Part shown: positions 1 through 64,000 of the stretch, in pieces
How positions within the stretch are numbered: position 1 is the stretch's first letter
Layout: every line of letters starts with the position of its first letter
Source of the DNA: a virus
Taxonomy: Duplodnaviria > Caudoviricetes
Virus record (IMG/VR): IMGVR_UViG_3300009155_000035
Strand: one strand, 5' to 3'
Length of the DNA stretch: 64,000 nt
Position numbers and translations under genes: made by a program
The notes under the pieces: generated by a model
What the model was told of the DNA's origin: nothing
Databases searched by the model: none
Seen by the model: only the letters and a program-made list of their open reading frames with translations

Positions 1-2
1 CT

Positions 3-3000
3 TGGAAAACTGTGAGCGGGTTAACAGTGGCAACCACATCACCACCTGATCCGGCCACAGGAGATCTTTGGTTTAATCCCACAACATCTCGTATCAAGGT
101 ATACGGCCCAACCAGTACAGGCCTAGGATGGGTGCCAGTGAATGCAGTCACAGTGGCCACAACTGCGCCAAGTGCTGTGATCGCAGGCGAAATATATTTT
201 AACAGCAACACCAGTCAATTTTTTGTGTACAATGGGACTGGGTGGAGCCTGATTGGCCCCGATGGAGTCAGTGGTTTTGCTACTACACGCTGGGTGAGTG
301 CTTCTTTGAATGATGTGGGCAATGTTGCCCATGCAGTGATTGAATGCACAGTTGACGGAAACATTGTTGCCATTTCCAGCGCAGACAATTTCACAATACT
401 GCCATCCCAGGCACCCACTGGGTTCACCAGTCTGGTTGAAGGTATCAATCTCAGCAGTACAGCCGTGTTAAATGGGGTCGCAACCCGGGCCACAAAGCTT
501 GAAACTGCACGTGGAATCAATGGTGTACCATTTGATGGTACTGCCAATATCACTGTTGTCAATCTTGGTGAACTAATTGCCGGCAGCTACTTGACTGGTA
601 CAAATTACAGTGGGGCTGTCAATCAAACCTGGGCAGTTGATGCAACTTCAATCAACACTGCCAGCAAGGTTGTGGCACGTGATGCCAGCGGCGATTTTTC
701 AGCTAGAACAATAGCTGCCAACCTGATTGGTAACGTATCGGGAATTGCAACCAATGTGTCAGGAGTTGTTGCCTATCAAAACGGTGGCACTGGCTACAGT
801 AGCTATTCTGCTGGTCAGATCCTGGTTGGTAACGGATCTGGTTTGGTTCGAGCATTTGTGTCCGGCACTTCACCAATTGTGGTCAACAGCACTGCCAACG
901 GTATTGCTATTTCCTACACAGGCGGTACCGGCATTGGTAATGTAACATCAGTTGGCATCACAGCAGGACCTGGCATTGGTGTGTCCGGCAGTCCAATCAC
1001 TGGTGCTGGCAATATCCTTGTTACCAACACCGGAGTAACTCAGCTAAATGCCGGGGAGGGTGTAAGCGTCAACAACGTTAACGGCGATGTCACCGTGACC
1101 AACACTGGCGTTAAAAATATTCAAGCAGGTACCGGTATATCGTTATCGGGCACCAATGCCAACCTTACTATTACTAATTCCGGGGTTACCAGGCTAGTTG
1201 CTGGTACAAATATCTCGCTGTCTAGCTCTAATGGTGTGGTTACTATTACTTCCACTGCCAGCGGAGGCGGCTCAAGCTATACACTACCAACTGCCAGTAG
1301 TACAACGCTGGGCGGGGTCAAGATTGGTCCCGGACTTGGTATCAATACTGGCGTGCTTACCAATACTGGGGTAACATCAATCATTGCTGGCAACAACATC
1401 ATTGTCAACGAAAACAATGGTTCTGTGACCATCTCGTCCACTGGCGGGGGTGGCGGCGGCACGATTGTCAGCGTAGAACTGGCAGGATCAATAAAAATCT
1501 GGGGTGGGTTAACTCCACCGGACAACTGGGCAATATGTGATGGTTCGGCTGTGAGTCGTGTTACCTATGCCACACTGTTTCAACGTATAGGCACCACATT
1601 TGGTGCAGGTGATGGTTCTACCTCATTTAACCTACCAGACTTCCGGGGAAAATTTGGGATTGGTACCAGTGCTGGTTATCCTGCAGGCAGCACTGGAGGT
1701 GCCGCAGATGCCAAATTGATTGCTCACCGACACGACTTTGTTGATCCCGCTACCGGGGCAAGATTTTTTGTCAGCAATGATAATTTAAACAGAGGTACCC
1801 CAGGCATTCCGGCCAGCTGGAATACCAACAACCAAGGCGATACGGAACCACGAATAAATAGTCCACGGCTGCAAAATGTCAATTTACCGTTTATAGGCGA
1901 GGGCCCCGAAGATCATGGGGATGCCAGTTACTATTCCTGGACCAGTACCGTGGGTGAACCTGCAACCAATAGCAACTTGCCGCCTTATTTGTCTGCCAAT
2001 TGGATCATCAAGCTCAACGATGCTCCGGTTCCTGGTGGTGGTGGCGGTGGTGGGGGTGGTAGTGGAACTGTTTATGCAGTCACAGCCGGCGATGGTCTAC
2101 TGGGCGGACAAATTACCACAGCTGGAACTATTACTGTTGACTCAACAGTGGCTAGATTAACTGTTCCCCAAACATTTACTTCTTTAAAGAGATTCACCAA
2201 CGGCATAATCAGTCAAGCCTACAATTTTACAACAGCAGGCGCAAGTATTTTTTATGCAGATCCAACATTGCCAGGATTTCAAGAACCAGTAGTGCAGATC
2301 GCAGTTAATGAAGCTTCGGCGACGCCATACGATTATGCTCACCAGTTTTACAATCAAAGATTCGTAGTAGAAGGCAGTGCAGACCCCACAACTCCAGGTA
2401 GTAATAGACCAGCAGGTGGCGCAATTATTGGCATTGACTACGGTAATACTGGCGGCGGCGGAGTGTTTGGATGGCATACCAACAACATACCGGGGCTTGG
2501 TATAGGCACCGGTGGTTACGCCACTAACATGACTTTTACTGGTGCTGTGTTTCAGGGAGTAACAGCTAGACCATCATCAGGAGACTTTGTACAAATTAGA
2601 AGCTACAGTCAAAACGATGTAGTGTTTGAAGTGCGTGGCAATGGCAATGTGTTTTATGCTGGCAGTGTAACTGCACCTGGTGCTGACTATGCTGAATATT
2701 TTGAGTGGGCAGACGGCAACCCCAACAGCGAAGATCGTGTCGGTATCTCTGTAGCACTAGATGGCAACCGTGTACGTCCAGCTGTTCAAGGAGACACGGT
2801 GTTGGGAGTGGTATCTGCTAATCCATCAATAGTGGGTGACGGCGCTGAACTGGCCTGGGCAGGTCAATACTTACACGATGATTGGGGGCGTGTGCTCACT
2901 GAAGAATATCATGCCTACAACTGGACTGATGAGAAAGGTAAACATCACTCGGTGGCCAGCTTTGAAGACACCAGTGGTGTTCCAGATTCTGCTGTAATGA

Positions 3001-3215
3001 CCACAGTAGATGGATTAGGCAACAAACTTGTGCGTCCAGTTTTGAATCCTGCCTACAACCCAGATATCAAGTATGTTCCACGAAGCAAACGTCCTGAGTG
3101 GGCGCCAGTGGGACTCATGGGCAAGTTGCGTTTGCGCAAAGGACAAGTTACAGGAGCTGGTTGGATCAAACTGCGTGACATCAGTGACACAGTAGAAGAG
3201 TGGTTGGTCAAGTAA
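3..3215 (+). CDS. Tail fibre protein (5'-truncated by window edge) with tail-collar domain and C-terminal peptidase G2-like intramolecular chaperone
   Basis: Frame is open from the window start. Repeated NTGVTxLxAGxGIS units; tail-collar motif GSIKIWGG..WAICDGSAVSRVTYATLFQRIGTTFGAGDGSTSFNLPDFRG; C-terminal GADYAEYFEWADGN...RPEWAPVGLMGKL. Confidence 0.88.
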   Translation, partial: WKTVSGLTVATTSPPDPATGDLWFNPTTSRIKVYGPTSTGLGWVPVNAVTVATTAPSAVIAGEIYFNSNTSQFFVYNGTGWSLIGPDGVSGFATTRWVSASLNDVGNVAHAVIECTVDGNIVAISSADNFTILPSQAPTGFTSLVEGINLSSTAVLNGVATRATKLETARGINGVPFDGTANITVVNLGELIAGSYLTGTNYSGAVNQTWAVDATSINTASKVVARDASGDFSARTIAANLIGNVSGIATNVSGVVAYQNGGTGYSSYSAGQILVGNGSGLVRAFVSGTSPIVVNSTANGIAISYTGGTGIGNVTSVGITAGPGIGVSGSPITGAGNILVTNTGVTQLNAGEGVSVNNVNGDVTVTNTGVKNIQAGTGISLSGTNANLTITNSGVTRLVAGTNISLSSSNGVVTITSTASGGGSSYTLPTASSTTLGGVKIGPGLGINTGVLTNTGVTSIIAGNNIIVNENNGSVTISSTGGGGGGTIVSVELAGSIKIWGGLTPPDNWAICDGSAVSRVTYATLFQRIGTTFGAGDGSTSFNLPDFRGKFGIGTSAGYPAGSTGGAADAKLIAHRHDFVDPATGARFFVSNDNLNRGTPGIPASWNTNNQGDTEPRINSPRLQNVNLPFIGEGPEDHGDASYYSWTSTVGEPATNSNLPPYLSANWIIKLNDAPVPGGGGGGGGGSGTVYAVTAGDGLLGGQITTAGTITVDSTVARLTVPQTFTSLKRFTNGIISQAYNFTTAGASIFYADPTLPGFQEPVVQIAVNEASATPYDYAHQFYNQRFVVEGSADPTTPGSNRPAGGAIIGIDYGNTGGGGVFGWHTNNIPGLGIGTGGYATNMTFTGAVFQGVTARPSSGDFVQIRSYSQNDVVFEVRGNGNVFYAGSVTAPGADYAEYFEWADGNPNSEDRVGISVALDGNRVRPAVQGDTVLGVVSANPSIVGDGAELAWAGQYLHDDWGRVLTEEYHAYNWTDEKGKHHSVASFEDTSGVPDSAVMTTVDGLGNKLVRPVLNPAYNPDIKYVPRSKRPEWAPVGLMGKLRLRKGQVTGAGWIKLRDISDTVEEWLVK

Positions 3216-3228
3216 ATTGCCAATATCC

Positions 3229-3258
3229 TTGACAAGGTATAAATAGATACTCTATAAT
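3229..3258 (+). promoter_or_regulatory. sigma70 promoter with a nested T4-late-like TATAAATA box
   Basis: TTGACA(3229)-18 nt-TATAAT(3253); TATAAATA at 3238-3245 lies in the spacer. Confidence 0.8.
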
Positions 3259-3269
3259 ATAACACAATC

Positions 3270-3383
3270 ATGAACTTATTCAGATCAATGATATCACCAC
3301 AAGGGTTACAAAAACCTTGTGGTTCATCGCCTGTTGAATCCTTCAATACATCATATATTGATCGTGACGCGGGGTCCAAGTAG
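3270..3383 (+). CDS. Putative 37-aa leader peptide (MNLFRSMISPQGLQKPCGSSPVESFNTSYIDRDAGSK)
   Basis: ATG directly after the promoter; stop codon lies inside an alternative hairpin upstream of a terminator. Confidence 0.5.
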   Translation: MNLFRSMISPQGLQKPCGSSPVESFNTSYIDRDAGSK

Positions 3384-3407
3384 AATTCGCTAGTACTATT
3401 CTACAAA

Positions 3408-3446
3408 GACCCTAGACTCGAAAGATTCTAGGGTTTTTTATTTTTT
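3408..3446 (+). terminator. Intrinsic terminator (attenuator terminator)
   Basis: GACCCTAGA / TCTAGGGTT stem followed by TTTTTTATTTTTT. Confidence 0.8.
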
Positions 3447-3450
3447 AACT

Positions 3451-3615
3451 ATGGAAACAACCAAAGAACAACGCAAACAACAACAAGAAAAGTACACACG
3501 TGAGCATACTTTGAGCCAAGATCAGCTCAAGAAACTGATCAAAGACAAGTTTGAACGTGCCAGTGCAATGTACTATTCGATAGCAAAGCGCGAATCTGTC
3601 CAGAATGACAGATGA
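3451..3615 (+). CDS. Hypothetical 54-aa Lys/Gln-rich protein
   Basis: ORF METTKEQRKQQQEKYTREHTLSQDQLKKLIKDKFERASAMYYSIAKRESVQNDR, read by hand. Confidence 0.55.
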   Translation: METTKEQRKQQQEKYTREHTLSQDQLKKLIKDKFERASAMYYSIAKRESVQNDR

Positions 3616-3790
3616 TGACCGCAAGTGTTAAACATGGTAACGAGGACCATACTGCGCACTATAAACATGCAGTGAACGGGCGGAGTCTCGGATTGAAACT
3701 GTGGCGGAAACGCAGGAGTAAAATGAGCAGTCAGGGGACGGCCCTGGCTATATTAAAGCATTTTGTAATCAGAATTCTTTAATATGGTTA
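3616..3790 (+). ncRNA. Candidate structured ncRNA, family unknown
   Basis: GC-rich non-coding island with several hairpins (ATGGT/ACCAT, GCG-GAAA-CGC, CAGGG/CCCTG) ending in a 15-bp stem 3748-3787. Confidence 0.4.
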
Positions 3791-3808
3791 AATAAAATTT
3801 GTGGATTC

Positions 3809-3837
3809 TTGACAAAACTCAGTAGAAACCATATAAT
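3809..3837 (+). promoter_or_regulatory. Consensus sigma70 promoter
   Basis: TTGACA-17-TATAAT; AAGGA RBS before ATG 3861. Confidence 0.88.
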
Positions 3838-3860
3838 ATATCATTTAACAAGGAAACTTT

Positions 3861-4760
3861 ATGACTACAACAATTACTATCAAAGACAAAGCAGTTAACA
3901 CTACATACCAAAATGTTACAGGTATCACTGGTGGTGCCGGCGCCGATGCCGCATTTGATGTTACAAAAACTAACGGAGTTTATTCCGTTGTATTAGATTC
4001 ACTAGCAGCCAGCGCAGGACATGGCTATGTTGCCGGCGATACAATTACTCTTGCTGGTACAGCATTGGGTGGCACAAGTGCTAACAACTTGATCATTACA
4101 GTTGCCACAGTTGGTACAGCAGGTAAGATTGCTACATTTGGTGTAGTAGGCACAGGCCGCATCGGTGATGGTACAGTTGATGTTGTTGTGGATGTAACAG
4201 GTACCACAGGTGTTGACACTTACACCATGGGTGGTGCTAGCACAGAATACACTCTTACTAAAACTGCCGACAATGTAAAGTTAGCCAGCACTTTGGTTAG
4301 CAACATGGAATTTAACCTTGCTGACCACGAGCGTGTTGTGTTCACAGACAAAGCCATTGCTTATGATGCCGCTGGTCGTGCTGGTGATGTATACGCATTG
4401 CTAGCAGCCGCATTAGGTACAGCAGATGTTACTAAAGCCTATGAAGGTGTCGGTATCTATCTTGCTGACGCAGGTTGGACCAACAAACAACTAGCAACAG
4501 CATTGTTGGCCACAGACACTTACAAAACTGACGCCGGTGGTGTAAGCGATGAAACATTCATCAAGCACGTTTATAAAAATGTTTTTGGTACTGATGCTAC
4601 ATTTTCTCAAGTTACAGCATACACAACATGGATGCACAATAGCAATTTAAGTCAAGCAGATGTTTTGGTGGCCGCAAGCGAATTGCCAGCGTTTGAAACC
4701 ACTATTGGCCTGGTTGGTCTTGCTACTACTGGGATCGAGTACACACCATACGTTGCTTAA
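3861..4760 (+). CDS. S-layer/RTX-like protein with DUF4214-like C-terminal domain
   Basis: Thr/Ala/Gly-rich N-terminus; ERVVFTDKAIAYD..AGDVYALLAAALG..SDETFIKHVYKNVFG resembles DUF4214. Confidence 0.6.
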   Translation: MTTTITIKDKAVNTTYQNVTGITGGAGADAAFDVTKTNGVYSVVLDSLAASAGHGYVAGDTITLAGTALGGTSANNLIITVATVGTAGKIATFGVVGTGRIGDGTVDVVVDVTGTTGVDTYTMGGASTEYTLTKTADNVKLASTLVSNMEFNLADHERVVFTDKAIAYDAAGRAGDVYALLAAALGTADVTKAYEGVGIYLADAGWTNKQLATALLATDTYKTDAGGVSDETFIKHVYKNVFGTDATFSQVTAYTTWMHNSNLSQADVLVAASELPAFETTIGLVGLATTGIEYTPYVA

Positions 4761-4783
4761 ACTTAGTTTAAACAAAGTGTCTG

Positions 4784-4808
4784 AAAGGTTGCAGTGCAAC
4801 CTTTTTTT
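4784..4808 (+). terminator. Intrinsic terminator
   Basis: AAAGGTTG/CAACCTTT stem followed by a T-run. Confidence 0.75.
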
Positions 4809-4824
4809 GCGTTAAATACACAAT

Positions 4825-6501
4825 ATGTTTGACAATTCTAAACCCAATATTATAATGCTCACTGACATAACTGATCCCATCTTGTTATCTAAGATGTTTG
4901 GGGTGAGTAAAGTTGCATGTGAATTACGCAACGCTGGATTTGAGGTTGCAGTAATAAATCACTTGCACGTTTTTAGTATTGACGAACTCAAAAACATGTT
5001 GTCGCAAATGGTGAATGAAAATACCTTGTTCATTGGGACAAGTCCATTTGTGTACAAGAATATCAGTTCCACTGTTGACTTGGGTTTTACCCACAACAAA
5101 GGTGGTGTCAGCTATGGACCCAAGGAGTGGGGATCGTTTTTGCCACATGGGTTGCATTACAATGCTGAGATCAAATCACTGGTCAAGGGTATCAATCCCA
5201 AGTGCAAATTTGTGCTTGGTGGCCCAGATGCCCAGGACCGTGAGTACGCTCGAGATTATGATTATGTAGTAATTGGTTATTCTGATAATTCAGTTATTGA
5301 TCTAGCACGTCACTTGGCATACAATGTGCCACTCTCAAACACTCGCAAAAGTTTGTTTGGTCCTGTTATCGTTGATGATCGTGAAGCCATTGGTTATGAT
5401 TTTGCCAACAGCATCATGCGTTATGAAAGCCACGATGTGATCATGCCTGGCGAAACACTAATGACTGAGATTGCACGTGGATGCATTTTCCAATGTGGAT
5501 TTTGTAGCTACCCATTGAACGGCAAGAAGAAACTGGATTTTATCAAGAGTGAAGAAGCATTGTACACCGAGTTCATGGACAACTATGAGCGGTGGGGTGT
5601 AACTCGTTATTTGTTTGTTGATGACACATACAATGACAGTGAACAAAAAGTTGAGATGATGCATCGTCTCAGCAAACGACTACCATTTAATCTTGAATAC
5701 TGGGCCACAATGCGTGTTGACTTGCTGGCAGCTCATCCTCATCACATTGACTTGCTGTATGAGAGTGGCTGTCGTGGTTACATGTTTGGTGTTGAAACAC
5801 TAAACGAAGAAACTGGAAAAATAATTGGCAAGGGCGGCAATCGAGAACGTATTGTCAAAGCCATCAACACTATAAAAGAACGCTATGGCAACAAGGTAAT
5901 GTTGCATGGAGGTTTTATCTTTGGTTTGCCCAAGGAATCCATTGATAGCATGCGTGAAACTGCCAATCGTTGTATCAGTGGCGACATCAAATTGGACAGC
6001 TATGTTTTTCATGCGTTTAGACTCATGCAACCTGGCAATAGCTATACCAGCAAATTTGACAAAGATCCTGGCAAGTATGGCTATCGTTTGCTAGGTGATA
6101 CTAAAACAGTTGACAGCAATGTTAGTGGATTTGATGCCAAAGCAGGTAATAGACTTGTCTGGGAAAACGACTACACCAACTACTATGAATGCGAAGCGTT
6201 GACCAAAGAGTTTATGGAGCTCAGTGCTTACAAAACCATGAGCAACAAGATCAATGGAACGTCAACATTTTGGTTTGCTGGCATGGGATTTAATCTAGAC
6301 TTCACTGCCAACAAAAATGTAAGTGAAGTAAATTGGCAAGTGGTTGATATACGCAAAAAACAACTAGCCAAACGATACAAAAATCAATTGTACAAAGAGT
6401 TGCAAATTTCTCCTATGCCTGTTACAATACCAACAAGCACCAAGGACAATGCTCAAATTATTGAACAAATACGCGATTTAGACTTAATGGTAAAACCCTA
6501 A
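4825..6501 (+). CDS. Cobalamin-binding (class B-like) radical SAM protein
   Basis: EIARGCIFQCGFC (CxxxCxxC); N-terminal FVLGGP B12-domain-like segment; FVDDTYN and FGVETLN motifs. Confidence 0.85.
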   Translation: MFDNSKPNIIMLTDITDPILLSKMFGVSKVACELRNAGFEVAVINHLHVFSIDELKNMLSQMVNENTLFIGTSPFVYKNISSTVDLGFTHNKGGVSYGPKEWGSFLPHGLHYNAEIKSLVKGINPKCKFVLGGPDAQDREYARDYDYVVIGYSDNSVIDLARHLAYNVPLSNTRKSLFGPVIVDDREAIGYDFANSIMRYESHDVIMPGETLMTEIARGCIFQCGFCSYPLNGKKKLDFIKSEEALYTEFMDNYERWGVTRYLFVDDTYNDSEQKVEMMHRLSKRLPFNLEYWATMRVDLLAAHPHHIDLLYESGCRGYMFGVETLNEETGKIIGKGGNRERIVKAINTIKERYGNKVMLHGGFIFGLPKESIDSMRETANRCISGDIKLDSYVFHAFRLMQPGNSYTSKFDKDPGKYGYRLLGDTKTVDSNVSGFDAKAGNRLVWENDYTNYYECEALTKEFMELSAYKTMSNKINGTSTFWFAGMGFNLDFTANKNVSEVNWQVVDIRKKQLAKRYKNQLYKELQISPMPVTIPTSTKDNAQIIEQIRDLDLMVKP

Positions 6502-6617
6502 TGCTTATAGTTAAGGCTGTGAAAGAAAGATGTCTAGCCAACTTCCCTAACTGCCAAGGGACGTACACTACCCCAATCCTCTGCAACCAATGGTTGAACT
6601 GGGTGGCACCCAGATGA
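6501..6617 (+). CDS. Putative 38-aa Cys/Trp-rich peptide (MLIVKAVKERCLANFPNCQGTYTTPILCNQWLNWVAPR)
   Basis: ATG overlaps the radical SAM stop codon (TAATG); too short for the ORF track. Confidence 0.4.
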   Translation: MLIVKAVKERCLANFPNCQGTYTTPILCNQWLNWVAPR

Positions 6618-6706
6618 GCATGATCAAGGGAAGTCAAACTCTAGGTTGGTACCCTAGGTAACATGGTTTGACTTTTAAACACACGGCAGTAGCCTTAACT
6701 ATAACT

Positions 6707-7252
6707 ATGACAGATACTTTAACATTGACATTTCGCAGTCATGAGTGCAACGGTTATCCAAAAGCACGGATATGCGTCAACGGAAATCTAGTGTGCGATC
6801 ACAGTTTTACACAAGATGTTGAAGATATCACAATTGCAATTGACAGTGTACAAGAATTCAATACACTGACCGTTGAACGCTATGGCAAAGAAAACCATCA
6901 CATGGTGTTTGAAAACAATCAAATCCTCAAGGATCAAGTTTTAGAAATCATAGGTGGCCGGGTGCGTAGCGCACGACTACCTGACTATATTTTCGACAAG
7001 CACTCGTGCTTTGAGTTTCATGGTCAAGTGCATCCAGGGTCGAGATACTTTGGGCCCAATGGCACGTGGACATTTAAATTTGGCTCGCCTGTTGTGACAT
7101 GGGCACTGGATCAAAAGATTTTGCAGGAAGCTGAGTACAATCAAGACTTTCAATATGCATGGTCCACTCAACTCGGGCCCGACAGTGCTGTTAACATATT
7201 AAAAGAGCTTGCCCAGGTCAGAGAAAAACTAGAAAAATCGGACATAAAATAA
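6707..7252 (+). CDS. Hypothetical radical-SAM-associated protein (paralog family, copy 1)
   Basis: CNGYPKARICVNG...YFGPNGTWTFKFGSP; similar to 49452-49955; ATG 6707 preferred over TTG 6668. Confidence 0.7.
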   Translation: MTDTLTLTFRSHECNGYPKARICVNGNLVCDHSFTQDVEDITIAIDSVQEFNTLTVERYGKENHHMVFENNQILKDQVLEIIGGRVRSARLPDYIFDKHSCFEFHGQVHPGSRYFGPNGTWTFKFGSPVVTWALDQKILQEAEYNQDFQYAWSTQLGPDSAVNILKELAQVREKLEKSDIK

Positions 7253-7253
7253 C

Positions 7254-8744
7254 ATGCGAGTATCTTGTTTAGCCATTGATGTTACCAATCCCGACAAGCC
7301 AGCGGCTTCGTTGGCCTTTATGTGCGGAGTATGTGAGCACCTTGACTTGGATTACCAAGCACTGAGCATCAACACCGAAATGCTGTTGCACACACATAGA
7401 GAAGACTACAATCGTGTACACAATGCACTCAAGCTAAACGACTTTGATAGACTACAACAACTATCAGATCCCATCGCAAACATCATACTAAAACAAATAC
7501 AAGACTACGGCCCAGACATAATCATGGTGTCGTTATTTTCTTGGATGCAGTTTCCGCTGGCAAAAATCATTCTTGATAAAATTCGTAGTAGTGGATGCTC
7601 GGCAGAGATCATTGCTGGCGGACCTGGTATTCAGTCCGAGGATACTGCCAAGGTCACAAATGGTAAAAAACTAGCACAGAAAAATCTAATAGACTATTAT
7701 GTACTTGGCGAAGGTGACGAAGTACTGGTTCGATTCTTGCAGGGAGAGAGAACACTGCTGGGACTCAATAGCCGCACTGACCGTTTTGGAGAATCTTGGG
7801 TTCCACAGATTGATGATCTAGATCGTCACTACGTCAAGCCAAGTTATAAAAAAATCAACCTTGATGTTTACCACAACCTTGAATACAAAGAAAAAGCAGT
7901 ACTCAGTGTCAGCACCAGCCGTGGATGTGTTCGGGCATGCAGTTTCTGCGATGTGATCAATGTGTGGCCCAAGTTTAGATACCGAAGTGGTAAATTGGTT
8001 GCCGAAGAGATTTTGCAATTGCACAAAGAAACAGGTGCTGTTAATTTTACCATTGTAGACAGTTTGATCAATGGCAGTTTAAAAAGTTTTAGAGACTTCA
8101 ATGATGAAGTTGTTTGTATAAAAGAAAAAACGCCCAGCCTAGAAAAAATGAGTTACAATGGACTGTTTATTGTACGTCCACGCAACACACACAAAGAAGA
8201 TTTGTTCAAGACCATGGCTGCCGCTGGATGTGAAAGCCTAGCAATTGGCGTTGAAACCGGCAGTGACAATTTGCGCATGCAAATGGCCAAAAAGTTTACA
8301 AACGATGACTTGGACTATCATCTTGAGATGTGTCAAAAGTACGGCATACGAAACACCATGCTGTTGTTTGTGGGTTATCCCACAGAGACACGAGATGACT
8401 TTGAGCAGACCTTGCGCATGCTTGAACGCTATCAACATTACTTAATTGATAACACAATTATATCGTTAAACTTTTCCGGAGTGTTTAGTATGTATACCAA
8501 CACACCAATATACAATGATGCGGCTCACCTGGGTATTGAAATTGTCGAAACTGACAGTCAACAAATGAAAATGTTGAATTGGGTCAACGTCAACAATCCA
8601 GATTTGACTGTTCGAGAACGCATCATGCGAGATCTTACATTTAGACAACGAGCTGCCGAACTAAGATACCCAATCCCAAATTCGGCCAGATACTTGGAAT
8701 ATCTGCAACACATTGATAAAAATTTTATTCCTGTGTCTGATTAG
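7254..8744 (+). CDS. Cobalamin-binding radical SAM protein
   Basis: SRGCVRACSFCD; IIAGGPG; GEGDE; IGVETGSD; paralog of 47996-49465. Confidence 0.88.
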   Translation: MRVSCLAIDVTNPDKPAASLAFMCGVCEHLDLDYQALSINTEMLLHTHREDYNRVHNALKLNDFDRLQQLSDPIANIILKQIQDYGPDIIMVSLFSWMQFPLAKIILDKIRSSGCSAEIIAGGPGIQSEDTAKVTNGKKLAQKNLIDYYVLGEGDEVLVRFLQGERTLLGLNSRTDRFGESWVPQIDDLDRHYVKPSYKKINLDVYHNLEYKEKAVLSVSTSRGCVRACSFCDVINVWPKFRYRSGKLVAEEILQLHKETGAVNFTIVDSLINGSLKSFRDFNDEVVCIKEKTPSLEKMSYNGLFIVRPRNTHKEDLFKTMAAAGCESLAIGVETGSDNLRMQMAKKFTNDDLDYHLEMCQKYGIRNTMLLFVGYPTETRDDFEQTLRMLERYQHYLIDNTIISLNFSGVFSMYTNTPIYNDAAHLGIEIVETDSQQMKMLNWVNVNNPDLTVRERIMRDLTFRQRAAELRYPIPNSARYLEYLQHIDKNFIPVSD

Positions 8745-8773
8745 TTGACTTTTTACATTTACTCTGTTACAAT
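8745..8773 (+). promoter_or_regulatory. sigma70 promoter with extended -10
   Basis: TTGACT-17-TACAAT with TG at the extended -10 position. Confidence 0.75.
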
Positions 8774-8779
8774 CTATCT

Positions 8780-8971
8780 ATGAAAGATATTATCACTGGT
8801 ATACTATACCTAGCAATGGGTTTGTTTTTTAATTACTACTCACGCAATTATGCGTTTGGTACATCACATTCCATGGGTCCCGGTTACTTTCCTGCTATCC
8901 TTTCAACAGGATTAATGATCCTGGGTATTTTGATTGCAAGCATTGGGGTTTATAAAAAATGGAAATCATAA
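8780..8971 (+). CDS. tctB: Short TctB-like membrane subunit (63 aa, two TM helices)
   Basis: MGPGYFP motif between two hydrophobic segments; stop overlaps the tctA start. Confidence 0.7.
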   Translation: MKDIITGILYLAMGLFFNYYSRNYAFGTSHSMGPGYFPAILSTGLMILGILIASIGVYKKWKS

Positions 8972-10443
8972 ACAATCTTGCACTGGGATTTAGTGTTGCA
9001 TCATCAATGCAGAACATGCTTTGGTGTTTTCTGGGGGTGTTCATTGGGACCATAGTTGGCATGTTGCCCGGAGTTGGTCCGCTGTCAGCCATTGCTATTT
9101 TATTGCCGCTGACCTATACTCTGGGAGATCCTGCCACTGGAATTATTTTCCTAGCTGGTATCTATTATGGTACGCAGTACGGAGGATCAACCACAAGTAT
9201 TCTGTTGAACATGCCCGGGGAGGCAGCGTCGGTGGTTACGACCATTGACGGGTACCAAATGACACGTCGTGGGCGCGGTGGTGCGGCCTTGGCAGTTGCG
9301 GCCCTGGGCTCATTTGTGGCCGGTACTTTGGCCACTGTGTTGGTCGCCTTGGTAGGCGAGCCATTGGCCAAAGTTGCATATATTTTTGGCCCAACGGAAT
9401 TTACAGCACTAATGACTCTGGGGCTAGTATCTGCTGTGGCACTCAGCAATGGTTCATTACTCAAAGGCCTAGGTGTGGTTATCATAGGATTTTTGCTGGG
9501 CATGGTTGGCGCCGACGTAAATTCTGGTGTTGTGCGATTTGACTTTGGCATTCCTGAATTATATGATGGGTTGCCTTTTCCAATCTTGGCCATGGGGGTA
9601 TTTGGACTCAGCGAAATTTTGTACAGCATGTTGCATGACAAGACTCCAAAAAAAGTAGAAATTCCCAAGATTTCAGACTTGTATCCAACAAGAGAAGAAC
9701 TCAACAAATCAGTGAAGCCTATTTTGCGTGGCACAGCCTTGGGATCATTTTTGGGATTGATTCCCGGGTCTGGTGGTATTGTAAGTTCATTTGCCAGCTA
9801 CGCAATCGAAAAGAAAATGTCAAAGACTCCCTGGGAGTTTGGCAAGGGTGCAATTGAAGGTGTTGCTGGTCCTGAAAGTGCCAACAATGCCAGCGCACAA
9901 ACAGGCTTTATTCCCATGTTGAGCTTGGGTATTCCCACTACCAGTAGCATGAGCTTGATGATGGCGGCACTGATGTCGTTTAACATACAACCAGGGCCCA
10001 TGGCAATTTCTAGCAACCCAACATTGTTCTGGGGATTGATTGTGTCTATGTGGATTGGTAACATCATGTTGGTGATTTTAAACTATCCCATGGTGGGTCT
10101 GTGGGTGCGCTTGTTGCAAATTCCAAGATGGGTTTTGTTTCCCACGGTGATTGTGATTTGCGTTGCCGGGACATACTATATCAACAATCAATGGTTCTCA
10201 GTACTGCTGTTGATACCGTTTACTATAATTGGATATCTACTCAAAGCACTGGAATGTGAACCGGCTCCAATGGCCATGGGTTTTGTAGTTGGCGCACTTT
10301 TTGAGGAATACTTGAAACGAGCCCTGTCAATCTCCGAAGGATCTTGGATGATATTCTTAAATAGTAATATTTCATTATCTTTGCTGAGTCTCACTGCGAT
10401 CTTGACAGCTTATGGGATTTATGCTAAACTACGTAAAAATTAA
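8959..10443 (+). CDS. tctA: Tripartite tricarboxylate transporter permease TctA
   Basis: GTIVGMLPGVG, GIYYGTQYGGSTTSILLNMPGE, GVAGPESANNA, LSLGIP; very hydrophobic 494 aa. Confidence 0.93.
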   Translation: MEIINNLALGFSVASSMQNMLWCFLGVFIGTIVGMLPGVGPLSAIAILLPLTYTLGDPATGIIFLAGIYYGTQYGGSTTSILLNMPGEAASVVTTIDGYQMTRRGRGGAALAVAALGSFVAGTLATVLVALVGEPLAKVAYIFGPTEFTALMTLGLVSAVALSNGSLLKGLGVVIIGFLLGMVGADVNSGVVRFDFGIPELYDGLPFPILAMGVFGLSEILYSMLHDKTPKKVEIPKISDLYPTREELNKSVKPILRGTALGSFLGLIPGSGGIVSSFASYAIEKKMSKTPWEFGKGAIEGVAGPESANNASAQTGFIPMLSLGIPTTSSMSLMMAALMSFNIQPGPMAISSNPTLFWGLIVSMWIGNIMLVILNYPMVGLWVRLLQIPRWVLFPTVIVICVAGTYYINNQWFSVLLLIPFTIIGYLLKALECEPAPMAMGFVVGALFEEYLKRALSISEGSWMIFLNSNISLSLLSLTAILTAYGIYAKLRKN

Positions 10444-10457
10444 GAAAGGAGGGCACT

Positions 10458-11045
10458 ATGCCAGCAGTATTTTTGGTCAGCGACACGCACTTTGGTCACG
10501 CTGGTGTGTGCCGCTTCACTCATCCCAACGATCCTGAAGTAAAATTACGTCCATGGACTGATCCAGATGAAATGGATGAGGAGATGGTTCGACGTTGGAA
10601 CGACCGTGTGCGTCCCAATGACAAAGTTTACCATTTGGGAGATGTTGTTATTAATCGCCGAGCATTAAAGACAGTGGGTCGGTTGAACGGGGACAAGGTG
10701 TTGATCCGTGGCAATCATGACATCTTCCGCGACAATGAGTATCGTGAGTACTTTCGTGAGTTGCGAGCATACCATGTCATGAACGGAATGATTCTTTCAC
10801 ATATTCCTATTCACACAGCAAGTTTGGGTAGGTTTGGTGTTAACATTCACGGACACTTGCACGCCACTCGTGTGATGTATGAAGATCCGTTTGACGCATT
10901 TGAGTCCAAGATTGATACACGCTATCATTGTGTATGTGTGGAACAAACTGATTTTGCACCTATCTTGTTTGAAGATGTGATCAAGCGCATCGAAGCAGAA
11001 GGTGGTAGTGTGGGTTTTAGGAACGGCAACGGTCCTACAATGTGA
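10458..11045 (+). CDS. Calcineurin-like metallophosphoesterase
   Basis: SDTHFGH, HLGDV, RGNHD, HGHLH motifs. Confidence 0.88.
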   Translation: MPAVFLVSDTHFGHAGVCRFTHPNDPEVKLRPWTDPDEMDEEMVRRWNDRVRPNDKVYHLGDVVINRRALKTVGRLNGDKVLIRGNHDIFRDNEYREYFRELRAYHVMNGMILSHIPIHTASLGRFGVNIHGHLHATRVMYEDPFDAFESKIDTRYHCVCVEQTDFAPILFEDVIKRIEAEGGSVGFRNGNGPTM

Positions 11046-11049
11046 CAAT

Positions 11050-11124
11050 CTGGCCATAGTATAATGGATAATACAGTAGCCTTCTAAGCTATCAATCTAG
11101 GTTCGATTCCTAGTGGCCGGGCCA
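11050..11124 (+). tRNA. tRNA-Arg(TCT)
   Basis: Cloverleaf by hand; loop CT-TCT-AA; encoded CCA. Confidence 0.92.
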
Positions 11125-11214
11125 AGTTATTCAGAATGTGTCAACTAAACTTGATACTAAAGCGTTATATATGTGTAGGATATAAATTCTACGTAACATA
11201 GAAGGAAACTTATC

Positions 11215-11430
11215 ATGAAATTAGTCGCAACATTGATCGCTACTGCATTTGCAGTTACCGCTTTCGCCGCAGAACCTGCCAAGAAAGAAGAAAAGAAAGC
11301 TGATGCCAAGCCTGCTGTTACAGCACCGGCCCCTGCCGCTACTGCGCCAGCAACGCCTGCTAAAAGTGAGTCTGCTAAGAAAGACGCACCTAAAGCAGAC
11401 GCCAAGGCCGCTACTCCGGCTGCGAAGTGA
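11215..11430 (+). CDS. Small secreted Ala/Lys/Pro-rich protein
   Basis: Signal peptide MKLVATLIATAFAVTAFA followed by a low-complexity tail; GAAGGA RBS. Confidence 0.7.
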   Translation: MKLVATLIATAFAVTAFAAEPAKKEEKKADAKPAVTAPAPAATAPATPAKSESAKKDAPKADAKAATPAAK

Positions 11431-11591
11431 TCTAGATGAAGGTGACTTTGTTATCGATGACGAAGTCGCCCTTGGTCGTAATCTAAGAGCACGTAATTTT
11501 GGTAAAATAGTTCATGAAAATATTGTTTTATCAGATTATGTAAATTTTAGATTATGGCTAGCTAGACAATTAGCAATGAAAAAGTATGATG

Positions 11592-11619
11592 AAGTCTGGG
11601 GGTAAAATCCCAGACTTTT
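11592..11619 (+). terminator. Intrinsic terminator
   Basis: AAGTCTGGG/CCCAGACTT stem followed by TT. Confidence 0.6.
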
Positions 11620-11626
11620 CTAATTT

Positions 11627-11716
11627 GGAAGTGTGGCTGAGCCTGGTTTAAGGCAGCAGTCTTGAAAACTGTCGCTCCGAAAGGAGCCGTGAGTTCGAAT
11701 CTCACCACTTCCGCCA
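11627..11716 (+). tRNA. tRNA-Ser(TGA)
   Basis: Loop CT-TGA-AA, long variable arm, G73, CCA. Confidence 0.93.
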
Positions 11717-11733
11717 ACTTATAAGGATTGTTA

Positions 11734-12294
11734 ATGAAGATTTCCATCACTGGACACACACAAGGAATTGGTCAAGCATTATACCAAGGTTGGGTCAAAC
11801 AAGGTCATGATGTACGTGGCTTTAGCCGAAGCAACGGATATGATATTTCCACTGACCAGGGAATTGACCAAATTGTCAACGAGTGTGTGGACTGTGATGT
11901 GTTTGTTAACAATGCATATGATGCCAGCAAGAGAGATAGCCTTGCTGGATTTGCGCAAACTGTTCTACTGTATAAATTATGGGTTGCCTGGCAAGGACAA
12001 GACCGGACCATTATTGCTGTTGGTAGTAGAATGGTAGATGCTGTTCAGCCAAGAGTGTATCCATATCTCGCACACAAGACAGCATTGGATACTGCTGTTC
12101 ATCAACTTAGACTAGTGCAACAAACTAGTCCCAAAATTTTGTATGTCAAGCCCGGCTTGATTGACACCAACATGGTTGCAAATGTCACAGGATATAGCAA
12201 GTTGGATCCACAAGAAATCTTTAACGCATGTGATTGGGCACTCAACAACCCGTCGCAAATACTTGACCTAAGCATAGGGTCTTTAGGAATCTAG
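11734..12294 (+). CDS. Short-chain dehydrogenase/reductase
   Basis: TGHTQGIG, FVNNA, YLAHK (YxxxK). Confidence 0.8.
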   Translation: MKISITGHTQGIGQALYQGWVKQGHDVRGFSRSNGYDISTDQGIDQIVNECVDCDVFVNNAYDASKRDSLAGFAQTVLLYKLWVAWQGQDRTIIAVGSRMVDAVQPRVYPYLAHKTALDTAVHQLRLVQQTSPKILYVKPGLIDTNMVANVTGYSKLDPQEIFNACDWALNNPSQILDLSIGSLGI

Positions 12295-12323
12295 TTGACT
12301 GTAAGTGACAATGGTGTTATACT
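12295..12323 (+). promoter_or_regulatory. sigma70 promoter P1 of the tRNA/ncRNA operon
   Basis: TTGACT-17-TATACT. Confidence 0.75.
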
Positions 12324-12396
12324 AGAGTTAAGTTAGAAGCATAAGTGTTCCTAATGTGCAACTGGAAAATGTTGTAAAAATACAACAAAAAAACAG

Positions 12397-12425
12397 TTGA
12401 CACAAAAAAACAAGTGTCGTACAAT
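12397..12425 (+). promoter_or_regulatory. sigma70 promoter P2 of the tRNA/ncRNA operon
   Basis: TTGACA-17-TACAAT preceded by an A-rich UP-element-like tract. Confidence 0.85.
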
Positions 12426-12435
12426 TGATACTTGC

Positions 12436-12463
12436 GCTGATAACTCAGCAATGTTCTTTAAAA
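12436..12463 (+). promoter_or_regulatory. boxB-like hairpin plus boxA-like antitermination site
   Basis: GCTGA-TAAC-TCAGC, then TGTTCTTTAAAA (rrn boxA consensus TGCTCTTTAACA). Confidence 0.6.
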
Positions 12464-12500
12464 ATTTGCATTTCATGTAGTGATCCCGGGCTTGCTCGGG

Positions 12501-12765
12501 CACTATATGTAAACACACTAAGGTTACCTACACTGTTAGGGGTGAACGAAGGGCGATTGCGTAGAAGAAATTCTCGGCCTTGATACCCATGAAGCAGGAA
12601 GCCCGAAATAGATACCTGAGCCGATACCAAAGGCAACGAGTGGTTGAAATAGGGAACAACTTCCGGGAATGCGACAGGCTAAACAGTAGGCAGTAATGAG
12701 AAAAAACGTAGGTCGCCAGGTGGTGCTGAGATTTATATCCTTCCTTAATGTGTTTTCATATAGTG
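12501..12765 (+). ncRNA. Candidate ~220-nt structured RNA enclosed by a 23-bp stem
   Basis: CACTATATGTAAACACACTAAGG (12501-12523) pairs with CCTTAATGTGTTTTCATATAGTG (12743-12765) with 2 mismatches; no convincing ORF. Confidence 0.55.
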
Positions 12766-12770
12766 AATAT

Positions 12771-12846
12771 GGTCTTAAAGTGTTCATGGACGCACGACGG
12801 CTTGTCACGCCGTAAGAGTGGGGATCGTTACCCCCTAAGACCGCCA
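12771..12846 (+). tRNA. tRNA-Asp(GTC)
   Basis: Loop TT-GTC-AC; atypical T-loop ATCGTTA; CCA. Confidence 0.85.
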
Positions 12847-12925
12847 AGTTTTGAGAGTCACATCGCCTGGACACTTCCCTCGGTGACGAAGCACTAGGTC
12901 CTGCAACCGTGACTCTCCTTTATTT

Positions 12926-13000
12926 GCTCGATTCGTCTATCGGTTAGGACATCTGGTTTTCATCCAGGCAAGAGCGGTTCGACTCCGCTATCGAGTACCA
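12926..13000 (+). tRNA. tRNA-Glu(TTC)
   Basis: Loop TT-TTC-AT; CCA. Confidence 0.92.
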
Positions 13001-13005
13001 AACAT

Positions 13006-13091
13006 GGAGATGTGGCAGAGCGGTTGATTGCACCAGACTGTAAATCTGGCCCCTAAAAAGCACGGTGGTTCAAATCCATCCATCTCCACCA
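13006..13091 (+). tRNA. tRNA-Tyr(GTA)
   Basis: Loop CT-GTA-AA, long variable region, CCA. Confidence 0.92.
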
Positions 13092-13094
13092 AGA

Positions 13095-13292
13095 ACGTTC
13101 CGGGTGTCTCCGGATAGTGTGACCCACACGATGAGAAGTAGTGTGACAACTACGGGTGGTAGTCTTCGAACCCAAAGGCCGCTGGCAATGCGAGAACGGT
13201 CCCTGTCGGGAAGCGGGTGGAAGGAGTGTGTGATGGGTATGATAGCGTCATATCTTGATACTCTATAATTACCGCCGGGGGATGCAGAGCAT
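13095..13292 (+). ncRNA. Candidate ~200-nt multi-hairpin RNA
   Basis: GC-rich run of hairpins (TCCGG/CCGGA, GTGTG/CACAC, GTAGT/ACTAC, TATGA/TCATA) directly after tRNA-Tyr. Confidence 0.45.
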
Positions 13293-13297
13293 TTTTG

Positions 13298-13455
13298 TTT
13301 TTATAGTCAAGCATCGATACAGGTATCGTTGTGGGACGCCACAACTATGCGGGCCTAACTGTGCGAGGAACAGGTCCTGACATAACTGCTATTCGCTTGT
13401 CAGAGGAAGCACCTTTGTTGACAAATCGGCATCTCTCGATGCTTGACTATAAAAA
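13298..13455 (+). ncRNA. Candidate RNA enclosed by a perfect 20-bp inverted repeat
   Basis: TTTTTATAGTCAAGCATCGA / TCGATGCTTGACTATAAAAA flanking ~118 nt with internal hairpins. Confidence 0.55.
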
Positions 13456-13458
13456 TAT

Positions 13459-13536
13459 GTAGGGATGGCAGAGTGGTCAAATGCAACGGACTGCAAATCC
13501 GTAAAGCCGTGAGTTCAAATCTCACTCCCTACTCCA
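13459..13536 (+). tRNA. tRNA-Cys(GCA)
   Basis: Loop CT-GCA-AA; U73; CCA. Confidence 0.92.
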
Positions 13537-13544
13537 ATCAACAC

Positions 13545-13645
13545 GGGAGAGTTGCTAATATTGGCCTTAGGGCGAGCCTTATAAACTCGTAAGCACTGTC
13601 TAGATAAGGCAGCGAATGTGGGTTCGATTCCCACCTCTCCTACCA
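13545..13645 (+). tRNA. Atypical tRNA with TAT anticodon (nominally Ile/AUA) and a long variable arm
   Basis: 7-bp acceptor GGGAGAG/CTCTCCT, canonical T-arm, loop CT-TAT-AA, extra arm CTGTCT..AGGCAG, A73, CCA; 101 nt. Confidence 0.75.
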
Positions 13646-13661
13646 TTAAGTAAGTTTTAAC

Positions 13662-13736
13662 CGCGGGGTACGTCAGCGGTAGACTAGCGGGCTCATAACC
13701 CGAAAGACGGAGGTTCGATTCCTTCCCCCGCAACCA
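13662..13736 (+). tRNA. Initiator tRNA-fMet(CAT)
   Basis: C1:A72 mismatch and three G:C pairs next to the anticodon loop. Confidence 0.92.
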
Positions 13737-13741
13737 TTTGT

Positions 13742-13815
13742 GTATCCCTGGTGTAATGGCAGCATCGCAGTCTCCAAAACTGTTGGTCGGGGTTCGAGTC
13801 CCTGGGGGTACGCCA
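13742..13815 (+). tRNA. tRNA-Trp(CCA)
   Basis: Loop CT-CCA-AA; CCA. Confidence 0.92.
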
Positions 13816-13820
13816 TGTTT

Positions 13821-13894
13821 GGGCTGGTAGTTAAATGGGATAACGGTGGCTTTGCAAGCCTCAGTTGGGAGTTCGATTCTCCCTCGGTCCACCA
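13821..13894 (+). tRNA. tRNA-Ala(TGC)
   Basis: Loop TT-TGC-AA; G3:U70 identity pair; CCA. Confidence 0.9.
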
Positions 13895-13917
13895 AACATA
13901 TGATATATAAGGATATT

Positions 13918-14352
13918 ATGTTGCACTTAATCAAATCTGTTTCTGATTCGTTCGTTGAGTGTCTTAAGCAAGATCCTGTGCGCCCGCATATTCCTGAATC
14001 ATTGAGAGTTGGTAACAACCGCGATATCTTTGTGTCGCGAAAGGAAGATGCAGGTGCTCGAGCAGTTACTTGTGTAAGTTACCAACAACGCATCCCGGAA
14101 AGTGAAAATGAACTTTTCGAGGATACTGACACCCCCGAGGTTGTAGTTTTCTATACTATATGGAGCTATGAACCCGGTGCCGGTCGTGATTTAATCTTTG
14201 AGGCTCGAGACTGGATTCTAAAAAATCGCCCCGAGATCAAAAGATTTATAACCTTGAGTCCACCAACTGAAATGGCTCGAAGGTTTCACCTAAAGAATGG
14301 TGCTATAGTACATCGTGTCAATCAGAGCACAGTGAACTACGAGTACCTTTGA
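13918..14352 (+). CDS. Hypothetical protein, possibly GNAT-like fold
   Basis: ATG 13918 after AAGGA; VFYTIWSYEPGAGRDLI...TLSPPTEMARRFHLKNGA. Confidence 0.65.
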   Translation: MLHLIKSVSDSFVECLKQDPVRPHIPESLRVGNNRDIFVSRKEDAGARAVTCVSYQQRIPESENELFEDTDTPEVVVFYTIWSYEPGAGRDLIFEARDWILKNRPEIKRFITLSPPTEMARRFHLKNGAIVHRVNQSTVNYEYL

Positions 14353-14358
14353 CATTAT

Positions 14359-14434
14359 TGGGGGTTCGCCAAGTTGGTAAGGCATCGGATTTTGATTCCG
14401 ACATGCGGTGGTTCGAATCCATCACCCTCAGCCA
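14359..14434 (+). tRNA. tRNA-Gln(TTG)
   Basis: Loop TT-TTG-AT; CCA. Confidence 0.92.
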
Positions 14435-14455
14435 AATTTTACAATGGAGAATGAC

Positions 14456-14476
14456 ATGAAACGTACCAAACGTTAG
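14456..14476 (+). other. Mini-ORF MKRTKR* with RBS, followed by a hairpin
   Basis: GGAG RBS, ATG AAA CGT ACC AAA CGT TAG, then GTCATAGAC/GTCTATGAT stem. Confidence 0.35.
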
Positions 14477-14536
14477 TGTCGTCATAGACTTCCGTAGGTC
14501 TATGATTGGCACGTAAAATCAATTAATACGACTTAT

Positions 14537-14612
14537 GGGACTATAGCTCAGCCGGTAGAGCAGTGGACTTTTAATCCATTGGTCGCGAGTTCGAATCTCG
14601 CTGGTCCTACCA
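14537..14612 (+). tRNA. tRNA-Lys(TTT)
   Basis: Loop CT-TTT-AA; CCA. Confidence 0.93.
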
Positions 14613-14697
14613 TATAAAAACACATTACCAACGGTATCGCTTGTAGCAAAGCCCGTGCCAAAGTAGTCAGTCTAGGATAGTGTGTTTCTATATGGTA
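14608..14697 (+). ncRNA. Long-stem element closing a 52-nt loop
   Basis: TACCATATAAAAACACATT / AGTGTGTTTCTATATGGTA. Confidence 0.4.
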
Positions 14698-14724
14698 TTT
14701 TAGAAATAAGTATTAATGAGTTTT

Positions 14725-14799
14725 GCCCTTGTAGCTCACTGGTAGAGCACTCGCCTTGTAAGCGATAGGTAGTTAGTTCGATTCTAACCTGGGGCACCA
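14725..14799 (+). tRNA. tRNA-Thr(TGT)
   Basis: Loop CT-TGT-AA; CCA. Confidence 0.92.
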
Positions 14800-14805
14800 A
14801 AATTT

Positions 14806-14879
14806 GCGGGGTTCGTATAGTGGTAATACCTCAGCCTTCCAAGCTGATGCGGAGAGTTCGATTCTCTTACCCCGCTCCA
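14806..14879 (+). tRNA. tRNA-Gly(TCC)
   Basis: Loop CT-TCC-AA; U73; CCA. Confidence 0.93.
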
Positions 14880-14887
14880 TAGTTTAT

Positions 14888-14963
14888 TCCCTAGTAGCTC
14901 AGAGGTAGTAGCAACGGACTGTTAATCCGTGTGTCGGTGGTTCGATCCCACCCTGGGGAGCCA
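14888..14963 (+). tRNA. tRNA-Asn(GTT)
   Basis: Loop CT-GTT-AA; CCA. Confidence 0.93.
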
Positions 14964-14969
14964 AGTTTT

Positions 14970-15046
<77 letters not shown>

Positions 15047-15056
15047 GTTTTAGTAT

Positions 15057-15134
15057 ACCGCCTTAGCTCAATTGGATCAGAGCACTGTGCTACGAACGCA
15101 GGGGTTAGGAGTTCAAATCTCTTAGGTGGTACCA
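15057..15134 (+). tRNA. tRNA-Arg(ACG)
   Basis: Loop CT-ACG-AA; CCA. Confidence 0.92.
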
Positions 15135-15144
15135 AAGTTTACAA

Positions 15145-15234
15145 GGTGCGGTCCCATAATGGTATTGGAGCGGATTGCTAATCCGTCGAGTGGTGAAAGC
15201 CGCTTTCTGAGTTCGAGTCTCAGTCGCACCGCCA
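15145..15234 (+). tRNA. tRNA-Ser(GCT)
   Basis: Loop TT-GCT-AA; long variable arm; G73; CCA. Confidence 0.92.
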
Positions 15235-15240
15235 GTGTTT

Positions 15241-15315
15241 CGGTCTTTGGTGAAATGGATATCATGCTTGGCTTCGAACCAAGCGGTGTGGGTTCGATTC
15301 CTGCAGGACCGGCCA
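15241..15315 (+). tRNA. tRNA-Arg(TCG)
   Basis: Loop CT-TCG-AA; CCA. Confidence 0.9.
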
Positions 15316-15354
15316 AGTTTTATGTATATAAGTATATACACTCAAGGGGAAATC

Positions 15355-15654
15355 ATGTCACATGACGCAGACAAGTTTAAAAACAGCAAACGTAGACTCA
15401 AAGACGATAACGCTGTAAAAAAACAAGTTAAAATTGCCAAAGCGCATGGGTTAACTGACAATGATATTGCAGTAAAAGAGCCGCATCGCATGGTCAAACA
15501 TCATGCCATGGATTGCGGTCAACCCGGCTGCATGCTGTGCGGGAATCCGCGCAAGACATTTAACGAGCTTACTGCTCAAGAAAAACGTTTGTTTCAAGAC
15601 TTGGAAAAAGTCACAGACAAGCATTCAAATGGCACTATTCCCCCAGAAGAATAA
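15355..15654 (+). CDS. Hypothetical basic protein with a His/Cys cluster (possible Zn ligand set)
   Basis: ATG 15355 after AAGGGG; HHAMDCGQPGCMLCGNPRK. Confidence 0.7.
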   Translation: MSHDADKFKNSKRRLKDDNAVKKQVKIAKAHGLTDNDIAVKEPHRMVKHHAMDCGQPGCMLCGNPRKTFNELTAQEKRLFQDLEKVTDKHSNGTIPPEE

Positions 15655-15659
15655 ATCAT

Positions 15660-15735
15660 GGTGTTAGTAGTGTAGTGGTCTGCACATTGCTCTGTGAAAG
15701 CGAAGGTATGGGATCGTTCCCCATCTAACACCCCA
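15660..15735 (+). tRNA. tRNA-His(GTG)
   Basis: G-1:C73 pair; loop CT-GTG-AA; T-loop ATCGTTC; CCA. Confidence 0.88.
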
Positions 15736-15741
15736 AAATTT

Positions 15742-15817
15742 AGGAAGTTAGCTCAGTTGGTAGAGCATCTGCCTTACAAGCAGAATGTCATCGGTTCGAT
15801 CCCGGTACTTCCTACCA
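15742..15817 (+). tRNA. tRNA-Val(TAC)
   Basis: Loop CT-TAC-AA; CCA. Confidence 0.93.
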
Positions 15818-15829
15818 TTAATATAGTTT

Positions 15830-15905
15830 GGCGACGTAGCTCATCAGGTAGAGCGACAGACTGAAAATCTGTGCGTGGCTGGTTCGAGTCCAGCCGTTGC
15901 CACCA
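15830..15905 (+). tRNA. tRNA-Phe(GAA)
   Basis: Loop CT-GAA-AA; CCA. Confidence 0.93.
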
Positions 15906-15911
15906 GGTCAT

Positions 15912-15985
15912 AGCCGGTTAGCTCAAAGGTAGAGCACTCGACTGATAATCGAGAGACACAGGATCGATACCTGTACTGGCTACCA
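15912..15985 (+). tRNA. tRNA-Ile(GAT)
   Basis: Loop CT-GAT-AA; T-loop ATCGATA; CCA. Confidence 0.9.
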
Positions 15986-16136
15986 AAATTTTTTCTGGAA
16001 CAAAGTTAGCTCTAGGCCGATTTAACACTGGGTCTGGCACAAACTTTTGACTAGTGGTATAGGATGTTCTAGGAGTATACGGTAGCCTTGCCGATTTCGT
16101 ATACAAGATATCTGTATATGTGTTATAATCAGTCAT
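15918..16136 (-). CDS. Possible 72-aa antisense ORF under a late-type promoter
   Basis: TAAATA at 16146-16141 lies 4 nt before the ATG; the ORF fills the non-tRNA gap and runs antisense into tRNA-Ile. Confidence 0.3.
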   Translation of the reverse strand: MTDYNTYTDILYTKSARLPYTPRTSYTTSQKFVPDPVLNRPRANFVPEKILVASTGIDPVSLDYQSSALPLS

Positions 16137-16147
16137 AATGTATTTAA

Positions 16148-16230
16148 GCGGACGTGGCGTAATTGGTAGCCGCGCTGGTCTTAGAAGCCAGTCTTTCGGG
16201 GTGTGAGTTCGAGTCTCACCGTCCGCACCA
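16148..16230 (+). tRNA. tRNA-Leu(TAG)
   Basis: Loop CT-TAG-AA; variable arm; CCA. Confidence 0.92.
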
Positions 16231-16236
16231 AAATTT

Positions 16237-16323
16237 GCGAGTGTGGTGAAATAGGTAGACACAAGAGACTTAAAATCTCTCGCCCGAAAGGGCGTGCCGG
16301 TTCGATTCCGGCCACTCGTACCA
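16237..16323 (+). tRNA. tRNA-Leu(TAA)
   Basis: Loop CT-TAA-AA; variable arm GCCC-GAAA-GGGC; CCA. Confidence 0.93.
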
Positions 16324-16330
16324 TTGTTTT

Positions 16331-16496
16331 GCAAACAAAAAAACGTGTAGGGGTTTCCCCCGGCTGGCACTGTGCAGTGATGCACATCTAGCGGATCAGG
16401 TGTTTGGGTGTGAGGCCCAAAGTTGTTGCCGGTGATAAGTCAATCTATCGTCGATTGGTGTTCAGCCACACGCCCTAGCGAAACCGGTTTGTTTGC
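16331..16496 (+). ncRNA. Candidate multi-branched structured RNA
   Basis: Closed by GCAAACAAA/TTTGTTTGC; internal stems GTGCA/TGCAC, TTTGGG/CCCAAA, CAATC/GATTG, GGCTG/CAGCC. Confidence 0.5.
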
Positions 16497-16514
16497 TTTT
16501 TTTGTAAATACTGC

Positions 16515-16709
16515 ATGATTGTTGAATCAATATATGCGGTAGTTGACACAGTAGATCAACGACAACGTGTTAGGCATGTTACTAGCTTAGTGGACCAACA
16601 AGGTAGAACGTACACCGAAATTGAGCAGTATTTTTATACGTTATACAACAACAAGGGTACGCTTGAAGTAGAAAATGTCAAAGGCACGAATGTAGACCAC
16701 CAAGCATAA
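16515..16709 (+). CDS. Hypothetical protein (64 aa)
   Basis: ORF preceded by TAAATA at 16505. Confidence 0.6.
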   Translation: MIVESIYAVVDTVDQRQRVRHVTSLVDQQGRTYTEIEQYFYTLYNNKGTLEVENVKGTNVDHQA

Positions 16710-16710
16710 C

Positions 16711-16787
16711 GCCCTTGTGATGGAATTGGTATACGTGTCGGATTCAAAATCCGAATTTTGCGGGTTCGAGTCCCGCTGAGGGCACCA
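16711..16787 (+). tRNA. tRNA-Leu(CAA) lacking the long variable arm
   Basis: Loop TT-CAA-AA; Leu-type D-loop GGAATTGGTATAC; only 5-nt variable loop; CCA. Confidence 0.85.
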
Positions 16788-16792
16788 AATTT

Positions 16793-16942
16793 ATGAAATT
16801 ATTTGAAGCAACAATTAGAATAAACGGCAAAGAATTCAAAGATCGTGTTGGCGCAGAAAATGCACAAGAAGCAATGAAGCTTCTGCAACAACGGCATGGT
16901 CCAAGAGCTGTTCCGTACTTGCCTCACATGATTCCAAGTTAA
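16793..16942 (+). CDS. Hypothetical 49-aa protein (MKLFEATIRINGKEFKDRVGAENAQEAMKLLQQRHGPRAVPYLPHMIPS)
   Basis: Fills the gap between two tRNAs exactly. Confidence 0.6.
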   Translation: MKLFEATIRINGKEFKDRVGAENAQEAMKLLQQRHGPRAVPYLPHMIPS

Positions 16943-16943
16943 T

Positions 16944-17017
16944 GCGGGTATGATGTAATGGTAGCCTGTGACCTTGCCAAGGTTAGAGTGCGAGTTCGAT
17001 TCTCGCTACCCGCTCCA
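16944..17017 (+). tRNA. tRNA-Gly(GCC)
   Basis: Loop TT-GCC-AA; U73; CCA. Confidence 0.92.
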
Positions 17018-17022
17018 AATCT

Positions 17023-17097
17023 GGTGATATGACGTAGATGGATGCGTAGCGGTTTCATAAGCCGACGAGGAAGGATCGATACCTTCTATCACCACCA
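17023..17097 (+). tRNA. tRNA(CAT), probably elongator Met (Ile2 not excluded)
   Basis: Loop TT-CAT-AA; G1:C72 paired; T-loop ATCGATA; CCA. Confidence 0.85.
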
Positions 17098-17108
17098 TAA
17101 ATAAAATC

Positions 17109-18275
17109 ATGCTTATTGATGCCGATACACATTATGCACACCCTGATCTGTTTGATCATCTATCTTTTCAACATACTCCCTGGTTAGAGTTTCGCAAAAA
17201 AACACAAAACACCAATTTTGCAATCATCGACCGTATATGGAAAAGTGTATATGCAAACATTTGTGACGACTCCTGGCCCACTGTGCCAAACGCAGATCGT
17301 TTTCATGTGTTGCCCAAACACATTAGACAAGAAATTGCCGAGCATGATCTAGGCGATATATTTGTTGCCAAGGACTTGTCAAAAATAAAATACAAATTCC
17401 CGGATCCAAGTTCTACATTACCTGACATTGATGAGCTTGTTGACATTTGTCAAAACAGGCTTGGGGTTGACCGTGCGTTGATAAATGTGCAACCGTATCA
17501 GCAAGGCATTGGTTATTATGTGTCGCCTGCAGAAGCAGTGGAATTAATGACCACATACAATCGAGGCATGCTTGATGTTGTTAAGCCCTACAACAAATTT
17601 GATTTAACTGCTTGGTTGGCACTGCAAGATATTCAAGCCAGTGAACAAGAACTTGACTGGATCATTGATAACGACTTCTTTGCTGTATTTTTAAGCTTTC
17701 ATCCTGCATGGGGATTCATTCCTAGAGCAAAAAACATTTTTGCCAAGTGTAACAAAGCTGGTATGCCAATATACTTGCATCCTACTGCTGGCAGAGATAC
17801 CCCGTTTGATTACAACACTGACTGGACTGTTAACTGTGAATTATATCAAAAAATGAAACAAAGATGGCCCAGTGACGGACAGTCTTGGAAGATCACAGTT
17901 GCCAGTATCATTACCGAATACATCATGAAAGGCATGCCCGATCTTAAAATATTGGTTATTGAGCGTGGGATCAATTGGATCAAAGAGATAGAAGAATTTT
18001 TTGCTGAACAAGGTTTGCCTAATCCACTACCTATACTAAAAAACAATTTTTGGTACAGCACAGAGGTGGAGCACCCAACATTTTTAAGAGATGCAGAGTA
18101 CATTGGATGGGATCGTGTTATGTTTTCTACAGACTACCCCCACAATGAGGATGCTGGCTTGAACAAATACAAAGACGCCATCATGCTTGAGCAATATGTC
18201 AACAGTGGTAAAATTAACTCACATGACTATGAGTTGTTTTCACACAAAAATTACCTAAAACTAAAACAACGATAG
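17109..18275 (+). CDS. Amidohydrolase-2 family metal-dependent hydrolase
   Basis: MLIDADTHY (DxDxH), IYLHP, VIERG, FSTDYPH. Confidence 0.8.
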   Translation: MLIDADTHYAHPDLFDHLSFQHTPWLEFRKKTQNTNFAIIDRIWKSVYANICDDSWPTVPNADRFHVLPKHIRQEIAEHDLGDIFVAKDLSKIKYKFPDPSSTLPDIDELVDICQNRLGVDRALINVQPYQQGIGYYVSPAEAVELMTTYNRGMLDVVKPYNKFDLTAWLALQDIQASEQELDWIIDNDFFAVFLSFHPAWGFIPRAKNIFAKCNKAGMPIYLHPTAGRDTPFDYNTDWTVNCELYQKMKQRWPSDGQSWKITVASIITEYIMKGMPDLKILVIERGINWIKEIEEFFAEQGLPNPLPILKNNFWYSTEVEHPTFLRDAEYIGWDRVMFSTDYPHNEDAGLNKYKDAIMLEQYVNSGKINSHDYELFSHKNYLKLKQR

Positions 18276-18304
18276 TTGACTTTATATTGCTCCTATAGTA
18301 TAAT
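18276..18304 (+). promoter_or_regulatory. Consensus sigma70 promoter overlapping tRNA-Thr
   Basis: TTGACT-17-TATAAT; the -10 box is the tRNA D-arm sequence. Confidence 0.5.
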
Positions 18305-18362
18305 GGCAATACACGCCCTTGGTAAGGGCGAGCTACAAGTTCAATTCTTGTTAGGAGCACCA
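18289..18362 (+). tRNA. tRNA-Thr(GGT)
   Basis: GCTCCTA/TAGGAGC acceptor; loop TT-GGT-AA; CCA. Confidence 0.9.
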
Positions 18363-18379
18363 CCAAATTGGAATATAAT

Positions 18380-18559
18380 ATGAGCAAAGGTTCAAGACCA
18401 AGACCGTTCAGTGTTAGCCAAAAAGATTTTGGAAACAACTTTGATGCAATCTTTAGGAAACCCAATCCTAAAGATGTTGACGATGCCAGAGCTGAAGACG
18501 AAGCTTTTAAGTCAGTTGAGGAAAAGTTTAACCAACACAAACAACATGGCTCTAATTGA
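18380..18559 (+). CDS. Hypothetical small phage protein
   Basis: MSKGSRPRPFSVSQKDFGNNFDAIFRK. Confidence 0.7.
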   Translation: MSKGSRPRPFSVSQKDFGNNFDAIFRKPNPKDVDDARAEDEAFKSVEEKFNQHKQHGSN

Positions 18560-18965
18560 ATCAACATTTACTAACTCTCCCGGGCTAGTGCCCTTGAAGG
18601 TACAGTGTTTGATCAACAATGCAGTAGTATGGGAATATGTACTTGATTCAACACCTGTGACTATGAAAGTCAACCTTGACGACCATGTTGCATCAACTCA
18701 TCAAGTGGCAATTACTTTTGCAGGCAAAACTGGGATTGAGAATGATGATGCCAGTAGCACTGTTGTGCAAATCAGCAATATTCAAATAGAATCTATCAAC
18801 ATTGAGCCTGTGTTACAACGTATAGCTCAATATCATCACAACACAAACGGCTACAGTGATCCGCTGGTCAGTGAATACAGTAATTGCATAGGATTTGATG
18901 GTAGTTTACAATTTGAACTGGAAACTCCGGTCAGCAACTGGTTTTACAAAAATTATCCTTGGTGA
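18546..18965 (+). CDS. Hypothetical radical-SAM-associated protein (paralog family, copy 2)
   Basis: LKVQCLINN...ITFAGK...CIGFDGSLQFELETP echoes 6707 and 49452; ATG 18546. Confidence 0.65.
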   Translation: MALIESTFTNSPGLVPLKVQCLINNAVVWEYVLDSTPVTMKVNLDDHVASTHQVAITFAGKTGIENDDASSTVVQISNIQIESINIEPVLQRIAQYHHNTNGYSDPLVSEYSNCIGFDGSLQFELETPVSNWFYKNYPW

Positions 18966-19813
18966 CCAAGCACTCGTGTATTCAACAATTGGTTTTTAAA
19001 TTTTGATTGATTAGTCTCATAAACCAAATTGGTTGGACAAAATTTACATTGTGGGATCGCACTAGATGAAAACAAGTCCAAATCGTCTTGTGTGATTGCT
19101 CCGGGTTCAAGTGGTTGATATTGATCATACAGTTCTGGCACTGGCTGCCCAACTTGATTGAAATATTCTGGCAACAGATACACTACTCCGCATTTATAAA
19201 GTTTTCCATCAATAAAATGGTGGCAACGTTTCATTGTACACACACGATGTGCTTCAGTTGGATCTGAATCATGCAATTGATATTGGCCATCCTGAAAAAT
19301 GTTGTTGTGGAAATTTTCTCCACTTTTGATGTTGATCGTAATGCCCTGGGCCGTTTCGAACGCAATGCCATTGACAACTAAATTATTGTGTTGTATAATT
19401 TGTTTAATTCGGCAGTGACCAAAAGCTTGATTAATTTCACCAAGAACATAACTTCTCATTAGAGGATTGTGAACACAGATGTCTAATGTCCAACCAGTAT
19501 TTGCCAGCGCATCGGCTAGGCCAGATAGCTTAGTTAATCGAGTTCCATTTGAAACCACTTTGCCAACAGCATTGGGCCAACATTGGTGTATTCCTCGAAT
19601 CCAATCTGGAAGATCAGAATTCAAAGTTGGTTCGCCGCCAAGTATATTACAACTTTCTAAGTGTATGCACTCGGCCCAGCGTTGATAAGTACCTAAATTG
19701 AATTTATAATGTCCTTTGAATTTGCGATTGTTGAACCTATTACATTGCGGACAATCTAAATTACAAACATTGGTAACATAAAATTCTGCATATTTTAGAG
19801 TTGGTTTGGTCAT
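18953..19813 (-). CDS. Radical SAM protein with a C-terminal Cys cluster
   Basis: NVCNLDCPQC; ILGGEP; CTMKRC...LYKC...CKFC. Confidence 0.85.
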   Translation of the reverse strand: MTKPTLKYAEFYVTNVCNLDCPQCNRFNNRKFKGHYKFNLGTYQRWAECIHLESCNILGGEPTLNSDLPDWIRGIHQCWPNAVGKVVSNGTRLTKLSGLADALANTGWTLDICVHNPLMRSYVLGEINQAFGHCRIKQIIQHNNLVVNGIAFETAQGITINIKSGENFHNNIFQDGQYQLHDSDPTEAHRVCTMKRCHHFIDGKLYKCGVVYLLPEYFNQVGQPVPELYDQYQPLEPGAITQDDLDLFSSSAIPQCKFCPTNLVYETNQSKFKNQLLNTRVLGHQG

Positions 19814-19863
19814 AGTGATATTTACATTTAAAAGTTGAGATAGTTTTTTATTAAGGTAATACC

Positions 19864-20337
19864 ATGAAAATAAATGTAGAAGAAGTTGTTAGATTTATTC
19901 AGGCGCAAGGCCTGGGCACACGGGTATACCTTGGAGCTGATTCTGACCGCTACAAAGTAGATGGCACCTGGTGGGCCGAATACACAGTGGCCGTTGTTGT
20001 ACACATCAATGGCAAAAACGGTTGTAAAATTTTTGGGGAAGTATCTAGAGAACGAGACTATGATCAAAAGGCAAGTCGTCCAAGCATGCGTCTTATGAAC
20101 GAAGTATATCGTGTAAGCGATATGTTTCAAAGGCTTGCGCCTGCGCTGGAAGATCTCGAAGTTGAAGTTCACTTGGATATTAACCCAAATGAAATGTACG
20201 GCAGTTCATGTGCTGTACAACAGGCAATTGGATACATTCGCGGTACTTGCAATGTTATTCCAATGGTCAAACCAAATGCATTTGCCGCAAGCTATGCAGC
20301 CGATAGACTGAAAAGTCTCAAAATATCTAATGGATAA
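19864..20337 (+). CDS. RNase H-like protein (YkuK/DUF458-like)
   Basis: YLGADS...RLMNEV...EVHLDIN...FAASYAADR. Confidence 0.75.
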   Translation: MKINVEEVVRFIQAQGLGTRVYLGADSDRYKVDGTWWAEYTVAVVVHINGKNGCKIFGEVSRERDYDQKASRPSMRLMNEVYRVSDMFQRLAPALEDLEVEVHLDINPNEMYGSSCAVQQAIGYIRGTCNVIPMVKPNAFAASYAADRLKSLKISNG

Positions 20338-20347
20338 AGGAACAATC

Positions 20348-20578
20348 ATGAATGGTCTCACAAGTGAAGGTGCAGTTAATGCAGTTGGCAATCGATACGA
20401 TTTGGTTCTTATTGGTTCCCGAAGAGTGCGAGAATTGAACGCAGGGTGGCACTCGACAATCAAAAATCCCAAAGGTCCGATTACAACTGCATTGCAGGAA
20501 ATTGAAGAAGGTCTAGTTGGGATTGATTACTTAAAACGCCCTCAAGAGGTACGTCGAGAGCGCAAGTACAGCAAATAA
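20348..20578 (+). CDS. rpoZ: RNA polymerase omega subunit-like protein
   Basis: AVNAVGNRYDLVLIGSRRVREL...PITTALQEIEEG. Confidence 0.82.
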   Translation: MNGLTSEGAVNAVGNRYDLVLIGSRRVRELNAGWHSTIKNPKGPITTALQEIEEGLVGIDYLKRPQEVRRERKYSK

Positions 20579-20590
20579 GAGGAATAACAC

Positions 20591-20665
20591 ATGGACGACG
20601 ATCTGGTAAGATTTGTAGTAGGTGTAGTGATTGTTGTTGCAGTAGGTGCGGTAGTACTTCTATAG
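20591..20665 (+). CDS. 24-aa single-TM peptide (MDDDLVRFVVGVVIVVAVGAVVLL)
   Basis: GAGGA RBS; fully hydrophobic stretch. Confidence 0.45.
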   Translation: MDDDLVRFVVGVVIVVAVGAVVLL

Positions 20666-20696
20666 AAATATGTCAAAAGCACAAGTGTAGTAAATA

Positions 20697-21095
20697 AGAG
20701 CTATTGCTGTATGAAGCAATGCAAAAGGTGTTCTGGACGGGGGTTCGATTCCCCCCGGCTCCACCAAAAGGGAATTCAATGATAGTGTGTGTATGCAGAA
20801 AGATCAGTGATCGTGATTATGATTCCGAAGAGCAACTCCGAGATCGTATCATGCAACCTGATTTTCATTGTGGTTTTTGTCAACAACGCTATGAACTAGA
20901 GTTTTCTTCTGAAGGGGTCGATCGGTTTCGACAGGGCAAGGAGTAGCAGAGTGGACAGCTCGGCAAAGCAGAAGCCGTTAGGATTGGGGTAACCCGGTCG
21001 TAGAAGCAAAAAACGTAAACGCAAACGACGAACAGTTCGCATTGGCCGCCTAAACGCAGCCTAGGGTAAGACATACCTCGTAACAGAAACTCAAA
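20697..21095 (+). ncRNA. ssrA: Circularly permuted (two-piece) tmRNA
   Basis: T-arm plus CGGCTCCACCA (ends 20766) comes BEFORE the 5' strand GGGGTCG (20914); G3:U70 pair; tag ANDEQFALAA* at 21021-21053; no tRNA-like 3' end after the tag. Outer boundaries are approximate. Confidence 0.9.
20779..20946 (+). CDS. Bfd-like [2Fe-2S] ferredoxin-type peptide (55 aa) in the tmRNA intervening segment
   Basis: MIVCVCRKISD...HCGFC (C-x-C-x24-C-x2-C); AAGGGA RBS right after the CCA. Confidence 0.65.
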   Translation: MIVCVCRKISDRDYDSEEQLRDRIMQPDFHCGFCQQRYELEFSSEGVDRFRQGKE

Positions 21096-21117
21096 AGCCC
21101 ACTTCGGTGGGCTTTTT
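21093..21117 (+). terminator. Intrinsic terminator after tmRNA
   Basis: AAAAGCCCAC-TTCG-GTGGGCTTTTT. Confidence 0.9.
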
Positions 21118-21148
21118 CTTGACCACTTAATCTGTGATATAAATAATA

Positions 21149-21260
21149 TTGCAACGCCGGCAGGGCCGACGTCGGATCAATATTGACGCTTGAAGTAGCA
21201 AAACTTCTTTACTGTTGTGATACAACAGAACGCCGACCGTGAACAGAATTCTTCTGCAAG
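21149..21260 (+). ncRNA. Candidate structured ncRNA under a TATAAATA promoter
   Basis: TATAAATA at 21138; ends TTGCA/TGCAA; hairpins CGGC/GCCG, GAAGT/ACTTC, CTGTTG/CAACAG; GTCGG/CCGAC long-range pair. Confidence 0.45.
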
Positions 21261-21313
21261 CTTACCAAAATAATTGATTTATTTTCACAACAAGTATATA
21301 CTTGTACTTAATA

Positions 21314-22450
21314 ATGCTCTATTATCAATTTGGCGTAAGCGACAAGTTTGGCTATTACGAAGTCGGACAAAAAAAATTTTACAGCAAGGTGGAAGCCATT
21401 GCCGAGATGACTCGTACTGGAATTCATCTTGAATATCGTTTTCATGACGATGCATTTAACCGCCATGACTGGACTGTGGAGCCCATTGAAAGTTTGGAAG
21501 AGCTATATCGGCAAAGATGCCAGCAACTTCGAGATCGGTATGAATATCTTGTAGTAACATACAGTGGTGGCTCAGACAGTCACAACGTGTTAGACATGTT
21601 TATCGACAATGAAATTTGGCCCGATGAGATCATGATCTATCATAACTGGAGTGTCAACAGTGACGAGCTTATGACCAACGGTGAAGTCAAGCACGTTGCC
21701 TATCCTTATGCCAAAAAAATTGTAGAAAAGTATCCCTGGATCAAACTGCGCATGATTGATATTGCGCCACGTACATATGAACTGTTTAGCTCCAGCCCCG
21801 ATCGAGACATGATTGTACACACTAACTGGGCAACATTTAGCCCCGGATCTTGTGCGATTCACTTGACACATGAACTTGACAAAGACTATCTTGACATGAT
21901 TGGCCGCGGCGTTAATTTAGGATTTGTCATGGGATTTGATAAACCTAGGGTATGGCAAATCAATGGCAAGTACTGTCATAGATTCATGGATATCAGTAAC
22001 GGAGTTGCAGTGATTGGTAGCAACATGCCCACGGAGATGTTTTATTTTCATCCCGATGCTGCCAAATTGGTAATCAAACAATGTCATGTTATTAAACGTT
22101 ACATGGAACAGGCCACTCCTGATTCTCCGTTTATTACTACTGAGCACACTGCAAGGGCCTGCAAGGATTACATGGGTAAGAAGTTGTGGCTAACTGAGGA
22201 CGGGTGCCACACACTGCTATACCCAACATGGAATATTAAGACGTTTACTGTGGGTAAAGATCCAAGTAAAATTCTTAGTAGGCGGGATCGATGGTTCTTA
22301 AAAAACCCAAACGATCCCGCACGTATTGCATGGCATAATTTGGTCATGCACTGGTGGAAGCAAATTCCAGAATATTGGCAAAATCGGCCTGGCTATATTG
22401 CTGGTGGCGCCAAGATGAGTTTTACTCAACCATATTTTTTAGAAAGGTAA
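21314..22450 (+). CDS. PP-loop (adenine nucleotide alpha-hydrolase-like) protein
   Basis: VVTYSGGSDSHNVL (SGGxDS); GFDKP. Confidence 0.7.
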   Translation: MLYYQFGVSDKFGYYEVGQKKFYSKVEAIAEMTRTGIHLEYRFHDDAFNRHDWTVEPIESLEELYRQRCQQLRDRYEYLVVTYSGGSDSHNVLDMFIDNEIWPDEIMIYHNWSVNSDELMTNGEVKHVAYPYAKKIVEKYPWIKLRMIDIAPRTYELFSSSPDRDMIVHTNWATFSPGSCAIHLTHELDKDYLDMIGRGVNLGFVMGFDKPRVWQINGKYCHRFMDISNGVAVIGSNMPTEMFYFHPDAAKLVIKQCHVIKRYMEQATPDSPFITTEHTARACKDYMGKKLWLTEDGCHTLLYPTWNIKTFTVGKDPSKILSRRDRWFLKNPNDPARIAWHNLVMHWWKQIPEYWQNRPGYIAGGAKMSFTQPYFLER

Positions 22451-22455
22451 ATTAA

Positions 22456-23340
22456 ATGAAAAAGCTGTTTGCAATTTTTGCAATGATGTGCGCTGTAACA
22501 TCTGTTATGGCACAGGATATTCGTGTAGTACTACCCAACCCAAGTGGTGGGACGTTCGACAAAGTTGGTCGTGCCTGGGCCAAGGCTTTGGAAAATGCTC
22601 TTGGTAAACCGGTCACAGTTGAAAATCAACCTGGCGCCAATGGTGCAATCGGCACAAGGTTTGTGGCCAACTATGCTGGCTCAGACATCGTATTGCTTGG
22701 ATCTGGTACTACTTTGTTTATTAACAACGATCAAGTTGATGGTATTAATGACGTTGAACCAATTTACTACTTGGGGTATGTACCAGAAGCTATTGTCGCT
22801 CGCCCCGACTTTAAATACAACACAGTTGCAGAGTTTGTAAAGAACAGCAACGAGCGTGTTACGCTTGCTAACTTGTCCAATGCCGATGCATCAACAATTT
22901 TTAAAAGTGTTGTTAAGAAATCCAATATTAGTTTAATAACCTATAAAGGATCTGCACAGAGCATGACCGATGTAATTGGTGGGCATGTTGATTTGAGTTC
23001 GGCTGGCCTAGCCAATGTTAAACAACTATACGATACCGGTAAAATTAAAATACTTGGTTACTCAGGAAGCCAACGAAGCCCGCTTATTCCCAACGTTCCC
23101 ACGTTTGCTGAACAAGGTATTGCAATGCCAGCAACATTGAAGTTTTATGTTTATGCCAGCAAGAATGCCAACAAAGATCAAATTGCACAGATTGTCAGAG
23201 CACTAGACAAAGCTGTAGCCAGCCCAGAGTTCCAAGAGTCACGCAACCAACTAAACTTGATTGCCGAGCCAGTCAAAGGTAGTGCTAGACAACATTTTAT
23301 TGATTCTACGAAAGAAATTTACGATATTTTGAAGAATTAA
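22456..23340 (+). CDS. tctC: Bug/TctC periplasmic substrate-binding protein
   Basis: Signal peptide; PSGGTFD..GRAWAKALENALGKPVTVENQPGANGAIG; YKGSAQSMTDVIGGHVD. Confidence 0.88.
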   Translation: MKKLFAIFAMMCAVTSVMAQDIRVVLPNPSGGTFDKVGRAWAKALENALGKPVTVENQPGANGAIGTRFVANYAGSDIVLLGSGTTLFINNDQVDGINDVEPIYYLGYVPEAIVARPDFKYNTVAEFVKNSNERVTLANLSNADASTIFKSVVKKSNISLITYKGSAQSMTDVIGGHVDLSSAGLANVKQLYDTGKIKILGYSGSQRSPLIPNVPTFAEQGIAMPATLKFYVYASKNANKDQIAQIVRALDKAVASPEFQESRNQLNLIAEPVKGSARQHFIDSTKEIYDILKN

Positions 23341-23365
23341 TACTGTTGTATTGAAACAACACCCT

Positions 23366-23393
23366 AAAACCCTTGCGCAAGCAGGGGTTTTTT
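23366..23393 (+). terminator. Intrinsic terminator
   Basis: AAAACCCTTGC-GCAA-GCAGGGGTTTTTT. Confidence 0.85.
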
Positions 23394-23398
23394 ATTGG

Positions 23399-23427
23399 TT
23401 GACCTAAAATTCACCATTTGCTATAAT
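23399..23427 (+). promoter_or_regulatory. sigma70 promoter with extended -10
   Basis: TTGACC-17-TATAAT with TGn. Confidence 0.85.
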
Positions 23428-23452
23428 AGAGTTATAGTAATTAGGAGCAACG

Positions 23453-23710
23453 ATGAAACACTTAAAAGCTTATGTAGATCAAAAAAACCAGTGGTCTGCT
23501 GTTTTTGGTAAGGCGCCATTGGTTATTGGACAAGATAATCAAAAGATTGCCAATGCACTGGATTCTGACTTGAGTCCAGAAAATCTCACTTGCGATGGTG
23601 AACTACCACGTGCTCAAGTCAATGCTCGATATCGTTTGCTTACATCTGCGGCACGTGAATTGATTGCTGTTGACCCCAGTGTCAAGATGTGGGAATTTGT
23701 GACTGTTTAA
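23453..23710 (+). CDS. Hypothetical early phage protein
   Basis: AGGAG RBS; DSDLSPENLTCDGEL. Confidence 0.75.
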   Translation: MKHLKAYVDQKNQWSAVFGKAPLVIGQDNQKIANALDSDLSPENLTCDGELPRAQVNARYRLLTSAARELIAVDPSVKMWEFVTV

Positions 23711-23713
23711 CAG

Positions 23714-23742
23714 TTGACACATAATTCACATAGTCGTACAAT
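23714..23742 (+). promoter_or_regulatory. sigma70 promoter
   Basis: TTGACA-17-TACAAT. Confidence 0.85.
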
Positions 23743-23780
23743 ACTAGCACTGAAACAATTTTTAACAAGGAAGCAACCTT

Positions 23781-24869
23781 ATGTCACATGAAAGTCGCAC
23801 CGTAACCGCAGTCGGCGCTCGCAAAGCTGTTATGAAATGCTTTGCAAAGAAACGTCCCATGTTTTTGTGGGGTCCTCCTGGCATCGGCAAGAGCGAAGTA
23901 GTTGCTGACATTACCAAAGAACTTGGTGGTTACATGATTGACTTGCGCTTAGGTCAAATGGATCCCACTGACATTCGTGGTATCCCGTTCTTTAACAAAG
24001 AAGCAGGCAAGATGGATTGGGCTCCCCCGATTGATTTACCAGACGAAGATCTGGCCAGCCAGTATCCTGTGGTTGTGTTGTTCATGGATGAAATGAACTC
24101 TGCGGCTCCGGCAGTACAGGCAGCGGCATATCAGCTAGTACTAAACCGTCGTATTGGCAAATATCGACTGCCAGACAATGTTGTTATGATTGCCGCAGGC
24201 AATCGTGAAAGCGATAAAGGTGTTACTTTCCGTATGCCTACTCCGCTGGCAAATCGTTTTATTCACGTTGAGATGAAACCCGACTTCCCTACATGGCAAG
24301 AATGGGCTGTTAAGAATCAAATCCACAAGGACGTGGTTGGTTACTTGAGTTTTGCCAAGCAAGACTTGTACGACTTTGATGCCAAGTCTAGTTCACGTGC
24401 ATTTGCTACACCACGCTCTTGGAGTTTTGTTAGCGAGTTGTTGGAAGACGAAGACATGGACGAGACCACTGCTACTGACTTGATTGCAGGTACAGTTGGT
24501 GAAGGTCTTGCTGTTAAGTTTATGGCTCACCGCAAGATTTCAGGTAAACTGCCCAAGCCAGAAGAAATTCTCAGTGGCAAGGCCAAAGAACTCAAGGTAA
24601 AAGAAGTGTCGGCAATGTACAGTCTTGTTATCAGCTTGTGCTACGAACTCAAGAATGCTGTTGAGAACAAAGTCTCCGACAAAGAGTTTCATGAGATGAG
24701 CGACAACTTCTTTGCTTACATGATGAAGAACTTTGAAACCGAGCTTGTGATTATGGGTGCTCGCATCGCGCTTACCACTTACAATCTTCCGTTCCAACCT
24801 ACCAAGCTCAAGAATTTTGACGAGTTCCACAGCAAATATGGCAAGTATATCTTGCAAGGCAACTCTTAA
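23781..24869 (+). CDS. MoxR-like AAA+ ATPase
   Basis: Walker A GPPGIGKS; Walker B LFMDEMN; AGNRESD. Confidence 0.9.
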   Translation: MSHESRTVTAVGARKAVMKCFAKKRPMFLWGPPGIGKSEVVADITKELGGYMIDLRLGQMDPTDIRGIPFFNKEAGKMDWAPPIDLPDEDLASQYPVVVLFMDEMNSAAPAVQAAAYQLVLNRRIGKYRLPDNVVMIAAGNRESDKGVTFRMPTPLANRFIHVEMKPDFPTWQEWAVKNQIHKDVVGYLSFAKQDLYDFDAKSSSRAFATPRSWSFVSELLEDEDMDETTATDLIAGTVGEGLAVKFMAHRKISGKLPKPEEILSGKAKELKVKEVSAMYSLVISLCYELKNAVENKVSDKEFHEMSDNFFAYMMKNFETELVIMGARIALTTYNLPFQPTKLKNFDEFHSKYGKYILQGNS

Positions 24870-25110
24870 TCAAGTTGGGGCTCCGGCCCCAACTTATGCC
24901 ACTGTAAGGATCAGTTTTGCTCCTTACAGCCATGATGAAGTACAAGACCTGCTACGCAAGGTTTACCAAGATTTTGGTCGTGATCGATCACGCTGGTACT
25001 ACCAGAGTCCGTTACTTGACCTAGACAATTTGGTTAATACATGGACCGTGGACTTTTGTTTTCGTGATCCCCATGATGCCACCATATTTGGACTTAAATA
25101 CCTAAGATGA
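24838..25110 (+). CDS. Hypothetical protein (start uncertain)
   Basis: C-terminal DFCFRDPHDATIFGLKY; stop overlaps the next ATG. Confidence 0.5.
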   Translation: MASISCKATLNQVGAPAPTYATVRISFAPYSHDEVQDLLRKVYQDFGRDRSRWYYQSPLLDLDNLVNTWTVDFCFRDPHDATIFGLKYLR

Positions 25111-25487
25111 AATACAGTGTACAACGACTTGATGGCAGACACAGCTACCAAAAATGGTTTCAATATTATGTTGGATTTTCATCTAATATGTCCTTTAACA
25201 AAGGGCCACTACACTTCACTCGAGCCCAAAAATGGTGTTTTCAAACTTGGGGCTGGAGTGCCGAAGTTAGGCAATGGAATGAGATTTATCGTTGGAGTAC
25301 TAATTCTGTACCATTGATGCGAGTGGGTGGTGGTTTTGTGCGTCAGACGCCAAGCAATCTTCCCGAGGAATGTAATCCTTGTTGGAGTTGGACCAATGGT
25401 GCTAATACTGGCAGTGAGTTACGAATCTACTTTAAAAGTGATGCAGAACTAGCATTCTTCCAGCTGGCACATCCACTTGACCAATAA
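25107..25487 (+). CDS. Hypothetical Trp-rich protein
   Basis: ATGA overlap; RIYFKSDAELAFFQL C-terminus. Confidence 0.7.
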   Translation: MKYSVQRLDGRHSYQKWFQYYVGFSSNMSFNKGPLHFTRAQKWCFQTWGWSAEVRQWNEIYRWSTNSVPLMRVGGGFVRQTPSNLPEECNPCWSWTNGANTGSELRIYFKSDAELAFFQLAHPLDQ

Positions 25488-25505
25488 TTGATTTTTTAGT
25501 ATAAT
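25477..25505 (+). promoter_or_regulatory. sigma70 promoter
   Basis: TTGACC-17-TATAAT. Confidence 0.82.
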
Positions 25506-25530
25506 ATTACTATAACGTAAAGGAACACAC

Positions 25531-26817
25531 ATGTCAGCATCTACTACAGAAAACAAAAAAGAACTAGCAAAAAAGTTTGCTAATCTCATTGGTGAGACTG
25601 ATCCAAAAGTGGACCGCGAAGTTCGAGAAAAACTGATAACTGCCCGGGTTGGTATGTTGCTTCGTGCCAGCTTTTTTGGTAATCTTGCTACTCGGTTGAA
25701 ACTGGTTAATGCCGATGCTTGGTGCTCTACTGCGGCCACAGACGGCAGAAACTTTTATTATAATTCTCGCTTCATTAAACTGCTCAAGCCCAAAGAAATT
25801 GAGTTCTTGTTTGGGCACGAGGTGTTGCATTGTGTTTACGATCACTTTGGTCGTCGTGGTGAGCGTGATCCACAAATTTGGAACGTGGCCAATGATTATT
25901 GTGTCAACGCAGACTTGAAGAAACACAAGGTTGGTGAGTTTATTACATCAGTGCCTTGCTTGTACGATTCCAAGTATGACGGCATGAGCTCCGAAGAAGT
26001 CTATGACAAGATCATGGAAAATGCACAAAAAATTGACATTGGCAAATTGCTAGATCAATTGATTGACGAACACTTGGATGGTGAAGGTGACGAAGATGGC
26101 GAGGGTGACAGCGACGGCAACCAAGATGGCAAAGGTAAGCGTCCAAAACTCAGCGACGAGGATCGTGCCAAGATCCGAGACGAGATCAAAGAAGCTGTAC
26201 TAAGTGCCGCACAAACTTGTGATGCTGGTAACTTGCCAGCAGGCGTTAAACGCATGATCAAGGATTTAACTGATCCACAAATGAACTGGCGTGAACTGTT
26301 GCGCATGCAATTGGAGTCAACTATCAAGAGTGACTACAGTTGGATGCGGGCAAGCCGCAAAGGTTGGCACATGGATGCTGTGATGCCAGGTATGAAAACT
26401 ACAGATGCAATTGATATTGCAGTGGCCATTGATACTTCCGGCTCTATTAGTTCTGACCAGTGCAAAGACTTCTTGAGTGAAATCAAGGGTATCATGGAAT
26501 CGTTTGATTCTTATCGTATTCATGTGTTTACATTTGACACCGAAACTTATAATCCTCAACAATACGACAGCGAGAATCTTGACGACATTGCCGAGTATGA
26601 CATCCAGGGTGGTGGTGGTACTGACTTTGACTCTATCTTCCGCTATCTTAAGAGTGCCGAAATTGAGCCCAAGAAGCTGGTAGTGTTCACAGACGGTTAT
26701 CCGTTTGGTAGCTGGGGCGATGCCAACTACTGTGATACATGCTGGATCATTCATGGTGACCGAAATCCAGAACCACCATTTGGTACCTGGGCCTTGTACG
26801 GCGAAGGCGACGACTAA
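25531..26817 (+). CDS. DUF2201-like metallopeptidase plus vWA domain protein (MoxR partner)
   Basis: HEVLH (HExxH); acidic linker; MIDAS DTSGS; GGGGTDF; FTDGY. Confidence 0.88.
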   Translation: MSASTTENKKELAKKFANLIGETDPKVDREVREKLITARVGMLLRASFFGNLATRLKLVNADAWCSTAATDGRNFYYNSRFIKLLKPKEIEFLFGHEVLHCVYDHFGRRGERDPQIWNVANDYCVNADLKKHKVGEFITSVPCLYDSKYDGMSSEEVYDKIMENAQKIDIGKLLDQLIDEHLDGEGDEDGEGDSDGNQDGKGKRPKLSDEDRAKIRDEIKEAVLSAAQTCDAGNLPAGVKRMIKDLTDPQMNWRELLRMQLESTIKSDYSWMRASRKGWHMDAVMPGMKTTDAIDIAVAIDTSGSISSDQCKDFLSEIKGIMESFDSYRIHVFTFDTETYNPQQYDSENLDDIAEYDIQGGGGTDFDSIFRYLKSAEIEPKKLVVFTDGYPFGSWGDANYCDTCWIIHGDRNPEPPFGTWALYGEGDD

Positions 26818-26886
26818 TTTCTCCAGAATTGCTTTTAAACCTGGGGATTTTTTAATTCCTGGGTTTTAATTTTATTAAATATTAAC

Positions 26887-27102
26887 ATGGAAAATCCTGC
26901 ACAACTTACAGTCGTAGACTTAGACAGTCTCAAAGACATCATCAATATTGCATGCCAACGCGGCGCCTTTCAAGCCAATGAAATGAAATCCATTGGCGAG
27001 GTATACGAACGCCTTGATTCGTTTTTAACTGCAATCAAAACTCAAGCACAAGCTCAAGTCGAAGCTCAATCGGCCACCCAACAAGGAGAAACAAATGATT
27101 AA
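26887..27102 (+). CDS. Hypothetical protein
   Basis: ORF after TAAATA 26876; IACQRGAFQANEM. Confidence 0.7.
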   Translation: MENPAQLTVVDLDSLKDIINIACQRGAFQANEMKSIGEVYERLDSFLTAIKTQAQAQVEAQSATQQGETND

Positions 27103-27799
27103 ACATATCGGTAAACACGGTGATCGAAAGGTTGCTATTGTATTTCGGGAGGTGCCCGGCGAAGAGCACATGGCGTTGGTGGTTTACACTGAAACTCTAC
27201 CGGTTTCAATGCATGACTCGTTGATGTCAACTATTGAGAGTCCCACTGCACAAACTGCTGAGAATCTCGGAGATGCGTTATTCCGTAGCTTGTTTCCAGA
27301 CGGACGTCCGATGCTACAAACATTCCACTCCGAAGGAATGTTAAAGAAAGTACAAGCCAAACAAATTGTTGTTACACCAAATCCATCAAGTCATGTAAAT
27401 CTTGATGAAATGAATCGTATCATCCGTGAGATGAAAACTGGCGAAGATGCTATTCGACGCATGGCCGATTTAGACAACAACCGCGGCATCACTGGCAAGG
27501 TACGTCAACGTGATGATTACGGTCGTGAGATTGGTGCGCCAATTGATCAAGTACGTCAGGGATCTAATGCAGTGGCCGGCTCTGATGCCGCAAGAGCTCT
27601 AGACGACGTAGCTCTTGCCAATAACTTCCGAGCACAAGCAGAACGCATGGCTGCCGAGGCAAAGGGCCTATTGGCCGAGAGTGCCAGATTGATGAAGGAA
27701 GCCGCAATAATGAGCGGAACCCCAGCTCCAAGACCCGAAGGTGCACCACGTCGTGGTCGTCCTCCCAAGGCACAGGTGGCTGCGGATGCAGTTAACTGA
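27095..27799 (+). CDS. Hypothetical protein with C-terminal AT-hook
   Basis: PRRGRPPK near the C-terminus; AAGGAG RBS. Confidence 0.7.
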   Translation: MIKHIGKHGDRKVAIVFREVPGEEHMALVVYTETLPVSMHDSLMSTIESPTAQTAENLGDALFRSLFPDGRPMLQTFHSEGMLKKVQAKQIVVTPNPSSHVNLDEMNRIIREMKTGEDAIRRMADLDNNRGITGKVRQRDDYGREIGAPIDQVRQGSNAVAGSDAARALDDVALANNFRAQAERMAAEAKGLLAESARLMKEAAIMSGTPAPRPEGAPRRGRPPKAQVAADAVN

Positions 27800-28088
27800 A
27801 GACTGGCTAAAACGATGGGAAGAGGTCATTGAACAAGTTGACAAAGACCATGTTCCCCTCGAGTGCGTTAAAAAAGTTATTTTCCGCATCACTGGCGGGA
27901 AACAAAAAACTATAAATCTGCGTAGGCTAAAAGAACAAGGCCTAGACGGAGATGCTGTTCATGATCTAGTTGATAAATTTGTTCAAGAAAATTCTGAATT
28001 TATCACCAACATGGAATTTGTGTTAGACATTGAGGCAGTTGCTCAACTGCTACAGCCCGAAACTGATAACCTTTTAAAGAATCTATGA
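27786..28088 (+). CDS. Hypothetical protein
   Basis: MQLTEDWLKRWEEVIEQVDK; ATGA overlap with thyX. Confidence 0.65.
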   Translation: MQLTEDWLKRWEEVIEQVDKDHVPLECVKKVIFRITGGKQKTINLRRLKEQGLDGDAVHDLVDKFVQENSEFITNMEFVLDIEAVAQLLQPETDNLLKNL

Positions 28089-28777
28089 ATGTCAAACTTC
28101 TCTCTTTTAGCCAACCTACACACGAGTTTGCAGACATGGGAATTGACAATGCTCAAGAGCTTATTGCATACTGTGCCCGGGTCTCTAATCCCGCGAATCA
28201 ATTCAACACCGAAACAAGCGAACGACTCATTCGGTACCTTGTCACCCACCAGCACTGGAGCCCGCTAGAAATGGTATCAGCCTGTTGCGAAATTGTCACC
28301 ACAAGGGATATTGCTAGACAAATACTACGTCACCGAAGCTTTTCCTTTCAAGAGTTCTCCCAGCGATATGCTGATCCAACTGCCGAGCTTGACGATGCGT
28401 TTGTGATAAGAGAAGCTAGGTTCCAGGACACCAAGAATCGACAAAACAGCATAGAGTTTGATCAAACCGATGAACAACAACGTCTATTAGCCATTGAGTG
28501 GGAACGAGCTCAAAAACGTGTGTTGTTTTCAGTTAAACAAGAATACTCTTGGGCTATCAAAAACGGTATCGCCAAGGAGCAAGCTCGTGCTGTGTTACCC
28601 GAAGGGCTCACAGTGAGTCGTATGTACATGAATGGCACATTGCGTAGTTGGATTCACTTTATTCAATTGCGCAGTGGTAATGGTACACAAAAAGAGCATC
28701 AACAAATCGCTCTTGCATGTGCCAAAGTTATTGCCGCAATTTTCCCAATGGCAACAGACTTGGTTGCCCAAGACTAA
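28085..28777 (+). CDS. thyX: FAD-dependent thymidylate synthase
   Basis: RHRSFSFQEFSQRY signature; HWSPLEM; ARAVLP. Confidence 0.95.
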   Translation: MNVKLLSFSQPTHEFADMGIDNAQELIAYCARVSNPANQFNTETSERLIRYLVTHQHWSPLEMVSACCEIVTTRDIARQILRHRSFSFQEFSQRYADPTAELDDAFVIREARFQDTKNRQNSIEFDQTDEQQRLLAIEWERAQKRVLFSVKQEYSWAIKNGIAKEQARAVLPEGLTVSRMYMNGTLRSWIHFIQLRSGNGTQKEHQQIALACAKVIAAIFPMATDLVAQD

Positions 28778-28797
28778 TCCTTGTGCTAAACTAGCGT

Positions 28798-29145
28798 ATG
28801 GCAATAACACATCTAGATCAATCAAAGCACTGGCGAGCCGAAGAGGTAAAAATCATCGGCGATCGTGCTGTGAGGTTTAGCGATGTATGCGTACATGAAT
28901 TCTCAGTAGGCGATGTTGAAGATCATGAATTCTCTATAGGTGATGTCGAAGGTCCTGAAATCTATGCCGCTGGTCCATTATGGGATTGGCAAGAGTCTGA
29001 CGCAGGCAAGTGGATTATGGAGAACGCTGTTGAAAAACCGTACTACATAAAGACATTAGATTATAATTCCCGGAGGCATCGATACAAAATCATGGCTCGA
29101 CTCAACGAGCAAGATCAAACTTATTGGAAGTTGAAATACGAATGA
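28798..29145 (+). CDS. Hypothetical protein
   Basis: ORF with an internal HEFS(V/I)GDVE tandem duplication; ATGA overlap downstream. Confidence 0.65.
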   Translation: MAITHLDQSKHWRAEEVKIIGDRAVRFSDVCVHEFSVGDVEDHEFSIGDVEGPEIYAAGPLWDWQESDAGKWIMENAVEKPYYIKTLDYNSRRHRYKIMARLNEQDQTYWKLKYE

Positions 29146-30122
29146 ATATACTAGTAACAGGTGGATTAGGTCTTATTGGACACAATGTAGTTAAACGTTT
29201 GCAAGATGCTGGACATCTTGTTTCTATTATGGATACTAAAACAAACTATGGTATCATCCCTCAAGATGAAATTGATTACTTGATGGCCGAACGTAGAAAG
29301 AAAATCGCAGTAGCTAGCTATATCTATGATAGAGACATCTGTGATGCACAATCAGTTGACCATGTGTTCAACGTAGAGCAACCAGAGATTGTGATTCACA
29401 TGGCCAGCTTTCCAAGACAAAAAGTAGTTAATGCAAATCCTGCATGGGGAAGTCGTGTTATGAGTGAAGGCTTGCTCAATTTGCTAGAAGCCAGCGACAA
29501 ATACGATGTGCGTAAGTTTATCTACATCAGTAGTTCAATGGTGTACGGTGACTTCACCGATGATGTAACAGAAGATTACGACTGCAAACCACAAGGTCAA
29601 TATGGTATTATGAAACTTGCCGGCGAGTGGCTAGTTAAAGACTATACACGTAGAACTAATCTTGTTCATACTATTATTCGTCCCAGTGCTGTATACGGTG
29701 AACTAGACGTTGAAGATAGGGTTATTGCCAAATTCATGCTTACTGCTATGCGAGGAGGTACATTGAATGTCAATGGTGCCAACGAAACACTAGACTTTAC
29801 CTACGTTGAAGATGCTGCCGATGGTATTGTTGGCGCCGCATTAAGCGACAATACAGAAAACAAAACTTACAATATCACTAAGTCACATAGCAGAACATTG
29901 CTTGATGCCGCACAATTAGCAGTAAAATACGCAGGCAAAGGCTCAATCAATGTGCGTGACAAAGACGCAGACTTCCCAAGTCGTGGCGCATTAAACATTG
30001 ATGCCGCTCGTAGAGACTTTGGCTACGATCCTAAGGTAGACGTAGAAGAAGGCTTTCAAAAGTATTATGCATGGCTTAGCAAGTCAGCATTTTGGTCAAC
30101 TACATTAAAGGAAAAATTATGA
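29142..30122 (+). CDS. NAD-dependent sugar-nucleotide epimerase/dehydratase
   Basis: VTGGLGLIG; SSSMVYG; YGIMK; DFTYVED. Confidence 0.9.
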   Translation: MNILVTGGLGLIGHNVVKRLQDAGHLVSIMDTKTNYGIIPQDEIDYLMAERRKKIAVASYIYDRDICDAQSVDHVFNVEQPEIVIHMASFPRQKVVNANPAWGSRVMSEGLLNLLEASDKYDVRKFIYISSSMVYGDFTDDVTEDYDCKPQGQYGIMKLAGEWLVKDYTRRTNLVHTIIRPSAVYGELDVEDRVIAKFMLTAMRGGTLNVNGANETLDFTYVEDAADGIVGAALSDNTENKTYNITKSHSRTLLDAAQLAVKYAGKGSINVRDKDADFPSRGALNIDAARRDFGYDPKVDVEEGFQKYYAWLSKSAFWSTTLKEKL

Positions 30123-31090
30123 ACGTATTAGTAACAGGCGGTCTCGGCCTTATCGGACATCGTGTGGTACACTCGTTAGAGAAGCGTGGTCACCAGGTGA
30201 CCATTATTGATAACAAAACCAACTACTTTGATTTTGTTTCTCAAAAAGAATTAGACATATTGCATCAAGAGCGACTGTCTACAATTAAAACTCGTGATAT
30301 TCACTATGTTGATGTTCGCAACACACAACAAATCAATCCAATCATAGAACTGGTCAAGCCTGAAATTGTATTTGACTTAGGCACAAACGGTCGCCAACAC
30401 CAACTGCGTGAACAGCCAGTGGATGGCACCGCCACTATGACCATTGGTCCGGTCAATGTTCTTGAAGCCTGCGTTAAACACAAAGTTCGTCGATATGTGT
30501 TTGCCAGTTCTCCTCTGGTGTATGGACGTTATGAAGCCAATGTCAAGGAAGATGCTCCCAAAGATCCGTACAGTATTTTTGGGGTATGGAAGCTGGCCAA
30601 TGAATACTTGGCAAAAGATTATGCTCGACGCTTTGGACTAGAGTACACTATTTGTCGATTCAGTCAAATATATGGTCCCATGGACATGGACAATCGTAAC
30701 ATGAGCAGACTTTGTACAGCGGCCCTCAAAGGTGGAGTGTTGCGTGTAAAAGGCAATGATGTTATCGATCATACCTATGTTGATGATGCTGCCGAAGGCA
30801 TGGTAATGGCTGCCCTAAGTGAGATTGGCCGAAATAAAATTTATAATATCACTGCCAGCGAGCCGTCTACGTATCGTGAAGCTGCCGAGCTGGTTGTTAA
30901 AATTGCTGGCCAAGGCACAATTGAAATGGTGCCGCCAGATCCTGAATTCGCTGGCCCACGTGGTCCGGTTAACTGCGACCTTGTGCGTTCAGAACTGGGC
31001 TGGGAACCAAAGACCACACTTGAACAAGGTATAAAAAATATGTTTACCTGGTTAAATAACTCTCCTTACTGGTCTCAAGTAATACGATAA
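30119..31090 (+). CDS. Second NAD-dependent epimerase/dehydratase paralog (FxxxK)
   Basis: VTGGLGLIG; ASSPLVYG; FGVWK; DHTYVDD. Confidence 0.88.
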   Translation: MNVLVTGGLGLIGHRVVHSLEKRGHQVTIIDNKTNYFDFVSQKELDILHQERLSTIKTRDIHYVDVRNTQQINPIIELVKPEIVFDLGTNGRQHQLREQPVDGTATMTIGPVNVLEACVKHKVRRYVFASSPLVYGRYEANVKEDAPKDPYSIFGVWKLANEYLAKDYARRFGLEYTICRFSQIYGPMDMDNRNMSRLCTAALKGGVLRVKGNDVIDHTYVDDAAEGMVMAALSEIGRNKIYNITASEPSTYREAAELVVKIAGQGTIEMVPPDPEFAGPRGPVNCDLVRSELGWEPKTTLEQGIKNMFTWLNNSPYWSQVIR

Positions 31091-31099
31091 CAACGTTAT

Positions 31100-32200
31100 A
31101 TGACCGTACTTACTATACCGTTTACTGGTCTTCGAAAACAATACAACAATCTACGAACTGAGATATTGGCTGCTACTGACAAGGTGTTGCGTAGCGGCCA
31201 ACTCATGAATGGTAACTGTACTGCTGAATTCGAAAACTGGCTAGCAAATAAAAACGGCGTCAAATATGCTGTAACTTGTCACTCAGGTACAGGCGCATTA
31301 GAAGTACTAGCCGAGTATCACTATCAAAGATTGAGCACCAACACTGCTCAACCAACTGTACTCATACCCACGTTTACCTATGCAGCCACAGCCAATGCAT
31401 TTATAAGAGCTGGCTGGAATGTTATTTTAGTTGATACTGATTCATACGGTGTGCTAGATGTAACAAAAATTCCCGATGTTGAATACCATGTTGTTTGCCT
31501 GGTTGGATTGTATGGCCTAGCAGTCACTCATCATGGTACAGCTAAGATTTGGGAAGAATGGCTGTACAAGAATGTCACAGTAATTGAAGATGCCGCACAA
31601 CATTGGCTATCAGCTGATTGCAAGCGTGTTGGCAATGCAGCCGCTATCAGTTTTGATCCAATGAAAAATTTACCTTGTTACGGCAATGGTGGTGCTATAG
31701 TTACTGATAGCAACGAATTGTTGCATTTTGCTCGCGCCTGGCGAGACAACGGAAAGTCTACTCATATCAACACAGGCACAAATAGTCGTATGAGTGAGCT
31801 TGATTGCGCACATATGATGGTAAAAGCACAATACATTGATCAGTGGCAAGAGCGCAGAAAGAAGATTGCAACACACTGGATTGATCGGTTAAAGCCCCAC
31901 AGTGACATTTGGACATTGATTGATGTACATAATTCTCACAATCATGCATTTCATAAATTTGTAATATACGTTTCAAGTAGAGATACATTGCAACGCAACC
32001 TTGCATTGCGCAAAATTGAAACCAAGATACACTATGCACAGCCCTTGCACGAAGTAGGTGTATTTAGAAATTTACAAGGTCCTGACATACTATCTAGTGC
32101 CAGCTCGTTGGCACGTGGTGTGTTGAGTTTACCTATCTATCCAGAACTAACAGATCTAGAAGTTGAATATATTATAGATCAAGTTATTGACTGTGCTTAA
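31100..32200 (+). CDS. DegT/DnrJ/EryC1/StrS PLP aminotransferase
   Basis: CHSGTGAL; IEDAAQ; SFDPMKNL..GNGGA; NSRMSE; LSLPIYP. Confidence 0.92.
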   Translation: MTVLTIPFTGLRKQYNNLRTEILAATDKVLRSGQLMNGNCTAEFENWLANKNGVKYAVTCHSGTGALEVLAEYHYQRLSTNTAQPTVLIPTFTYAATANAFIRAGWNVILVDTDSYGVLDVTKIPDVEYHVVCLVGLYGLAVTHHGTAKIWEEWLYKNVTVIEDAAQHWLSADCKRVGNAAAISFDPMKNLPCYGNGGAIVTDSNELLHFARAWRDNGKSTHINTGTNSRMSELDCAHMMVKAQYIDQWQERRKKIATHWIDRLKPHSDIWTLIDVHNSHNHAFHKFVIYVSSRDTLQRNLALRKIETKIHYAQPLHEVGVFRNLQGPDILSSASSLARGVLSLPIYPELTDLEVEYIIDQVIDCA

Positions 32201-33063
32201 TAATCTTTAGACTTCCATTCAAACACCGCATCAGCTAGTTCTTTGGTGTTTGTTGGAAATTGGTCTTGAATCAATATTGGTAAATCGTAACATCTAAAAA
32301 TGTTTACTAATTGATGTGCAATCCAAGCTTCTTCTATGATGTTCAGTTTAATAGGAGTATTCTTGCCTGCTAGAATATCTTCGAGTACTTGATTGCATTT
32401 AATTTGCGAGTGGTATCCTTGATTTACTTTCAAGAATTCTTGATGCAATTTACTAAGATGTACTGTTGGATAAAAATTAAGATTCTGGAAGTTGGCAATT
32501 TTGTTTAGTTCAAGATAAAATTGTGTCCAATCAAAGAACGCACTGAATGGAAATACATGTATATCATTTGGTGTAGCAGGATCAAACTCCGAGTACATAT
32601 CATACCCATACTCAGTATTCTCAAACATTGAATAAAAGTAATTTCTCATTTGAGATCTTGGGTACACTGACCTTTCACCAAACTCTTTGAGTATCATGTC
32701 TAGAAAAGGTTGCGCCTTGGGCAATTGTTTAAGCTTGTTAATTGTGTCAATTTCAAACTCTTCTAAGTCAACTGTTTGATCTCCTGCTCGTAAAAAGCTA
32801 TTAGATACTGCAATTAGCATATCCTTTTGTGAAGGTACAATGCGTACCACACGGTCATTGTGATCAAAAGGAACATTGTAATACGACCAATGATATGCCT
32901 TTACTATAGAACGATAACCACTACAAGAATTTTTAACATGGCAAGCACCTGTATCCGTAAACATAGGCCTGTTGACATCAAACCCATTTTGCCAAATAAA
33001 AACATTGACCACTAGCTCAAGATAGTGCCCGTGCAGTCCCCCAAAGAAATCAATTTTGTCCAT
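32197..33063 (-). CDS. Hypothetical protein
   Basis: IDFFGGLHGHYL N-terminus; 288-aa ORF. Confidence 0.65.
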   Translation of the reverse strand: MDKIDFFGGLHGHYLELVVNVFIWQNGFDVNRPMFTDTGACHVKNSCSGYRSIVKAYHWSYYNVPFDHNDRVVRIVPSQKDMLIAVSNSFLRAGDQTVDLEEFEIDTINKLKQLPKAQPFLDMILKEFGERSVYPRSQMRNYFYSMFENTEYGYDMYSEFDPATPNDIHVFPFSAFFDWTQFYLELNKIANFQNLNFYPTVHLSKLHQEFLKVNQGYHSQIKCNQVLEDILAGKNTPIKLNIIEEAWIAHQLVNIFRCYDLPILIQDQFPTNTKELADAVFEWKSKDY

Positions 33064-34681
33064 CGGGTATTAATTTTCTTTTTATAAATGCATAGCTAGC
33101 CAGCCACTCCCACTCGTAGCTCTTTTTCAGTGCATCAAAGTCACCACCTACTTCTTTGTAATACTCTAGAGCATCTTCTGCACCCCAGCGACTCCACTCC
33201 TCATTGACAATCTGCATACTACCGGGATTGGTGTTTAGCCACTGAGACAATCTATATTCGTTTTCAACGTCTGGCAAACTGGCTCGTAGTTTAAGTGCTT
33301 CTCGGAACGCTGTTCTCCAAGCTATCCAAGGCGATGTATTATATATCGCAGTGCCACTTGATATGGGTACTACTTCGTGTGCGCTGTCTAGTGTAAAGTC
33401 CAGTCCTCGACCAGTGTTGGTCAACACTAGTTGTTTGTTGTAGGCAATCATGGCCTGATGTCCGTACTCTAGTCCGTTAACAGGATTGTGAGCATGAAAA
33501 ATATAGTGCTTGGGTTCTTGCATGCGATCTGGTTGCCAAGTCCAATCAAATTTTTCATTTACAAATAGCTTGGCAAACACTGCAAAGAACCATGGTGTTG
33601 TACTAGATTCGGCAGCGGCATGGTACGCTGCCACACGACCGTTGACGTTTTGCACACGGTTGATTCTGTATCCGCTGTTACTTAAAACATTACCTCCCAC
33701 ACAGTTAACCAAGTGTTGGTACGTGTCTTCGGCCATGGTCTCGCCGTTGCTGATGAACACAATGTCTAGGGGCCGGGCTTTGAGATAAATTTTACTTTTA
33801 TCTATGTAAGGATAATCGTACACTTGGTTCTTGATATAATTTTTACATTCTCTGGGCACCACTGCTGTACCGTGGCCGTTACTCAATGGCACAACTGTTT
33901 TGGTGCGCTCTTGCCACAGGCTTACTGTAGGAGACTGTATGCTCATACCAATTCCTTGATGAAACTGTACCAGGGGTGTTGTAAATTCGTGTTTCCAAAT
34001 AGCTGTGGCCAAACTATCATGTGCATATTCAACTTCGGGCATGGGCGATCGAGGAACCGATATGTCTTCAACAAAGTGCAAAGTTTCAAACCATTCTAGA
34101 ACTTTTAAATTTTCAATCTTGTTTAAAAAGCTAGGCACATGTACATAAAAAGTATCCCCAAATTTTTGTTCGTTACTGGCAAACACATGCAACATATCTA
34201 GTTGCCACTCGCTTGGATGCCAAGTAAAATCAAAATTGTTGTAATCACACACATCACTGGTAACCCAGCAATATTCCCAATCAAGTTTGCTCAATGCTCT
34301 ACGCATAGTGCCCAAGTAGTCACTAATATAACGTGCATTTACATCGCCAACATCCGGGCTTGTGGGAGTATGTTTGATATGTAGTCTAGGAGCAGATTTC
34401 CTAGGTACAGTATGATGGTTGCGGTTGACGTCGGTGTATGTGCCCTGTGGCAGTAACCAAGTGCCACCATTTTCTTGATGTTGGCTGGGCCAAACATGTG
34501 CCTGTTGTGCTTCCCAAGGTTTGGGTTCCCAAAGGAAATCAAAGTCTGTGTAGTCCGATAAGTAATCAACAACCCAACAAAACCTTGTGCGACTACGAGC
34601 ACATGCATCATTAATACTGTCAGCTGGCTGTTCGTGTGGAACCAATCCAGTGGGACGATTTATATAGAATACATCAAACAT
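33050..34681 (-). CDS. Putative glycosyltransferase-like protein (two domains)
   Basis: C-terminal DIVFISNGE...AYHAAAESSTTPWFFAV...WRTAFRE resembles 54057-54989. Confidence 0.55.
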   Translation of the reverse strand: MFDVFYINRPTGLVPHEQPADSINDACARSRTRFCWVVDYLSDYTDFDFLWEPKPWEAQQAHVWPSQHQENGGTWLLPQGTYTDVNRNHHTVPRKSAPRLHIKHTPTSPDVGDVNARYISDYLGTMRRALSKLDWEYCWVTSDVCDYNNFDFTWHPSEWQLDMLHVFASNEQKFGDTFYVHVPSFLNKIENLKVLEWFETLHFVEDISVPRSPMPEVEYAHDSLATAIWKHEFTTPLVQFHQGIGMSIQSPTVSLWQERTKTVVPLSNGHGTAVVPRECKNYIKNQVYDYPYIDKSKIYLKARPLDIVFISNGETMAEDTYQHLVNCVGGNVLSNSGYRINRVQNVNGRVAAYHAAAESSTTPWFFAVFAKLFVNEKFDWTWQPDRMQEPKHYIFHAHNPVNGLEYGHQAMIAYNKQLVLTNTGRGLDFTLDSAHEVVPISSGTAIYNTSPWIAWRTAFREALKLRASLPDVENEYRLSQWLNTNPGSMQIVNEEWSRWGAEDALEYYKEVGGDFDALKKSYEWEWLASYAFIKRKLIPDGQN

Positions 34682-35789
34682 GATAAGAATAGACGAGATT
34701 TATAATAATACTTTCCTACCTTTTATTAAAAAAAACATTGGACATACTCGAATGTTTAACTGCGATCCACCAGGTAAAACTGACCCTGATAGTTTGTGTA
34801 ACATTGGTAGTGACAAGCAACAACTTAATTATATATTCTTTCATGACCAAGAGCCAATTCATTTGGACGTACATGCACCGTTATTTGACAGTGTAGTTGA
34901 ACGAAATTTGGATTTAAATTATGGTCAAGGTCCAGCTAAGAAAGCCATTGTTACCAGTGAGTACCGTAGTGAGTTTGTTGACAAAGCATGTGAGCAATAT
35001 GGATGGAAACCTTACTATTACTTCTTCCACGGCTGGGCGGCGCTGGACTGGTATAGAGGATACAATCGAACGTATCTAATGCCTTTGCCGCACGAACGTA
35101 CTATTACCAAAACATTTGTTGCTCCCAATCGAATTGTAGCAGGTGCAAGACAACACAGATTGTTGATGTTGTATCATATTTTTAAACGTGGACTTACTGA
35201 TAACTGGATTAGTTGTCCCGAAGTTTGTCCGGCAGAGAATATTTCAGTAGTAGAAGCTGCCGCACAGTTGAAGAGAGTATACCCAGATATTGAATCCGTG
35301 TTTGCTCAGCAGACCCTGCCCATTAACTTCCCTGGTGAACATAATTCGCCTATGCACAGTAATTGGTTGAGTTTGTTTGACGAATCAGCTGAAAGTTTGT
35401 TGTATCTTGTTACTGAAACTGTAGCATCGGGACGCAGACAGCACCTAACCGAAAAGTCATTTAAACCAATATGCCTGGGTATGCCATTTGTTATTGTGGG
35501 CCCACAAGGTAGTTTGCAATATCTACGCCAGTATGGGTTTAAAACCTTTGGTGACTTTTGGGATGAACGATACGATACCGAAGTTGATGAAGCACGGCGA
35601 ATAGAAAAAATTGCCGACTTACTCACACAGTTAAACTCGTACACTCAAAAACAAAAACAAGACTTGTTTTTAAGCATGCTACCAATTATCAAGCACAATT
35701 ATGACCATTTTTACAATGGTAGGTTTGAAATATTGTTATGGCATGAACTTTCTAGAATGCTTGACCAATTAAAAACAGATTTCACATGA
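34680..35789 (+). CDS. Putative glycosyltransferase (TEKxxKP family, copy 1)
   Basis: LVTETV...LTEKSFKPICLGMPFVIVG...GFKTFGDFWDERYD. Confidence 0.55.
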   Translation: MIRIDEIYNNTFLPFIKKNIGHTRMFNCDPPGKTDPDSLCNIGSDKQQLNYIFFHDQEPIHLDVHAPLFDSVVERNLDLNYGQGPAKKAIVTSEYRSEFVDKACEQYGWKPYYYFFHGWAALDWYRGYNRTYLMPLPHERTITKTFVAPNRIVAGARQHRLLMLYHIFKRGLTDNWISCPEVCPAENISVVEAAAQLKRVYPDIESVFAQQTLPINFPGEHNSPMHSNWLSLFDESAESLLYLVTETVASGRRQHLTEKSFKPICLGMPFVIVGPQGSLQYLRQYGFKTFGDFWDERYDTEVDEARRIEKIADLLTQLNSYTQKQKQDLFLSMLPIIKHNYDHFYNGRFEILLWHELSRMLDQLKTDFT

Positions 35790-36910
35790 TATTTTGTTTT
35801 GATCAAATGGGTCAACCCAATCTTGCACAAGTAGACGACAATTATGACCACCATTGGCCCAGGGTTGTGCCTTTGAGATTATTGATGTACACTGACAATT
35901 ACCAAACAATACTAACCACTGCGTCATTTGATCATGCATGGTATCCAATTGGCATAGGTTGGTTTGATTTTTCGGTAGATTATTTTGCATTGATGAGTGC
36001 CATGGCCCAAGAAAAATTACGCACTGGCAAATTAACTGTGTTATTTTATTATCACGAAGGTGACAATCCTACTGTTATTAAACAGCGCATTGATAGTTTG
36101 GTTATGCAACATCAGTTATCTGCACATTGCTACAAATTTATCAGTGCCAATTCAAGTGCGCGACATCTTGATAACTTTTTGTATTTTCCCGATCATGAAT
36201 TTTTCTTTAGAGTTACCAACCAAACTCAGTTGCCAGTAACAGTCAGTCCCACTCGCCCTTATAGATTCACTGCTATAAATCGATTACACAAGGTATGGCG
36301 TGCCGCATGCATGAGCGACTTGTATCACCGTGGTATATTAGATCAAAGCTTGTGGAGTTACAACACTGCTAATCAATCCTGTTTAGACGAACACGCCGAC
36401 AATCCTTTGGAACTAGACGCTGTTCCAAATTGGGATATTAGAATGGCACAGTTTCTTGAACTTACTCCGCACTATTGCGATAACCTTACCACAGCACAAC
36501 ACAACAATCACAACTGGGTCAACACTGATTTGTACACACAGTCCTATTGTCATATTGTGTTTGAGACACTGTATGATGTAGATCGCAGTGGTGGTGCATT
36601 TATCACTGAAAAAACTTGGAAGGCCATAAAATACGGGCAGCCGTTTGTGATAGTATCTGGTGCAGGCACACTAAGAGCTCTAAGAGATCTAGGGTATCGT
36701 ACATTTGATTCAGTAATCAACAACACATATGACAGTATAGAAAACAATACTGATCGGTGGCTGGCCATTGTTGATACATTAAAGGCTCTACGTCTTGATG
36801 CTTCGTGGCTGGCAAAGTGCCAATCCGATATAGACCACAATCAAAAACATTTTGACAGCAGGAGTATCGACCCTGTAAATAGACTACTCGAGGAAATCCA
36901 ATGTCATTAG
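35786..36910 (+). CDS. Putative glycosyltransferase (TEKxxK family, copy 2)
   Basis: IVFETL...FITEKTWKAIKYGQPFVIV...GYRTFDSVINNTYD. Confidence 0.55.
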   Translation: MIFCFDQMGQPNLAQVDDNYDHHWPRVVPLRLLMYTDNYQTILTTASFDHAWYPIGIGWFDFSVDYFALMSAMAQEKLRTGKLTVLFYYHEGDNPTVIKQRIDSLVMQHQLSAHCYKFISANSSARHLDNFLYFPDHEFFFRVTNQTQLPVTVSPTRPYRFTAINRLHKVWRAACMSDLYHRGILDQSLWSYNTANQSCLDEHADNPLELDAVPNWDIRMAQFLELTPHYCDNLTTAQHNNHNWVNTDLYTQSYCHIVFETLYDVDRSGGAFITEKTWKAIKYGQPFVIVSGAGTLRALRDLGYRTFDSVINNTYDSIENNTDRWLAIVDTLKALRLDASWLAKCQSDIDHNQKHFDSRSIDPVNRLLEEIQCH

Positions 36911-37938
36911 TGCAAAGTTATACCAGCTGGCAACCATTAGAAGAAGTTATTGTGGGTCGTGTACACACCCCAGATTATTTTGACTTTATCGAAAACGCAG
37001 AAGTCCGTGAACAACTGGGTCAAATACTCAACGAAACTGCAGAAGACCTTGAAAACCTACAAAAAACAATCGAACAATACGGTGCCACAGTGCGTAGACC
37101 AAATCTGCCAGATATCGACTTGTTCAAACGTGGACAAATGAATCAACAATGGGCTCCGGTGCCTCCCTTGGTTCCCAGGGATTGGCAAATTACCCTAGGT
37201 GAAAAATTACTTAGAGTTTTACACGTGGGCGAAATGGATGAAATCTGCAATGACTACGAACAGCACAATCCAGGCACTGTAATTGATCCACACCAGTACG
37301 GTTACGTAGACAATCATGTCATGACCAATGCAGTGGCCAGTTGCATTGTGCGTGTGGGTACCGATGTGTTCTTTGATCGCAGTGAGTGGCTCACTGAAGA
37401 ACAAATGCATTGGATTAGAGACAATGTGCTTGATCATCGCTATCGTGTGCATCGTGCTCAGACCAACGGTCACGGTGATAGTGTGTTTGCCATACTTAAA
37501 CCCGGTGTTATTTTAAGTAGCTTGCACGACCATGACATTGACTATGGTACTAGCTTTCCTAGCTGGGAAGTCAAACGTATCTGGGATCCAAGCATTGTAG
37601 CTGCCATGGAAGTGGGCAAGTTCAAATACGAAAACTTTAACGAACGTTGGTATGTACATGGCAGAGAACCCACTGCTGAATTTGCCGCATTTGTGGACAC
37701 TTATCTCAACAAGTGGACTGGCTTTGTAGCCGAAACTGTGTTTGATGTTAACTGTTTGGTACTAGACGAACAGCATGTTATCTTCAGTGCCTACAACAAA
37801 ACTGTTTTTGATTTTTGCAAGCAACACCATATTGAACCCATTATATGTGACATGCGGCACAAGTACTTCTTTGATTCAGGTATCAGTTGTTGCACACAAG
37901 ACATTCGACGTCGTGGGCCGCTGGAAACTTATCTTTAA
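36901..37938 (+). CDS. Amidinotransferase (glycine / inosamine-phosphate amidinotransferase family)
   Basis: SYTSWQPLEEVIVG; PRD; HGD..F..LKPG; GISCCTQDIRR. Confidence 0.85.
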   Translation: MSLVQSYTSWQPLEEVIVGRVHTPDYFDFIENAEVREQLGQILNETAEDLENLQKTIEQYGATVRRPNLPDIDLFKRGQMNQQWAPVPPLVPRDWQITLGEKLLRVLHVGEMDEICNDYEQHNPGTVIDPHQYGYVDNHVMTNAVASCIVRVGTDVFFDRSEWLTEEQMHWIRDNVLDHRYRVHRAQTNGHGDSVFAILKPGVILSSLHDHDIDYGTSFPSWEVKRIWDPSIVAAMEVGKFKYENFNERWYVHGREPTAEFAAFVDTYLNKWTGFVAETVFDVNCLVLDEQHVIFSAYNKTVFDFCKQHHIEPIICDMRHKYFFDSGISCCTQDIRRRGPLETYL

Positions 37939-38684
37939 GATAGTTCACGCACGATGCGGTTAACTGTGGCTGCACGTTGATTTTTGTTTTTCTCACCCAG
38001 AACAACTACCACAAACTCGTGTCCCTGACGGTTTAATATCAATCCCATGCAAAATCCTGCAGGGTTTGTAAAACCTGTCTTGCTGACCACGATGTCCTTG
38101 AACTGTGAAAGTATGTTGTAGTTGGTGTTGATAAAACTCACAATGCGTTTCTTCTTTTGTGCTTCTAATCGTACTTCTTTCAGTGTGCTGATATTGCGTA
38201 TGAGTTCGTATTGATTGGCTGCTCTAAGCATCACCCCAACTTCGTATGCAGTGCTGATATTGAACACACTCAGTCCTGATGGGTCCACAAAATGTGTATT
38301 GGTCAAGTTGAGTTCGTGAGCCTTGGAATTCATCATGAACATAAAGACACTGCGTCCGCCTGGATGATTTTCTGCCAGGGTTTCGGTAGCGGCATTATCG
38401 CTCTTGACCAGCATGGCATGCAACAATTCAAGCCTTGAGTACTCGCGCTGTGGCAATTGTGTGCCTGCTCGTCGATTAATAGTTAACAGTTCACTCATGG
38501 ACACCGAGCTGTCTAATACCACCATTGCTGTCATTAATTTGCTCAAACTGGCAATGGGGCGTTGTACGTCGTCGCCCTGTTGACTTATAATGCGATCATT
38601 AGACAAGTCGTAAACTAACGTAGCAGGCATGGCTTGAGCTGATAATGAAATCGCAGCCAGTAGTGCAATAACAAACTGTTTCAT
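37935..38684 (-). CDS. D-alanyl-D-alanine carboxy/endopeptidase (peptidase S11, PBP7-like)
   Basis: Signal peptide; SxxK (ASLSKLM), SxN (KSDN), KTG. Confidence 0.9.
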   Translation of the reverse strand: MKQFVIALLAAISLSAQAMPATLVYDLSNDRIISQQGDDVQRPIASLSKLMTAMVVLDSSVSMSELLTINRRAGTQLPQREYSRLELLHAMLVKSDNAATETLAENHPGGRSVFMFMMNSKAHELNLTNTHFVDPSGLSVFNISTAYEVGVMLRAANQYELIRNISTLKEVRLEAQKKKRIVSFINTNYNILSQFKDIVVSKTGFTNPAGFCMGLILNRQGHEFVVVVLGEKNKNQRAATVNRIVRELS

Positions 38685-40177
38685 GATACCACTGTGACTC
38701 CGTATAATTCTTCAAATCTGTCTGCATCAGCACGATCATTTACCATGGGTTCACCACGTATGTTTAAACTTGTATTAAGCAACATAGGACAGCCTGTTTC
38801 AGCGTACCATGCTTCTAGTAGTTGTCTTATACCCGATCCGTCTGCAGGTACAGTTTGTACACGACTAGTTCCGTCGTGATGAATGATAGCAGGATATAGG
38901 TCGGGATGCCGGCAACGGGCGATAACCTGCATATATCTACTGCTAGGAAAACCGCGAGGCATATCAAAATAATTGTCAACGTGCTCTTCCAAAATGACCG
39001 GGGCAAAGGGTCTAAACCGTTGTCTGCGTTTGATTTCGTTTACGCGATCCTTGATGTCTATGCCACGTGGGTCAGCAAGTAAACTACGGTTACCCAATGC
39101 GCGGGGTCCAAATTCGGCTCGTCCGCTAGCAACCCCAACAATTCCAGTATCCAGTAAATGCTCCATTGCATCATGGACAGGATAAGGGCCAGCAATGTGG
39201 CGACCCAAAAAAGCACTGTGCCAATGAACACGGCCACCGTGGGCAAGAGCGGCGGCGCCAAGACTAGAACCAGCATCACCAGGATTAGGTAGTATCCAAA
39301 TTTTTTCAAAATAATCTCCAAGATGTCGATTGGCCAAGCAGTTTAACGCAACCCCGCCCATGTACACAAGATTTGTGCTCCAGTTGAACTCTCGAGCCCG
39401 GTGCATGACACTATTAATTAGCTGTTCTGTCAAGGCCTGGGCTGATGCCGCAAGATGTTCATTGTGAGTAAAACACAACTCATGTTCGTCAAAACCAAGA
39501 TGGAGATTCTTTCTAAACTTTAGTTCGTTGACGTCTGCTACAAATTGTTCTTGCAGCCAGGCTGCGCCAAGATTGGATCCATATGCTGCCATGCCCATGG
39601 TGATGTATTCTTCATCCATGGGTTTTAGTCCCACAGCTTTGGTAATAGCTGAATAAAACAGTCCAATGCTGTGCGGATAATATTGTCGCCAAAGACGTCG
39701 GTAGCAGGCTTTTCCGTCTATGTATTCTGCACCCCAAATGCTGATAGTGTCCCATTCGCCAATGGCATCAATAACCACAACAGTGGCACGGTCATACGGT
39801 GATGTTTGAAATCCTGCGGCAGCATGACTAAGGTGATGATTGTAGTTTTTAACAGTGACATCACTCAAATTGAATGCGGGTATTTGGGCAGACAAGATAC
39901 TTTTAACTGACAGTTTGTCCCATTCAATCCCTTGACCACTATAAAACTGCCTTAGTTGCTTATACACAGGCCGCTCGTAATAGGCCACTGTGGAAATGCC
40001 GTGATCAAGGTGCGCTGTTGATGCCACAGCATCATTGATTAGATCTGGGCAAATGTCAGCATCGTTTTTCTTTTTACTGTAGCGTTCACTGTGCCCGGCA
40101 AAAAGTATTTCGCCCCGAGAACTAATCACGGTGGCGCTGGCATCATGAAACCCAGCCGAGATTCCTAATATGTTCAT
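38681..40177 (-). CDS. Carbamoyltransferase (NodU/CmcH/TobZ family)
   Basis: GFHDASA; HHLSHA; DAIGE; GGVALNC; EFGPRALGNRS; RPFAP; LNTSLN. Confidence 0.93.
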   Translation of the reverse strand: MNILGISAGFHDASATVISSRGEILFAGHSERYSKKKNDADICPDLINDAVASTAHLDHGISTVAYYERPVYKQLRQFYSGQGIEWDKLSVKSILSAQIPAFNLSDVTVKNYNHHLSHAAAGFQTSPYDRATVVVIDAIGEWDTISIWGAEYIDGKACYRRLWRQYYPHSIGLFYSAITKAVGLKPMDEEYITMGMAAYGSNLGAAWLQEQFVADVNELKFRKNLHLGFDEHELCFTHNEHLAASAQALTEQLINSVMHRAREFNWSTNLVYMGGVALNCLANRHLGDYFEKIWILPNPGDAGSSLGAAALAHGGRVHWHSAFLGRHIAGPYPVHDAMEHLLDTGIVGVASGRAEFGPRALGNRSLLADPRGIDIKDRVNEIKRRQRFRPFAPVILEEHVDNYFDMPRGFPSSRYMQVIARCRHPDLYPAIIHHDGTSRVQTVPADGSGIRQLLEAWYAETGCPMLLNTSLNIRGEPMVNDRADADRFEELYGVTVVS

Positions 40178-40700
40178 TGATTTTGCTCGCTATTCTTTTG
40201 TGTCCTTGTTCCAATGGATGTCCGCCGGGCCCTTTATCACAGTCCCCCATCCACTCAATTATGCCCTGGTCAGGCCAACCTAGATAGTTGTCTGGTGCAG
40301 GTCCGGATAACTGTGTTTGCAGATCAAATGTGCTTAAAAACACATAAGGAATATTTTTAGATTTTAAATATCCCCCAAGCAAATGCACTTGATTGCAAAA
40401 CTTATTCAACGCCCACTCTTGATTCCATTGTTGAAATACTTCTTTAATTATAGCACCATGCTCGGCATGACTACTAGCAGTTAGGTGATATCCGTTTATT
40501 TCAATTCTAGCCGGAGTGGTCCAAGCAATTATGGCATGAGTAATTGTACCCCGATCTTCGATATAGTCCACAGTACTACGAACAATATAATCATTAGAGG
40601 CAGCTGCACGTGCCAAATTTATTGTGTTTGCAATCAAAGTTGGCCAGGCCACAGTACTCTCTGCGCCGGCTGTAAAGCTATCACCGTTCACCAAAATCAT
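40143..40700 (-). CDS. SGNH/GDSL-like protein
   Basis: VNGDSFTAG; NLARAAASND; GHPLEQGH. Confidence 0.7.
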   Translation of the reverse strand: MILVNGDSFTAGAESTVAWPTLIANTINLARAAASNDYIVRSTVDYIEDRGTITHAIIAWTTPARIEINGYHLTASSHAEHGAIIKEVFQQWNQEWALNKFCNQVHLLGGYLKSKNIPYVFLSTFDLQTQLSGPAPDNYLGWPDQGIIEWMGDCDKGPGGHPLEQGHKRIASKINEHIRNLGWVS

Positions 40701-40798
40701 TTGTAGATAAATGGATCACGTTTTCTAAGCTCTTTGAGCTTGCGACGATATTGTACTTCTAGTCGAATTCTGTTTATAATGTTAATTAACCATTTCAT
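40697..40798 (-). CDS. 33-aa basic peptide (MKWLINIINRIRLEVQYRRKLKELRKRDPFIYK)
   Basis: Fills the gap with ATGA overlaps at both ends. Confidence 0.65.
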   Translation of the reverse strand: MKWLINIINRIRLEVQYRRKLKELRKRDPFIYK

Positions 40799-41883
40799 TG
40801 TGTGTTCCTTGTTTGATAGTCATATCCCGGACGCATCAAATTGATTTGTTGCTGTTCGTAATCTGAATCATTCCAGCAGTAGTCATACACTGCTTGAACT
40901 CCGTCAACTTCTATGGAGTATATATCTAAATGTTCACCCAGTATACTCCATATCTTGGCATGATCTGTTGTGCCAAAACTTTGTTCTAGATTGACTTGTC
41001 CCACGGGCAAATAACCTAGACTGAGCTTGGGGTCCCGGGGGTCTAGACCATTTTCAATCAACCATTCCCGGAATGCACCAATTGTTTTATTGTGCCAAGT
41101 ATGTGCGCCGCCCAGCGTGATGTTGTTGCCCCACTCAATATCAAACTCGCCCGAGTAGTATTCTAAATGCGTTATTGCTTCGCACACAGCGGCAGTTAAC
41201 TCTGGTGCACCTTCGTCTCTGAACACTTCCATCAGTGTTTTTCCAATCTGTGCCCAGTGCATGTATACCCCACCCAGCACACGATCATAACCATTAGTGA
41301 CAAAGCCCTCGCGATGTTGATCCTGCAACGGGTAGCGTGGTGCATTGATCCATGTGGTAATTTGACTGGGACGTAACCAATAAAAGTTAGTGGCTGCTTT
41401 ACGTAATCCCAGTATGAGATTTTCCATTTCATGACAGATCAAATTCAGCTGTCTTATGGCATACTTTGTTTGATAGTCGGCGCCACGGTACCAGGCGCTT
41501 AGATTGTTCACTGTGCCTTGTAACACTTCAAAATGATTGTGTAACTGATTAAACAATTCGTGATTTACACCCATGGGACTGTGATCTGTGGCAAACACAT
41601 TCTCCGGGGTAAAGTGTTCAGCTATGTGATATCCGGGCAAATTGTTGTTGACCACAGCAATGTGTCTATTAACCTGCTCGCACAAATAAGGTATGTCACG
41701 AGCTGTTGTGGGGAAACCCATGAAACAAAAATTCTTTTCCAACAAACAAGAACTTTGTAATAATGATTTTAATGCCTGCACCCAGGCCCAGGCCAAGGCA
41801 TGATCTTGCACATCAATATAGTATGCATGCAGCCGAGACTTGTCTACTGGATTTCTCAGTGTTACTTTAACTTGGGATGTCAT
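40795..41883 (-). CDS. Hypothetical protein
   Basis: 362-aa ORF overlapping its neighbours. Confidence 0.7.
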   Translation of the reverse strand: MTSQVKVTLRNPVDKSRLHAYYIDVQDHALAWAWVQALKSLLQSSCLLEKNFCFMGFPTTARDIPYLCEQVNRHIAVVNNNLPGYHIAEHFTPENVFATDHSPMGVNHELFNQLHNHFEVLQGTVNNLSAWYRGADYQTKYAIRQLNLICHEMENLILGLRKAATNFYWLRPSQITTWINAPRYPLQDQHREGFVTNGYDRVLGGVYMHWAQIGKTLMEVFRDEGAPELTAAVCEAITHLEYYSGEFDIEWGNNITLGGAHTWHNKTIGAFREWLIENGLDPRDPKLSLGYLPVGQVNLEQSFGTTDHAKIWSILGEHLDIYSIEVDGVQAVYDYCWNDSDYEQQQINLMRPGYDYQTRNTQ

Positions 41884-43159
41884 TCCACCATTTTCCTATG
41901 TCTGCACGTTGTGATAAGATTTGTGCCATGTCAGTATCAGCTGATCTTATGCTTTCTAAACGCAGTACTCTACGCTTGCCACGAATCACAGCGTCTTGAT
42001 ATTGATCCGGCCACTGTTCCGCAAACGTGGGTCGATTCTTTAACTGTAACAGCACATCACGCATGGCTCCCGAACTCTTGGCAGCCAGTTCATCCGCCCA
42101 GGGTGTCAACAACTCACGTGGCAATGCCAAGGGACTCATTACAATGTCCGGGCTAAAGCTAAAGATTACCTTGGCCAATACGTCCACGCCTAATTGCTGT
42201 GCCAACTGATTGATATTTTCAACTTCAAACATGCCTGGAAGAGTAAGTGTAAAGTCCAGTCTCATTTGTCTAGGGTGCTTTGCGTACTGTGTTCCGAGTT
42301 CAAAGTTTTGTTTGAATTTCGAGTAGTCAAGCCCTGTTCTAATGTACTCACCGATTGATCCAGTGCCGTCAATGCTTGCGCAAATTTGCCAATCTCGTAC
42401 GTGAGCCAAAATATCGCTATAAAGATTACACCCCCGATAATCAACTCTGCTGAGATTGGTGTTGTATCTAGCGTAAACACGTGGTCCATCTCCTAATTCA
42501 ATGATCCTGCGCATGTAGCGCCAGTGCTGTTCATACATGAGAGGCTCTCCTCCTACCCAGTATATTTCTTCCACACGATGTTGTTCCACAGCTTCGGCAA
42601 ACTCTGCTTCAATTTGACTGTCTTGAAACTGGCTTATTTGTTCACGTACCGCAGGTTTCATCCAGTTGTTTTTGGCGTCGGCCCAGTTGATCATGTCATG
42701 CTGTCGCTGTTCACTTTCCCATGAACTGCTCAACATGTCCCCACAGGTTCTGCATTTAAAATTACAGAGATTTGAAAAACGATAGTCCCAGGATACAGGC
42801 TGCATTGTGGTCGAACCTGTTGCGTCTGTTGTACGTGCTATGTCATCGTACTTGTGTCGGAACAAATGCCAGAAATAAGTTCTATATACGTCGGTGTTTA
42901 ACAGTTTTGAATTGCACACATCACATTCAGGAAGCGTTTCCCCGGCCATCATGCGTCTGCGCACACTTCGCATGTGTTCCGAATTCCAGTGTTGCTCCAG
43001 CGTGACGGGCATGTATTTGCCTGTGCCCTGTGCTGTGTCTATGTACTGTGTAAAGCTCTGTGCAGGTTCCCGCGACGCACAACACATGCGTCGTTCTGTT
43101 TGTGGACTTAGGTACGTGTGCGTCCACGGTGCCATGCACAATGTATCAGGTTTTGTCAT
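41867..43159 (-). CDS. Radical SAM protein with N-terminal twitch/SPASM-like Cys cluster
   Basis: CMAPW..MCC..CDVC; NLCNFKCRTC; VGGEP. Confidence 0.88.
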   Translation of the reverse strand: MTKPDTLCMAPWTHTYLSPQTERRMCCASREPAQSFTQYIDTAQGTGKYMPVTLEQHWNSEHMRSVRRRMMAGETLPECDVCNSKLLNTDVYRTYFWHLFRHKYDDIARTTDATGSTTMQPVSWDYRFSNLCNFKCRTCGDMLSSSWESEQRQHDMINWADAKNNWMKPAVREQISQFQDSQIEAEFAEAVEQHRVEEIYWVGGEPLMYEQHWRYMRRIIELGDGPRVYARYNTNLSRVDYRGCNLYSDILAHVRDWQICASIDGTGSIGEYIRTGLDYSKFKQNFELGTQYAKHPRQMRLDFTLTLPGMFEVENINQLAQQLGVDVLAKVIFSFSPDIVMSPLALPRELLTPWADELAAKSSGAMRDVLLQLKNRPTFAEQWPDQYQDAVIRGKRRVLRLESIRSADTDMAQILSQRADIGKWWNDIPS

Positions 43160-44357
43160 AATCAATTAAAAAGGCCAATTCAGGGGCAACATCACATAGG
43201 TTTTGATTTCTACGTTGATCCACTAGACGAATGTTGTCTCTTAACACACGCCCACTGTCGGTTGCACCATTTGTCATGAAATCAACAATGCGGTCAAATT
43301 CCTCACGATATTGATCGGGAATCTGTGCATTGCGTAAATGATATCTAATACCTTGCTTGGCCTTTTCAGGCAAGGAAGCAATAGAGAAATACCAAGCATC
43401 GTGCATCATGTTCCAGTACACAAAGTCAAAATCCTGTGTCACAATCCAACGAGCCACTTGATCCAAGTAGCATATATTAAACACATTCACAGTGGTACAG
43501 CATTGCAGTCTAAGTCCGGGTATGCTGTGTTTCAAGTCTTGGAAACGACGAATGTTGTGTTCAACTTCGTGCCAACGAGCGTTTGTACGTTGATATTCAA
43601 ACCGTGCGCCTAGATCATCTATGCTAAATGCCACTTCCACTGTGCGAAAATGACGCCAAATTTCTGCAGCCTGTTCAGGAAACACAGTGCCATTTGTATT
43701 GTAATGTATTTCTACATTTTGTGCAATACCACGATTTACAATGCCCTGTAACATCGCAAAGTGTTCGGCAATTAAAAATGGCTCGCCGCCAGTGAATTCA
43801 ATATAGCGTATGTCTGACAGATTGTTTTCAATTTCCTGCCAAAACTGCGGACTGGATCTGGGCCAGGCGCCTGCACGTAGCATGTTGTGATGAAAGGTGC
43901 CACGACGTTGATCCGATGGCAATGCTTGTAGTTCCTCTGTGGCATATTGACTTGAACTCCAGGATCCGCAAATGCGGCATTTTAAATTGCAGATATTGCC
44001 CAACTTGAGATCCAAAAACATCAAAGGTCGTGCATCTACTGTCCAAGGTTGATCTTGCACAATATGCTTGAGTCGCTCCAAGGTGTGCATGCGTTTGCTG
44101 GTACGCCCACTATCTTCTTCGGCCCAACAGCGTCTACAGGTTTCTGGCTGTACACCATCAAGAAACTGCTGTCGCAAAGTTTGCATGTCACTGCTGTGTC
44201 TTATGGTGTCAAAACTGGCGGTGGCCAGTTCAAACTTGTTGCCGGCATCATCACACAGCTCATGATCAGCCAGACAGCAGGGGCGTACAGTGCCAATAGG
44301 TGAAGCTTCCATGCTGATCCAGGGCAAAACACAGAATTTAGAGTGTGGTAATTTCAT
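43146..44357 (-). CDS. Radical SAM protein with N-terminal twitch/SPASM-like Cys cluster
   Basis: CVLPW..PCC..CRRC; NICNLKCRIC; TGGEP. Confidence 0.88.
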   Translation of the reverse strand: MKLPHSKFCVLPWISMEASPIGTVRPCCLADHELCDDAGNKFELATASFDTIRHSSDMQTLRQQFLDGVQPETCRRCWAEEDSGRTSKRMHTLERLKHIVQDQPWTVDARPLMFLDLKLGNICNLKCRICGSWSSSQYATEELQALPSDQRRGTFHHNMLRAGAWPRSSPQFWQEIENNLSDIRYIEFTGGEPFLIAEHFAMLQGIVNRGIAQNVEIHYNTNGTVFPEQAAEIWRHFRTVEVAFSIDDLGARFEYQRTNARWHEVEHNIRRFQDLKHSIPGLRLQCCTTVNVFNICYLDQVARWIVTQDFDFVYWNMMHDAWYFSIASLPEKAKQGIRYHLRNAQIPDQYREEFDRIVDFMTNGATDSGRVLRDNIRLVDQRRNQNLCDVAPELAFLIDYDKT

Positions 44358-45619
44358 AAAAGAGCCTGTAATTCCGGCAGTGCATTTTGCCAATGCTCAT
44401 TTCGAATCGAATCCAACTCATGTGTTTTACGCCAGAATGAATCAATTAAATGAGTATTGTCTGTGGCATTCATAAACGTGATAGCTGATTCAAACCCCAC
44501 TGTGGCACGATTTAGAGGATCACGACCAGACAACCAATTGTCTATATGATCTCGATAACGTGCAGTTAGCCGAGCTTTGTATTCTGCAGGTGCTATATCT
44601 ATTCTATAGTATGCAGGGTCTTGCAGAATGTTTACATTTAGATCCTGCGCACGTATTAATCCAGCAGCCGTCCACTCACGGTGAAAGCTGGGCAGGTGCC
44701 AGGCGTTTAATATGCTCAGTGTGGGGCTGATATAAAAGTCCACACCTGGACAAATTCTCAGCATGTCATGACGATTTTTTACAACATCAGCCCACCGAGT
44801 ACCTTTGCGTATGTATTCAGCAGGATGACCCATGCCATCTAGACTGGCTCCCACAGCAACACTTTTGAATTCACGCCAGTACTCAAACACACTTTGACCT
44901 TTTAAATCGGTGTGTGTAAAGTTTGTATTGTATATCAGTCTGACGTCATCACGTCCTCGGCTCAATAACTCTTTGAGAATACGATAGTGCTCTTCCATCA
45001 ACAATGGCTCACCGCCAGCAAAATAGATTTGCTCTACATAGTCCAAATGGGGTTCTAGCTGTTCCCACATGTCTGTTTCTGTACGGCCAGCATAGTTTAG
45101 CACAGTGTTACGGTCCTTCCAGTCACCGCCGGCCAATTTGGCTTGATCTTGATACCATTGGCTACTGAAAATATGCCCACAACTGCGACATTTCAGGTTG
45201 CAAAGATTGCTGAAACGAATATCCCAGTATGTCATTTCAAAAGGATTTGTTTCTAGTTTTTTGATATGGTGCCCGTGATGCTTGTTGGCTGATTTTCGTC
45301 CACTAAAGAATCCTGACTGTTCCTGTTCATAGCAACGTGTGCAGGCCGGATGTGGTGTTTCACTCAGCATATCTTCTCGTAGCTGTTGCATGGGTTCGCC
45401 ACGCCATATTTGTTCCAGCGTGTGTGTGCGACAATTGCCCACAACGCCAGGTTTCATTTCGGCGTGACAGCAGGGATATGCTTCGCCTGTGGGGTAAGCA
45501 TGTAGGTGTATCCAGGGATAGATGCAAAAGGTTTTGGAATCTCGTAATAAAAATTCCTCACGTTCAGTCAGTTCAATTGGACGAACTAGATCTGCTGAAT
45601 TATAATTGTATTGAGTCAT
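44354..45619 (-). CDS. Radical SAM protein with N-terminal twitch/SPASM-like Cys cluster
   Basis: CIYPW..PCC..CTRC; NLCNLKCRSC; AGGEP. Confidence 0.88.
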   Translation of the reverse strand: MTQYNYNSADLVRPIELTEREEFLLRDSKTFCIYPWIHLHAYPTGEAYPCCHAEMKPGVVGNCRTHTLEQIWRGEPMQQLREDMLSETPHPACTRCYEQEQSGFFSGRKSANKHHGHHIKKLETNPFEMTYWDIRFSNLCNLKCRSCGHIFSSQWYQDQAKLAGGDWKDRNTVLNYAGRTETDMWEQLEPHLDYVEQIYFAGGEPLLMEEHYRILKELLSRGRDDVRLIYNTNFTHTDLKGQSVFEYWREFKSVAVGASLDGMGHPAEYIRKGTRWADVVKNRHDMLRICPGVDFYISPTLSILNAWHLPSFHREWTAAGLIRAQDLNVNILQDPAYYRIDIAPAEYKARLTARYRDHIDNWLSGRDPLNRATVGFESAITFMNATDNTHLIDSFWRKTHELDSIRNEHWQNALPELQALL

Positions 45620-46970
45620 ACCATTCTGCCAAGTCTGTAAATGTCATTTTAAAGTTTTTGTTTCTACGTTGATCATACTGTGAATAAAAACTTTTAAAAT
45701 CTCTGCGTAGTTCATCTGCTTGTGCAGGATCCACAAAATTTGATTCAGTGTTGTTCAAGAACTCCACCAAGCGTTCAATGTGTCCAATTTCCATGTCGTT
45801 TAATGCATCACGACGTGAACTGGTGAGCCAGGTCTGCAGTCGTTCAGCGGCTGCATGGCGCAGATCATCGGGTAGCACCAAGGGGCTTTGAAAGTGTGGG
45901 AAACGCAGGATGTTTAGTGTAAAGTAAAATCTATCCTGGCCATGACGCTGTTTGATATCCACACACCAGTCTAGATAATCAGTTAGATTCAACACGCTCA
46001 CTGCATTGATTGTACACATGCTATGCACACCTTGTGGCACACCGGACTCCAGTAGTTTTTCCACGTTTGCGGTCCATTTGTTCCAGTCCAGGCCATCACG
46101 TAGGTATTCAGCCTGTGCACCGATGTTTTCACAACTGGAATAAACGTGAAATTCTTTTAATCCTCGGCAGCTTTCAATCAATCGATCAATCAATTCGTCC
46201 TTGGCCATTAGATTGGTATTGACTGCAAAGTAAAGATCTTGATTTATTGTTTTGGTACGGAACCAGTCCAGCAGTTTCCATGTGTGGCGACTCATCAATG
46301 GCTCGCCACCGGTTAGTCGCAAATGTGTCAGTGTACGATGTAAGTCAGCTTCCCACCATTTAAAAAAGGCCTGCACATAGGGATTGTCTTCGGCTTCGTC
46401 GTAGCGTCCTGCGTGTTCGTGTGCATGCCCATAATGATTTTGTCCGTCACGGCCCAGTTGTATGTAACGACCATTTTGTTTGATATCTCTAGCCCAGGCA
46501 GTGCTAAATGCAGGATTACAGTAACTACAGGCTAGATTACAAGTGCGGTCAAAGCTGATTTCCAAATAGCGTAGATCAAAGTCACGATCAGTGTCGCTGT
46601 TGACAGCATCAGCCAGGAGTTCATCTGTGTACAGCACACTCTTGTACACACGATCACTCACAGACTCTTCTCCAAGATCTTCAATGCGCCAACAGTAATC
46701 ACACCCCGAACAGCGCACACCGTCTTTCATTTCCTGGCGCTCTTGTTTTTTTCTAGGTGTGTTGCTGAGAGCCTTGTAGTTGTCCTGTACTTCTTGTTCA
46801 CTCACAAAGTGAGGCAACGGGTGATGACAGCTGGTGGTCATGCCCGAGTTCAACCATATGGTGGCATAGTACCATTTTGCGCCGCAGAATGTTGAACTCT
46901 TGGGGTCAAGTACTCGTCGACGATAGTTTAGAAAACTCTCACCGGGTTTTAGGTGTTGGTCAGAACTCAT
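45600..46970 (-). CDS. Radical SAM protein (AKW..SCxH subtype)
   Basis: CGAKW..SCHH..CDYC; TCNLACSYC; TGGEP. Confidence 0.88.
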   Translation of the reverse strand: MSSDQHLKPGESFLNYRRRVLDPKSSTFCGAKWYYATIWLNSGMTTSCHHPLPHFVSEQEVQDNYKALSNTPRKKQERQEMKDGVRCSGCDYCWRIEDLGEESVSDRVYKSVLYTDELLADAVNSDTDRDFDLRYLEISFDRTCNLACSYCNPAFSTAWARDIKQNGRYIQLGRDGQNHYGHAHEHAGRYDEAEDNPYVQAFFKWWEADLHRTLTHLRLTGGEPLMSRHTWKLLDWFRTKTINQDLYFAVNTNLMAKDELIDRLIESCRGLKEFHVYSSCENIGAQAEYLRDGLDWNKWTANVEKLLESGVPQGVHSMCTINAVSVLNLTDYLDWCVDIKQRHGQDRFYFTLNILRFPHFQSPLVLPDDLRHAAAERLQTWLTSSRRDALNDMEIGHIERLVEFLNNTESNFVDPAQADELRRDFKSFYSQYDQRRNKNFKMTFTDLAEWYDSIQL

Positions 46971-47349
46971 TGGATATTCCTAGGTATTGGGATAAAATCT
47001 TAGTAAAAGATGCACTGTTAAATGTCAGGCTCCAGCGGCCATTTAAATTGATATCAGTACAGGGTTGTATTTCGGGGTAGTCGGGGTGATCTGTGGTGTA
47101 CACCCCTTGGTACAACAACGGGGTTATTTCTACATAGTCCAGAAACATGCGAGTCAAACGCACAGTCATATCGGGATATTGCACAGCATCCTTGCCTTCA
47201 AAATCAATTCTTATGATATTTTCCGGCATGAAATTAAATTCACATGTGATATCTTGACCTTGAACTTGTGCCCAAACATCGTTGACCCGGGCCGCGATTT
47301 GCCAGGGATATATGGTGTCAGAAAGTACAATGGTTAATTTGTGGCGCAT
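46960..47349 (-). CDS. Hypothetical radical-SAM-associated protein (paralog family, copy 3)
   Basis: IRIDFEGK...DINLNGRWSLTFNS. Confidence 0.6.
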   Translation of the reverse strand: MRHKLTIVLSDTIYPWQIAARVNDVWAQVQGQDITCEFNFMPENIIRIDFEGKDAVQYPDMTVRLTRMFLDYVEITPLLYQGVYTTDHPDYPEIQPCTDINLNGRWSLTFNSASFTKILSQYLGISNEF

Positions 47350-47981
47350 GTCATTATGATTAAACCAAAACGTCTTTGGTGTCGTGGAAAATAACCCCCG
47401 CAGTGAAAGTTACGACGCGGCCAAGTCACAGCCGCACGGGGCTGCCAGGACAACACAGAGTCAACATGCAGGCCACGCAAACCATCGCGAGACAAATGAC
47501 GCAGGTACTGCTGATAAAACTCATCTGTGATGTGCATTTCACGGTCTGGCAAATATTCCTGCGGATTGGCCTGACGATAATGCACGATTCCAGCATTGTC
47601 CATGCCAGTGTGTGCATTAAATGTTATGGCTTCTTCGTGTGTTTCTTTAAATACTATTGTGTGTTGATCACCATGATAATCCAGTGGGATTAAATATGTA
47701 CGACTGATAATTTCTGGGAAACCCTGTATCCACCCGTCGCTGTGTACTCCCCCGGGCAAGTAATCATCACTGAGATATGCTGTGGATATATCAAAATTTT
47801 GCTCATAAGGATTGATTAATTCTCGCAACTTAGTGTATAATTGTTGAGTCCAGGGCAATCGATGATGCAAGAATGCCCGATATTTTTGTCCAGTGTCAAC
47901 TCGGTCCGGTAAATGATTCCAGTACCAAAGCAACCAGTCCCGAAATTCAGCATCAATAAAATTGGGATAGATATTAGTCAA
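47334..47981 (-). CDS. Putative 2OG-Fe(II) dioxygenase-like protein
   Basis: HxD (VHSDG), distal His (NFHCG) and Arg (RRFG); start codon uncertain. Confidence 0.5.
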   Translation of the reverse strand: MTNIYPNFIDAEFRDWLLWYWNHLPDRVDTGQKYRAFLHHRLPWTQQLYTKLRELINPYEQNFDISTAYLSDDYLPGGVHSDGWIQGFPEIISRTYLIPLDYHGDQHTIVFKETHEEAITFNAHTGMDNAGIVHYRQANPQEYLPDREMHITDEFYQQYLRHLSRDGLRGLHVDSVLSWQPRAAVTWPRRNFHCGGYFPRHQRRFGLIIMTCATN

Positions 47982-47995
47982 TTAAATAAAGTCCA

Positions 47996-49465
47996 ATGTT
48001 AGACATCCTTTTTCTAAATGTTCCCTTAATGAGTCTTGGATACCCTGCGGCTGGTACTGCACTGCTAGCAGGTACATGTAAAAGAAACGGATTTAGTGCC
48101 AATGTCATTGATTTAAATTATACACTTTTTGAACAACATGGTCAAGATGTTTATGACAGTATTGCTGAGTATTTGACCTTGTCCGGCGATATCGCCGGGG
48201 ATGTTGAATATTTATATCGTGCATTCTTGGCAAGCACAGTAAATCAAATTCAAAATTTGCAACCCCGTTATTTAGGCATCAGTGTGTTTACATTTGAATG
48301 CCAAAAGTTCACACAGGATCTATGTCAATCTCTACGTGATACTGGTTACACCGGAGACATTTTTCTAGGAGGAGCAGGTCTAAGTACCACAGGTATTGCC
48401 AACAAAATTGCAGATTTTGGCGAACACATGGTCAGCCAAGGTCTGGTCAATCACTACATACGCGGCGAGGGCGATGAAATCATATTGGACATACTGCGCA
48501 ATGGTTTCCCCGAAGATCGTGGGAAGGTGTACAAGATAACCAACATTGATCGTATTGAGTTGCCGGATTATACCAGTGTGATCAACAACAACTATCACTG
48601 GCCAGGTAATACACCCACCTTGCCCATTACTGGCAGTCGTGGATGCGTGCGAGCATGTACCTTTTGTGACATTCACAAATTCTGGCCCAGATTTGAATAT
48701 CGGCGTGGCGCCAGTGTAGCACAAGAAATGATTGAAATGCATGCTGCCACAGGTGTGCGTAATTTTATCTTTATGGACAGCTTGATCAATGGCAGCATAA
48801 AAAGCTTTAGAGAAATGTGTCGTCATTTGGTAGACCATTATAGAATGAACAATTTGCCCGATGCGTATTTTACCTGGGGTGGGCAGTTTATATGCCGTGG
48901 CAGTCGGCAGTTTAAAGAGTCTGACTTTGAGCTTGCGGCACAGGCCGGAATGACTGGTGTGGCAATTGGTGTTGAAACCGGCAGTGACAGTGTGCGGGCT
49001 CACATGCGCAAGGGCTTTACAAACGAGGATCTAGACTTTACTCTGCGTTGTTTGAGTCGTTATCGTCTCAACTGTTACTTTTTGATGATTGTGGGCTACC
49101 CCACTGAGACCTGGCAGGATTTCCTAGACACTGTTCACATGTTTGAACGCTATGAGCCTTACTGCCGAGATGGCACAATACTGGGCGTGAATCTAGGCGG
49201 CACCTTGAGTCTAGATGCTGGCACTGACCTGGTGGAACGTGCCAATGAACTTGCCTTGCACAATGTGTCACACACGCACGAAGCTGTGTTTGGTATTGAT
49301 TGGATTTCAGATAAAAATCCCGACCTTGACTTGCATGAACGCATCACACGCAGAATACTACTACAGGAAAGATTAATGGATTTAAATTACAGCATCTGGA
49401 ACGGTGATCATCAATTGAAAAGACTGATTGCAGCCTGGGAACGAGTACAAAATGGAAAATATTAA
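47996..49465 (+). CDS. Cobalamin-binding radical SAM protein
   Basis: FLGGAG; GEGDE; SRGCVRACTFCD; IGVETGSD. Confidence 0.88.
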   Translation: MLDILFLNVPLMSLGYPAAGTALLAGTCKRNGFSANVIDLNYTLFEQHGQDVYDSIAEYLTLSGDIAGDVEYLYRAFLASTVNQIQNLQPRYLGISVFTFECQKFTQDLCQSLRDTGYTGDIFLGGAGLSTTGIANKIADFGEHMVSQGLVNHYIRGEGDEIILDILRNGFPEDRGKVYKITNIDRIELPDYTSVINNNYHWPGNTPTLPITGSRGCVRACTFCDIHKFWPRFEYRRGASVAQEMIEMHAATGVRNFIFMDSLINGSIKSFREMCRHLVDHYRMNNLPDAYFTWGGQFICRGSRQFKESDFELAAQAGMTGVAIGVETGSDSVRAHMRKGFTNEDLDFTLRCLSRYRLNCYFLMIVGYPTETWQDFLDTVHMFERYEPYCRDGTILGVNLGGTLSLDAGTDLVERANELALHNVSHTHEAVFGIDWISDKNPDLDLHERITRRILLQERLMDLNYSIWNGDHQLKRLIAAWERVQNGKY

Positions 49466-49955
49466 ACTAACACTGGGCTACACAGCTGGATACTGCAATG
49501 GCTGGCCCTTGATCAATGTATATGTGAACAATCAGTGGGTGGATGCTTTTGAAGCCAACGGCAGCGAACATGTTGTTGACCTGTGCCTGGATCCTGGGCC
49601 AGTGCAGTTGACCATAGAGCACTGGGGCAAAAATCCCATCACAGACAGTGAACCCACTGACAAGTTTTTTGCACTAGAACATGTGGAACTAGCACATGTG
49701 GTATGTGACTTTTTGTTGCCCAATACAACCAAAACAATCAAACCCGATCCTTGGAGCAAACAATACCAAGTGACACAGGGCGATAACTATCTAGGACACA
49801 ATGGCACACTGAGTTTTAGATTTGATAGTCCATTGGCCGACTGGCTCAAGACTCGTCAACAAGGCAACGATCAGCCCATGAGTGGTCAAGAAACCACTCG
49901 ACACATGTTGGAACATGCTCGTCGTGTGTTCAAGATCGAACGTTCTTTGAAATAA
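49452..49955 (+). CDS. Hypothetical radical-SAM-associated protein (paralog family, copy 4)
   Basis: CNGWPLINVYVNN...YLGHNGTLSFRFDSP. Confidence 0.7.
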   Translation: MENIKLTLGYTAGYCNGWPLINVYVNNQWVDAFEANGSEHVVDLCLDPGPVQLTIEHWGKNPITDSEPTDKFFALEHVELAHVVCDFLLPNTTKTIKPDPWSKQYQVTQGDNYLGHNGTLSFRFDSPLADWLKTRQQGNDQPMSGQETTRHMLEHARRVFKIERSLK

Positions 49956-51093
49956 AGTTCATGAACTCTTGAGGAAATTCGCGAGATACCTGTTGTCCGT
50001 ATTCCAGCAGCCGTTGCTGATTGTGCTCACATATTGACCTTGACGCTGACAAAAAGCTTGCAAGATCCTGACAACATAAGTCTTCTATTACCTGTGCTTG
50101 GCGTACAAATCGAGTGTATGGACTAGGTATTTCATCAAAGCTTTCATCAATCAAGCTGTCAAATGTTTTAAATCCTAGATTTCGTATGTCTTGATAAAAG
50201 CCATGATTGGCCACAGCGATCCAAGGATGTCCCATCATGATAGGCTTCCATATTTTTTCTGTAAAGAACGAGTGTCGAGACTCGTACACAGTTTCTGTTA
50301 CTAGACTAAAGTAAGTGTCAATATAGGGTTCGGGCTTTAAATAAATTTCGCCCCATTCATTATTGAACAAATCATATTTGACAAAATTATCGTTTTCCAA
50401 TGACAAATTTTTCTGTGTACGATGTGCGTAACGATCAAATTCATAATATGGGTCGAGTACTTTGATTACCTCTTCTTTTTGCATTAAATCAACACCATCC
50501 ACTGTCAATGGCAACCGTGTGGGTCCAACCACGCCCATGGTACTCAAACAAGTGTACAGACTTTGTTCCAGCAAGCCAGTCTGGCGCATGCGAGCCAACA
50601 TCCACTTACGATGTTGTCTATGCCGACCGTTGAGAAACAAAAATTTATAGGGCTTTTTAGTCTTTTCGAATATCTCAGGTGTTCGTTTTATTGCTTCAAA
50701 GTTTTCAGAAAATTGCAATATATCGTGTGCAAAGCGATCAAACTTATGATAGCGGAAATACGGCTCCATGTCGCCGCCGGTGAGCAAGAGTATCTTTCCA
50801 GACTCTGCTAGATCTTGTATGTTGTGTCTAATTAACTGCCCGTGCATGGTACTTGATCCTTCCCAAGGGTTGGAAAATACCACAGTTATATTGTGCTGAT
50901 CAATAAGCTCTCGTACTCGTTGATTGTTCTTTTCCATCCAGGGTCTACCTATTAGGTACACTGCACCCGGATGTACAATATCTCGTTCGATGTCATCAAA
51001 CTCACCGTCAGCATAGGGTTTGACTAGGTCATACACTTCGCATGCACGATTTACAATCAATTTAAAGCTTTTTTGCATATTGTTCACATTCAT
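49930..51093 (-). CDS. Putative glycosyltransferase (TEKxxKP family, copy 3)
   Basis: LVTETV...FFTEKIWKPIMMGHPW...GFKTFDSLIDESFD. Confidence 0.55.
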   Translation of the reverse strand: MNVNNMQKSFKLIVNRACEVYDLVKPYADGEFDDIERDIVHPGAVYLIGRPWMEKNNQRVRELIDQHNITVVFSNPWEGSSTMHGQLIRHNIQDLAESGKILLLTGGDMEPYFRYHKFDRFAHDILQFSENFEAIKRTPEIFEKTKKPYKFLFLNGRHRQHRKWMLARMRQTGLLEQSLYTCLSTMGVVGPTRLPLTVDGVDLMQKEEVIKVLDPYYEFDRYAHRTQKNLSLENDNFVKYDLFNNEWGEIYLKPEPYIDTYFSLVTETVYESRHSFFTEKIWKPIMMGHPWIAVANHGFYQDIRNLGFKTFDSLIDESFDEIPSPYTRFVRQAQVIEDLCCQDLASFLSASRSICEHNQQRLLEYGQQVSREFPQEFMNFISKNVRS

Positions 51094-52441
51094 TCCACCA
51101 CGCAGTCATTTCAGGGAATGTCTCTAGGAAGTTGGTGTTTCTACGTCGGTCATGCTCGCTAAAAAAACGATAAAAGTCGGCTTTGGCCACCGAGTTGTCT
51201 TGCCGTTGCCCTTCACGCATCCAGGCAATATCCCTGCGTAGGCGTTGTACTTCGTAGTCTTTGAATCCTTGAAATGGATTGTCAGCAGTTTCTAAGTTTT
51301 GTTCCATCCAGTCTGCTGTGCGTTCTAAGACCGATGCATAGCTTTCGGGCAGTATTTGCAGACTCTGCCAGGCTGGGGTCCTAAGCACAGGTGTATCAAA
51401 CCACACACGTTGGTATGTTTTACTGTGTTCCTTGCGCAACATCAAGATCCATTCCATGAGATTCTGGAACCCAATAACGCTTAGATTATTCATTGTAACA
51501 ATAAATGTCAAACTGTTGCGATATGGAATTTCTGAGAGATATCGTGTTACATAGTTATAGAAACGAGGCCAAGAAAGCCCGTGTCTAATGTATTCAGCTT
51601 GCAGTATGCGTCCGGTGTCCAAGCTAACGTACTGCATGAAATGCTCAATGCGCCCGTCACATAGCTGTTTTACTTTGCCAAGGTATGATTCAAACAATTC
51701 AGGTTCTACACTGAAGTTACTGGTTACATTCAAATGCAGTTTGCTACTGGGGTTATTTAACACATAGTCAAACACACGGTGGGTGTTGCGATCCATGAGT
51801 GGTTCGCCGCCGGTCATTCTAAAATGCTCAAGCTGGGGATACAATGTGGGCCACCACTGCCAAAATGCTTCTACATAGGGGTTGTGTTCTCTGTTGAGAA
51901 TGGGTCGTCTATCCCCAACAAAATAATCCGGGTTATTGTGTGGCACTGCGGTAGGATACGCACCTTGACTCTTGGCCTCATACATCCAGGTACTGCTGAA
52001 CTGTGGGCTACAGTAGCTACATGCTAGATTGCAGGCATGATTAAAATTTACTTCCACATAACTGGGCACAACTCCGGTTTCGTCGCCAGTGGAATTGCGT
52101 ATCTGTTCAAAGTCCTGTGCGGCCCAGGGCTCACCTGACCTATAGTGTCGGTCACTCATTTTGCCAAGGTCTTCCATGTTCCAACAGTAGGAACATTCTG
52201 CAGGACGCTCGTTGCGCAACATAATTCGTCGCTGTTGTTTCTTGTGTGGCGTATTGTGCAGTTGGTCAGGGTGTTGTTCAAGACCTTCTACAGGTATTTT
52301 GTGCAAGGGTGGATGATAGCATGAGTTGTTCATGCCTGTGGTTAGATGTAGGCTAACCTGTTTCCACTTTGCCAAACACAGTGCAGGCCCCAATTGGTCT
52401 TTCATTTCTTCAGCTGACGTTAAAAATTTGCTTTTACTCAT
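51062..52441 (-). CDS. Radical SAM protein (AKW..SCxH subtype)
   Basis: CLAKW..SCYH..CSYC; ACNLACSYC; paralog of 45600-46970. Confidence 0.88.
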   Translation of the reverse strand: MSKSKFLTSAEEMKDQLGPALCLAKWKQVSLHLTTGMNNSCYHPPLHKIPVEGLEQHPDQLHNTPHKKQQRRIMLRNERPAECSYCWNMEDLGKMSDRHYRSGEPWAAQDFEQIRNSTGDETGVVPSYVEVNFNHACNLACSYCSPQFSSTWMYEAKSQGAYPTAVPHNNPDYFVGDRRPILNREHNPYVEAFWQWWPTLYPQLEHFRMTGGEPLMDRNTHRVFDYVLNNPSSKLHLNVTSNFSVEPELFESYLGKVKQLCDGRIEHFMQYVSLDTGRILQAEYIRHGLSWPRFYNYVTRYLSEIPYRNSLTFIVTMNNLSVIGFQNLMEWILMLRKEHSKTYQRVWFDTPVLRTPAWQSLQILPESYASVLERTADWMEQNLETADNPFQGFKDYEVQRLRRDIAWMREGQRQDNSVAKADFYRFFSEHDRRRNTNFLETFPEMTAWWNECEQYAKKL

Positions 52442-53498
52442 TGATCAATTGTAATAGTTTTGAGGCGAAGTTAATACCAGGCAATTGCCTTTTATGTACT
52501 TGTGTTAGCATATTCCGGCATGCTTGATGTTCTGGGTGACTGGGGTTTAATACATCATTGTTTCCAAATGTGCCATTTTTAATTTCCCAGATATCTGGAG
52601 TTGGACTTGGGTTCTGGTTCCATGTGCCCCAGTCATCTAGTTGTGTAAAGTTGCCGTTGAATCCAAAGCGAACACACATTTCAGCAAAGTTTTGCATATC
52701 ACGATAGTTGTTACGTTGTACCACAAAAGACAACAGCACTGCGGCACGGCCACGATTTTCTTTAAGATATTTAAAATTTTCTTGAAGTACTGACCAGGAG
52801 CCACCGCGTCGTACATCATGATATACTTCTGCTGATCCAGCGTCAACACTGATCATGTACAGTGTTATTTGTTTTTGTATTGCTGTTTTACTCAACTGTT
52901 TTTTAATCAGCAAGCCATTTGTAAACAGTGTAAACGTTTGAGTGGGCTTGCCTTGGTATGAGTGTAGCAAAGGCCTGTAGATATGGCTGGCCATTGGATC
53001 GCCACTGGTTGACAATGTTATGTGTATGCGCTCTTCAAATTTATTTAATAAATTCACAGTGTGTTCAACAGCCGCAAGCTTTTGTTCAAACACCGGTCCT
53101 GAACTGTACATTATGGGTTCACGACGACAACTGGGGCAATGTAAATTGCAACTGTCATCGATACCAAAGTTTAATTGATACTTGGTTTCGTTGTAGTTTT
53201 GGTTCAATATGCCGCAATGTTCGACTGCACACCAGGTATACTTTTTTTCAGTTATACTATCCTGTATAGTATGTGCAATAGGGTTATCCCATACTTGTTC
53301 AAGGCTATTAAAGTCAGTTATTTTACCAACTGGCACTGGCAACCAGCCATCACATGTACACAGCAAGCAATTGCTGTCAGAATCAATCGCCACCACTTTC
53401 CAGGGACGATTGCAACTGTTTGGTATTGGTTCAGGGTAGTCGTTGCCGCGTGGCAATACCTGAAGTTTATAGCTATATCGGTCGGACAAATTAAACAT
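52434..53498 (-). CDS. Radical SAM protein with N-terminal Cys cluster
   Basis: CNRPW..CTC..C; SCNLHCPSC; SGDP. Confidence 0.85.
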   Translation of the reverse strand: MFNLSDRYSYKLQVLPRGNDYPEPIPNSCNRPWKVVAIDSDSNCLLCTCDGWLPVPVGKITDFNSLEQVWDNPIAHTIQDSITEKKYTWCAVEHCGILNQNYNETKYQLNFGIDDSCNLHCPSCRREPIMYSSGPVFEQKLAAVEHTVNLLNKFEERIHITLSTSGDPMASHIYRPLLHSYQGKPTQTFTLFTNGLLIKKQLSKTAIQKQITLYMISVDAGSAEVYHDVRRGGSWSVLQENFKYLKENRGRAAVLLSFVVQRNNYRDMQNFAEMCVRFGFNGNFTQLDDWGTWNQNPSPTPDIWEIKNGTFGNNDVLNPSHPEHQACRNMLTQVHKRQLPGINFASKLLQLINE

Positions 53499-54063
53499 CT
53501 ATGGAATTTTGTAAATATTTAAACAAATCATTCATACCATCACGATTCAAGTGTCCGTCGGGCAATCTATAGGAGGCTGGTATGTAAGGGTACAGCAATG
53601 TTTCTGTTGTTTTTCTTTTTTCCCAAGAAAACGCAATAACTTTTTTATTTTGATTTTTTAAAAATGAAAGTAATCCGTCGATTAGCATGTCACTGAGATC
53701 GTCACAGTAGGGAGGACCGTACACTGTGTAAAAATATTTGTGCATTTCTTGATGCGCAGTATCAAGTGCAGATGGTTCAAGTCCAAATCCTCGACCACCG
53801 ATTCCAGGATAAAAATCTAAATTTTGATCATTGTAGCCAATGTAAAAGCGTGAACTAAAAGTAAATCCCAACACTATTACATCAAAGTCTTTGAAGTTCT
53901 TGTATGTGTCCATGACCATGGCAAGATTGCTCTTGCCTAATCGAGACTGGTCCATGACGTTGTAACCACCTTGAACGGAAAACAAACTGCCAAGGGACTG
54001 TTCTCTTGGCAGTCCCTGACCGTACACCATGCTACAGCCATCAAGGTAAAGACTTTTTACCAT
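53491..54063 (-). CDS. SGNH/GDSL-like protein
   Basis: LDGCSMVYG; GKSN; DGHLN. Confidence 0.65.
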   Translation of the reverse strand: MVKSLYLDGCSMVYGQGLPREQSLGSLFSVQGGYNVMDQSRLGKSNLAMVMDTYKNFKDFDVIVLGFTFSSRFYIGYNDQNLDFYPGIGGRGFGLEPSALDTAHQEMHKYFYTVYGPPYCDDLSDMLIDGLLSFLKNQNKKVIAFSWEKRKTTETLLYPYIPASYRLPDGHLNRDGMNDLFKYLQNSIDV

Positions 54064-54989
54064 CCTTCTTGTGCCCGAATTACATCAATTTCACGAACCA
54101 TGACACCACGGTTGTGCCAGTTGGATCTGTAGTGTTGTTTAAAGAAACGGCTTTGTTCAACTTCAAACATCATGATTGGTAAGTCTAATTGTGTGCGCAG
54201 TTCTTCGCTGACTCTAAATGCCAGTCGTTCAGGATCTGAGTCCTGCACACTTGCCCATAGGTCTTCTAGTGCATCAAAGTTTTGTACTAGCCGATAGTCC
54301 CAGTCTGTGAGCATGGTCATGTATGTGCCCATTCTTGCTCCGGCAATAGACCAGGCACCGTGTTCAACATCAAGGCCAATATTGTGCCAAATAGTCAAGT
54401 GATCTAAATTGCGTTGATGTACACGGTCTCTAAATTCAGCTACAGTGGGCCGGGCCCCACGGTTCAAGCACATCTTAACACCTTCACGGAATCCAGCACG
54501 CCAGGCGTGAAACTCGTCACCATTGGGATATGTTGTGGAGTAGCAGTCGTGCATGGGCCAATACAGTGGATCAAAACAAAACTCTACTTCGGTTTCTGTG
54601 CGTCCGTCGGTGTTTTCATGTGTACGCATGCGGTTTACAAACTCACGTGTCCATGAGCTGATTCCGCCGTTGCCGTACCGGAGTCCGTTGATGTGATTAC
54701 GTGCTCGCCAACGAAAAACAGCACGTTCGTAATCAGCGTTTTCAAACACCAGTGTTTGATTAAAAAAATCAGCGTCGGGCATGTTATCGCCATCAATCAA
54801 GATAAAGCGTTCAGTTTCGCTAGCGGCAGCGGCTGCTTTGTGTGCGGCATCACTGCCTTTAACTCCGTCAACTCGTTGTGCCCAAGGCACAAGATTTTTA
54901 ATTTTGATCCAAAATTCTTCTCGTTGTGGTTCGTCGTAGCTTAGATAAATGCAGTCTAAGTCTGCTACATCAATTTGTTTCTGTGACAT
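54057..54989 (-). CDS. Putative GT-A-fold glycosyltransferase
   Basis: DCIYLSYDEP...AAHKAAA...FILIDGDN (DxD); WRAGFREG. Confidence 0.6.
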   Translation of the reverse strand: MSQKQIDVADLDCIYLSYDEPQREEFWIKIKNLVPWAQRVDGVKGSDAAHKAAAAASETERFILIDGDNMPDADFFNQTLVFENADYERAVFRWRARNHINGLRYGNGGISSWTREFVNRMRTHENTDGRTETEVEFCFDPLYWPMHDCYSTTYPNGDEFHAWRAGFREGVKMCLNRGARPTVAEFRDRVHQRNLDHLTIWHNIGLDVEHGAWSIAGARMGTYMTMLTDWDYRLVQNFDALEDLWASVQDSDPERLAFRVSEELRTQLDLPIMMFEVEQSRFFKQHYRSNWHNRGVMVREIDVIRAQEGW

Positions 54990-55308
54990 AATTTTTTTTA
55001 CTCCAATATACTGCAGGTTCTGAATTGACCACAATACAAATATCTTGTGGATGGCACATTGTGCCAGTGCTTCCGGGTGTTAGTTTTGAGCTAACTGTGA
55101 CTTTTGTTTCGATTAACTTTCCGTTGCGAACTCGCACATTGCTGGGACTTTTGGCAAAAGTTTCTTGATCAATGTCAATGTATGTACCTGGCAGGTCTTC
55201 CATGCTGTAAAATAGTGGTAGACCATTTTCGTCATGATACAATCTAAAAAATATAGGCGCAGGCGCGGGTGCTCCAAGCAGTATAGCCCAAAACTCATCA
55301 GATGTCAT
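54970..55308 (-). CDS. Hypothetical protein
   Basis: MTSDEFWAIL...FFRLYHDENG. Confidence 0.65.
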   Translation of the reverse strand: MTSDEFWAILLGAPAPAPIFFRLYHDENGLPLFYSMEDLPGTYIDIDQETFAKSPSNVRVRNGKLIETKVTVSSKLTPGSTGTMCHPQDICIVVNSEPAVYWSKKNYVTETN

Positions 55309-56080
55309 CGATCCAGCGTTTGTCATGATAATGAAATGCTCCGTGTTGTGCTATGGTGTTGATGCGTAGTTCATGGTTGTTGTGTTCCCATACTAATTCT
55401 TTGTGCCAGGGGTCTTGCAATGTACCAACAATGTGCCGCTTCATATGTGTGATTGTTGGATATGTACTAAACGGCATGGTGCATCTTTCTGGGCCAATGA
55501 TGTTTGCTGCCATGGCATACACCACATCTGTGCTGGGCACTTCTTCGGGGAATTTTAGCAATTTTTTAAAGTCGTCCCAGTTGGCAAATATAGATTGCAC
55601 TGTGTTGAAAAACTCCATGGCGGTTTGACTCAAGCGCCAATATGTAACAGCGTTGTACACATCGGGCAAATTGTTTTTGTCAAATATCTGTCTGTAATAT
55701 CTGTTGGTAGATACAATATTGCGCCAGTCTCTACAGCCAGTACTGATTACAACATCACGGTGTCTAAACATGGTCCACCAGTGGCCGATCTCACTGGTAA
55801 TTAACATATCAGCTTCAAGTTTGATTGTTTCCCTAAAAGGACTAGCATGAAACACTTGCCAGTCATTAGCAAACCCATTGGTGCTGGTCGGATAAGGATA
55901 CGGATGCACATAGTCAAACACTGTGTCCACTGCTACATCTGCATTGGTCAACAAACATACTTCGGCGTCAGGATGCCAGTGTTTGATACTTTGAGCTAAC
56001 TTACGAGCGCATTGAACATAGTCAATATCGTTGTTTTGAAACGCTGGAATAATATAACCTTGCTCAGAAATCGGCTTCAA
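55298..56080 (-). CDS. Putative nucleotide-diphospho-sugar transferase (GT8-like)
   Basis: YVQCARKLAQSIK; SPFRETIKLEADM. Confidence 0.6.
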   Translation of the reverse strand: MKPISEQGYIIPAFQNNDIDYVQCARKLAQSIKHWHPDAEVCLLTNADVAVDTVFDYVHPYPYPTSTNGFANDWQVFHASPFRETIKLEADMLITSEIGHWWTMFRHRDVVISTGCRDWRNIVSTNRYYRQIFDKNNLPDVYNAVTYWRLSQTAMEFFNTVQSIFANWDDFKKLLKFPEEVPSTDVVYAMAANIIGPERCTMPFSTYPTITHMKRHIVGTLQDPWHKELVWEHNNHELRINTIAQHGAFHYHDKRWIDDI

Positions 56081-56882
56081 TTAACTCTCCCAGGTGTCGT
56101 TTGCCCATGGCATGAAAGTCTGTGTTGGAAAATGTTAGATGTTTAGAGCGGTTATCTGTGTCAATGTACTCTATTGCGTAACATCTAATATCATTATCCA
56201 TTGGCATTTTTGTTAATCGTGCTTCTGGCAGCACAGTCAGCAGAGGCCAGGGTATTTCATCCACAGACAAGGTATGCCCACTTACAATTCCAAGTGCAAT
56301 GCTCAAGGCATAGTCATTGCGGTAGTTAGAGTTAGTAAATCCATACAAGTTTTGGTAGTGCGGCCAGTTGTTACGCACCATGTTCATGCAATCAAATATG
56401 TATTGAGCCATGTTGCTTTTACGAAACATCATGACTGTGGCCCACCACATGGGAAAGTTATAACGCCCAAACACATTTAATTGGTCAAGCCGTTGCCCAC
56501 GACTTAGATCAAAGCTTTCGCGATGACACATAAAGTCTTTGTCTGCATGTAATATCACAGACAAATCGTTGCCATTAACCACGTAGTCGGCATCCAACAC
56601 CAGTGTTCTATCATATGGTGTTAAACTATATGCATCAGTTCTATTGCGATTATACCAAGGAACATTGTGTCCTATGTCAGCAAAGTGTCTAACACCTCCT
56701 TGTTCTCGGCCAGCAACAATTACATGTTCAAAATTATATTTGTCTGCAAATTCTGCGTTATCAGTTACAAGGGTAGTACCTATACCAAGATGTGTGGCAA
56801 TATTACGGGCACTCCAGGCTGCCATTCTAACATAATCTATGTCATCGTTGTTATAGGCAAATATCAGTGCACCGGTACTCAT
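56064..56882 (-). CDS. Putative nucleotide-diphospho-sugar transferase (GT8-like)
   Basis: TPYDRTLVLDADY (DxD); YRNDYALSIA; paralog of 55298-56080. Confidence 0.62.
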   Translation of the reverse strand: MSTGALIFAYNNDDIDYVRMAAWSARNIATHLGIGTTLVTDNAEFADKYNFEHVIVAGREQGGVRHFADIGHNVPWYNRNRTDAYSLTPYDRTLVLDADYVVNGNDLSVILHADKDFMCHRESFDLSRGQRLDQLNVFGRYNFPMWWATVMMFRKSNMAQYIFDCMNMVRNNWPHYQNLYGFTNSNYRNDYALSIALGIVSGHTLSVDEIPWPLLTVLPEARLTKMPMDNDIRCYAIEYIDTDNRSKHLTFSNTDFHAMGKRHLGELIEADF

Positions 56883-57187
56883 CGTTTTTTTTGCAATGCT
56901 TGATGTTCAACCAGCCAGGCATTCATTTGCTCTTGCCATCGGCCCAGTACAAGGTATTGTAGTTCAACAGGGTCAACCTCAATAGGGGTTTCGTAAAGGT
57001 CTAGCAATACCACTTTGTCTTTGACTGGTATTGCCTGTAGCAGTGTCAGCAACTTGGGTCCGGCTCGCCACATTCCTCCGGTATAAGGAAATAACATTTT
57101 GGCTTCGTATTTTTCTTTGAGCATGCGTTTTGCCGAAACATGGTCAAATCTAGCTCGAGCGTGTGAAATTATAGAATCAGTATCCAT
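56879..57187 (-). CDS. Hypothetical protein
   Basis: 102-aa ORF with ATGA overlap. Confidence 0.7.
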   Translation of the reverse strand: MDTDSIISHARARFDHVSAKRMLKEKYEAKMLFPYTGGMWRAGPKLLTLLQAIPVKDKVVLLDLYETPIEVDPVELQYLVLGRWQEQMNAWLVEHQALQKKR

Positions 57188-57213
57188 GATAACAGTTTAC
57201 ATTAATTTTAGAT

Positions 57214-57243
57214 AAAAGTAAAGGGCTTCAAAGCCCTTTACTG
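57214..57243 (-). terminator. Intrinsic terminator after the structural genes
   Basis: GTAAAGGGC/GCCCTTTAC stem; T-run on the minus strand. Confidence 0.7.
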
Positions 57244-57264
57244 TGTTTTTGGATGACCTGACAA

Positions 57265-58251
57265 TTAGGCCACTGAAGCTGCCACAGTTGGTGTCCCCCA
57301 ACTTGCGCTTGTTAGATATGTTGTGCTTGGTGGGAAGTATGTGACCACTGTGGCTGGTGCAGTTCCAAATGTAATTCCTGATGTAGCAGTGCCACCACTG
57401 ATTTGGTCAATGGAATATGGATTTGGGTAACCAGGATCAAACCAGGTAGTTGTAAGGACCAATTGTGTTCCGGATCCAGCAGTCTTAGCCTGGAGTTGAA
57501 TGTATTGTCCAGTGTATGGCGCTGTGTCAGCAAATTGCTTGTATAATATTGTATCAGTGGTAGTTAACTGATACCAACCAGTTCCAGTGGTCAACGTAGT
57601 TGGTGTGCCGGTACCACCAGATTTTGTTGTGCCAGTGTAGCTAGTTCCAGCAATGGTTTGTGTTGTTCCGCCAGCAGTGATAAAAATATCACCAACCAAG
57701 GTGTTGGCCAGGTCATTCCACTCAGGGTCAGCTGTGGTGCCAGTAGAAGTTTTGTTTGTTTCCCACTTGATACGTCCACCACCATTAAAGAAATACCGTG
57801 CGGCATCTGCACTGGCCCAGGTAATTGTATGGGTAAATGTTATGGTCCAGGCATTGGTGCCCGAACCAGTAGCAGTGGTCTTTGAACTGGTACCAGTCCA
57901 GGATGTGTACTGAGATCCAGTGCCCACTGCATTGAGTCTGTTGGTTGTGACGTTTGTGAGGTCAGTATTTAAGTTGCTTAGAATAGAAATTGTAGAACCA
58001 GCAGTGGGTACGGTGCGAGTTGTAATTGATGTACTAGTCTGATTGGCCATTGATGTAATGGTGTTCACTAGGCTGGCCCATTGAGTAGCTGTAACTGTAC
58101 CAGCAACGCTGGCAGTGCTTAATGCAGTTTGCCCCCATCCTTTGTTGCTACTACCGGTCGCCCAAACATCATTGACGTTTGCACCCGAGTTGGTGCTTAC
58201 AAAGCCATTGTAATCTGTAGCTTGTATTAATCCGCCCGATGAATAAGTCAT
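57265..58251 (-). CDS. Putative virion structural protein (Thr/Gly/Ser-rich)
   Basis: MTYSSGGLIQATDYN; RYFFNGGG; composition and context. Confidence 0.65.
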   Translation of the reverse strand: MTYSSGGLIQATDYNGFVSTNSGANVNDVWATGSSNKGWGQTALSTASVAGTVTATQWASLVNTITSMANQTSTSITTRTVPTAGSTISILSNLNTDLTNVTTNRLNAVGTGSQYTSWTGTSSKTTATGSGTNAWTITFTHTITWASADAARYFFNGGGRIKWETNKTSTGTTADPEWNDLANTLVGDIFITAGGTTQTIAGTSYTGTTKSGGTGTPTTLTTGTGWYQLTTTDTILYKQFADTAPYTGQYIQLQAKTAGSGTQLVLTTTWFDPGYPNPYSIDQISGGTATSGITFGTAPATVVTYFPPSTTYLTSASWGTPTVAASVA

Positions 58252-58267
58252 AATCTAGTCCTAATTA

Positions 58268-59761
58268 TTATTTTGTAGCAACAATGGCTTCTACTAATCC
58301 CTCAGTTGCTTCTAGTTTGTTTTCTAGAGCACGACCAAGAACGTTGAACGCAGTAGCTTCCCCTAGCAATGCGGCCCTTGCAAGGCCATTACCAGCTGAC
58401 ACTAAACGATCACCCTTTTTAACCATACCAACAGCTCGAACTGGAACACGTCCGGTCATAGCAATTGGTGGATGCGTAGCGTCAGTTCCTGCGCCCGAGT
58501 TCATCAAATATGCTGCTCTTGTACTTACCACGCCGAACACATTTTCGCTTAGATCGTACACAGACATGGTGATTTCTGCGTCGCCGCCAAGTTCAACAAC
58601 TGTGCCTGGGGGCAGATATGCGTCGGCTGCAAAACGTTCTGCAACGTCGGCGTACAGTGCTGTGGTTGCTGTAGCAAAAACTGTGTTATAGTAACCGGTA
58701 GAACTGCCAATGTTACCAACACCGTTGGCATTGGTGTTAACAATGTTACCGACTGCTACTTGGCCTGTTGAAACACTTAGGTTACCTGCTGTTACGTTAC
58801 CAGTGATGCTGATTGTTGTACCAGTGTGGGCCGCGGCATTGATATTTCCAGCTGTTACGTTTCCTGTGACACTCAGAGTAGTGGGAATAGAAACTGCACT
58901 AGTTGCGCCATTAACACTTAGTACAGTTGTTACTACGCCGCCGTCATTGACTTTGATAGACAAATTGGCATCTTGTGTTTGATTTTGTAATGTAACTTCA
59001 CTTGTTGCGGTGTTGACAGAAATTTTAGCGTCTTGATCAAGACCAACTGTGAGTCCTGAATCATTTAAAATTCCCAATGTTCCGCTAGTGGTATCATTTG
59101 CATCACTGCGCAAGAATTGTGTGCTGTCAAGACCGTCAAGTAATTGAGTATCAGTTGATGTTCCACGGAACAATGCGCTAGATACTGTGGTACTTAATTG
59201 GATTCCTGGACTAATTGTAGAGAAGCCAGAAATACTCGGGACTGGAGTAAAGGTGGCGTCCTTGGAAACAATGCCAACAATAGTATTGCTTACGTACAAT
59301 TGAATCACAACGTGATCAACGGACAAGTTGTCTGTTAAAGTTGTAACCACTGCACCAGAAGTACCTTCACCAGCTGTAGATGCAGGGCCAACTAATATCC
59401 AGGCGCTACCGTTGTAAACTTTAAGCTGTTGGTTAGTGGTATCAAACCATAAATCACCGGCAACGTTACTGCTTGGTGCAGTAGATGCCGCTGTAGACGC
59501 ACTGATAACTTTGAAAGTTGTACCATTGTACACCTTCATCACGTTATTTGTTTTGTCCCACCAAAGCTGCCCAGTAAGTGGTGCGCTGGGTGCTGAAGTG
59601 TTTGAACCGTTTTCTAATAAGTGAATGAAGTTTTCGTCTAAAAACTCACCGTAGCCGGCATAGTTTTTGCCGACTAAAATCATGCTAGAACTAGTGTTGA
59701 TGGTGCCATCTGCAATAGTTGCAAAAATGCTGCCATCTGTTAAGTTAATCGTATATGCCAT
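58268..59761 (-). CDS. Putative virion/tail-fibre-type structural protein
   Basis: LVGKNYAGYGEFLDENFIHLLENG; GQLWWD/GDLWFD repeats shared with gene 1; C-terminal YADVAERF..PGTVV..FGVVST..GRVPV. Confidence 0.72.
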   Translation of the reverse strand: MAYTINLTDGSIFATIADGTINTSSSMILVGKNYAGYGEFLDENFIHLLENGSNTSAPSAPLTGQLWWDKTNNVMKVYNGTTFKVISASTAASTAPSSNVAGDLWFDTTNQQLKVYNGSAWILVGPASTAGEGTSGAVVTTLTDNLSVDHVVIQLYVSNTIVGIVSKDATFTPVPSISGFSTISPGIQLSTTVSSALFRGTSTDTQLLDGLDSTQFLRSDANDTTSGTLGILNDSGLTVGLDQDAKISVNTATSEVTLQNQTQDANLSIKVNDGGVVTTVLSVNGATSAVSIPTTLSVTGNVTAGNINAAAHTGTTISITGNVTAGNLSVSTGQVAVGNIVNTNANGVGNIGSSTGYYNTVFATATTALYADVAERFAADAYLPPGTVVELGGDAEITMSVYDLSENVFGVVSTRAAYLMNSGAGTDATHPPIAMTGRVPVRAVGMVKKGDRLVSAGNGLARAALLGEATAFNVLGRALENKLEATEGLVEAIVATK

Positions 59762-59812
59762 GTATGGTTACTCCGTCCTGTTTGTATTTATCGCCGTTTT
59801 TTGTACGTATAT

Positions 59813-60418
59813 TTATGTTGAACTCAAATTGGTTAGAGTTTGAATTCTAACTGTATAATCAATTTGAATCTGACGGTTCAAACTCTTTTGAACCGGGTGA
59901 AATATAACGTGAGTTAACAGCATTAACTCTGTTGCTGATCCTTCCCAGGCTTTTAACCCCAGTTCATCAAATACATATTCTCCGCTGAAATTTGTGGAAT
60001 TATCAAATGCTTGTTGGCCAGGCGGCTCGCCGTAGTCCAACAAACAACTTACCAGTACATCAGTATACACCTGTCCAGAAGTATGTAACACTGTGAGTTT
60101 GTTACGACTTGGGTCTGTGTTGGCTGCTGAGTTATCATCAACTACTTTGATGTAGGTTTGATTATACAAGTCGGCGTTTGCCCCGGTTGTGTTTGGAGGC
60201 AAATAGGTAATAACTCCTGTGGGGTCAACACTGGATCCGCCATTGCCAAATGCCATTGCATAGATAAAACCTAGATTTTTATCTGCCAAGGACTGGGCAA
60301 GTGCAATACTCATATTTTCATAGTGAATGGCGTTCTTTTTATCTATAAAAACTTCCCCATCATTTGGGTCGTATATTTTCAAGAAGCCTTGAACTGCAAC
60401 TGGAATTGATGTCATCAT
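59813..60418 (-). CDS. Conserved phage structural (baseplate/tail-associated) protein, putative
   Basis: MAFGNGG; YVFDELGL; THVIFHPVQKSLNRQIQIDYTVRI; ATGA overlap at 60418. Confidence 0.65.
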   Translation of the reverse strand: MMTSIPVAVQGFLKIYDPNDGEVFIDKKNAIHYENMSIALAQSLADKNLGFIYAMAFGNGGSSVDPTGVITYLPPNTTGANADLYNQTYIKVVDDNSAANTDPSRNKLTVLHTSGQVYTDVLVSCLLDYGEPPGQQAFDNSTNFSGEYVFDELGLKAWEGSATELMLLTHVIFHPVQKSLNRQIQIDYTVRIQTLTNLSST

Positions 60419-60567
60419 GCCCGAGTCTCCACTATTATTTGTTTGGTATTTGGGTCGTAGATCTTTACATGACAATCAATCTGAATATTGCCTTTGTCAT
60501 CGGGCTTTTTAGCCTGTGATGCTTGTGGTTGATTTTCCTGCATTTTTTGATCTTTAAAATTCATCAT
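60415..60567 (-). CDS. Hypothetical ~50-aa protein (start uncertain)
   Basis: ...KKPDDKGNIQIDCHVKIYDPNTKQIIVETRA; TAAATA just upstream. Confidence 0.6.
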   Translation of the reverse strand: MMNFKDQKMQENQPQASQAKKPDDKGNIQIDCHVKIYDPNTKQIIVETRA

Positions 60568-60579
60568 ATATTTATTCAT

Positions 60580-63500
60580 TTAGTTACCACGTATAAACCT
60601 TGCAGCCTCGGTATATGTTTCTTGCAAAGGAACACCGTTGCTTGCAGTTCCCGAACCTGGTTCATACCAACTCTTGCCACGCATTACACGTATAGAAACC
60701 TGGTATCCCGCTGTTGGTGCTTCATCAAACTCAATTTCTACGGTATCGAGCTGTGTAACAGTGTAACCTGTGGTTTGTAGCAACCCGCCAACATAAACTT
60801 CCACAGCATCTGCAGTTGATACAACTATGCTGTCTGTGGTATATGTTGTATTGATACCGTTTGCCAGGTAGTTTTGGTATTGCACATAGTTTTGGTATTC
60901 AGCAGTTAGCATATTGCCCTTGCCAATATCATATACCGGTGTGTCAACTTCATGACTTGCGGCTGCTGTACCCGAAGTACCACGACGTAGACTGCTAATT
61001 GTGTTTGCCACAATATCACGTTCACGATAAGCAATGCGTTCACCGTTGATAGTGATCAATCCAAAAATACCTTCTGCAAGATTTGGCTCGCTCAAGTTGC
61101 TGGCATTATCAACATAAATGGTGTCGTCGTCTGCTGATAATGCTTGTGCCAATGCTGTGGTAGAATTTGTTGTAATTCTATAAGTTGTTTGAATTCCGCG
61201 CATGTCTTGGAATATACGGAATGCAATTGCGCCTGGAACAACTCTATCAGTCATACTTGTAATTACCACAACTTGGCTGTTGTTAATTGTTGGTCCAAGG
61301 ATAATAACGTTGGTTCCATCAGCAACCCAATCTACTTCTGGGAACAAATAAAATCCATCAAGAGTAACAATCAATCGATTAGTGTCAACAATTGTTCTTC
61401 CAGTATCAAATCGATTGGATTCAATCAATGTTCCTTCAGAGTAATCGTATGTGCCTGGGTCGTCGACAATATTTCCCTCATCATACGGTGTACTATCATA
61501 TGCTTCGCTAATCACCAATCCACGAGTACTTGGCCCAACAAATACCTGTGTCACTAGGTTTTGTTCAGAAGTGTTATTCCACGTTGTTACAGAAATAATG
61601 TCACCGCTGATTGGAACAAGACCTTGTCCTGCCTGGAATGCCAGTGTTGTGCCCATGGCCCAGTATTGTGCTTTTGTTCTAACAGAAATTAAAACCTGTG
61701 CATTAATAGCAGGAGGTGTAGTAAGTGTCACTGTTCTATAAGATCCATCAACTGGGTTAACAACAAACCCAACCCCTAGCACCAACGGAACATTATTAAC
61801 ATAAACTGATACATCGTTGTCAGATACCAAACTTAAACTATATCCACCATTGCTCGGTAAGTCATAATCAACTGTTGATCCGTCACCAATGTATTCAACA
61901 CCTTCACTTGGGCGAGCTCGCACTCCGTTTTTGTTTACAATAATATTAGCTGGATTAGTGCCCGATAAGCTATTGGACAATGTATAGCTCAAGCTGCCAG
62001 TTGACAAGAAGTATTGCGTAATTGGAATGCTCCATCCGTCGCTGACCCCCGCTGTGGTATTGCCAAGCGCAGTTAATGTGATACGATCATTGCTGGTAAA
62101 CACAGTACCAAATGTGATAACTGTATTACCTGATCCAACTGCATCATATGTGTAATCAGTGTTTTGTACACCATTGACAAAAATTGCAAACGAGTTAATT
62201 AACGATGTTTCAATTGGTATTACAATTGTATCTTCAACAACAGATCCAATGTATGTATTAGTGTACATTTGGTTGCCGCCGCCCAATGCATAAACGTTCA
62301 CGCTGATAACATTGCCGGCAACTGCATGTTGTGTAACTGAAATAGTATAATTGACCCAATCAACAGTGAAGTCTACTCCTACGTCTAGTTCTAGGCCTTG
62401 AGTTTGGTTATAAACTTGCACAACAACCGGGTAATCTAATGCACCAGCAAAGCTCATGTTACCGTCGCCCATGACAAAATTACGGGTTGCAATTGGGAAT
62501 CCGTGTCCGTTGCCTTCCCAGTCTGAACCCGGGGTTGTAAACACACGCATGTCTAGTGTATCATATGTGATACCGGGTACTAATTCTTCTGGGGCATGAC
62601 TTTCGTATGTGTCAACAAAGGCGCCACCGTTGACACTGATAGCGTTAGCAGGCCCTGTTGTGGGCGGGGCGCCGTCATATGCAGGCGCTGGTAAAATTCC
62701 TAGATACGGATCTGTAAATTCGCTTGAATAAATTGCATCTAGAATTGCTGGATCGTATGTTGGGGTTCCATCTGGTGCATAAGAAATGTTATCAAACGGT
62801 GTTATGTCAAATCCCCCGACATCGAAACCAGTGTCTTGTGCAAATGATGGTGCCATTACTTGCACACCCGGGTAATCAATACCTGTCATTAACAGTGCAA
62901 GATCAAGGCCTGGCTGGTTTGGCGTAGGAACATAGTATCCCCAGGTGCGGTTAACACCACTTAGATCACCCGCGGGCACCAGTGTCCAGTTACTGGGATC
63001 AAATTCTGCTGTTTGTACTTCGGTATTTGCCTCCCACACACGATCGTCATACCGCACCAGGGAGCCACTTGGGTATGTAGTATCAGATTCCCAAATTGAA
63101 ACATCAGATGTGTATTGATATCGATCATATCGAATCACAGTCAACAGATTTCTAACCTTGGCATTGCCAAGTACTGCAACTGCAACTGCGCCTGACCCAT
63201 TACCGCCTGTGAATGTAATGGTTGCTGTGGTCGAATACCCTTCGCCGGGATCCACTACAACTATGCTGTTAACTTGTCCAGCACTGTTGATGGTAGCAGT
63301 AACAACAGCTTGTCTAATACAATCACCAGTCACTGTTACTTCTGGGGGAGTAGAATACCCTGACCCACCATCAATAATAGTCACACCATCAAGACTCAAC
63401 AAATAGTTTTGATACCATTGATTCCATGGGAATGTGGTCCACACTGGAGACGTACTTGGTAAACTACTTGTGGTACTCAATGTGCCAGTGTTGTCAAGCA

Positions 63501-64000
63501 CCGGGCTAATAAACAAGTCCTGTGCCGAGTCCCAATATGCAGGCAAATCAAAGTCTGTCAAGGTACCATTAAATGTGTCAAGACCTTGATATTTCAAATT
63601 AAACTCACGAATTTGTACGTGGTATGGTTTAACTTCTTGTATGTAATTTAAAACAAAGTCTTGATTATCTCGACGGTAGATTTGATATGGTACTAGGTCA
63701 CGAATAACATGGTCAACATCAATCAAACTTGTTTTGGTTAACCAATCAGGTGCTTCCTGTTCACTCATGATGTAATTAAACAATAACATCAATAAATTGT
63801 TGCGTTCAATCAGCAGATCATCAACAAATAGTTCTTCATTGATGGCTTGTATAATTTTTCTTGTTTCAATAGTGGGTGCTTGGTCAAAGTATTGAGCGTC
63901 AAACACTTCACTATCAAATCCAAATCGTCCCACAGAGTAATCCCACAGAGAAGTTGAGAAACTAATAGTTCCGTCTTGCAATGCCACACGAGTCCAGGCA
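60580..64000 (-). CDS. Large baseplate-wedge-like structural protein (truncated by window edge)
   Basis: VKPYHVQIREF; IIDGGSGYSTPPEVTV..DPGEGY repeats; frame continues to the window end. Confidence 0.7.
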   Translation of the reverse strand, partial: AWTRVALQDGTISFSTSLWDYSVGRFGFDSEVFDAQYFDQAPTIETRKIIQAINEELFVDDLLIERNNLLMLLFNYIMSEQEAPDWLTKTSLIDVDHVIRDLVPYQIYRRDNQDFVLNYIQEVKPYHVQIREFNLKYQGLDTFNGTLTDFDLPAYWDSAQDLFISPVLDNTGTLSTTSSLPSTSPVWTTFPWNQWYQNYLLSLDGVTIIDGGSGYSTPPEVTVTGDCIRQAVVTATINSAGQVNSIVVVDPGEGYSTTATITFTGGNGSGAVAVAVLGNAKVRNLLTVIRYDRYQYTSDVSIWESDTTYPSGSLVRYDDRVWEANTEVQTAEFDPSNWTLVPAGDLSGVNRTWGYYVPTPNQPGLDLALLMTGIDYPGVQVMAPSFAQDTGFDVGGFDITPFDNISYAPDGTPTYDPAILDAIYSSEFTDPYLGILPAPAYDGAPPTTGPANAISVNGGAFVDTYESHAPEELVPGITYDTLDMRVFTTPGSDWEGNGHGFPIATRNFVMGDGNMSFAGALDYPVVVQVYNQTQGLELDVGVDFTVDWVNYTISVTQHAVAGNVISVNVYALGGGNQMYTNTYIGSVVEDTIVIPIETSLINSFAIFVNGVQNTDYTYDAVGSGNTVITFGTVFTSNDRITLTALGNTTAGVSDGWSIPITQYFLSTGSLSYTLSNSLSGTNPANIIVNKNGVRARPSEGVEYIGDGSTVDYDLPSNGGYSLSLVSDNDVSVYVNNVPLVLGVGFVVNPVDGSYRTVTLTTPPAINAQVLISVRTKAQYWAMGTTLAFQAGQGLVPISGDIISVTTWNNTSEQNLVTQVFVGPSTRGLVISEAYDSTPYDEGNIVDDPGTYDYSEGTLIESNRFDTGRTIVDTNRLIVTLDGFYLFPEVDWVADGTNVIILGPTINNSQVVVITSMTDRVVPGAIAFRIFQDMRGIQTTYRITTNSTTALAQALSADDDTIYVDNASNLSEPNLAEGIFGLITINGERIAYRERDIVANTISSLRRGTSGTAAASHEVDTPVYDIGKGNMLTAEYQNYVQYQNYLANGINTTYTTDSIVVSTADAVEVYVGGLLQTTGYTVTQLDTVEIEFDEAPTAGYQVSIRVMRGKSWYEPGSGTASNGVPLQETYTEAARFIRGN

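Follow-up and report, generated by a model that had tools for sequence, protein, structure and literature searches.

Control of transcription through the translation of a short leader peptide is a classic mechanism, described for amino-acid operons and a few others, in which one or a few amino acids are sensed. The enterobacterial leader-peptide attenuators include trpL, hisL, pheL, leuL, thrL and ilvL, as well as that of pheST (pheM). T-boxes bind uncharged tRNA directly and require no ORF. We know of no described case in which a leader with all 20 amino acids gates tRNA genes, and searches of full-text literature turned up neither leader peptides placed ahead of tRNA operons nor leaders with all 20 amino acids. 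The pheL leader is discussed in PMC3082878. In the Actinobacteria, stalling on the uORF of the whiB7/wblC attenuator is believed to cause antitermination (PMC10274678). whiB7 is activated by the depletion of many amino acids, tRNAs and tRNA synthetases, and it is the composition of its uORF that dictates what is sensed (PMC10274678).

The locus described here lies at positions 3229-3446 of a 64,000-nucleotide stretch of DNA from a giant lake-water phage (IMG/VR record IMGVR_UViG_3300009155_000035), the whole of which is called the window in what follows. We think it likely that this locus is a ribosome-mediated transcription attenuator, belonging to a family that leads the tRNA operon in related giant freshwater phages, and that the copy in the window is a reduced one. 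The layout and logic are those of the trp/his attenuators: a short ORF near the promoter, an intrinsic terminator ahead of the genes under control, a competing hairpin that shares a strand with the terminator and, as proposed here, the position of the ribosome as the deciding signal. What is new is a peptide of all amino acids instead of a run of cognate codons; unlike the trp/his-type systems, this phage family lacks such a run and its peptides hold one, or nearly one, of each of the 20. As in the case of pheST a component of the translation apparatus is concerned. However, in contrast to the enterobacterial attenuators, it is tRNA genes and a non-coding RNA that are regulated, ten of the cassettes are leaderless, and the device sits in a phage genome.

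In function the nearest system is whiB7, which, like the device proposed here, is a broad sensor of translation trouble, although its uORF is enriched for alanine and the genes under its control are those of a transcription factor and a resistance regulon, not of tRNAs (PMC10274678). There is no sequence relationship between the two, the leader of the window has a single Ala, and the resemblance is one of mechanism only. With the T-box riboswitches the phage device would share antitermination that reports tRNA charging and the control of translation-related genes, but it is based on an ORF and gave no T-box match in Rfam.

Organisation of the locus in the window

The following elements were identified.

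3229-3258, + strand: sigma70-type promoter (TTGACA 3229-3234, 18-nt spacer, TATAAT 3253-3258; 12/12 match)
3270-3383, + strand: leader ORF (ATG start, 37 codons, stop TAG 3381-3383, no Shine-Dalgarno)
3371-3376, + strand: 5' strand of the antiterminator outer helix (GGGGTC), within the last leader codons
3380-3404, + strand: inner hairpin of 7 bp with an 11-nt loop (GTAGAAT 3380-3386 / ATTCTAC 3398-3404), with the TAG in its 5' arm
3408-3413, + strand: 3' strand of the antiterminator (GACCCT), also part of the terminator 5' arm
3405-3446, + strand: intrinsic terminator (stem 3405-3438 of 12 bp plus a 2-bp tip, GAAA loop; T-run to 3446)

The initial annotation of this DNA had already described the promoter, the ORF, the stop codon within a stem, the GGGTC/GACCC match and the terminator, and all of them were found where it had placed them. 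Sites matching sigma70 at 12 of 12 positions are rare, four being present in the 64-kb window against 0.04 expected. The mRNA is near-leaderless, as the ATG lies only 11 nt past the -10 box, and in the absence of a Shine-Dalgarno sequence translation of the leader depends on leaderless initiation. The encoded peptide is of the shortest type in the family and contains 18 of the 20 amino-acid types, His and Trp being the missing ones, with seven Ser and one Ala; 18 types among 37 residues is not unusual when this peptide is taken alone (P about 0.17). Neither Pfam nor PHROGs returned anything above threshold for the leader peptide, and blastn with 2800-4200 as the query found nothing similar among 50,697 deposited phage genomes.

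The predicted transcript (3265-3446) is more structured than shuffled sequences (z = -4.28), and the segment 3360-3446 also folds better than its shuffles (z = -3.68). A 9-bp hairpin was also noticed within the leader ORF itself, at 3297-3322 (CCACAAGG...CCTTGTGG); a different hairpin (AAGAGA...TCTCTT) is found at the equivalent place in the leader ORF of the relative L083. This hairpin could be a pause or timing element, or be due to chance.

The antiterminator and the terminator are mutually exclusive, since the segment 3408-3413 is common to both. The complementarity between GGGTC (3372-3376) and GACCC (3408-3412) extends over 5 bp, and a match of that size within 40 nt is not significant in the sequence of the window alone; it becomes significant only because it is supported by the 37 relatives described below. 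In folding simulations of the nascent RNA the window forms the antiterminator, with its 6-bp outer helix, up to position 3432. After the 3' arm has emerged the terminator is favoured by 6.3-7.7 kcal/mol, and in the equilibrium ensemble it is essentially always formed. The value of 6.3 kcal/mol is the most terminator-biased balance among the 34 cassettes that were scored. Moreover, the antiterminator of the window consists only of the 6-bp outer helix and the 7-bp inner hairpin, has no middle helix and is the weakest in the family. The copy in the window probably terminates most of the time.

Relatives of the cassette

A total of 37 distinct homologous cassettes were found, all in contigs of uncultured phages. 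Searches with the C-terminus of the tail fibre and with ORF54, the small protein encoded behind the terminator, led to a contig carrying the cassette L083, and a DNA pattern of the junction of stop, hairpin and terminator led to L162 and later to L232, the latter being the only new relative obtained when metagenomes were scanned with the window-type pattern. A profile of ORF54 added three more distant cassettes (L165-L167). Finally, viral contigs were scanned with a motif of the conserved RNA encoded further downstream (TATAAACA-N7-AACGGGCGG or ASTATAAACA-N7-AACGGGCGG), which was matched in 64 contigs or loci. As relatives were collected through this RNA motif, cassettes without the downstream RNA are under-sampled. 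The gene for a 299-aa protein (3861-4760) was also tried as an anchor and retrieved 80 loci with unrelated upstream regions; being present in many contexts, it was useless for the cassette.

In the alignments (A1, A4 and the full-length one) the homology to the window lies in the promoter, the leader end, the strand [A/G]GGGTCC, the hairpin containing the stop codon, and the terminator.

The leader ORF and its peptide

A sigma70 promoter matching at 11 or 12 of 12 positions stands at the equivalent place in every one of the 37 cassettes, and is followed in each by an ATG-initiated ORF of 36-55 codons, as counted after doubtful N-terminal extensions had been trimmed. A conserved position of the stop codon, which the initial annotation had named as something to be looked for in related phages, is indeed a constant of the family: the ORF ends 25-35 nt upstream of the terminator arm in 37/37, with TAA as the stop in 34. 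When the leader stretch is read in the alternative frames, one of them is interrupted by a stop in 34/37 cassettes and the other in 37/37. Ten cassettes, that of the window among them, have the leaderless layout with the ATG 7-11 nt past the -10 box, and the remaining ones possess a 5' UTR in which a hairpin and a weak purine-rich site are seen.

The composition of these peptides is unusual. The full set of 20 amino acids is found in 28 of the 37, a set of 19 in five and of 18 in four; one all-20 example has only 40 residues. By chance such completeness would be expected in 0.8% of peptides of 40 residues, 1.3% at 42 and 3.7% at 48 (0.8-3.9% overall), and for this expectation random draws agree with real protein segments of the window. 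Among 147 random small ORFs of the window, all 20 are reached in just 3. The all-20 peptides are spread over five of the nine clusters formed at 50% identity. Within the largest cluster, the positions of Cys, mostly single, are distributed over 10 different columns of the alignment, those of His over 6 and those of Tyr over 9, which is what would be expected of selection for the presence, rather than the position, of a residue. As far as the sequences can tell, the composition of the leader peptide is under selection across the family. In 24 of the 37 cassettes the amino-acid set is already complete upstream of the antiterminator strand. Among the close relatives of the window, L083 has 19 types in 36 residues, L232 has 18 in 33 and L162 has 20 in 42; the leader of L232 carries an in-frame deletion of 9 nt, and all three share the compact leaderless design of the window, with length changes that are in frame.

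No run of any one residue was found in the leader peptides, so that the usual criterion for an attenuator, an enrichment in codons of the sensed amino acid, is not met. The absence of a run had led the initial annotation to suggest that the signal may be general ribosome stress. The absence holds throughout, and the suggestion can be sharpened, given that in 28 of the 37 cassettes the leader holds every amino acid. At the eight loci that were compared, the leader codons were not enriched, relative to phage protein genes, for codons read by the phage's own tRNAs, and the idea of a leader tuned to those codons was dropped for this reason. What is sensed seems to be amino-acid classes or general decoding speed. 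The tripeptide RVR, considered as an arrest motif, was rejected, as there are relatives in which these nucleotides belong to a different reading frame.

Most relatives carry a GGAG(G) tract, resembling a Shine-Dalgarno sequence, 5-9 nt before the last sense codon (for instance L172, 464-569, minus strand), and this last codon is often ATG or GTG, followed by TAA. The tract, which the window lacks, is part of the middle helix of the antiterminator in most relatives. It might slow ribosomes, or let them bind again, at the leader end.

Alternative folding of the leader RNA

The initial annotation had also proposed that pairing between GGGTC and GACCC should be looked for as covariation in related phages. 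This was borne out by alignment A4, in which [A/G]GGGTCC (columns 48-54) pairs with GGACCC[T/C] (columns 111-117) in 94.6% of the cells. Its outermost pair is found as A-U (21 sequences), G-C (seven) and G-U (seven), and, this one included, three pairs in total show changes on both sides. None of 500 shuffles reached the score for covariation, and a shift of the partner by a single column abolishes the signal. The covariation is nevertheless good and not conclusive evidence, because the shuffle control ignores the relatedness of the sequences. Independent support comes from the strand [A/G]GGGTCC, which encodes Gly-Ser/Phe, Arg/Trp-Val or Gly-Leu according to the lineage. Its conservation in three reading frames points to a constraint on the RNA and not on the peptide.

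When the nascent RNAs were folded up to the 5' arm of the terminator, a nested antiterminator stem appeared in nearly all relatives. It is made of the outer helix, a middle helix (GGAG paired with CUUC or CUCC) and an inner hairpin with the stop and the sense codon preceding it. One continuous helix of 12-13 bp makes up the antiterminator of L195 and L207. The inner hairpin is always present, even though the sequences that form it in the different lineages are unrelated (mean z = -2.79), and the stop codon is paired in its 5' arm in 28/37 cassettes. With each fold enforced, the difference between antiterminator and terminator has a median ddG of -2.2 kcal/mol and ranges from -5.2 to +2.7 kcal/mol when the window is excluded. 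On these modelled energies the two folds are nearly equal, which is the balance expected of a switch.

The terminator stem shows compensatory changes among the relatives (CCCTAGA/TCTAGGG, CCCTGG/CCAGGG and CCCCAGG/CCTGGGG), and its loop and the spacer are better conserved than is usual in a simple terminator. Nothing corresponding to the anti-antiterminator or the pause hairpin of trp was identified. Hairpins are found in the 5' UTR of most relatives and, in the window, within the ORF (the 9-bp hairpin mentioned above), and no pairing between these and the antiterminator strand was found. As no 1:2 anti-antiterminator or pause hairpin could be recognised, an untranslated leader should result in read-through and not in super-attenuation.

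Genes and RNA downstream of the terminator

Two conserved elements follow the terminator in the window.

3451-3615, + strand: ORF54, a small conserved protein of unknown function (54 aa), with homologues 3' of the terminator in about half of the cassettes
3620-3790, + strand: conserved structured RNA of unknown class (two hairpins, AACGGGCGG and a closing long stem)
3634-3650: hairpin 1 of this RNA, loop AACGAGG
3651-3673: hairpin 2 of this RNA, loop CACTATAAACA
3675-3683: conserved strand of this RNA, AACGGGCGG

ORF54 starts 4 nt past the T-run and can therefore be reached only by read-through. In the window it has no Shine-Dalgarno sequence, having lost the AAGGA ribosome site that its homologues carry, and no Pfam or PHROG family was assigned to it above threshold.

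About 49 distinct copies of the RNA were found in viral contigs, nearly all of them heading tRNA arrays (L165-L231 included). Both hairpins were recovered by alifold from 49 sequences, and the stem of the hairpin with loop AACGAGG covaries (GGUAACGAGGACC versus GGAAACGAGGUCC). The second hairpin, with the loop CACUAUAAACA, is followed by AACGGGCGG and then by a long variable stem that ends near UAUUAAAGC. A search of 3150-3900 against Rfam gave no family at the gathering score or with E up to 5; matches to NsiR1 and Yfr10 (19-20 bits) are at chance level and were discarded. For an RNA placed right behind the gate of a long untranslated operon, a role in processive antitermination or in processing might be suitable, although there are no data that test it.

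In 30 of the 37 cassettes a tRNA on the same strand lies 200-970 nt 3' of the terminator and heads an array of up to 37 tRNAs; five of the remaining seven have too little sequence for the linkage to be judged. The interval between terminator and tRNA holds the conserved RNA, preceded in about half of the cassettes by an ORF54 homologue. In those cassettes in which the RNA lies within about 15 nt of the terminator, no further promoter would fit in between, and the RNA can consequently be made only by read-through.

Unlike most of the family, the cassette of the window is not directly upstream of a tRNA array, the first tRNA being 7,611 nt downstream. In L232 and L163, DNA with 88-94% identity to positions 12451-13521 of the window, where the tRNA region of this phage starts, comes immediately behind the tail fibre, the cassette and ORF54; in both, the cassette adjacent to the tail fibre abuts the homologue of 12451-13291. 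From this adjacency it follows that in the window about 8.8 kb separates the cassette from the tRNA region. Besides the motif RNA and the 299-aa gene, this stretch (3620-12450) includes two genes of the radical-SAM type, transporter genes and a gene resembling those of phosphoesterases, and it has promoters of its own and a strong terminator (4783-4805). A second, canonical cassette was looked for beside the tRNA arrays of the window and was not found. In its ancestral form the device leads the tRNA operon and not ORF54, and in the window nothing but ORF54 and the RNA at 3620-3790 is within its reach. The proposal of the initial annotation that the phage couples translation to the expression of ORF54 and of the downstream RNA fits in so far as these two can be gated here, but the ancestral target is the tRNA operon, and the antiterminator is weaker in the window than in any relative.

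Some further observations concern these surroundings. The 12.8-kb contig that carries L083 has a second cassette (L163, 161-265, minus strand) with a 41-residue leader of only 16 amino-acid types; the two cassettes are on the same strand and flank a tRNA block on either side, which suggests that some phages gate successive tRNA blocks separately. The 299-aa gene is highly conserved and often comes directly after tmRNA or a tRNA. In many of the loci L001-L080, about 30-90 nt upstream of its homologues, the promoter is overlapped by a long palindrome (GTGCGTACACGCAC or GTGATCCGGATCAC) that looks like an operator. Upstream of the gene in the window (3809-3837) there is a perfect promoter and the palindrome is absent.

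Proposed mechanism and alternative explanations

In the mechanism proposed here the strong sigma70 promoter would produce a short mRNA in which the leader ORF is translated first. The last leader codons, the stop and the spacer are predicted to fold into the antiterminator, the base of which would occupy half of the terminator 5' arm. If no ribosome is present at the leader end when the terminator is being made, the antiterminator would hold and transcription would continue. A ribosome that reaches the last roughly 8-10 codons would instead melt the 5' half of the antiterminator and free GGACCC, the terminator would form, and transcription would stop. A ribosome delayed within the first roughly 35 codons, or one that was never loaded, would leave the antiterminator closed and permit read-through. 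The spacing of 25-35 nt between stop and terminator may serve to keep a terminating ribosome off the terminator. As each amino acid occurs in the leader, in most cases once or a few times, a shortage of any charged tRNA would delay the ribosome and open the gate. The leader would in effect be a test of the whole aminoacyl-tRNA supply, by which the phage tRNA genes would be switched on.

That the leader is translated, that its translation decides termination and in which direction the switch works are inferences, there being no expression data and the direction having been derived from the geometry. The trp/his-type logic that had been attributed to the locus, with a finished leader leading to termination and a lagging ribosome to read-through, fits this geometry in all relatives, and no experimental data bear on it. 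For the fuller picture, a tRNA operon made on demand, we would put the chances at about even: a delay in decoding, caused by the loss of host tRNAs or by a tRNA-cleaving defence, would bring about the synthesis of phage tRNAs, and smooth decoding would turn it off, while the copy in the window, uncoupled from this task, would carry out its test on behalf of ORF54 and the RNA.

Several features specific to the window leave room for another explanation of this particular copy. Its balance is the most terminator-biased of the 34 scored (+6.3 kcal/mol), its antiterminator is lost once the 3' arm is made, its peptide lacks two amino acids, 7.6 kb separate it from the tRNAs, and the ORF54 behind it is without the AAGGA ribosome site of the homologues. 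It could be that it descends from a tRNA-operon attenuator and no longer switches, yielding only a leader RNA of roughly 175 nt and a peptide, with basal leak-through to ORF54 and the RNA. This we hold to be unlikely, though it cannot be dismissed. The promoter is nevertheless perfect, the ORF intact, the stop still in a hairpin and the 6-bp outer helix kept. Moreover, decisions in attenuation are kinetic, and the nascent RNA does form the antiterminator up to 3432. The relatives L083, L232 and L162, for their part, keep the same compact design through in-frame changes of length.

An attenuator working through the ribosome also has to be weighed against two further explanations. The locus might be an ordinary small gene or small RNA having its own promoter and terminator, with nothing being sensed and the GGGTC/GACCC match being incidental; in a single sequence chance alone should produce a 5-bp complement, it is common for genes to end in terminator stems or near them, and a strongly structured attenuated transcript (z = -4.28) is also sRNA-like. 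We find this highly improbable in view of a pairing that covaries and is kept in three reading frames, of two folds that are balanced in energy across the family and of the fixed linkage to tRNA arrays, while the all-20 composition with its wandering Cys, His and Tyr speaks for selection on decoding and not on a folded protein. Very little weight is likewise given to a genuine switch that is set by a factor binding the hairpins (a protein such as ORF54, an RNA or a tRNA), or that works with reversed polarity. In its favour stand the conservation of the terminator loop and spacer, the GGAG(G) tract that most relatives have inside the antiterminator, and ORF54 and the RNA as conserved neighbours of unknown function. 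However, ORF54 is missing from about half of the cassettes, and the universal ORF, the 25-35 nt spacing and the all-20 composition would all be left unexplained.

Biological significance

If the ribosome-mediated attenuator is real, it would reveal the way in which large phages control their tRNA arrays, so far an unanswered question, and the tRNA supply of the phage would be linked to the state of translation in the host. It would also represent a compact natural sensor of general decoding speed. The copy in the window, for its part, would show how such a device decays or is put to another use after genes have been inserted behind it.

Follow-up and report, generated by a model that had tools for sequence, protein, structure and literature searches.

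Three of the four long stems considered here are members of a widespread family of phage RNA stems, and the fourth, at 13302, is a divergent member only. They lie in a window of 64 kb (the whole stretch of DNA that was analyzed) from a large phage that carries a 30-tRNA operon. Across 133 phage loci, we counted at least 228 distinct copies of the family, located in the tRNA operons of freshwater phages. Its stem is a 17–20-bp AU-rich RNA helix of fixed orientation that usually begins on a tRNA CCA, and the family as a whole encloses ~167 unrelated inserts. Judging from the sequences, host RNase III probably cuts after CCA + 4 nt, frees the tRNA ends, and releases the insert. The tmRNA in the window is of the betaproteobacterial type, and the phage host is presumed to be a betaproteobacterium. 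The features under discussion are as follows:

3622–3747, + strand: conserved structured non-coding RNA preceding S1; 46 distinct homologues
3748–3787 (helix 3745–3790), + strand: S1, family stem without insert; profile score 22.0
3754/3755 and 3782/3783, + strand: predicted RNase III cuts in S1, placed by register match
12397–12466, + strand: operon head with promoter, hairpin, and boxA-like element
12397–12425, + strand: sigma-70-type promoter, 11/12 consensus
12436–12449, + strand: hairpin of the operon head
12452–12466, + strand: rrn boxA-like element; its word recurs in related loci, at 61 distinct sites
12501–12765, + strand: S2, family stem with 219-nt insert; profile score 26.5
12509/12510 and 12758/12759, + strand: predicted RNase III cuts in S2; 249-nt product
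13296–13457, + strand: S3, 22-bp divergent stem with 118-nt insert; z −7.3
14537–14612, + strand: tRNA-Lys(UUU), from ARAGORN and Rfam; its CCA forms pairs 1–3 of S4
14608–14697, + strand: S4, canonical family stem with 50-nt insert; profile score 34.9, z −5.4
14616/14617 and 14690/14691, + strand: predicted RNase III cuts in S4; 74-nt product
19864–20337, + strand: YkuK/PF04308 RNase H-like gene; Pfam E 7e-15

The first-pass annotation had proposed that stems with 5′ arms at 3748, 12503, 13302, and 14611 share a sequence motif, and all four arms are present. Each reads ATA(T/G)NNAA(A/G)CA; the spacer is always 2 nt. The 14608 stem does overlap the end of tRNA-Lys as described, with the CCA of tRNA-Lys(UUU) opening the 14610 arm. 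Among all helices in the 64 kb, 13296–13317/13436–13457 ranks 1 (loop 118 nt), 12501–12523/12743–12765 ranks 2 (219 nt), 14608–14627/14678–14697 ranks 3 (50 nt), and 3745–3765/3770–3790 ranks 7 (4–10 nt). On the helix alone, only that at 13296 clearly exceeds chance, its score being reached by the best helix in 0 of 100 shuffles of 3000–19000; the scores of the other three were reached in 5, 10, and 22 of 100. Taken as a motif, the stems exceed chance. The 11-mer, a pattern defined post hoc, occurs 12 times vs. 4.0 ± 2.0 expected, and 7 of the 12 matches are arms of these stems. Using a paired-arm profile built solely from other, related phages, we obtained scores of 34.9 for 14610, 26.5 for 12503, and 22.0 for 3748, all above the maximum of 16.4 in a null of 20 shuffles. 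The 13302 stem fails the profile and shares with the family just positions 3–5 and 9–13.

Beyond the window, a CCA-anchored helix of at least 15/18 was found at 72 of 1274 tRNAs in protein-anchored loci vs. 0 of 496 controls. Docking is concentrated on tRNA-Lys(UUU), tRNA-Glu(UUC), and tRNA-Gln(UUG), at 47/116 vs. 18/1158 for other tRNAs. Searching 185,579 prokaryote genomes with the strict motif returned one match, on a 1.5-kb MAG contig that consists of tRNAs and these stems and is probably a mis-binned phage piece. The family is present in the cultured phage BUCT-ZZ01 (ON615601), which we reached via the 19864 protein; Blastn of the operon, S3 module, and S1 region against 50,697 cultured phages gave tRNAs only or nothing. 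The BUCT-ZZ01 stems lie at 4955–5041, 5042–5179, 1558–1695, and 10975–11097 of its locus (L223), and its tmRNA is of the beta type, which calls the recorded cyanobacterial host into question. We found no published description of the stem family and no paper containing the arm sequences, but some of the inserts may already be among the 10,006 viral RNA candidates that Fremin 2023 reports from IMG/VR and RNA viruses (PMC10690425).

To assess RNase III as the processing enzyme, we took the determinants of the E. coli enzyme from PMC1540722 and PMC3867540. A substrate must be helical over 11 bp or more to one side of the cut (PMC1540722), and pairs 8–18 provide this length in all four window stems and in the family. 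The distal box of bacterial RNase III substrates is UA/UG, 9–10 bp from the cut; in the family, position 17 is UA in 54/72 stems and position 16 is UG in 32/72, and in the window, S1 and S4 have this box, S2 has half of it, and S3 does not have it. All four window stems are AU-type at proximal box positions 2–3, with no GC at position 2. Across the 72 stems and a second set of 34 found via the upstream RNA, position 9 is AU in 49/72 and 31/34, and position 10 is AU/UA in 67/72 and 33/34 (AU in the second set). Position 11, corresponding to proximal position 1 with its GC optimum, is GC in only 10/72 and 13/34 and mostly AU otherwise. The second set also has G on the 3′ strand at position 16 in 32/34 and UA at position 17 in 27/34. 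A GC/CG pair at proximal box position 4 (stem position 8), a catalytic antideterminant in vitro, is found in 12/72 and 10/34 stems, plus S3. Positions 6–7, between the cuts, are mostly AU-type, whereas E. coli sites in vivo prefer GC there (PMC6212723), a preference that is not required in vitro and is absent in B. subtilis.

The best register matches 3.82 of 6 determinants vs. 2.92 for the next. Column permutation gave p values of 0.06 with six determinants and 0.005 with a middle-box pair that was added after seeing the data, both for stems that are related by descent; the final register test left out seven CCA-anchored helices with an entire tRNA-His-like gene inside them. In this register, T7 R1.1 (NC_001604) agrees with the stems at pairs 9, 10, 14, 15, 16, and 17; its G variant also shares pair 11, and R1.1 has a mismatch at 8. 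No RNase III gene was found in six near-complete relatives or BUCT-ZZ01. Together with the register-specific match, this points to host RNase III, one of the two enzymes originally suggested, as the likely actor. The family sequence varies less than RNase III would allow, and the scoring rules are those of E. coli rather than of the presumed betaproteobacterial host.

Under the proposed mechanism, the stems would be processing stalks within a long phage tRNA/small-RNA transcript. Host RNase III would bind the insert-side half, with positions 8–11 as proximal, 13–14 as middle, and 16–17 as distal box, and would cut after 5′-arm position 7 and, offset by 2 nt, in the 3′ arm. With this, the outer 5–7 pairs would come apart, leaving the upstream tRNA with CCA + ~4 nt for exonuclease trimming and giving an adjacent downstream tRNA a 3-nt leader for RNase P; T4 tRNAs are likewise matured by RNase III (PMC4810235). 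The insert would be freed as a small RNA whose ends are held together by 10 bp of stem. Because cuts at the stalk would release it, the stalk would act as a standard socket through which any structured RNA could join the operon. S1 would be an empty socket, and S3 a functionally similar, sequence-divergent stalk whose ends could also come from tRNA-processing enzymes.

We weighed several other explanations, of which the most improbable is that the stems merely insulate the folding of neighboring RNA or are AU-rich hairpins formed by chance. Taken singly, three of the four do fall within the shuffle range, but the position-specific conservation, the fixed wobble and mismatch, the exact CCA docking, and the ≥228 copies all speak against this, and chance is already refuted. 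Also very unlikely is a DNA-level role for the arms, in which they would serve, in the manner of a MITE or an attC site, as terminal inverted repeats or sites of recombination through which the inserts move. Such elements would account for inverted repeats with a variable interior at tRNA 3′ ends and for the shuffling of inserts between slots and phages. However, MITEs occur in either orientation with identical interiors, whereas orientation here is fixed, with a strand-specific pair at position 16 (U.G 107 times and C.A once, read from the tRNA strand), and inserts differ within one genome. Moreover, the S3 insert persists though its arms change sequence, and the arms covary as pairs, with own arms pairing at 13.4/14 and swapped arms at 8.3. 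The DNA-element explanation is already largely refuted, and the short shared arms could aid homologous swapping as a by-product.

A rather unlikely alternative is that the stem is an uncut handle, bound by a host or phage protein (perhaps a non-cleaving RNase III) that stabilizes or localizes the insert, with the ends made at the flanking tRNAs by RNase P plus 3′ exonucleases or by RNase E. This would suit a sequence that is near-invariant over hundreds of copies and the poor match of S3-type stems to RNase III rules, and a GC pair at position 8, as some copies have, would permit binding without cutting (PMC1540722). RNase P alone could also set the 3′ end of the many stems whose 3′ arm stops on the first base of the next tRNA. 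Yet the upstream CCA and the next tRNA's first bases are locked up in the helix, which must therefore be opened in some way; the RNase III boxes fall on the conserved pairs; and a Ro60/TROVE gene is absent from five relatives. The other enzyme suggested by the first-pass annotation, a phage nuclease encoded by the YkuK/RNase H-like gene at 19864 that recognizes and cuts the motif, strikes us as highly improbable. Its family is uncharacterized (PMC3985635), and the gene is located within or close to tRNA arrays and occurs in 5/6 near-complete stem-bearing phages. However, protein and Pfam searches found it missing from the 364-kb stem-bearing phage G002, and the cultured phages DLP_6 and X1 carry it within their tRNA arrays with no such stems within 12 kb, so gene and stems are decoupled in all three. 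Homologues occur in Bacillus and Thermotoga as well, no PDB relative was found, and the protein groups with RNase H1, an enzyme that acts on RNA/DNA hybrids. We judge the gene not to be part of the stem system and an unlikely cutter.

If host RNase III does cut the stalks, what they release is diverse. Copies within one locus hold unrelated inserts, and an ATG ORF of at least 10 codons occurs in just 19/167. The earlier description of a modular cassette is supported: a conserved stem with variable cargo, in the form of ~167 unrelated, exchangeable, non-coding inserts. In the window, five cassette-rich loci, and BUCT-ZZ01, no insert or stem matched Rfam 15 at or above the gathering cut-off; the matches there were to tRNA, tmRNA, and one separate GOLLD only. 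By-eye likenesses of inserts to c-di-GMP-I, TPP, SRP, 6S, and small ribozymes had no Rfam backing. A CsrA/RsmA sponge was also rejected, as the inserts contain 32 ANGGA words where 44 were expected; Shine-Dalgarno words show no enrichment either. Many short inserts fold barely better than shuffles (mean z −0.47). T-loop words, by contrast with the 0.8 inserts expected, occur in 20/167. Our best guess, a tentative one, is that the inserts are decoy or mimic RNAs against host tRNA-binding or tRNA-cleaving proteins.

With its predicted ends, the stalk can serve as a tag for finding many phage RNA genes that lack annotation; in the window alone, three RNAs are conserved families absent from Rfam. 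The family is also relevant to the question of why large phages maintain extensive tRNA arrays. A broader and more doubtful idea is that freshwater phages maintain a plug-in small-RNA platform, in which an RNase III socket carries >160 fast-changing effector RNA families, some of them tRNA mimics, as counter-defense against tRNA-targeting or RNA-sensing host systems. If true, docking on Lys, Glu, and Gln would tie the freeing of those tRNAs to decoy release. With a cultured carrier in BUCT-ZZ01 and cuts predicted to the single base, the mechanism is directly testable.

Phage transcripts with RNase III stalks are already known, whereas the repeated use of one stereotyped, CCA-docked stalk around >160 unrelated structured RNAs is new. 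The T7 early hairpins R0.3, R0.5, R1, R1.1, and R1.3, to which the E. coli minimal substrate uR1.1 is to be added, likewise punctuate a phage polycistronic RNA with similar helices (PMC1540722). However, the T7 hairpins have 3–5-nt loops and separate mRNAs, whereas the stems here bracket 30–290-nt structured inserts, begin on tRNA CCA, have a short outer half, and are predicted to be cleaved. Structured RNAs among phage tRNA genes are also seen in GOLLD (RF02032) and other ncRNAs of tRNA-array phages (PMC12286853). GOLLD is present in one related locus (L096), but no insert or stem in the scanned loci matches it. The T4 tRNA cluster includes the stable RNAs species 1 and 2 (rnaC/rnaD). That cluster is similar in co-transcribing small non-tRNA RNAs with tRNAs and in involving host RNase III (PMC4810235), but it holds two fixed RNAs rather than one stereotyped stalk with ~167 unrelated inserts. 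In Blastn of the operon, S3 module, and S1 region, the only sequence similarity to cultured T4-like phages was in tRNAs. The Y RNA-like YrlA (RF02553) resembles the T-loop-bearing inserts in having a terminal stem that bears a tRNA-like module; however, no insert matches RF02553, and the TROVE gene is found in 0/5 relatives. Antitermination by boxA belongs to bacterial rRNA operons, and their processing stalks involve RNase III (PMC4810235). These operons share with ours a promoter, a boxA-like element, long-range stems around functional RNA, and interspersed tRNAs, but their stalks enclose rRNA, whereas the inserts here are small and variable.

Within the window, S1 follows the 3622–3747 RNA, which has a covariation score of 0.405 vs. 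0.142 shuffled, two-sided changes at 10/13 pairs, and no Rfam match; an overlapping 56-codon ORF (3612–3782) is probably spurious. Behind this RNA, a long stem occurs in 37/40 homologues, with an insert in nearly all, and S1 is an insert-less copy at a slot that relatives fill. Its profile score and this filled slot rule out that 3748 is unrelated to the family. Its pairs are AU at 9 and 10, GC at 11, UG at 16, and UA at 17. The element in the operon head was identified as boxA-like from its likeness to E. coli rrn leaders, and its word is frequently downstream of a promoter in related loci. S2 is the operon's first module, with tRNA-Asp starting 6 nt downstream; position 16 is a C.A mismatch, so the distal UG is absent. 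The core of its insert, GGTTACC..TAGG..CATGAA, occurs at 15 distinct loci, mostly within such a stem; the insert has no Rfam match, and RNAalifold gave no consensus for the core because the alignment is too gapped.

S3 ends 1 nt upstream of tRNA-Cys, and its insert RNA is conserved and covarying, with two-sided changes at 19/33 pairs among 10 homologues. The homologues keep an AU-rich closing stem that differs in sequence and often begins on the CCA of tRNA-Glu/Gln. S3 has no clear RNase III register, the best agreeing with 4/7 determinants. At S4, the predicted cut would leave tRNA-Lys with a 4-nt trailer, and the pairs are A.C at 8, AU at 9–11, CG at 14, UG at 16, and UA at 17. The S4 insert also occurs in two other loci (L155 and L218), with one compensatory change.

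The four long stems proposed in the first-pass annotation are all present as described, with the quoted 5′ arms and their complementary partners:

3745-3790, S1, the stem at 3748, 9 kb from the tRNA operon and almost loopless
12501-12765, plus strand, S2, a tRNA-operon stem
13296-13457, plus strand, S3 (arm at 13301), a tRNA-operon stem
14608-14697, plus strand, S4 (arm at 14610), a tRNA-operon stem

The window covers a portion of a large phage genome (IMG/VR relatives reach up to 160-364 kb) and carries ~30 tRNA genes on the plus strand at 11050-18362. From a permuted, betaproteobacterial-type tmRNA at 20654-21119, we infer Betaproteobacteria as the host. The three tRNA-operon stems are the three strongest helices in the window and S1 is the seventh, but by helix strength alone only S3 exceeds all 100 shuffles. 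The stems stand above chance because of shared sequence instead. An 11-mer shared by the arms occurs 12 times vs. 4.0 expected, and a paired-arm profile built from other phages ranked 14610 (34.9), 12503 (26.5), and 3748 (22.0) first to third against a null maximum of 16.4. The stem at 13301 fell below the pass level of this profile.

The idea of a modular stem with variable cargo was borne out: related phages carry the S4 arms around unrelated interiors. The exact arm pattern was found in at least 120 stretches of viral contigs, and among 185,579 prokaryotic genomes only in one 1.5-kb contig with nine tRNAs in a run and three family stems, which is probably mis-binned phage DNA. A looser arm search recovered 228 distinct cassettes (conserved stems around variable inserts) in 133 loci. 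In a non-circular test, where loci were picked by protein and any 18-bp helix beginning on a tRNA CCA was counted, 72 of 1274 tRNAs had such a helix vs. 0 of 496 controls. Docking was concentrated on Lys(UUU), Glu(UUC), and Gln(UUG) tRNAs (47/116 vs. 18/1158, a figure inflated by shared ancestry), and in 43 cassettes the next tRNA starts on the base opposite position 2, counted from the outer stem end. The family stems are tRNA-strand RNA helices rather than DNA terminal repeats. Within a cassette, the two arms are complementary at 13.4 of 14 positions, compared with 8.3 for swapped arms, and at least two types of Watson-Crick pair occur at every stem position. The stems have a fixed orientation: read on the tRNA strand, 107 copies have U.G at pair 16 and one has C.A. 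In a search of mostly open-access literature, we found no published account of the family and no paper in which its arm sequences appear. The family does have a cultured carrier, phage BUCT-ZZ01.

The inserts, which range from 30 to 293 nt with a median of 53, form ~167 clusters and gave no Rfam matches in the loci scanned; a tRNA T-loop word occurs in 20 of them vs. 0.8 expected. For the S3 insert, 10 homologues were found, and two-sided changes affect 19 of its 33 pairs; its closing stem differs in sequence among phages while staying long and AU-rich. The S2 insert core is common to 14 other loci, and two loci hold close homologues of the S4 insert.

S1 is preceded by a conserved structured RNA of 125 nt (3622-3747) with 46 distinct homologues and clear covariation. 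Because a long stem comes after 37 of 40 such RNAs, and in nearly all of these cases belongs to the family and holds an insert, S1 is an empty version of a usually filled slot. A 56-codon ORF over this region is probably spurious. This RNA, for which we found no Rfam family, often heads tRNA operons and may contain a pseudoknot.

We scored 18 registers against six Escherichia coli RNase III determinants on 61 distinct structure-selected stems. The best register placed proximal position 4 at pair 8 and scored 3.82/6 vs. 2.92 for the next; column permutation gave p = 0.06, or 0.005 with middle-box CG, a pair added after the data were seen. In this register, the T7 R1.1 hairpin (NC_001604) has the same pairs at 9, 10, 14, 15, 16, and 17 and a mismatch at 8. 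The pattern was repeated in a second, partly overlapping set of 34 stems collected via the upstream RNA; 13 of these have the canonical GC as pair 11. Some features depart from the model: AU predominates at pair 11, and between a sixth and a third of stems have GC or CG at pair 8. Pairs between the predicted cuts are AU-type; E. coli RNase III sites in vivo favor GC there (PMC6212723), whereas those of Bacillus subtilis do not. Pair 16 is C.A in S2, and no register fits S3 well. The sequence patterns support the stems as candidate RNase III substrates, which would work like T7 hairpins and rRNA stalks.

From binding onward, we infer the following steps. Should this register be correct, cleavage would occur after the CCA plus four bases and the outer pairs, being so few, would come apart; trimming is then all that the upstream tRNA would need, and the insert would be freed with a 10-bp stem. 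Where the next tRNA begins opposite position 2, a 3-nt leader would be left for RNase P. E. coli RNase III has been reported to mature T4 tRNAs (PMC4810235), which provides the precedent. Neither BUCT-ZZ01 nor any of six near-complete stem-bearing phages yielded an RNase III gene, so the enzyme would be the host's. The other cutter suggested in the first-pass annotation was the product of the RNase H-like gene at 19864-20337, which belongs to PF04308/YkuK, an uncharacterized family clustering with RNase H1 (PMC3985635). A homologue occurs in five of the six near-complete stem-bearing genomes and also lies within the tRNA arrays of phages DLP_6 and X1. However, the sixth stem-bearing genome (G002) lacks it, and no such stem was found within 12 kb in DLP_6 or X1; though limited to three phages, this evidence points away from the gene.

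Other elements were observed nearby. Behind the operon promoter lie a hairpin and an rrn boxA-like element (12436-12466), suggesting that the phage uses antitermination of the host rRNA type for its tRNA operon; boxA-like words occur at 61 distinct sites in relatives. An attenuator-like leader at 3229-3448 comprises a perfect sigma-70 promoter, a 38-codon ORF (3270-3386) ending just past GGGGTCC, and an AGACCC hairpin with a T-run, a layout also seen in related loci L022 (7353-7575) and L198. Two radical SAM genes and a TctA-family transporter gene (4825-10443) lie between S1 and the tRNA operon. Directly after tRNA-Tyr, an RNA of ~200 nt (13092-13295) without an Rfam match has matches in ~16 related loci and two-sided changes at 19 of 41 pairs. 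A stem-closed element with other arms (GCAAACA type) runs from the CCA of tRNA-Leu(UAA) at 16324-16512, its end regions conserved in L083 and L004. Rfam, but not ARAGORN, detected tRNA-like genes at 13545-13645 (98 nt, long variable arm) and 17023-17097. Non-coding spacers at 12846-12926, 14435-14536, and 21125-21270 are conserved, with homologues in related phages.

Among the relatives, a long helix after tRNA-Lys surrounds an entire tRNA-His-like gene whose acceptor stem is extended (L053:1447, L067:5771, L075:4299, L080:4075, L081:5340, L086:4977, L087:5273), and a GOLLD RNA lies in a cassette-bearing tRNA operon (L096, 4804-5263). BUCT-ZZ01 (L223, ON615601), recorded on Synechococcus, has a betaproteobacterial-type permuted tmRNA (11053-11453) and ~26 unannotated tRNAs alongside its family stems; its recorded host may be worth rechecking.

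Follow-up and report, generated by a model that had tools for sequence, protein, structure and literature searches.

How is host RNA polymerase carried through the tRNA arrays of large phages? These arrays are long, structured and untranslated, and their end-to-end transcription has hardly been studied. The stretch of DNA analysed here (64 kb; hereafter the window) derives from an uncultivated giant lake phage, and identical stretches were found on JGI lake-metagenome contigs of 107–120 kb. It holds a tail-fibre gene, many radical-SAM genes and TctA/TctC genes, and its RNA genes comprise an array of 29 tRNAs (12771–17094), three more tRNAs and a circularly permuted tmRNA. One contig with a stretch identical to the window falls in the 0.2–1 Mb size class.

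A preliminary description of the region preceding the array had proposed that it mimics the leader of a bacterial rRNA (rrn) operon and that the phage borrows the antitermination system of its host. From the sequence features described below, positions 12295–12500 are probably the leader of a phage stable-RNA operon, in which host Nus/SuhB antitermination would act over the untranslated array, since an rrn-like promoter, hairpin and boxA are shared by many related phages. An rrn-type boxA at the head of the array is a testable answer to the above question, i.e., that the host Nus/SuhB complex is reused without an N protein.

Layout of the leader and its transcription unit

Apart from a palindrome, to which no strand applies, and a convergent gene at the far end, all features of the unit lie on the + strand. 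Two sigma70-type promoters stand in tandem. The first, P1 (12295–12323), begins one base past the stop codon of an upstream SDR-like gene and consists of TTGACT, a 17-nt spacer and TATACT with a TG extended −10 (10 of 12 matches). The second, P2 (12397–12425), has TTGACA, a 17-nt spacer and TACAAT (11 of 12 matches) and is followed by an AT-rich discriminator. The preliminary description had placed them about 100 bp apart; the two −35 hexamers are separated by 102 bp. Directly 3′ of P1 lies a stretch (12324–12356) that, by by-eye comparison with the intact hairpin–boxA units of two related loci (L089 and L095), appears to be a decayed copy of such a unit; its TGTTCCTAA (12346–12354) fails the boxA consensus, and the site after P2 would be the only intact one. 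The boxA of the P2 leader is also contained in P1 transcripts, and a single intact boxA would serve the transcripts of both promoters, as in rrn operons.

Upstream of P2 we found the palindrome TGTTGTA-AAAA-TACAACA (12370–12387), which stops 10 nt short of the −35 hexamer and may be an operator or a promoter element of the UP type, and a run of seven A (12387–12393) directly before the −35 at about −45 to −39, the position of the proximal UP subsite. The A-tract had been recorded previously; the conserved palindrome in the same stretch has to be added to it. The first 35 nt of the P2 transcript contain a small hairpin in the boxB position (hairpin 1, GCTGA/TAAC/TCAGC; 12436–12449, approximately +4 to +18) and, 2 nt further on, a consensus boxA, TGTTCTTTAAAAA (12452–12464), the start of which is 26 nt from the −10 and which is the predicted binding site of host NusB–NusE (S10). 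A CUUG-capped hairpin follows (hairpin 2; 12474–12509, loop 12491–12494, inner stem CCCGGG/CTCGGG), and hairpin 1, the 13-mer and hairpin 2 all lie where they had been reported. Next, a closing helix of ~21 bp (12501–12766) is predicted to form between arms at 12501–12524 and 12743–12766 around an RNA of ~220 nt, which would be the first product of the operon. The distance from boxA to the first tRNA in the window is 307 nt.

The array itself (12771–17094) consists of the 29 tRNA genes, structured spacers and small conserved ORFs (13918–14352, 15355–15654, 16515–16709 and 16793–16942), and L089 has ORF calls of matching sizes. Judged from gene orientation only, the stretch 17109–18965, with an amidohydrolase-like gene (17109–18275), a tRNA-Thr (18289–18362) and two small ORFs, probably forms the tail of the same transcription unit, the probable end of which is bounded by a convergent gene that begins at 18953 on the − strand. 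The transcript had been described as about 6 kb of largely untranslated RNA. This length is reasonable, but the resulting ~6.6-kb unit also has several conserved small ORFs and a 388-aa gene, and “largely untranslated” is a good description for the first 4.7 kb only.

A lake metatranscriptome contains an exact 229-nt contig over 12521–12749 with a depth of 13.5, compared to 2.5–4.5 for its other exact contigs here; this roughly fivefold depth over the first downstream RNA, which is based on contigs and not on reads, is a weak hint of expression. None of the exact contigs covers the leader at 12339–12520, and one crosses P1 (12188–12338), which indicates either that transcription continued into P1 from upstream or that the library contained DNA.

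Conservation of boxA and its link to tRNA genes

When both strands of the whole window are searched, TGTTCTTTAAAAA is the sole exact match to the degenerate rrn boxA pattern TGYTCTTTRAMAA. Its core (12453–12463) matches the published consensus of functional boxA elements, GYTCTTTAANA (PMC5725501), at every constrained position, and eight boxA nucleotides are read base-specifically by NusB–NusE (PMC3177189). This consensus occurs twice in the window, compared to 0.39 expected matches, and the second occurrence, at 23987, lies inside a conserved ORF. The case for boxA rests on its conservation in relatives and not on its count within the window. Promoter-like sites by themselves are likewise weak evidence (28 in 10 kb versus 20.6 ± 5.1 expected).

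Relatives were collected by means of a YkuK/RNase H-like gene (19864–20337) located 7.4 kb downstream, for which 6873 homologues were obtained, the best at 75–92% identity. This anchor led to 80 metagenome loci, to which longer contigs were added via exact look-ups. Many of these loci carry, on the tRNA strand, a palindrome (GTTGT-N-ACAAC), a near-consensus sigma70 promoter, a small hairpin, boxA and RNA cargo in that order. In typical related units boxA is separated by 13–30 nt from a tRNA, most often tRNA-Glu or tRNA-Gln, whereas the subgroup to which the window belongs has boxA, hairpin 2, the helix-enclosed RNA and then tRNA-Asp, Glu and Tyr. L089, on a contig of 352 kb, has the tandem-promoter layout of the window, with its tandem promoter aligning with P1; L095 and L038 have one promoter with a tRNA upstream of it. 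An alignment of four close leaders shows no variation in TTGAC or in the TA...T of the −10 of P2.

It had been suggested that conservation of boxA in related phage tRNA arrays should be checked. An alignment of 16 related leaders revealed boxA as ten consecutive invariant columns with diverging flanks, and boxA is mostly unpaired in the predicted folds. Of 23 related arrays, eight have an exact boxA and 16 have one with at most one mismatch. No boxA was found in the related arrays L021 and L092, and some arrays begin with a promoter directly before a helix-enclosed RNA, without boxA. Conservation thus does not extend to every array, and boxA must be dispensable or replaceable in part of them. 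Across the related loci, a boxA with at most one mismatch follows promoter-like sites in 12 of 101 cases before tRNAs, in 1 of 170 before ORFs and in 1 of 221 elsewhere.

Cultured phages were of little help. The leader DNA has no match among them, and the tRNA region of Stenotrophomonas phage DLP6, the cultured phage with the closest YkuK homologue (58% identity), lacks boxA. An exact-pattern search of viral contigs for the hairpin plus boxA gave no hits, nor was anything found in viral contigs with the SDR-like gene, the in-array amidohydrolase or TctA as anchors; homologues of the SDR-like gene in other phages are not syntenic with tRNA arrays. A typical promoter–boxA module likewise had no relevant match in the phage collection.

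A broader picture was obtained by scanning IMG/VR for a promoter followed after 8–38 nt by boxA, which yielded at least 120 loci, with 111 distinct units among the matches listed. As a control, the letters of boxA were reversed in the same pattern, which then matched 96 loci (66 distinct units). Judged by raw locus counts, promoter-plus-boxA in viral contigs is, therefore, not far above the control, and many viral boxA matches that are not linked to tRNAs may be due to chance. The signal resides in the tRNA-linked half: a tRNA or tmRNA occurs within 450 nt downstream in 55 of the 111 units among the matches listed versus none of the 66 reversed-motif units (Fisher p = 1e-14). The gene follows within 60 nt in 35 of the tRNA/tmRNA-linked units among these matches, and the exact 13-mer of the window is present in 47 of the 55 tRNA-linked viral units listed.

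The same set of modules informs on the elements upstream of P2. Among the matches listed, a second promoter 81–107 nt 5′ of the boxA promoter occurs in 18 of 54 tRNA-linked modules compared to 7 of 55 others. The tandem arrangement of P1 and P2 is thus a trait of a subgroup, comprising about a third of the tRNA-linked units listed. Again among the matches listed, 24 of 54 tRNA-linked modules and 2 of 55 others have the palindrome GTTGT-N-ACAAC in the 90 nt upstream; its centre is usually 6 nt and AT-rich, and it tends to end 7, 10 or 13 nt short of the −35. This tight spacing favours an element acting at the DNA level, such as a regulator site or an UP-like contact, over a hairpin of the preceding transcript. 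A-richness at the UP position is modestly higher in the tRNA-linked than in the other modules listed (on average 4.7 versus 3.2 A in 9 positions). An UP element had been proposed for P2; the A-tract lies where a proximal UP subsite would be, but the palindrome is the stronger signal across modules, and “palindrome plus A-tract” would be the more accurate name for the proposed element.

Comparison with bacterial rrn leaders

Bacterial genomes were scanned for a promoter plus the exact 13-mer, resulting in at least 120 loci. In 31 of the 120 loci listed, the 5′ end of a 16S rRNA gene follows 87–214 nt after the 13-mer, and 24 more are too near a contig end. The 16S-linked named records listed belong mostly to the Beta- and Gammaproteobacteria and include Sutterella, Porticoccaceae, Arenicellales, Catenovulum and a freshwater betaproteobacterial single-cell genome. 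The occurrence of an identical 13-mer in beta- and gammaproteobacterial 16S leaders fits the beta-type tmRNA and the sigma70-like promoters of the phage. In addition, TGCTCTTTAACAA, TGTTCTTTGACAA and other boxA variants of the phage units also occur in bacterial rrn leaders, and the median distance from the −10 to boxA is similar among the matches listed (25 nt in phage units versus 28 nt in rrn leaders). One match in the viral contigs (L112) resembles the enterobacterial rrn P2 leader, the contig stopping before the 16S rRNA gene.

The rrn leader of the E. coli type has P1 and P2 about 100–120 bp apart, an A/T-rich UP element at −40 to −60, Fis sites and the series boxB–boxA–boxC, and its antitermination complex contains NusB–NusE, NusA, NusG, SuhB and S4. 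The phage leader also resembles this type in its sigma70 promoters, tandem in the case of the window, in its untranslated and structured cargo with the first product inside a long helix, and in the hairpin that precedes boxA by 0–4 nt. A hairpin of at least 5 bp ending 0–4 nt before the motif was found in 41 of 55 phage units and 19 of 29 rrn leaders among the matches listed, compared to 5 of 62 controls. The boxB–boxA order of rrn leaders, which had been noted for this locus, is indeed present, with hairpin 1 ending 2 nt 5′ of boxA. That hairpin 1 is formed is supported by the relatives, in which pairing is kept despite sequence change (GCTGA/TCAGC, GATTGA/TCAATC, GTTAA/TTAAC and GCGTTAA/TTAACGC). 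In 12 units, 84.7% of the cells are paired versus 71.4% in shuffled alignments, a value that none of 500 shuffles reached; four of six pairs exhibit compensatory changes, and slid registers drop to 17–42%.

The phage leaders differ from rrn leaders in other respects. A GU-rich boxC (TGTGTGGG-like) 3′ of boxA is absent from the window and from all 55 phage units, whereas 24 of 31 rrn leaders have it (among the matches listed). The sequence GGGCACT after boxA was considered as a boxC remnant and rejected; this sequence forms the 3′ side of hairpin 2, and relatives have an unrelated pairing sequence there. The discriminator, taken as the 7 nt that follow the −10, has a GC content of 0.34 in phage units versus 0.68 in rrn leaders among the matches listed, the window having TGATACT, and the phage promoters thus lack the signature of stringent control. 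While rrn operons have a second boxA in the 16S–23S spacer, no second match with at most one mismatch was found on the + strand at 12465–21000. The palindrome 5′ of the −35 is another difference from rrn leaders. The loops of rrn hairpins are diverse, whereas hairpin 1 is capped by GAAA in 23 of 41 phage units and by GCAA in three more (GNRA type; among the matches listed), and the stem beside the loop (TTGA/TCAA or TTAA/TTAA) is conserved as well; the UAAC loop of the window is an exception to GAAA. Finally, the phage cargo consists of tRNAs, RNAs without an Rfam match and small ORFs. The claim that the region mimics an rrn operon hence applies to the promoter, the hairpin and boxA, but not to boxC, the GC-rich discriminator and the spacer boxA. 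The lack of a boxC and of a stringent discriminator, the GAAA loop and the palindrome point to phage-specific control of initiation combined with elongation of the host type.

Proposed function of the leader and related systems

We consider the following mechanism the most probable. Host sigma70 RNA polymerase would start at the two tandem promoters, and host NusB–NusE (S10) would bind boxA as it emerges. Together with NusA, NusG and SuhB, this would turn the polymerase into the fast form, resistant to Rho, that transcribes rRNA operons. The modified polymerase would then cross ~4.7 kb of tRNAs and structured RNAs without protection by ribosomes, and probably continue to ~18.9 kb; the 5′ leader, tethered to the polymerase, may also aid the formation of long closing helices. 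Given their extensive structure, tRNA arrays may be poor substrates for Rho, and the need for antitermination is thus an assumption.

A second reading overlaps with the one above; in it, boxA would recruit the Nus complex mainly for folding and processing of the RNA and not for protection against Rho. The leader would be held on the polymerase and the nascent RNA looped out, so that distant helix arms can pair, as proposed for the 16S leader–trailer helix. Two papers connect the Nus complex with the folding of rRNA and with this helix (PMC4807359; PMC10250234). In the window, the 5′ arm of the long-range helix of 21 bp starts 37 nt after boxA, and a helix arm is found at a fixed distance after boxA throughout its subgroup. 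Hairpin 2 would compete with it, because the 3′ side of this hairpin and the 5′ arm of the closing helix overlap. In 16 relatives the base of hairpin 2 (ATAGT../..ACTAT) is kept, and the inner stem and loop are wholly different yet still pair. The predicted folding energy of the whole region 12432–12772 is no better than that of shuffled sequences (z = 0.12), and the informative parts of this modelled fold are the individual helices only. Neither the leader nor 12500–12770 matched a family in Rfam at the gathering or relaxed thresholds. However, most of the tRNA-linked modules listed have a tRNA 13–30 nt after boxA and no long helix, and a role specific to the helix cannot, therefore, explain the whole family. 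We regard a primary role in folding as possible, though clearly less likely than Rho-resistant transcription by the host Nus/SuhB complex.

An improbable alternative is that hairpin and boxA form a nut site like that of phage lambda, served by an N-like phage protein that binds the loop. In lambda nut sites boxA precedes boxB, and boxA is shortened, weaker and dependent on N. The phage leader shares with nutL and nutR a boxA and a small hairpin with a GNRA-like loop, elements that in lambda make the host polymerase resistant to termination; the nut boxA is bound by NusB–NusE (PMC3177189; PMC2800207). The frequent GAAA and GCAA loops of the phage units, set against the diverse loops of rrn leaders, the conserved loop-side stem and an omega-like protein encoded by the phage, which would be another modification of the host polymerase, are in line with such a protein. 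The order of hairpin and boxA is, however, that of rrn leaders, boxA has the full consensus, the loop of the window is UAAC and not GNRA, about a quarter of the phage units listed lack a hairpin, and the cargo is stable RNA instead of delayed-early mRNA. No candidate for an N-like gene is seen in the visible 64 kb, where no Nus- or N-like Pfam family occurs among the genes; such proteins are small, arginine-rich and without a Pfam family or reliable profile.

Even less probable is that the 13-mer has no relation to Nus factors and represents an element of the initial transcribed region, a site at which RNase E or RNase III enters to mature the 5′ end of the first tRNA, or a sequence recognised by a phage protein. 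The 13-mer is AU-rich and single-stranded like RNase E sites, and its position 13–30 nt before the first tRNA in 35 of the modules listed would be possible for a processing signal. In the window, however, it is 307 nt away from the first tRNA and not adjacent to it, and the match with the full boxA consensus, the variants shared with rrn leaders, the hairpin and the spacing all argue for boxA. A chance resemblance in AT-rich intergenic DNA, where promoter-like sites are common and where even the reversed motif gives 96 matches in viral contigs, is hardly credible given the invariance of boxA in diverged relatives, the covariation of the hairpin and the tRNA linkage (55/111 listed versus 0/66).

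The reading as host Nus/SuhB antitermination can tentatively be taken further. The palindromic operator, a non-stringent sigma70 promoter, the GNRA hairpin and boxA might constitute a modular stable-RNA cassette that has spread among many uncultivated phages of Proteobacteria and that combines the elongation machinery of host rRNA synthesis with initiation controlled by the phage; we consider this rather unlikely in its full form. The phage factors would be the omega-like subunit, which is encoded 8 kb downstream, and a protein that binds either the palindrome or the hairpin. If true, the synthesis of phage tRNAs would escape the shut-off of host rrn operons by ppGpp/DksA under the stress of infection.

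With respect to other occurrences of boxA, Stringer et al. reportedly described it, in 2020, in the leaders of CRISPR arrays. It is also present outside rrn operons in the 5′ UTR of suhB and in other gammaproteobacterial genes (Baniulyte et al., 2017; PMC5725501), and according to its authors non-coding RNAs fell outside that survey (PMC5725501). These cases share with the phage leader a single consensus boxA near the 5′ end, which there governs the action of Rho on poorly translated or untranslated RNA; they differ in being chromosomal and, at suhB, repressive, whereas the phage-borne element is coupled to a hairpin and heads tRNA arrays. GTTCTTTGAAA is a boxA variant that differs from the TGTTCTTTAAAAA of the window. 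A search of the full-text literature retrieved papers about boxA in rrn operons, lambda, suhB and CRISPR arrays, and none about boxA before phage tRNA arrays; one match for boxA together with a tRNA array turned out to be the PCR primer BOXA1R. The leader would represent the known boxA mechanism in a phage-specific cassette with new cargo, which would widen the targets of boxA beyond rRNA, suhB and CRISPR arrays. For annotation, boxA is a simple marker for the start of phage stable-RNA units, some of which carry RNAs without a known family, such as the ~220-nt RNA.

Phage T4 has a tRNA cluster that includes the stable RNAs C and D, is transcribed by host polymerase and is cut by host RNases. 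We know of no boxA or Nus dependence in this cluster, which, like the unit described here, is a phage operon in which tRNAs and small stable RNAs are interspersed.

Palindrome and possible module turnover at the boxA leader

The palindrome GTTGT-N-ACAAC, found in the window at 12370-12387 upstream of the boxA promoter, is strongly enriched 5' of boxA promoters: it precedes 24 of the 54 units with a tRNA or tmRNA gene within 450 nt downstream (tRNA-linked units), vs. 2 of the 55 others. Its distance to the -35 element is 7, 10, or 13 nt, and we consider it a candidate operator for a regulator. Two extra copies occur in the window, 3' of the tmRNA (21214-21226) and of the TctC gene (23345-23360).

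An apparent decayed duplicate of the hairpin-boxA unit lies 3' of P1 (12324-12356), with TGTTCCTAA at 12346-12354. At the same place in L089, a related locus on a 352-kb metagenome contig, the hairpin has been kept and boxA lost. Together, these two post-P1 units suggest that the hairpin-boxA module turns over by duplication.

boxA units in other settings

Five viral contigs (L113, L129, L174, L175, and L181) carry an identical unit consisting of a promoter, the hairpin GTTAACC..GGTTAA and TGCTCTTTAACAA, downstream of which no tRNA was detected in any of the five. A long ORF begins 208 nt 3' of this unit and encodes 573-574 amino acids in three of them. A hairpin before boxA is also present in 23 of 56 other units that are not tRNA-linked and, therefore, phage boxA leaders may head cargo other than tRNAs, too.

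In four metagenome loci related to the window (L025:1081, L030:7239, L051:1191, and L064:1863), boxA directly follows a terminator-like GC hairpin and U-run without an intervening promoter. These promoterless elements lie ca. 28 nt 5' of the first tRNA, which is tRNA-Gln where identified (L051, L064). A boxA behind a terminator-like hairpin may serve to re-arm read-through polymerases.

RNAs in and near the tRNA array

The leader is followed, at 12501-12766, by an RNA of ca. 220 nt that belongs to no known family and is enclosed in a 21-bp helix. A lake metatranscriptome contains an exact 229-nt contig over 12521-12749, at a depth ca. 5 times that of the other exact contigs of that run on the window. 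Rfam identified two tRNA-like genes, at 13545-13642 (40.5 bits) and 17023-17094 (46.5 bits), for neither of which ARAGORN made a call; the former match, at 98 nt, is of unusual length for a tRNA. Upstream of the array, a promoter-like site and then a strong terminator-like hairpin (11591-11618) occupy 11563-11626, immediately 5' of a tRNA-Ser gene (11627), and boxA is absent from this single-tRNA unit.

Omega-like protein and transporter genes

An RNA polymerase omega-like protein is encoded on the plus strand at 20330-20578 (PF01192, E = 2.3e-10). Its gene lies beside the conserved YkuK/RNase H-like gene and is closely followed by the tmRNA; it is syntenic in four relatives (L089, L092, L094, and L095). 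Omega contributes to a ppGpp site on RNA polymerase, a link that may be relevant to the AT-rich discriminators found at the phage promoters.

The window further contains the tripartite tricarboxylate transporter genes TctA (8959-10443) and TctC (22456-23340). For TctB there is a weak match only, and a further stretch of the gene set is L001 1672-1863, in a related metagenome locus. This unusual auxiliary metabolic set is a possible clue to the host.

What the first reader, a model, noticed from the sequence alone, without database searches (positions are those of the whole stretch)
12501..12765. First 'gene' of the rrn-like operon is an unknown ~220-nt RNA bracketed by a 23-bp processing-type stem
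The flanks pair over 23 bp with two mismatches, as RNase III processing stems bracket 16S and 23S. The insert has internal complementarities (ACCTAC/GTAGGT, ACTGTT/AACAGT, TCGGC/GCCGA, GGAAG/CTTCC) and no credible ORF. It occupies the slot of 16S in a real rrn operon, which suggests an abundant, precisely excised phage RNA of unknown function.
Basis: partly seen in the sequence, partly recalled or inferred. Interest (0 to 1): 0.78.

Follow-up and report, generated by a model that had tools for sequence, protein, structure and literature searches.

The report
New structured RNA in phage tRNA operons
The stem-bracketed stretch is a real gene for a roughly 230-265-nt folded RNA that belongs to a conserved, apparently unnamed family carried once per genome by giant lake-water phages, mostly inside their tRNA gene arrays; it is transcribed in nature, and its job is unknown.

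Summary
Arms 12501-12523 and 12743-12765 pair over 23 bp with two mismatches, around 219 nt that match no Rfam 15 family.

The insert is not an orphan. I found more than 120 relatives in uncultivated phage contigs. A covariance model built without the window hits 12512-12754 full length (67.8 bits, E about 1e-15).

The shared fold is a long closing helix P1, a stacked P1b-P2-P3 rod and two three-way junctions with invariant junction letters (GGUUAC, UAGG, AUGAA, GUAAUG). About 94% of cells pair and 42 of 49 pairs show compensatory changes.

The window copy belongs to a subtype with a kink-turn-like P4, a 58-nt insertion in P8 and no GACG loops.

Five near-complete genomes of 262-353 kb each carry one copy. 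None of 80 look-alike sites in bacterial genomes is a member.

A lake metatranscriptome holds a 229-nt contig identical to 12521-12749, with almost no cover on the flanks.

RNase III cutting is plausible but untested. The 16S-slot analogy is loose: relatives usually sit after tRNA-Glu or stand alone.

First readers of this scan noted the same RNA on other phage genomes.

Function is unknown. My best guess is a trans-acting protein-binding or self-assembling RNA.

The parts
12295..12425 (+). Two tandem sigma70-like promoters (TTGACT-17-TATACT at 12295-12323; TTGACA-17-TACAAT at 12397-12425) that would start the transcript carrying the RNA and the tRNAs
   Evidence: Consensus scan, (10/12 and 11/12 matches). 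Promoter activity was not tested.
12436..12464 (+). Leader: hairpin GCUGA-UAAC-UCAGC (12436-12449) followed by a boxA-like UGUUCUUUAAAAA (12452-12464)
   Evidence: Read. It is the only exact copy in the window. The same 13-mer precedes the tRNA arrays of relatives L002, L009, L017, L034, L037 and L045. The likeness to E. coli rrn boxA UGCUCUUUAACAA is from my own knowledge.
12485..12500 (+). CUUG-capped leader hairpin that abuts the closing helix
   Evidence: Read from the sequence. Relatives have a hairpin of different sequence at the same place (L002 846-862; L003 31-45 AACCC-GCAA-GGGUU).
12501..12523 (+). P1, 5' arm of the closing helix
   Evidence: The inner 12 bp covary in the family (10 of 12 pairs with compensatory change).
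12524..12537 (+). 5' strands of P1b (UUA 12524-12526), P2 (CCUAC 12527-12531) and P3 (CUGUU 12533-12537)
   Evidence: CM alignment. P2 and P3 each have 4 of 5 pairs with compensatory changes. P3 is paired in 100% of cells, including an invariant U.G pair that fixes the + strand.
12538..12587 (+). J3/4 (AGG) and the P4-P5 arm. C-stem GGUG 12541-12544 pairs with UACC 12584-12587. Bulge AAC 12545-12547. Tandem G.A/A.G is 12548-12549 with 12582-12583. NC stem 12550-12554 pairs with 12577-12581. P5 hairpin AGAA-GAAA-UUCU is 12563-12574. The layout is kink-turn-like.
   Evidence: Alignment of seven subtype-C members (sequences). GGGGUGAACGAA and GAUACC are invariant and the NC stem covaries (AGGGC/GCCUU, AGGAGU/ACUCCG, AGGGUG/CGCCCG). 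The kink-turn call rests on the published consensus, recalled from my own knowledge.
12588..12594 (+). J4/8, CAUGAAG. AUGAA is invariant in the family.
12595..12666 (+). P8 arm: CAGGAAG 12595-12601 pairs with CUUCCGG 12660-12666, with a conserved non-Watson-Crick second pair (A.G). It carries a 58-nt branched insertion (12602-12659) where most relatives have a GNRA tetraloop.
   Evidence: CM alignment. P8 covaries in the family. The insertion is about 95% conserved in L287, L288 and L276 and in RNA contigs of runs X21 and X22.
12667..12699 (+). J8/3 (GAAUGC), 3' strands of P3 (GACAG 12673-12677), J3/2 (12678-12685), P2 (GUAGG 12686-12690), bulge CAG, P1b (UAA 12694-12696) and the invariant GUAAUG(A) 12693-12699
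12700..12742 (+). 3' domain. Helix GUAGGUC 12708-12714 pairs with GAUUUAU 12730-12736 and closes a conserved loop ..CAGGUGGUGCUGA. In subtypes A and B this place holds a hairpin with a GACG loop.
   Evidence: Compared by eye with L287/L288 (GUAAACU/AGUUUAU), L226 (GGACC/GGUCU) and L263. Not tested statistically.
12743..12765 (+). P1, 3' arm of the closing helix
12771..12846 (+). tRNA-Asp(GUC), 5 nt after the helix. RNase P cleavage at its 5' end would set the 3' side of the RNA.
   Evidence: ARAGORN. A tRNA lies within 6-24 nt downstream of the trimmed helix in many relatives. The RNase P step is inferred.

Best explanation
Positions 12501-12765 are the single-copy gene of a stable, highly structured non-coding RNA. 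It belongs to a conserved, phage-specific family of about 190-275 nt that no library available here names.

Shown:
- The fold is a long closing helix (P1), a stacked P1b-P2-P3 rod and two three-way junctions with invariant junction letters.
- The RNA is read from the + strand.
- The region is represented in environmental RNA as a discrete stretch.

Inferred:
- It is transcribed from the tandem promoters through a boxA-type leader as the first product of the tRNA operon.
- It is freed by endonucleolytic cuts in or at the foot of P1. Candidates are RNase III in the helix, and/or RNase P at the 5' end of tRNA-Asp with trimming back to the helix.
- P1 then shields both ends from exonucleases.
- The conserved junction core and exposed loops act in trans. 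The most likely mode is as a binding platform or decoy for a protein of the translation or tRNA-metabolism machinery during infection.

The window's copy is a structural subtype in which the two GACG loops are replaced by a kink-turn-like P4, a GGUGGUG loop and an enlarged P8.
For: - Closing helix.
- Family: I found relatives by synteny and by a motif pattern.
- Structure: a hand-derived structure on 19 sequences without the window pairs 90.9% of cells, against 39-47% when partners are slid. 33 of 49 pairs have compensatory changes.
- Membership: model R1 hits window 12512-12754 at 67.8 bits, E 7.9e-16, model positions 1-186.
- Reach of the model: R1 finds 19 loci among 80 synteny-anchored ones, 82 among 100 pattern loci and 19 more with long P8.
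- Covariation: on 71 distinct sequences 93.7% of cells pair and 42 of 49 pairs are compensatory. The covariation score is 0.61, against 0.06-0.08 when partners are slid.
- Strand: the U.G pair in P3 is invariant, 71 of 71.
- Copy number: one copy in each of five phage records of 262-353 kb.
- Not cellular: 0 of 80 pattern hits in bacterial genomes are members.
- Expression: RNA run X2 holds a 229-nt contig identical to 12521-12749 at depth 13.5, with 0-0.5 on the adjoining bins. Runs X21 and X22, from other studies, hold about 95% relatives of 12575-12705 at depth 64 and 126.
- Context: about 80% of copies lie in tRNA arrays on the tRNA strand. The rest stand alone among small ORFs, with a -10-like box just upstream in the copies I read, which speaks for a trans-acting product.
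Against: - No partner, ligand or activity is known, so the trans-acting protein-binding role is inference from architecture and context only.
- Neighbouring ORFs of stand-alone copies give no clue. Pfam finds only a GP88-family protein about 1.3 kb away.
- RNA contigs cannot give true ends or strand, and DNA carry-over in an RNA library cannot be excluded. The uneven cover argues against carry-over.
- The window copy lacks the two GACG loops that are nearly invariant in subtypes A and B. Either those loops are dispensable or the subtypes differ in partner.
- The family may be among the 8,495 unnamed candidate RNAs predicted from IMG/VR by Fremin and Bhatt 2023 (PMC10690425). I could not check this because no supplement is held.
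Confidence: 0.55

Rival explanations
1. RNA-only assembly. The RNA works without protein by forming a homo-oligomer (cage, ring or filament), as shown for the phage-borne ROOL, GOLLD and manA RNAs. The duplicated loops (two GACG loops in subtypes A and B) and the GNRA and kink-turn modules would serve as inter-molecular contacts.
For: - It has the same genomic habitat as ROOL and GOLLD: phages, often near tRNA islands, function unknown (PMC12286853, read).
- RNAs under 200 nt such as manA can form 60-mers, and kink-turns can drive filaments (bioRxiv 10.64898/2026.07.01.735769).
- It is abundant in metatranscriptomes.
- The two loop motifs are present together or absent together across subtypes.
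Against: - GACG is not self-complementary, and I found no conserved complementary partner.
- No oligomerisation data exist.
- The subtypes swap these modules freely, which is harder to reconcile with a fixed quaternary lattice.
Confidence: 0.15
2. Cis-acting operon element. The fold exists to organise transcription or processing of the tRNA precursor, as a spacer that recruits antitermination or processing factors or insulates tRNA folding. The excised piece would be a by-product.
For: - It sits right after the boxA-like leader here and in L002, L003 and L087.
- P1 pairs the CCA end of the upstream tRNA in many relatives.
- A helix of nearly the same sequence closes an unrelated 50-nt insert after tRNA-Lys at 14608-14697, so the helix is a reusable processing module.
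Against: - About 15-20% of copies stand alone with no tRNA within kilobases; the ones I read have a -10-like box just upstream.
- The strongest conservation is in unpaired junction letters, not in the helix.
- There is one copy per genome whatever the array size.
- The excised part is the part that accumulates in RNA data.
Confidence: 0.12
3. Catalytic or ligand-sensing RNA. The invariant junction letters form an active site or a small-molecule pocket.
For: - The core is compact and multi-junction, with invariant unpaired nucleotides and peripheral tetraloops. This is typical of ribozymes and aptamers.
- In subtype C, CUGUU has two possible partners, GACAG 12673-12677 and AACAG 12683-12687, so a switch is conceivable.
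Against: - No expression platform or regulated downstream ORF is present.
- It has no likeness to any Rfam ribozyme or riboswitch at E <= 10.
- No conserved cleavage-site signature was recognised.
Confidence: 0.08
4. Divergent member of a known cellular RNA (6S, Y RNA/YrlA, SRP, RNase P fragment, T4 species 1/2 RNA) that sequence models miss.
For: - It has a long helix formed by the 5' and 3' ends, as in 6S and Y RNAs.
- It lies among tRNAs, like T4 rnaC and rnaD.
Against: - Rfam 15 gives nothing at E <= 10 for three subtypes.
- R1 scores at most 11 bits on the T4 tRNA region, and only on AT-rich hairpins, not on rnaC or rnaD.
- T4 rnaC folds as a tRNA-like molecule with a GGGUUCGAAUCCCGG T-arm, which this RNA lacks.
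- The architecture of two three-way junctions fits none of these families.
Confidence: 0.04

Closest known systems
ROOL and GOLLD RNAs (Rfam; Weinberg et al. 2009/2017; Kretsch et al. 2025, PMC12286853)
   Same: All are structured non-coding RNAs of phages and prophages that often lie in or beside tRNA islands, are abundant and have no known function.
   Different: ROOL and GOLLD are about 580 and about 800 nt with many pseudoknots. This RNA is 190-275 nt with a nested fold. Their Rfam models do not match the window or its relatives. Oligomerisation is not known here.
Bacteriophage T4 stable RNAs, species 1 (rnaC) and species 2 (rnaD)
   Same: These are small stable RNAs of unknown function encoded within a phage tRNA cluster on the tRNA strand, abutting a tRNA, and presumably matured with the tRNAs.
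   Different: There is no sequence or structure match (R1, filters off). They are 139 and 119 nt. rnaC is tRNA-like. They have no long closing helix of the P1 type.
RNase III processing stems that bracket 16S and 23S rRNA in bacterial rrn operons
   Same: The flanks of the product pair into a helix of more than 20 bp downstream of tandem promoters and a boxA-type leader. The product is excised from a polycistronic RNA precursor.
   Different: Cleavage by RNase III is not shown. In most relatives the helix is bounded by tRNAs, or by the transcript's own ends, so RNase P and tRNA 3' maturation may suffice. The position after the leader is not conserved.
Y RNAs / bacterial YrlA and 6S RNA (protein-sequestering RNAs closed by a terminal helix)
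   Same: The 5' and 3' ends pair into a long helix. The product is abundant and trans-acting. Phage-encoded examples exist for Y-like RNAs.
   Different: Rfam gives no match. It has no tRNA-like module (YrlA) and no central bubble (6S). I did not look for a Ro60/Rsr gene.

Membership tests
The family defined here (covariance model R1; GGUUAC/GUAAUG RNA of jumbo-phage tRNA operons) | Full-length match to a model built from relatives without the window | tested here: met
   67.8 bits, E 7.9e-16, model positions 1-186, window 12512-12754.
The family defined here (covariance model R1; GGUUAC/GUAAUG RNA of jumbo-phage tRNA operons) | Invariant letters GGUUACC, UAGG, AUGAA and GUAAUG at the family's positions, with about 60 nt between GGUUAC and YAUGAA | tested here: met
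   12522-12528, 12537-12540, 12589-12593 and 12693-12698. The spacing is 60 nt.
The family defined here (covariance model R1; GGUUAC/GUAAUG RNA of jumbo-phage tRNA operons) | GACG-type loops on P5 and P7 (nearly invariant in subtypes A and B) | tested here: not met
   In the window the P5 loop is GAAA and the 3' domain loop is ..CAGGUGGUGCUGA. The same holds for L287, L288, L226, L263, L224 and L212, which form subtype C. So this is a subtype feature, not a family-wide one.
rRNA-type RNase III processing stem | Helix of about 20 bp or more formed by the sequences flanking the product | tested here: met
   23 bp with 2 mismatches. The range in relatives is 14-31 bp.
rRNA-type RNase III processing stem | Staggered cleavage by RNase III within the helix | not testable with these tools
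   There is only a weak hint. RNA contigs of two studies begin at about 12521-12525, the inner end of the 5' arm. Contigs do not define ends.
GOLLD / ROOL / manA / other Rfam 15 families | Match to the family's covariance model | tested here: not met
   The insert has no match at the gathering threshold or at E <= 10. L087 and L095 have none either.
T4 species 1/2 RNA | Shared sequence and structure with rnaC or rnaD | tested here: not met
   R1 with filters off on T4 70,499-72,699: best score 11.4 bits on an AT-rich palindrome, and 4.2 bits or less within rnaC/rnaD.
Kink-turn motif (in P4 of subtype C) | C-stem, 3-nt bulge, tandem sheared G.A/A.G, then NC-stem | tested here: inconclusive
   The sequence fits: GGUG/UACC, AAC, GA with GA, and a covarying NC stem in 7 sequences. 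The 3D geometry cannot be tested, and the consensus is recalled from the literature.

The most novel reading that the evidence does not exclude
The RNA is an RNA-only machine dedicated to the phage's tRNA pool. It would either self-assemble into a particle (as ROOL, GOLLD and manA do) or act as a ribozyme or decoy that protects or processes phage tRNAs against host anticodon nucleases. Its module swaps between subtypes would track an arms race with the host.
Probability: 0.12. Interest if true: 0.85.

Novelty: new variant of a known kind. Interest (0 to 1): 0.66.

Why it matters
Giant phages carry near-complete tRNA sets, tmRNA and other translation parts. What else they bring to take over translation is an open question.

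This study gives that question a concrete new object:
- It is a single-copy, strongly covarying RNA.
- It has a defined fold and three structural subtypes.
- More than 120 natural variants are in hand.
- There is evidence of expression in lakes.

It joins ROOL, GOLLD, manA and the T4 stable RNAs as another unexplained RNA that phages place among their tRNAs. At about 200 nt it is small enough for structure determination and pull-downs.

The reusable closing helix, seen twice in this window with different cargo, also suggests a general way in which these phages package extra RNAs into tRNA-type transcripts.

Tried and rejected
- nhmmer with the window RNA against 80 synteny loci found nothing. 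Similarity is confined to short motifs, so relatives had to be found by eye and then by pattern and covariance model.
- blastn of the region, and of type A and type B representatives, against GenBank phages found only tRNA matches or nothing. No cultivated phage with this RNA was found.
- The exact 18-mer AGGGGTGAACGAAGGGCG in IMG/VR gave one chance hit inside a coding region.
- The search for related loci with the upstream SDR-like protein found no relatives.
- A whole-genome search of the window's own assembly was not possible because none is held.
- The genome contigs pattern scan gave 120 or more hits. All 80 loci returned were rejected by the model.
- The long-gap pattern scans returned mostly chance hits; 19 of the first 100 loci are members.
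- Pfam on neighbours of stand-alone copies gave no RNA-binding or RNA-processing partner.
- Single-sequence folding of the insert is not significant (z = -1.12).
- I considered and dropped likenesses recalled from memory: RNase P S-domain T-loops, SRP Alu UGUAAU, the 16S 3' end, hammerhead and box C/D. Rfam gave no support and the family alignment does not keep those motifs.
- The supplement of PMC10690425 is not held, so overlap with its unnamed candidates is unchecked.
- Parts of the laid stretch without RNA cover (for example 12404-12454 and 12863-12913) are not used as evidence.

Full report
**Observation**

The window is part of a giant freshwater phage. It carries 27 tRNA genes called by ARAGORN plus one more seen only by Rfam, and a two-piece betaproteobacterial-type tmRNA. 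No close relative exists among GenBank phages.

At the reported place, the repeat finder gives arms 12501-12523 and 12743-12765. They are 23 nt long, 91% complementary and 219 nt apart. The helix is kept in the MFE and centroid folds. The rest folds no better than shuffled sequence (z = -1.12).

Rfam 15 has no match for the insert at the gathering threshold or at E <= 10. Only short or tRNA-overlapping ORFs cross it.

Upstream lie two sigma70-like promoters, a hairpin, the 13-mer UGUUCUUUAAAAA (12452-12464) that resembles rrn boxA, and a CUUG-capped hairpin that abuts the helix. tRNA-Asp starts 5 nt after the 3' arm.

**Relatives**

A small conserved protein encoded inside the array (13918-14349) has more than 860 relatives. 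An alignment of these fetched 80 phage loci.

nhmmer with the RNA found nothing. Reading the two closest loci showed why. The same element is there, with the same closing helix but changed by compensating substitutions. It shares a few short blocks (GGUUACC, YAUGAA about 60 nt later, GUAAUG) and has unrelated sequence in between.

A pattern built on these blocks recovered 118 or more IMG/VR stretches. Two further scans with a longer second gap added more. About 70 distinct variants have a closing helix of 14-31 bp.

**Structure**

From 19 well-aligned members, without the window, I derived a nested fold.
- P1 is the closing helix.
- P1b (UUA/UAA), P2 and P3 form a rod interrupted by a 3-nt bulge and an asymmetric loop.
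- A three-way junction joins P3, the P4-P4b-P5 arm and the P8 arm.
- A second three-way junction joins P1, P1b and a 3' domain that ends in hairpin P7.

On that alignment 90.9% of cells pair, against 39-47% when the partners are slid. 33 of 49 pairs show changes on both sides.

The covariance model R1 built from it finds window 12512-12754 full length at 67.8 bits, E 7.9e-16. So the window RNA is a member by a test that did not use it.

R1 accepts the true relatives and rejects chance pattern hits:
- 19 matching loci among the 80 synteny loci
- 82 matches among 100 pattern loci
- 19 matches among 100 long-gap loci

On 71 distinct sequences 93.7% of cells pair and 42 of 49 pairs are compensatory. 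The covariation score is 0.61, against 0.06-0.08 when slid. That alignment is fitted to the model, which is why I quote the slid control.

An invariant U.G pair in P3 (71 of 71) fixes the + strand.

Letters that are invariant or nearly so are GGUUACC, UAGG, G-CG in the P5 loop, AUGAA, GUAAUG and GACG in the P7 loop.

**Subtypes and the window's copy**

Subtypes A (GUAAUGA) and B (GUAAUGU) carry two hairpins with GACG-type loops (P5, P7) and mostly a short P8. In subtype A the P8 is capped by a GNRA tetraloop.

The window belongs to a third subtype with L287, L288, L276, L226, L263, L224 and L212. In this subtype:
- P4 reads GGUG-AAC-GA...GA-UACC with a covarying distal stem, which fits the kink-turn consensus.
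- P5 is a plain hairpin with a stable tetraloop (GAAA here).
- The 3' domain is a short helix closing a conserved ..GUGGUG.UGA loop.
- P8 carries a large branched insertion in most members (58 nt here, 12602-12659).

The two GACG loops are gained or lost together.

- ACCTAC pairs with GUAGG at 12686-12690, not with 12709-12714.
- ACTGTT/AACAGT competes with the conserved CUGUU/GACAG.
- TCGGC/GCCGA is broken in L287 and L288.

**Distribution and context**

Five near-complete phage records of 262-353 kb each hold exactly one copy. None of 80 pattern hits in bacterial and archaeal genomes is a member. blastn finds none in cultivated phages.

About 80% of copies lie in tRNA arrays on the tRNA strand. 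Typically the copy follows tRNA-Glu directly, with the P1 5' arm pairing the tRNA's ACCA end. A further tRNA, often Asp, lies 6-24 nt downstream.

About 15-20% stand alone among small ORFs. In L086 and its near-identical relatives a -10-like box lies just upstream of the P1 5' arm. So the 'first gene after the rrn-like leader' position seen here, and in L002, L003 and L087, is one of several arrangements.

In this window a helix of nearly the same sequence closes an unrelated 50-nt insert that starts at the CCA of tRNA-Lys (14608-14627 with 14678-14697). It is 15 of 20 identical to P1 and has a mismatch at the same tenth position. The closing helix is therefore a reusable module.

**Expression**

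The stretch occurs in freshwater and lake runs.

In RNA run X2 a 229-nt contig is identical to 12521-12749 at depth 13.5. The adjoining bins have 0-0.5, and the upstream gene has 2.7.

RNA runs X21 and X22, from other studies, hold contigs about 95% identical to 12575-12705 at depth 64 and 126. These are of the L288 type. The X22 contig begins about 3 nt into GGUUAC.

Contigs cannot prove ends or strand. Two studies starting at the inner end of the 5' arm is a weak hint that the outer part of P1 is removed, as RNase III would do.

The opposite reading has its own support. The helix is bounded by tRNA ends, and in the stand-alone copies I read a -10-like box lies just upstream of the 5' arm. 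That suggests P1 is kept as a clamp on the mature ends. I leave this open.

**Comparison with known RNAs**

By habitat the closest are ROOL and GOLLD: phage RNAs near tRNA islands with unknown function, recently shown to self-assemble (PMC12286853; see also bioRxiv 10.64898/2026.07.01.735769). The T4 stable RNAs rnaC and rnaD are also close.

None is related. Rfam models do not match. R1 scores nothing on rnaC or rnaD, and rnaC is tRNA-like.

The rrn analogy (tandem promoters, boxA, a helix bracketing the product) is fair as a description of how it may be made, but not of what it is.

A large catalogue of unnamed candidate RNAs from IMG/VR exists (PMC10690425). I could not check whether this family is among them.

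First readers of this scan flagged look-alike RNAs on other phage genomes. Those notes carry no follow-up.

**Verdict**

This is a real, expressed, phage-specific structured RNA gene of a family that is new as far as the libraries at hand show. Its fold is well supported.

How it is released is partly inferred. Its function is unknown. My best guess is a trans-acting protein-binding RNA, with RNA-only assembly as the main rival.

Noticed in passing
window 13095-13292: The roughly 200-nt non-coding block right after tRNA-Tyr is almost identical in L002 (1651-1850) and L003 (852-1065). It is by far the most abundant part of the laid stretch in three lake metatranscriptomes, with summed contig depth up to 2,875 in X22 and about 525-550 in X21 and X24 over 13169-13219. 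Rfam gives only weak sub-threshold hits (sX4 at 25.8 bits and tmRNA_permuted at 19.7 bits, each running in from tRNA-Tyr).
   Followed up: partly
window 12847-12925: The spacer between tRNA-Asp and tRNA-Glu holds a small stem-closed RNA (GAGAGUCAC...GUGACUCUC). Its core, CAUCGCCUGGA.AC...GCACU.GGUCCUGCAAC, is conserved in L002 (1412-1470) and L003 (560-625), with compensating changes in the closing stem.
   Followed up: no
window 14608-14697: A 20-bp helix (90%) starts at the CCA end of tRNA-Lys and closes a 50-nt insert. Its arms are about 75% identical to the P1 arms at 12501 and 12743, and it has a mismatch at the same tenth position. The same closing helix is reused for different cargo.
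   Followed up: partly
window 13298-13455: A perfect 20-bp inverted repeat encloses 118 nt between the RNA after tRNA-Tyr and tRNA-Cys. L002 and L003 have other sequence at this place. RNA run X2 has a contig running straight through it (13271-13549, depth 2.7).
   Followed up: no
L002 1100-1245; L017 548-668; L034 1395-1530: A second conserved stem-closed RNA family (GUAAGCC...GAGUAACUAUG..AUAAACGGUA...UUCCGUUGA.GCAUAGCA.AUAGU) follows the studied RNA, or tRNA-Glu, in relatives. It is absent from this window.
   Followed up: partly
window 12452-12464 and relatives' leaders: The boxA-like 13-mer UGUUCUUUAAAAA is kept exactly in front of the tRNA arrays of at least six related phages (L002, L009, L017, L034, L037, L045), always a few dozen nt after a promoter-like site. 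This suggests these phages use host Nus-type antitermination for their tRNA operons.
   Followed up: partly
window 13545-13642: Rfam calls a tRNA (40.5 bits) that ARAGORN misses. The alignment puts a 32-nt insertion in the D-loop region. L006 has a tRNA-Ile(UAU) of 92 nt at the corresponding place after tRNA-Cys.
   Followed up: no
window 13918-14349: A 144-aa protein encoded inside the tRNA array is very widespread in these phages (more than 860 relatives, 55 invariant residues in 30 sequences). It has only a faint Pfam trace (PF05292), so it is a conserved array-embedded protein of unknown function.
   Followed up: partly
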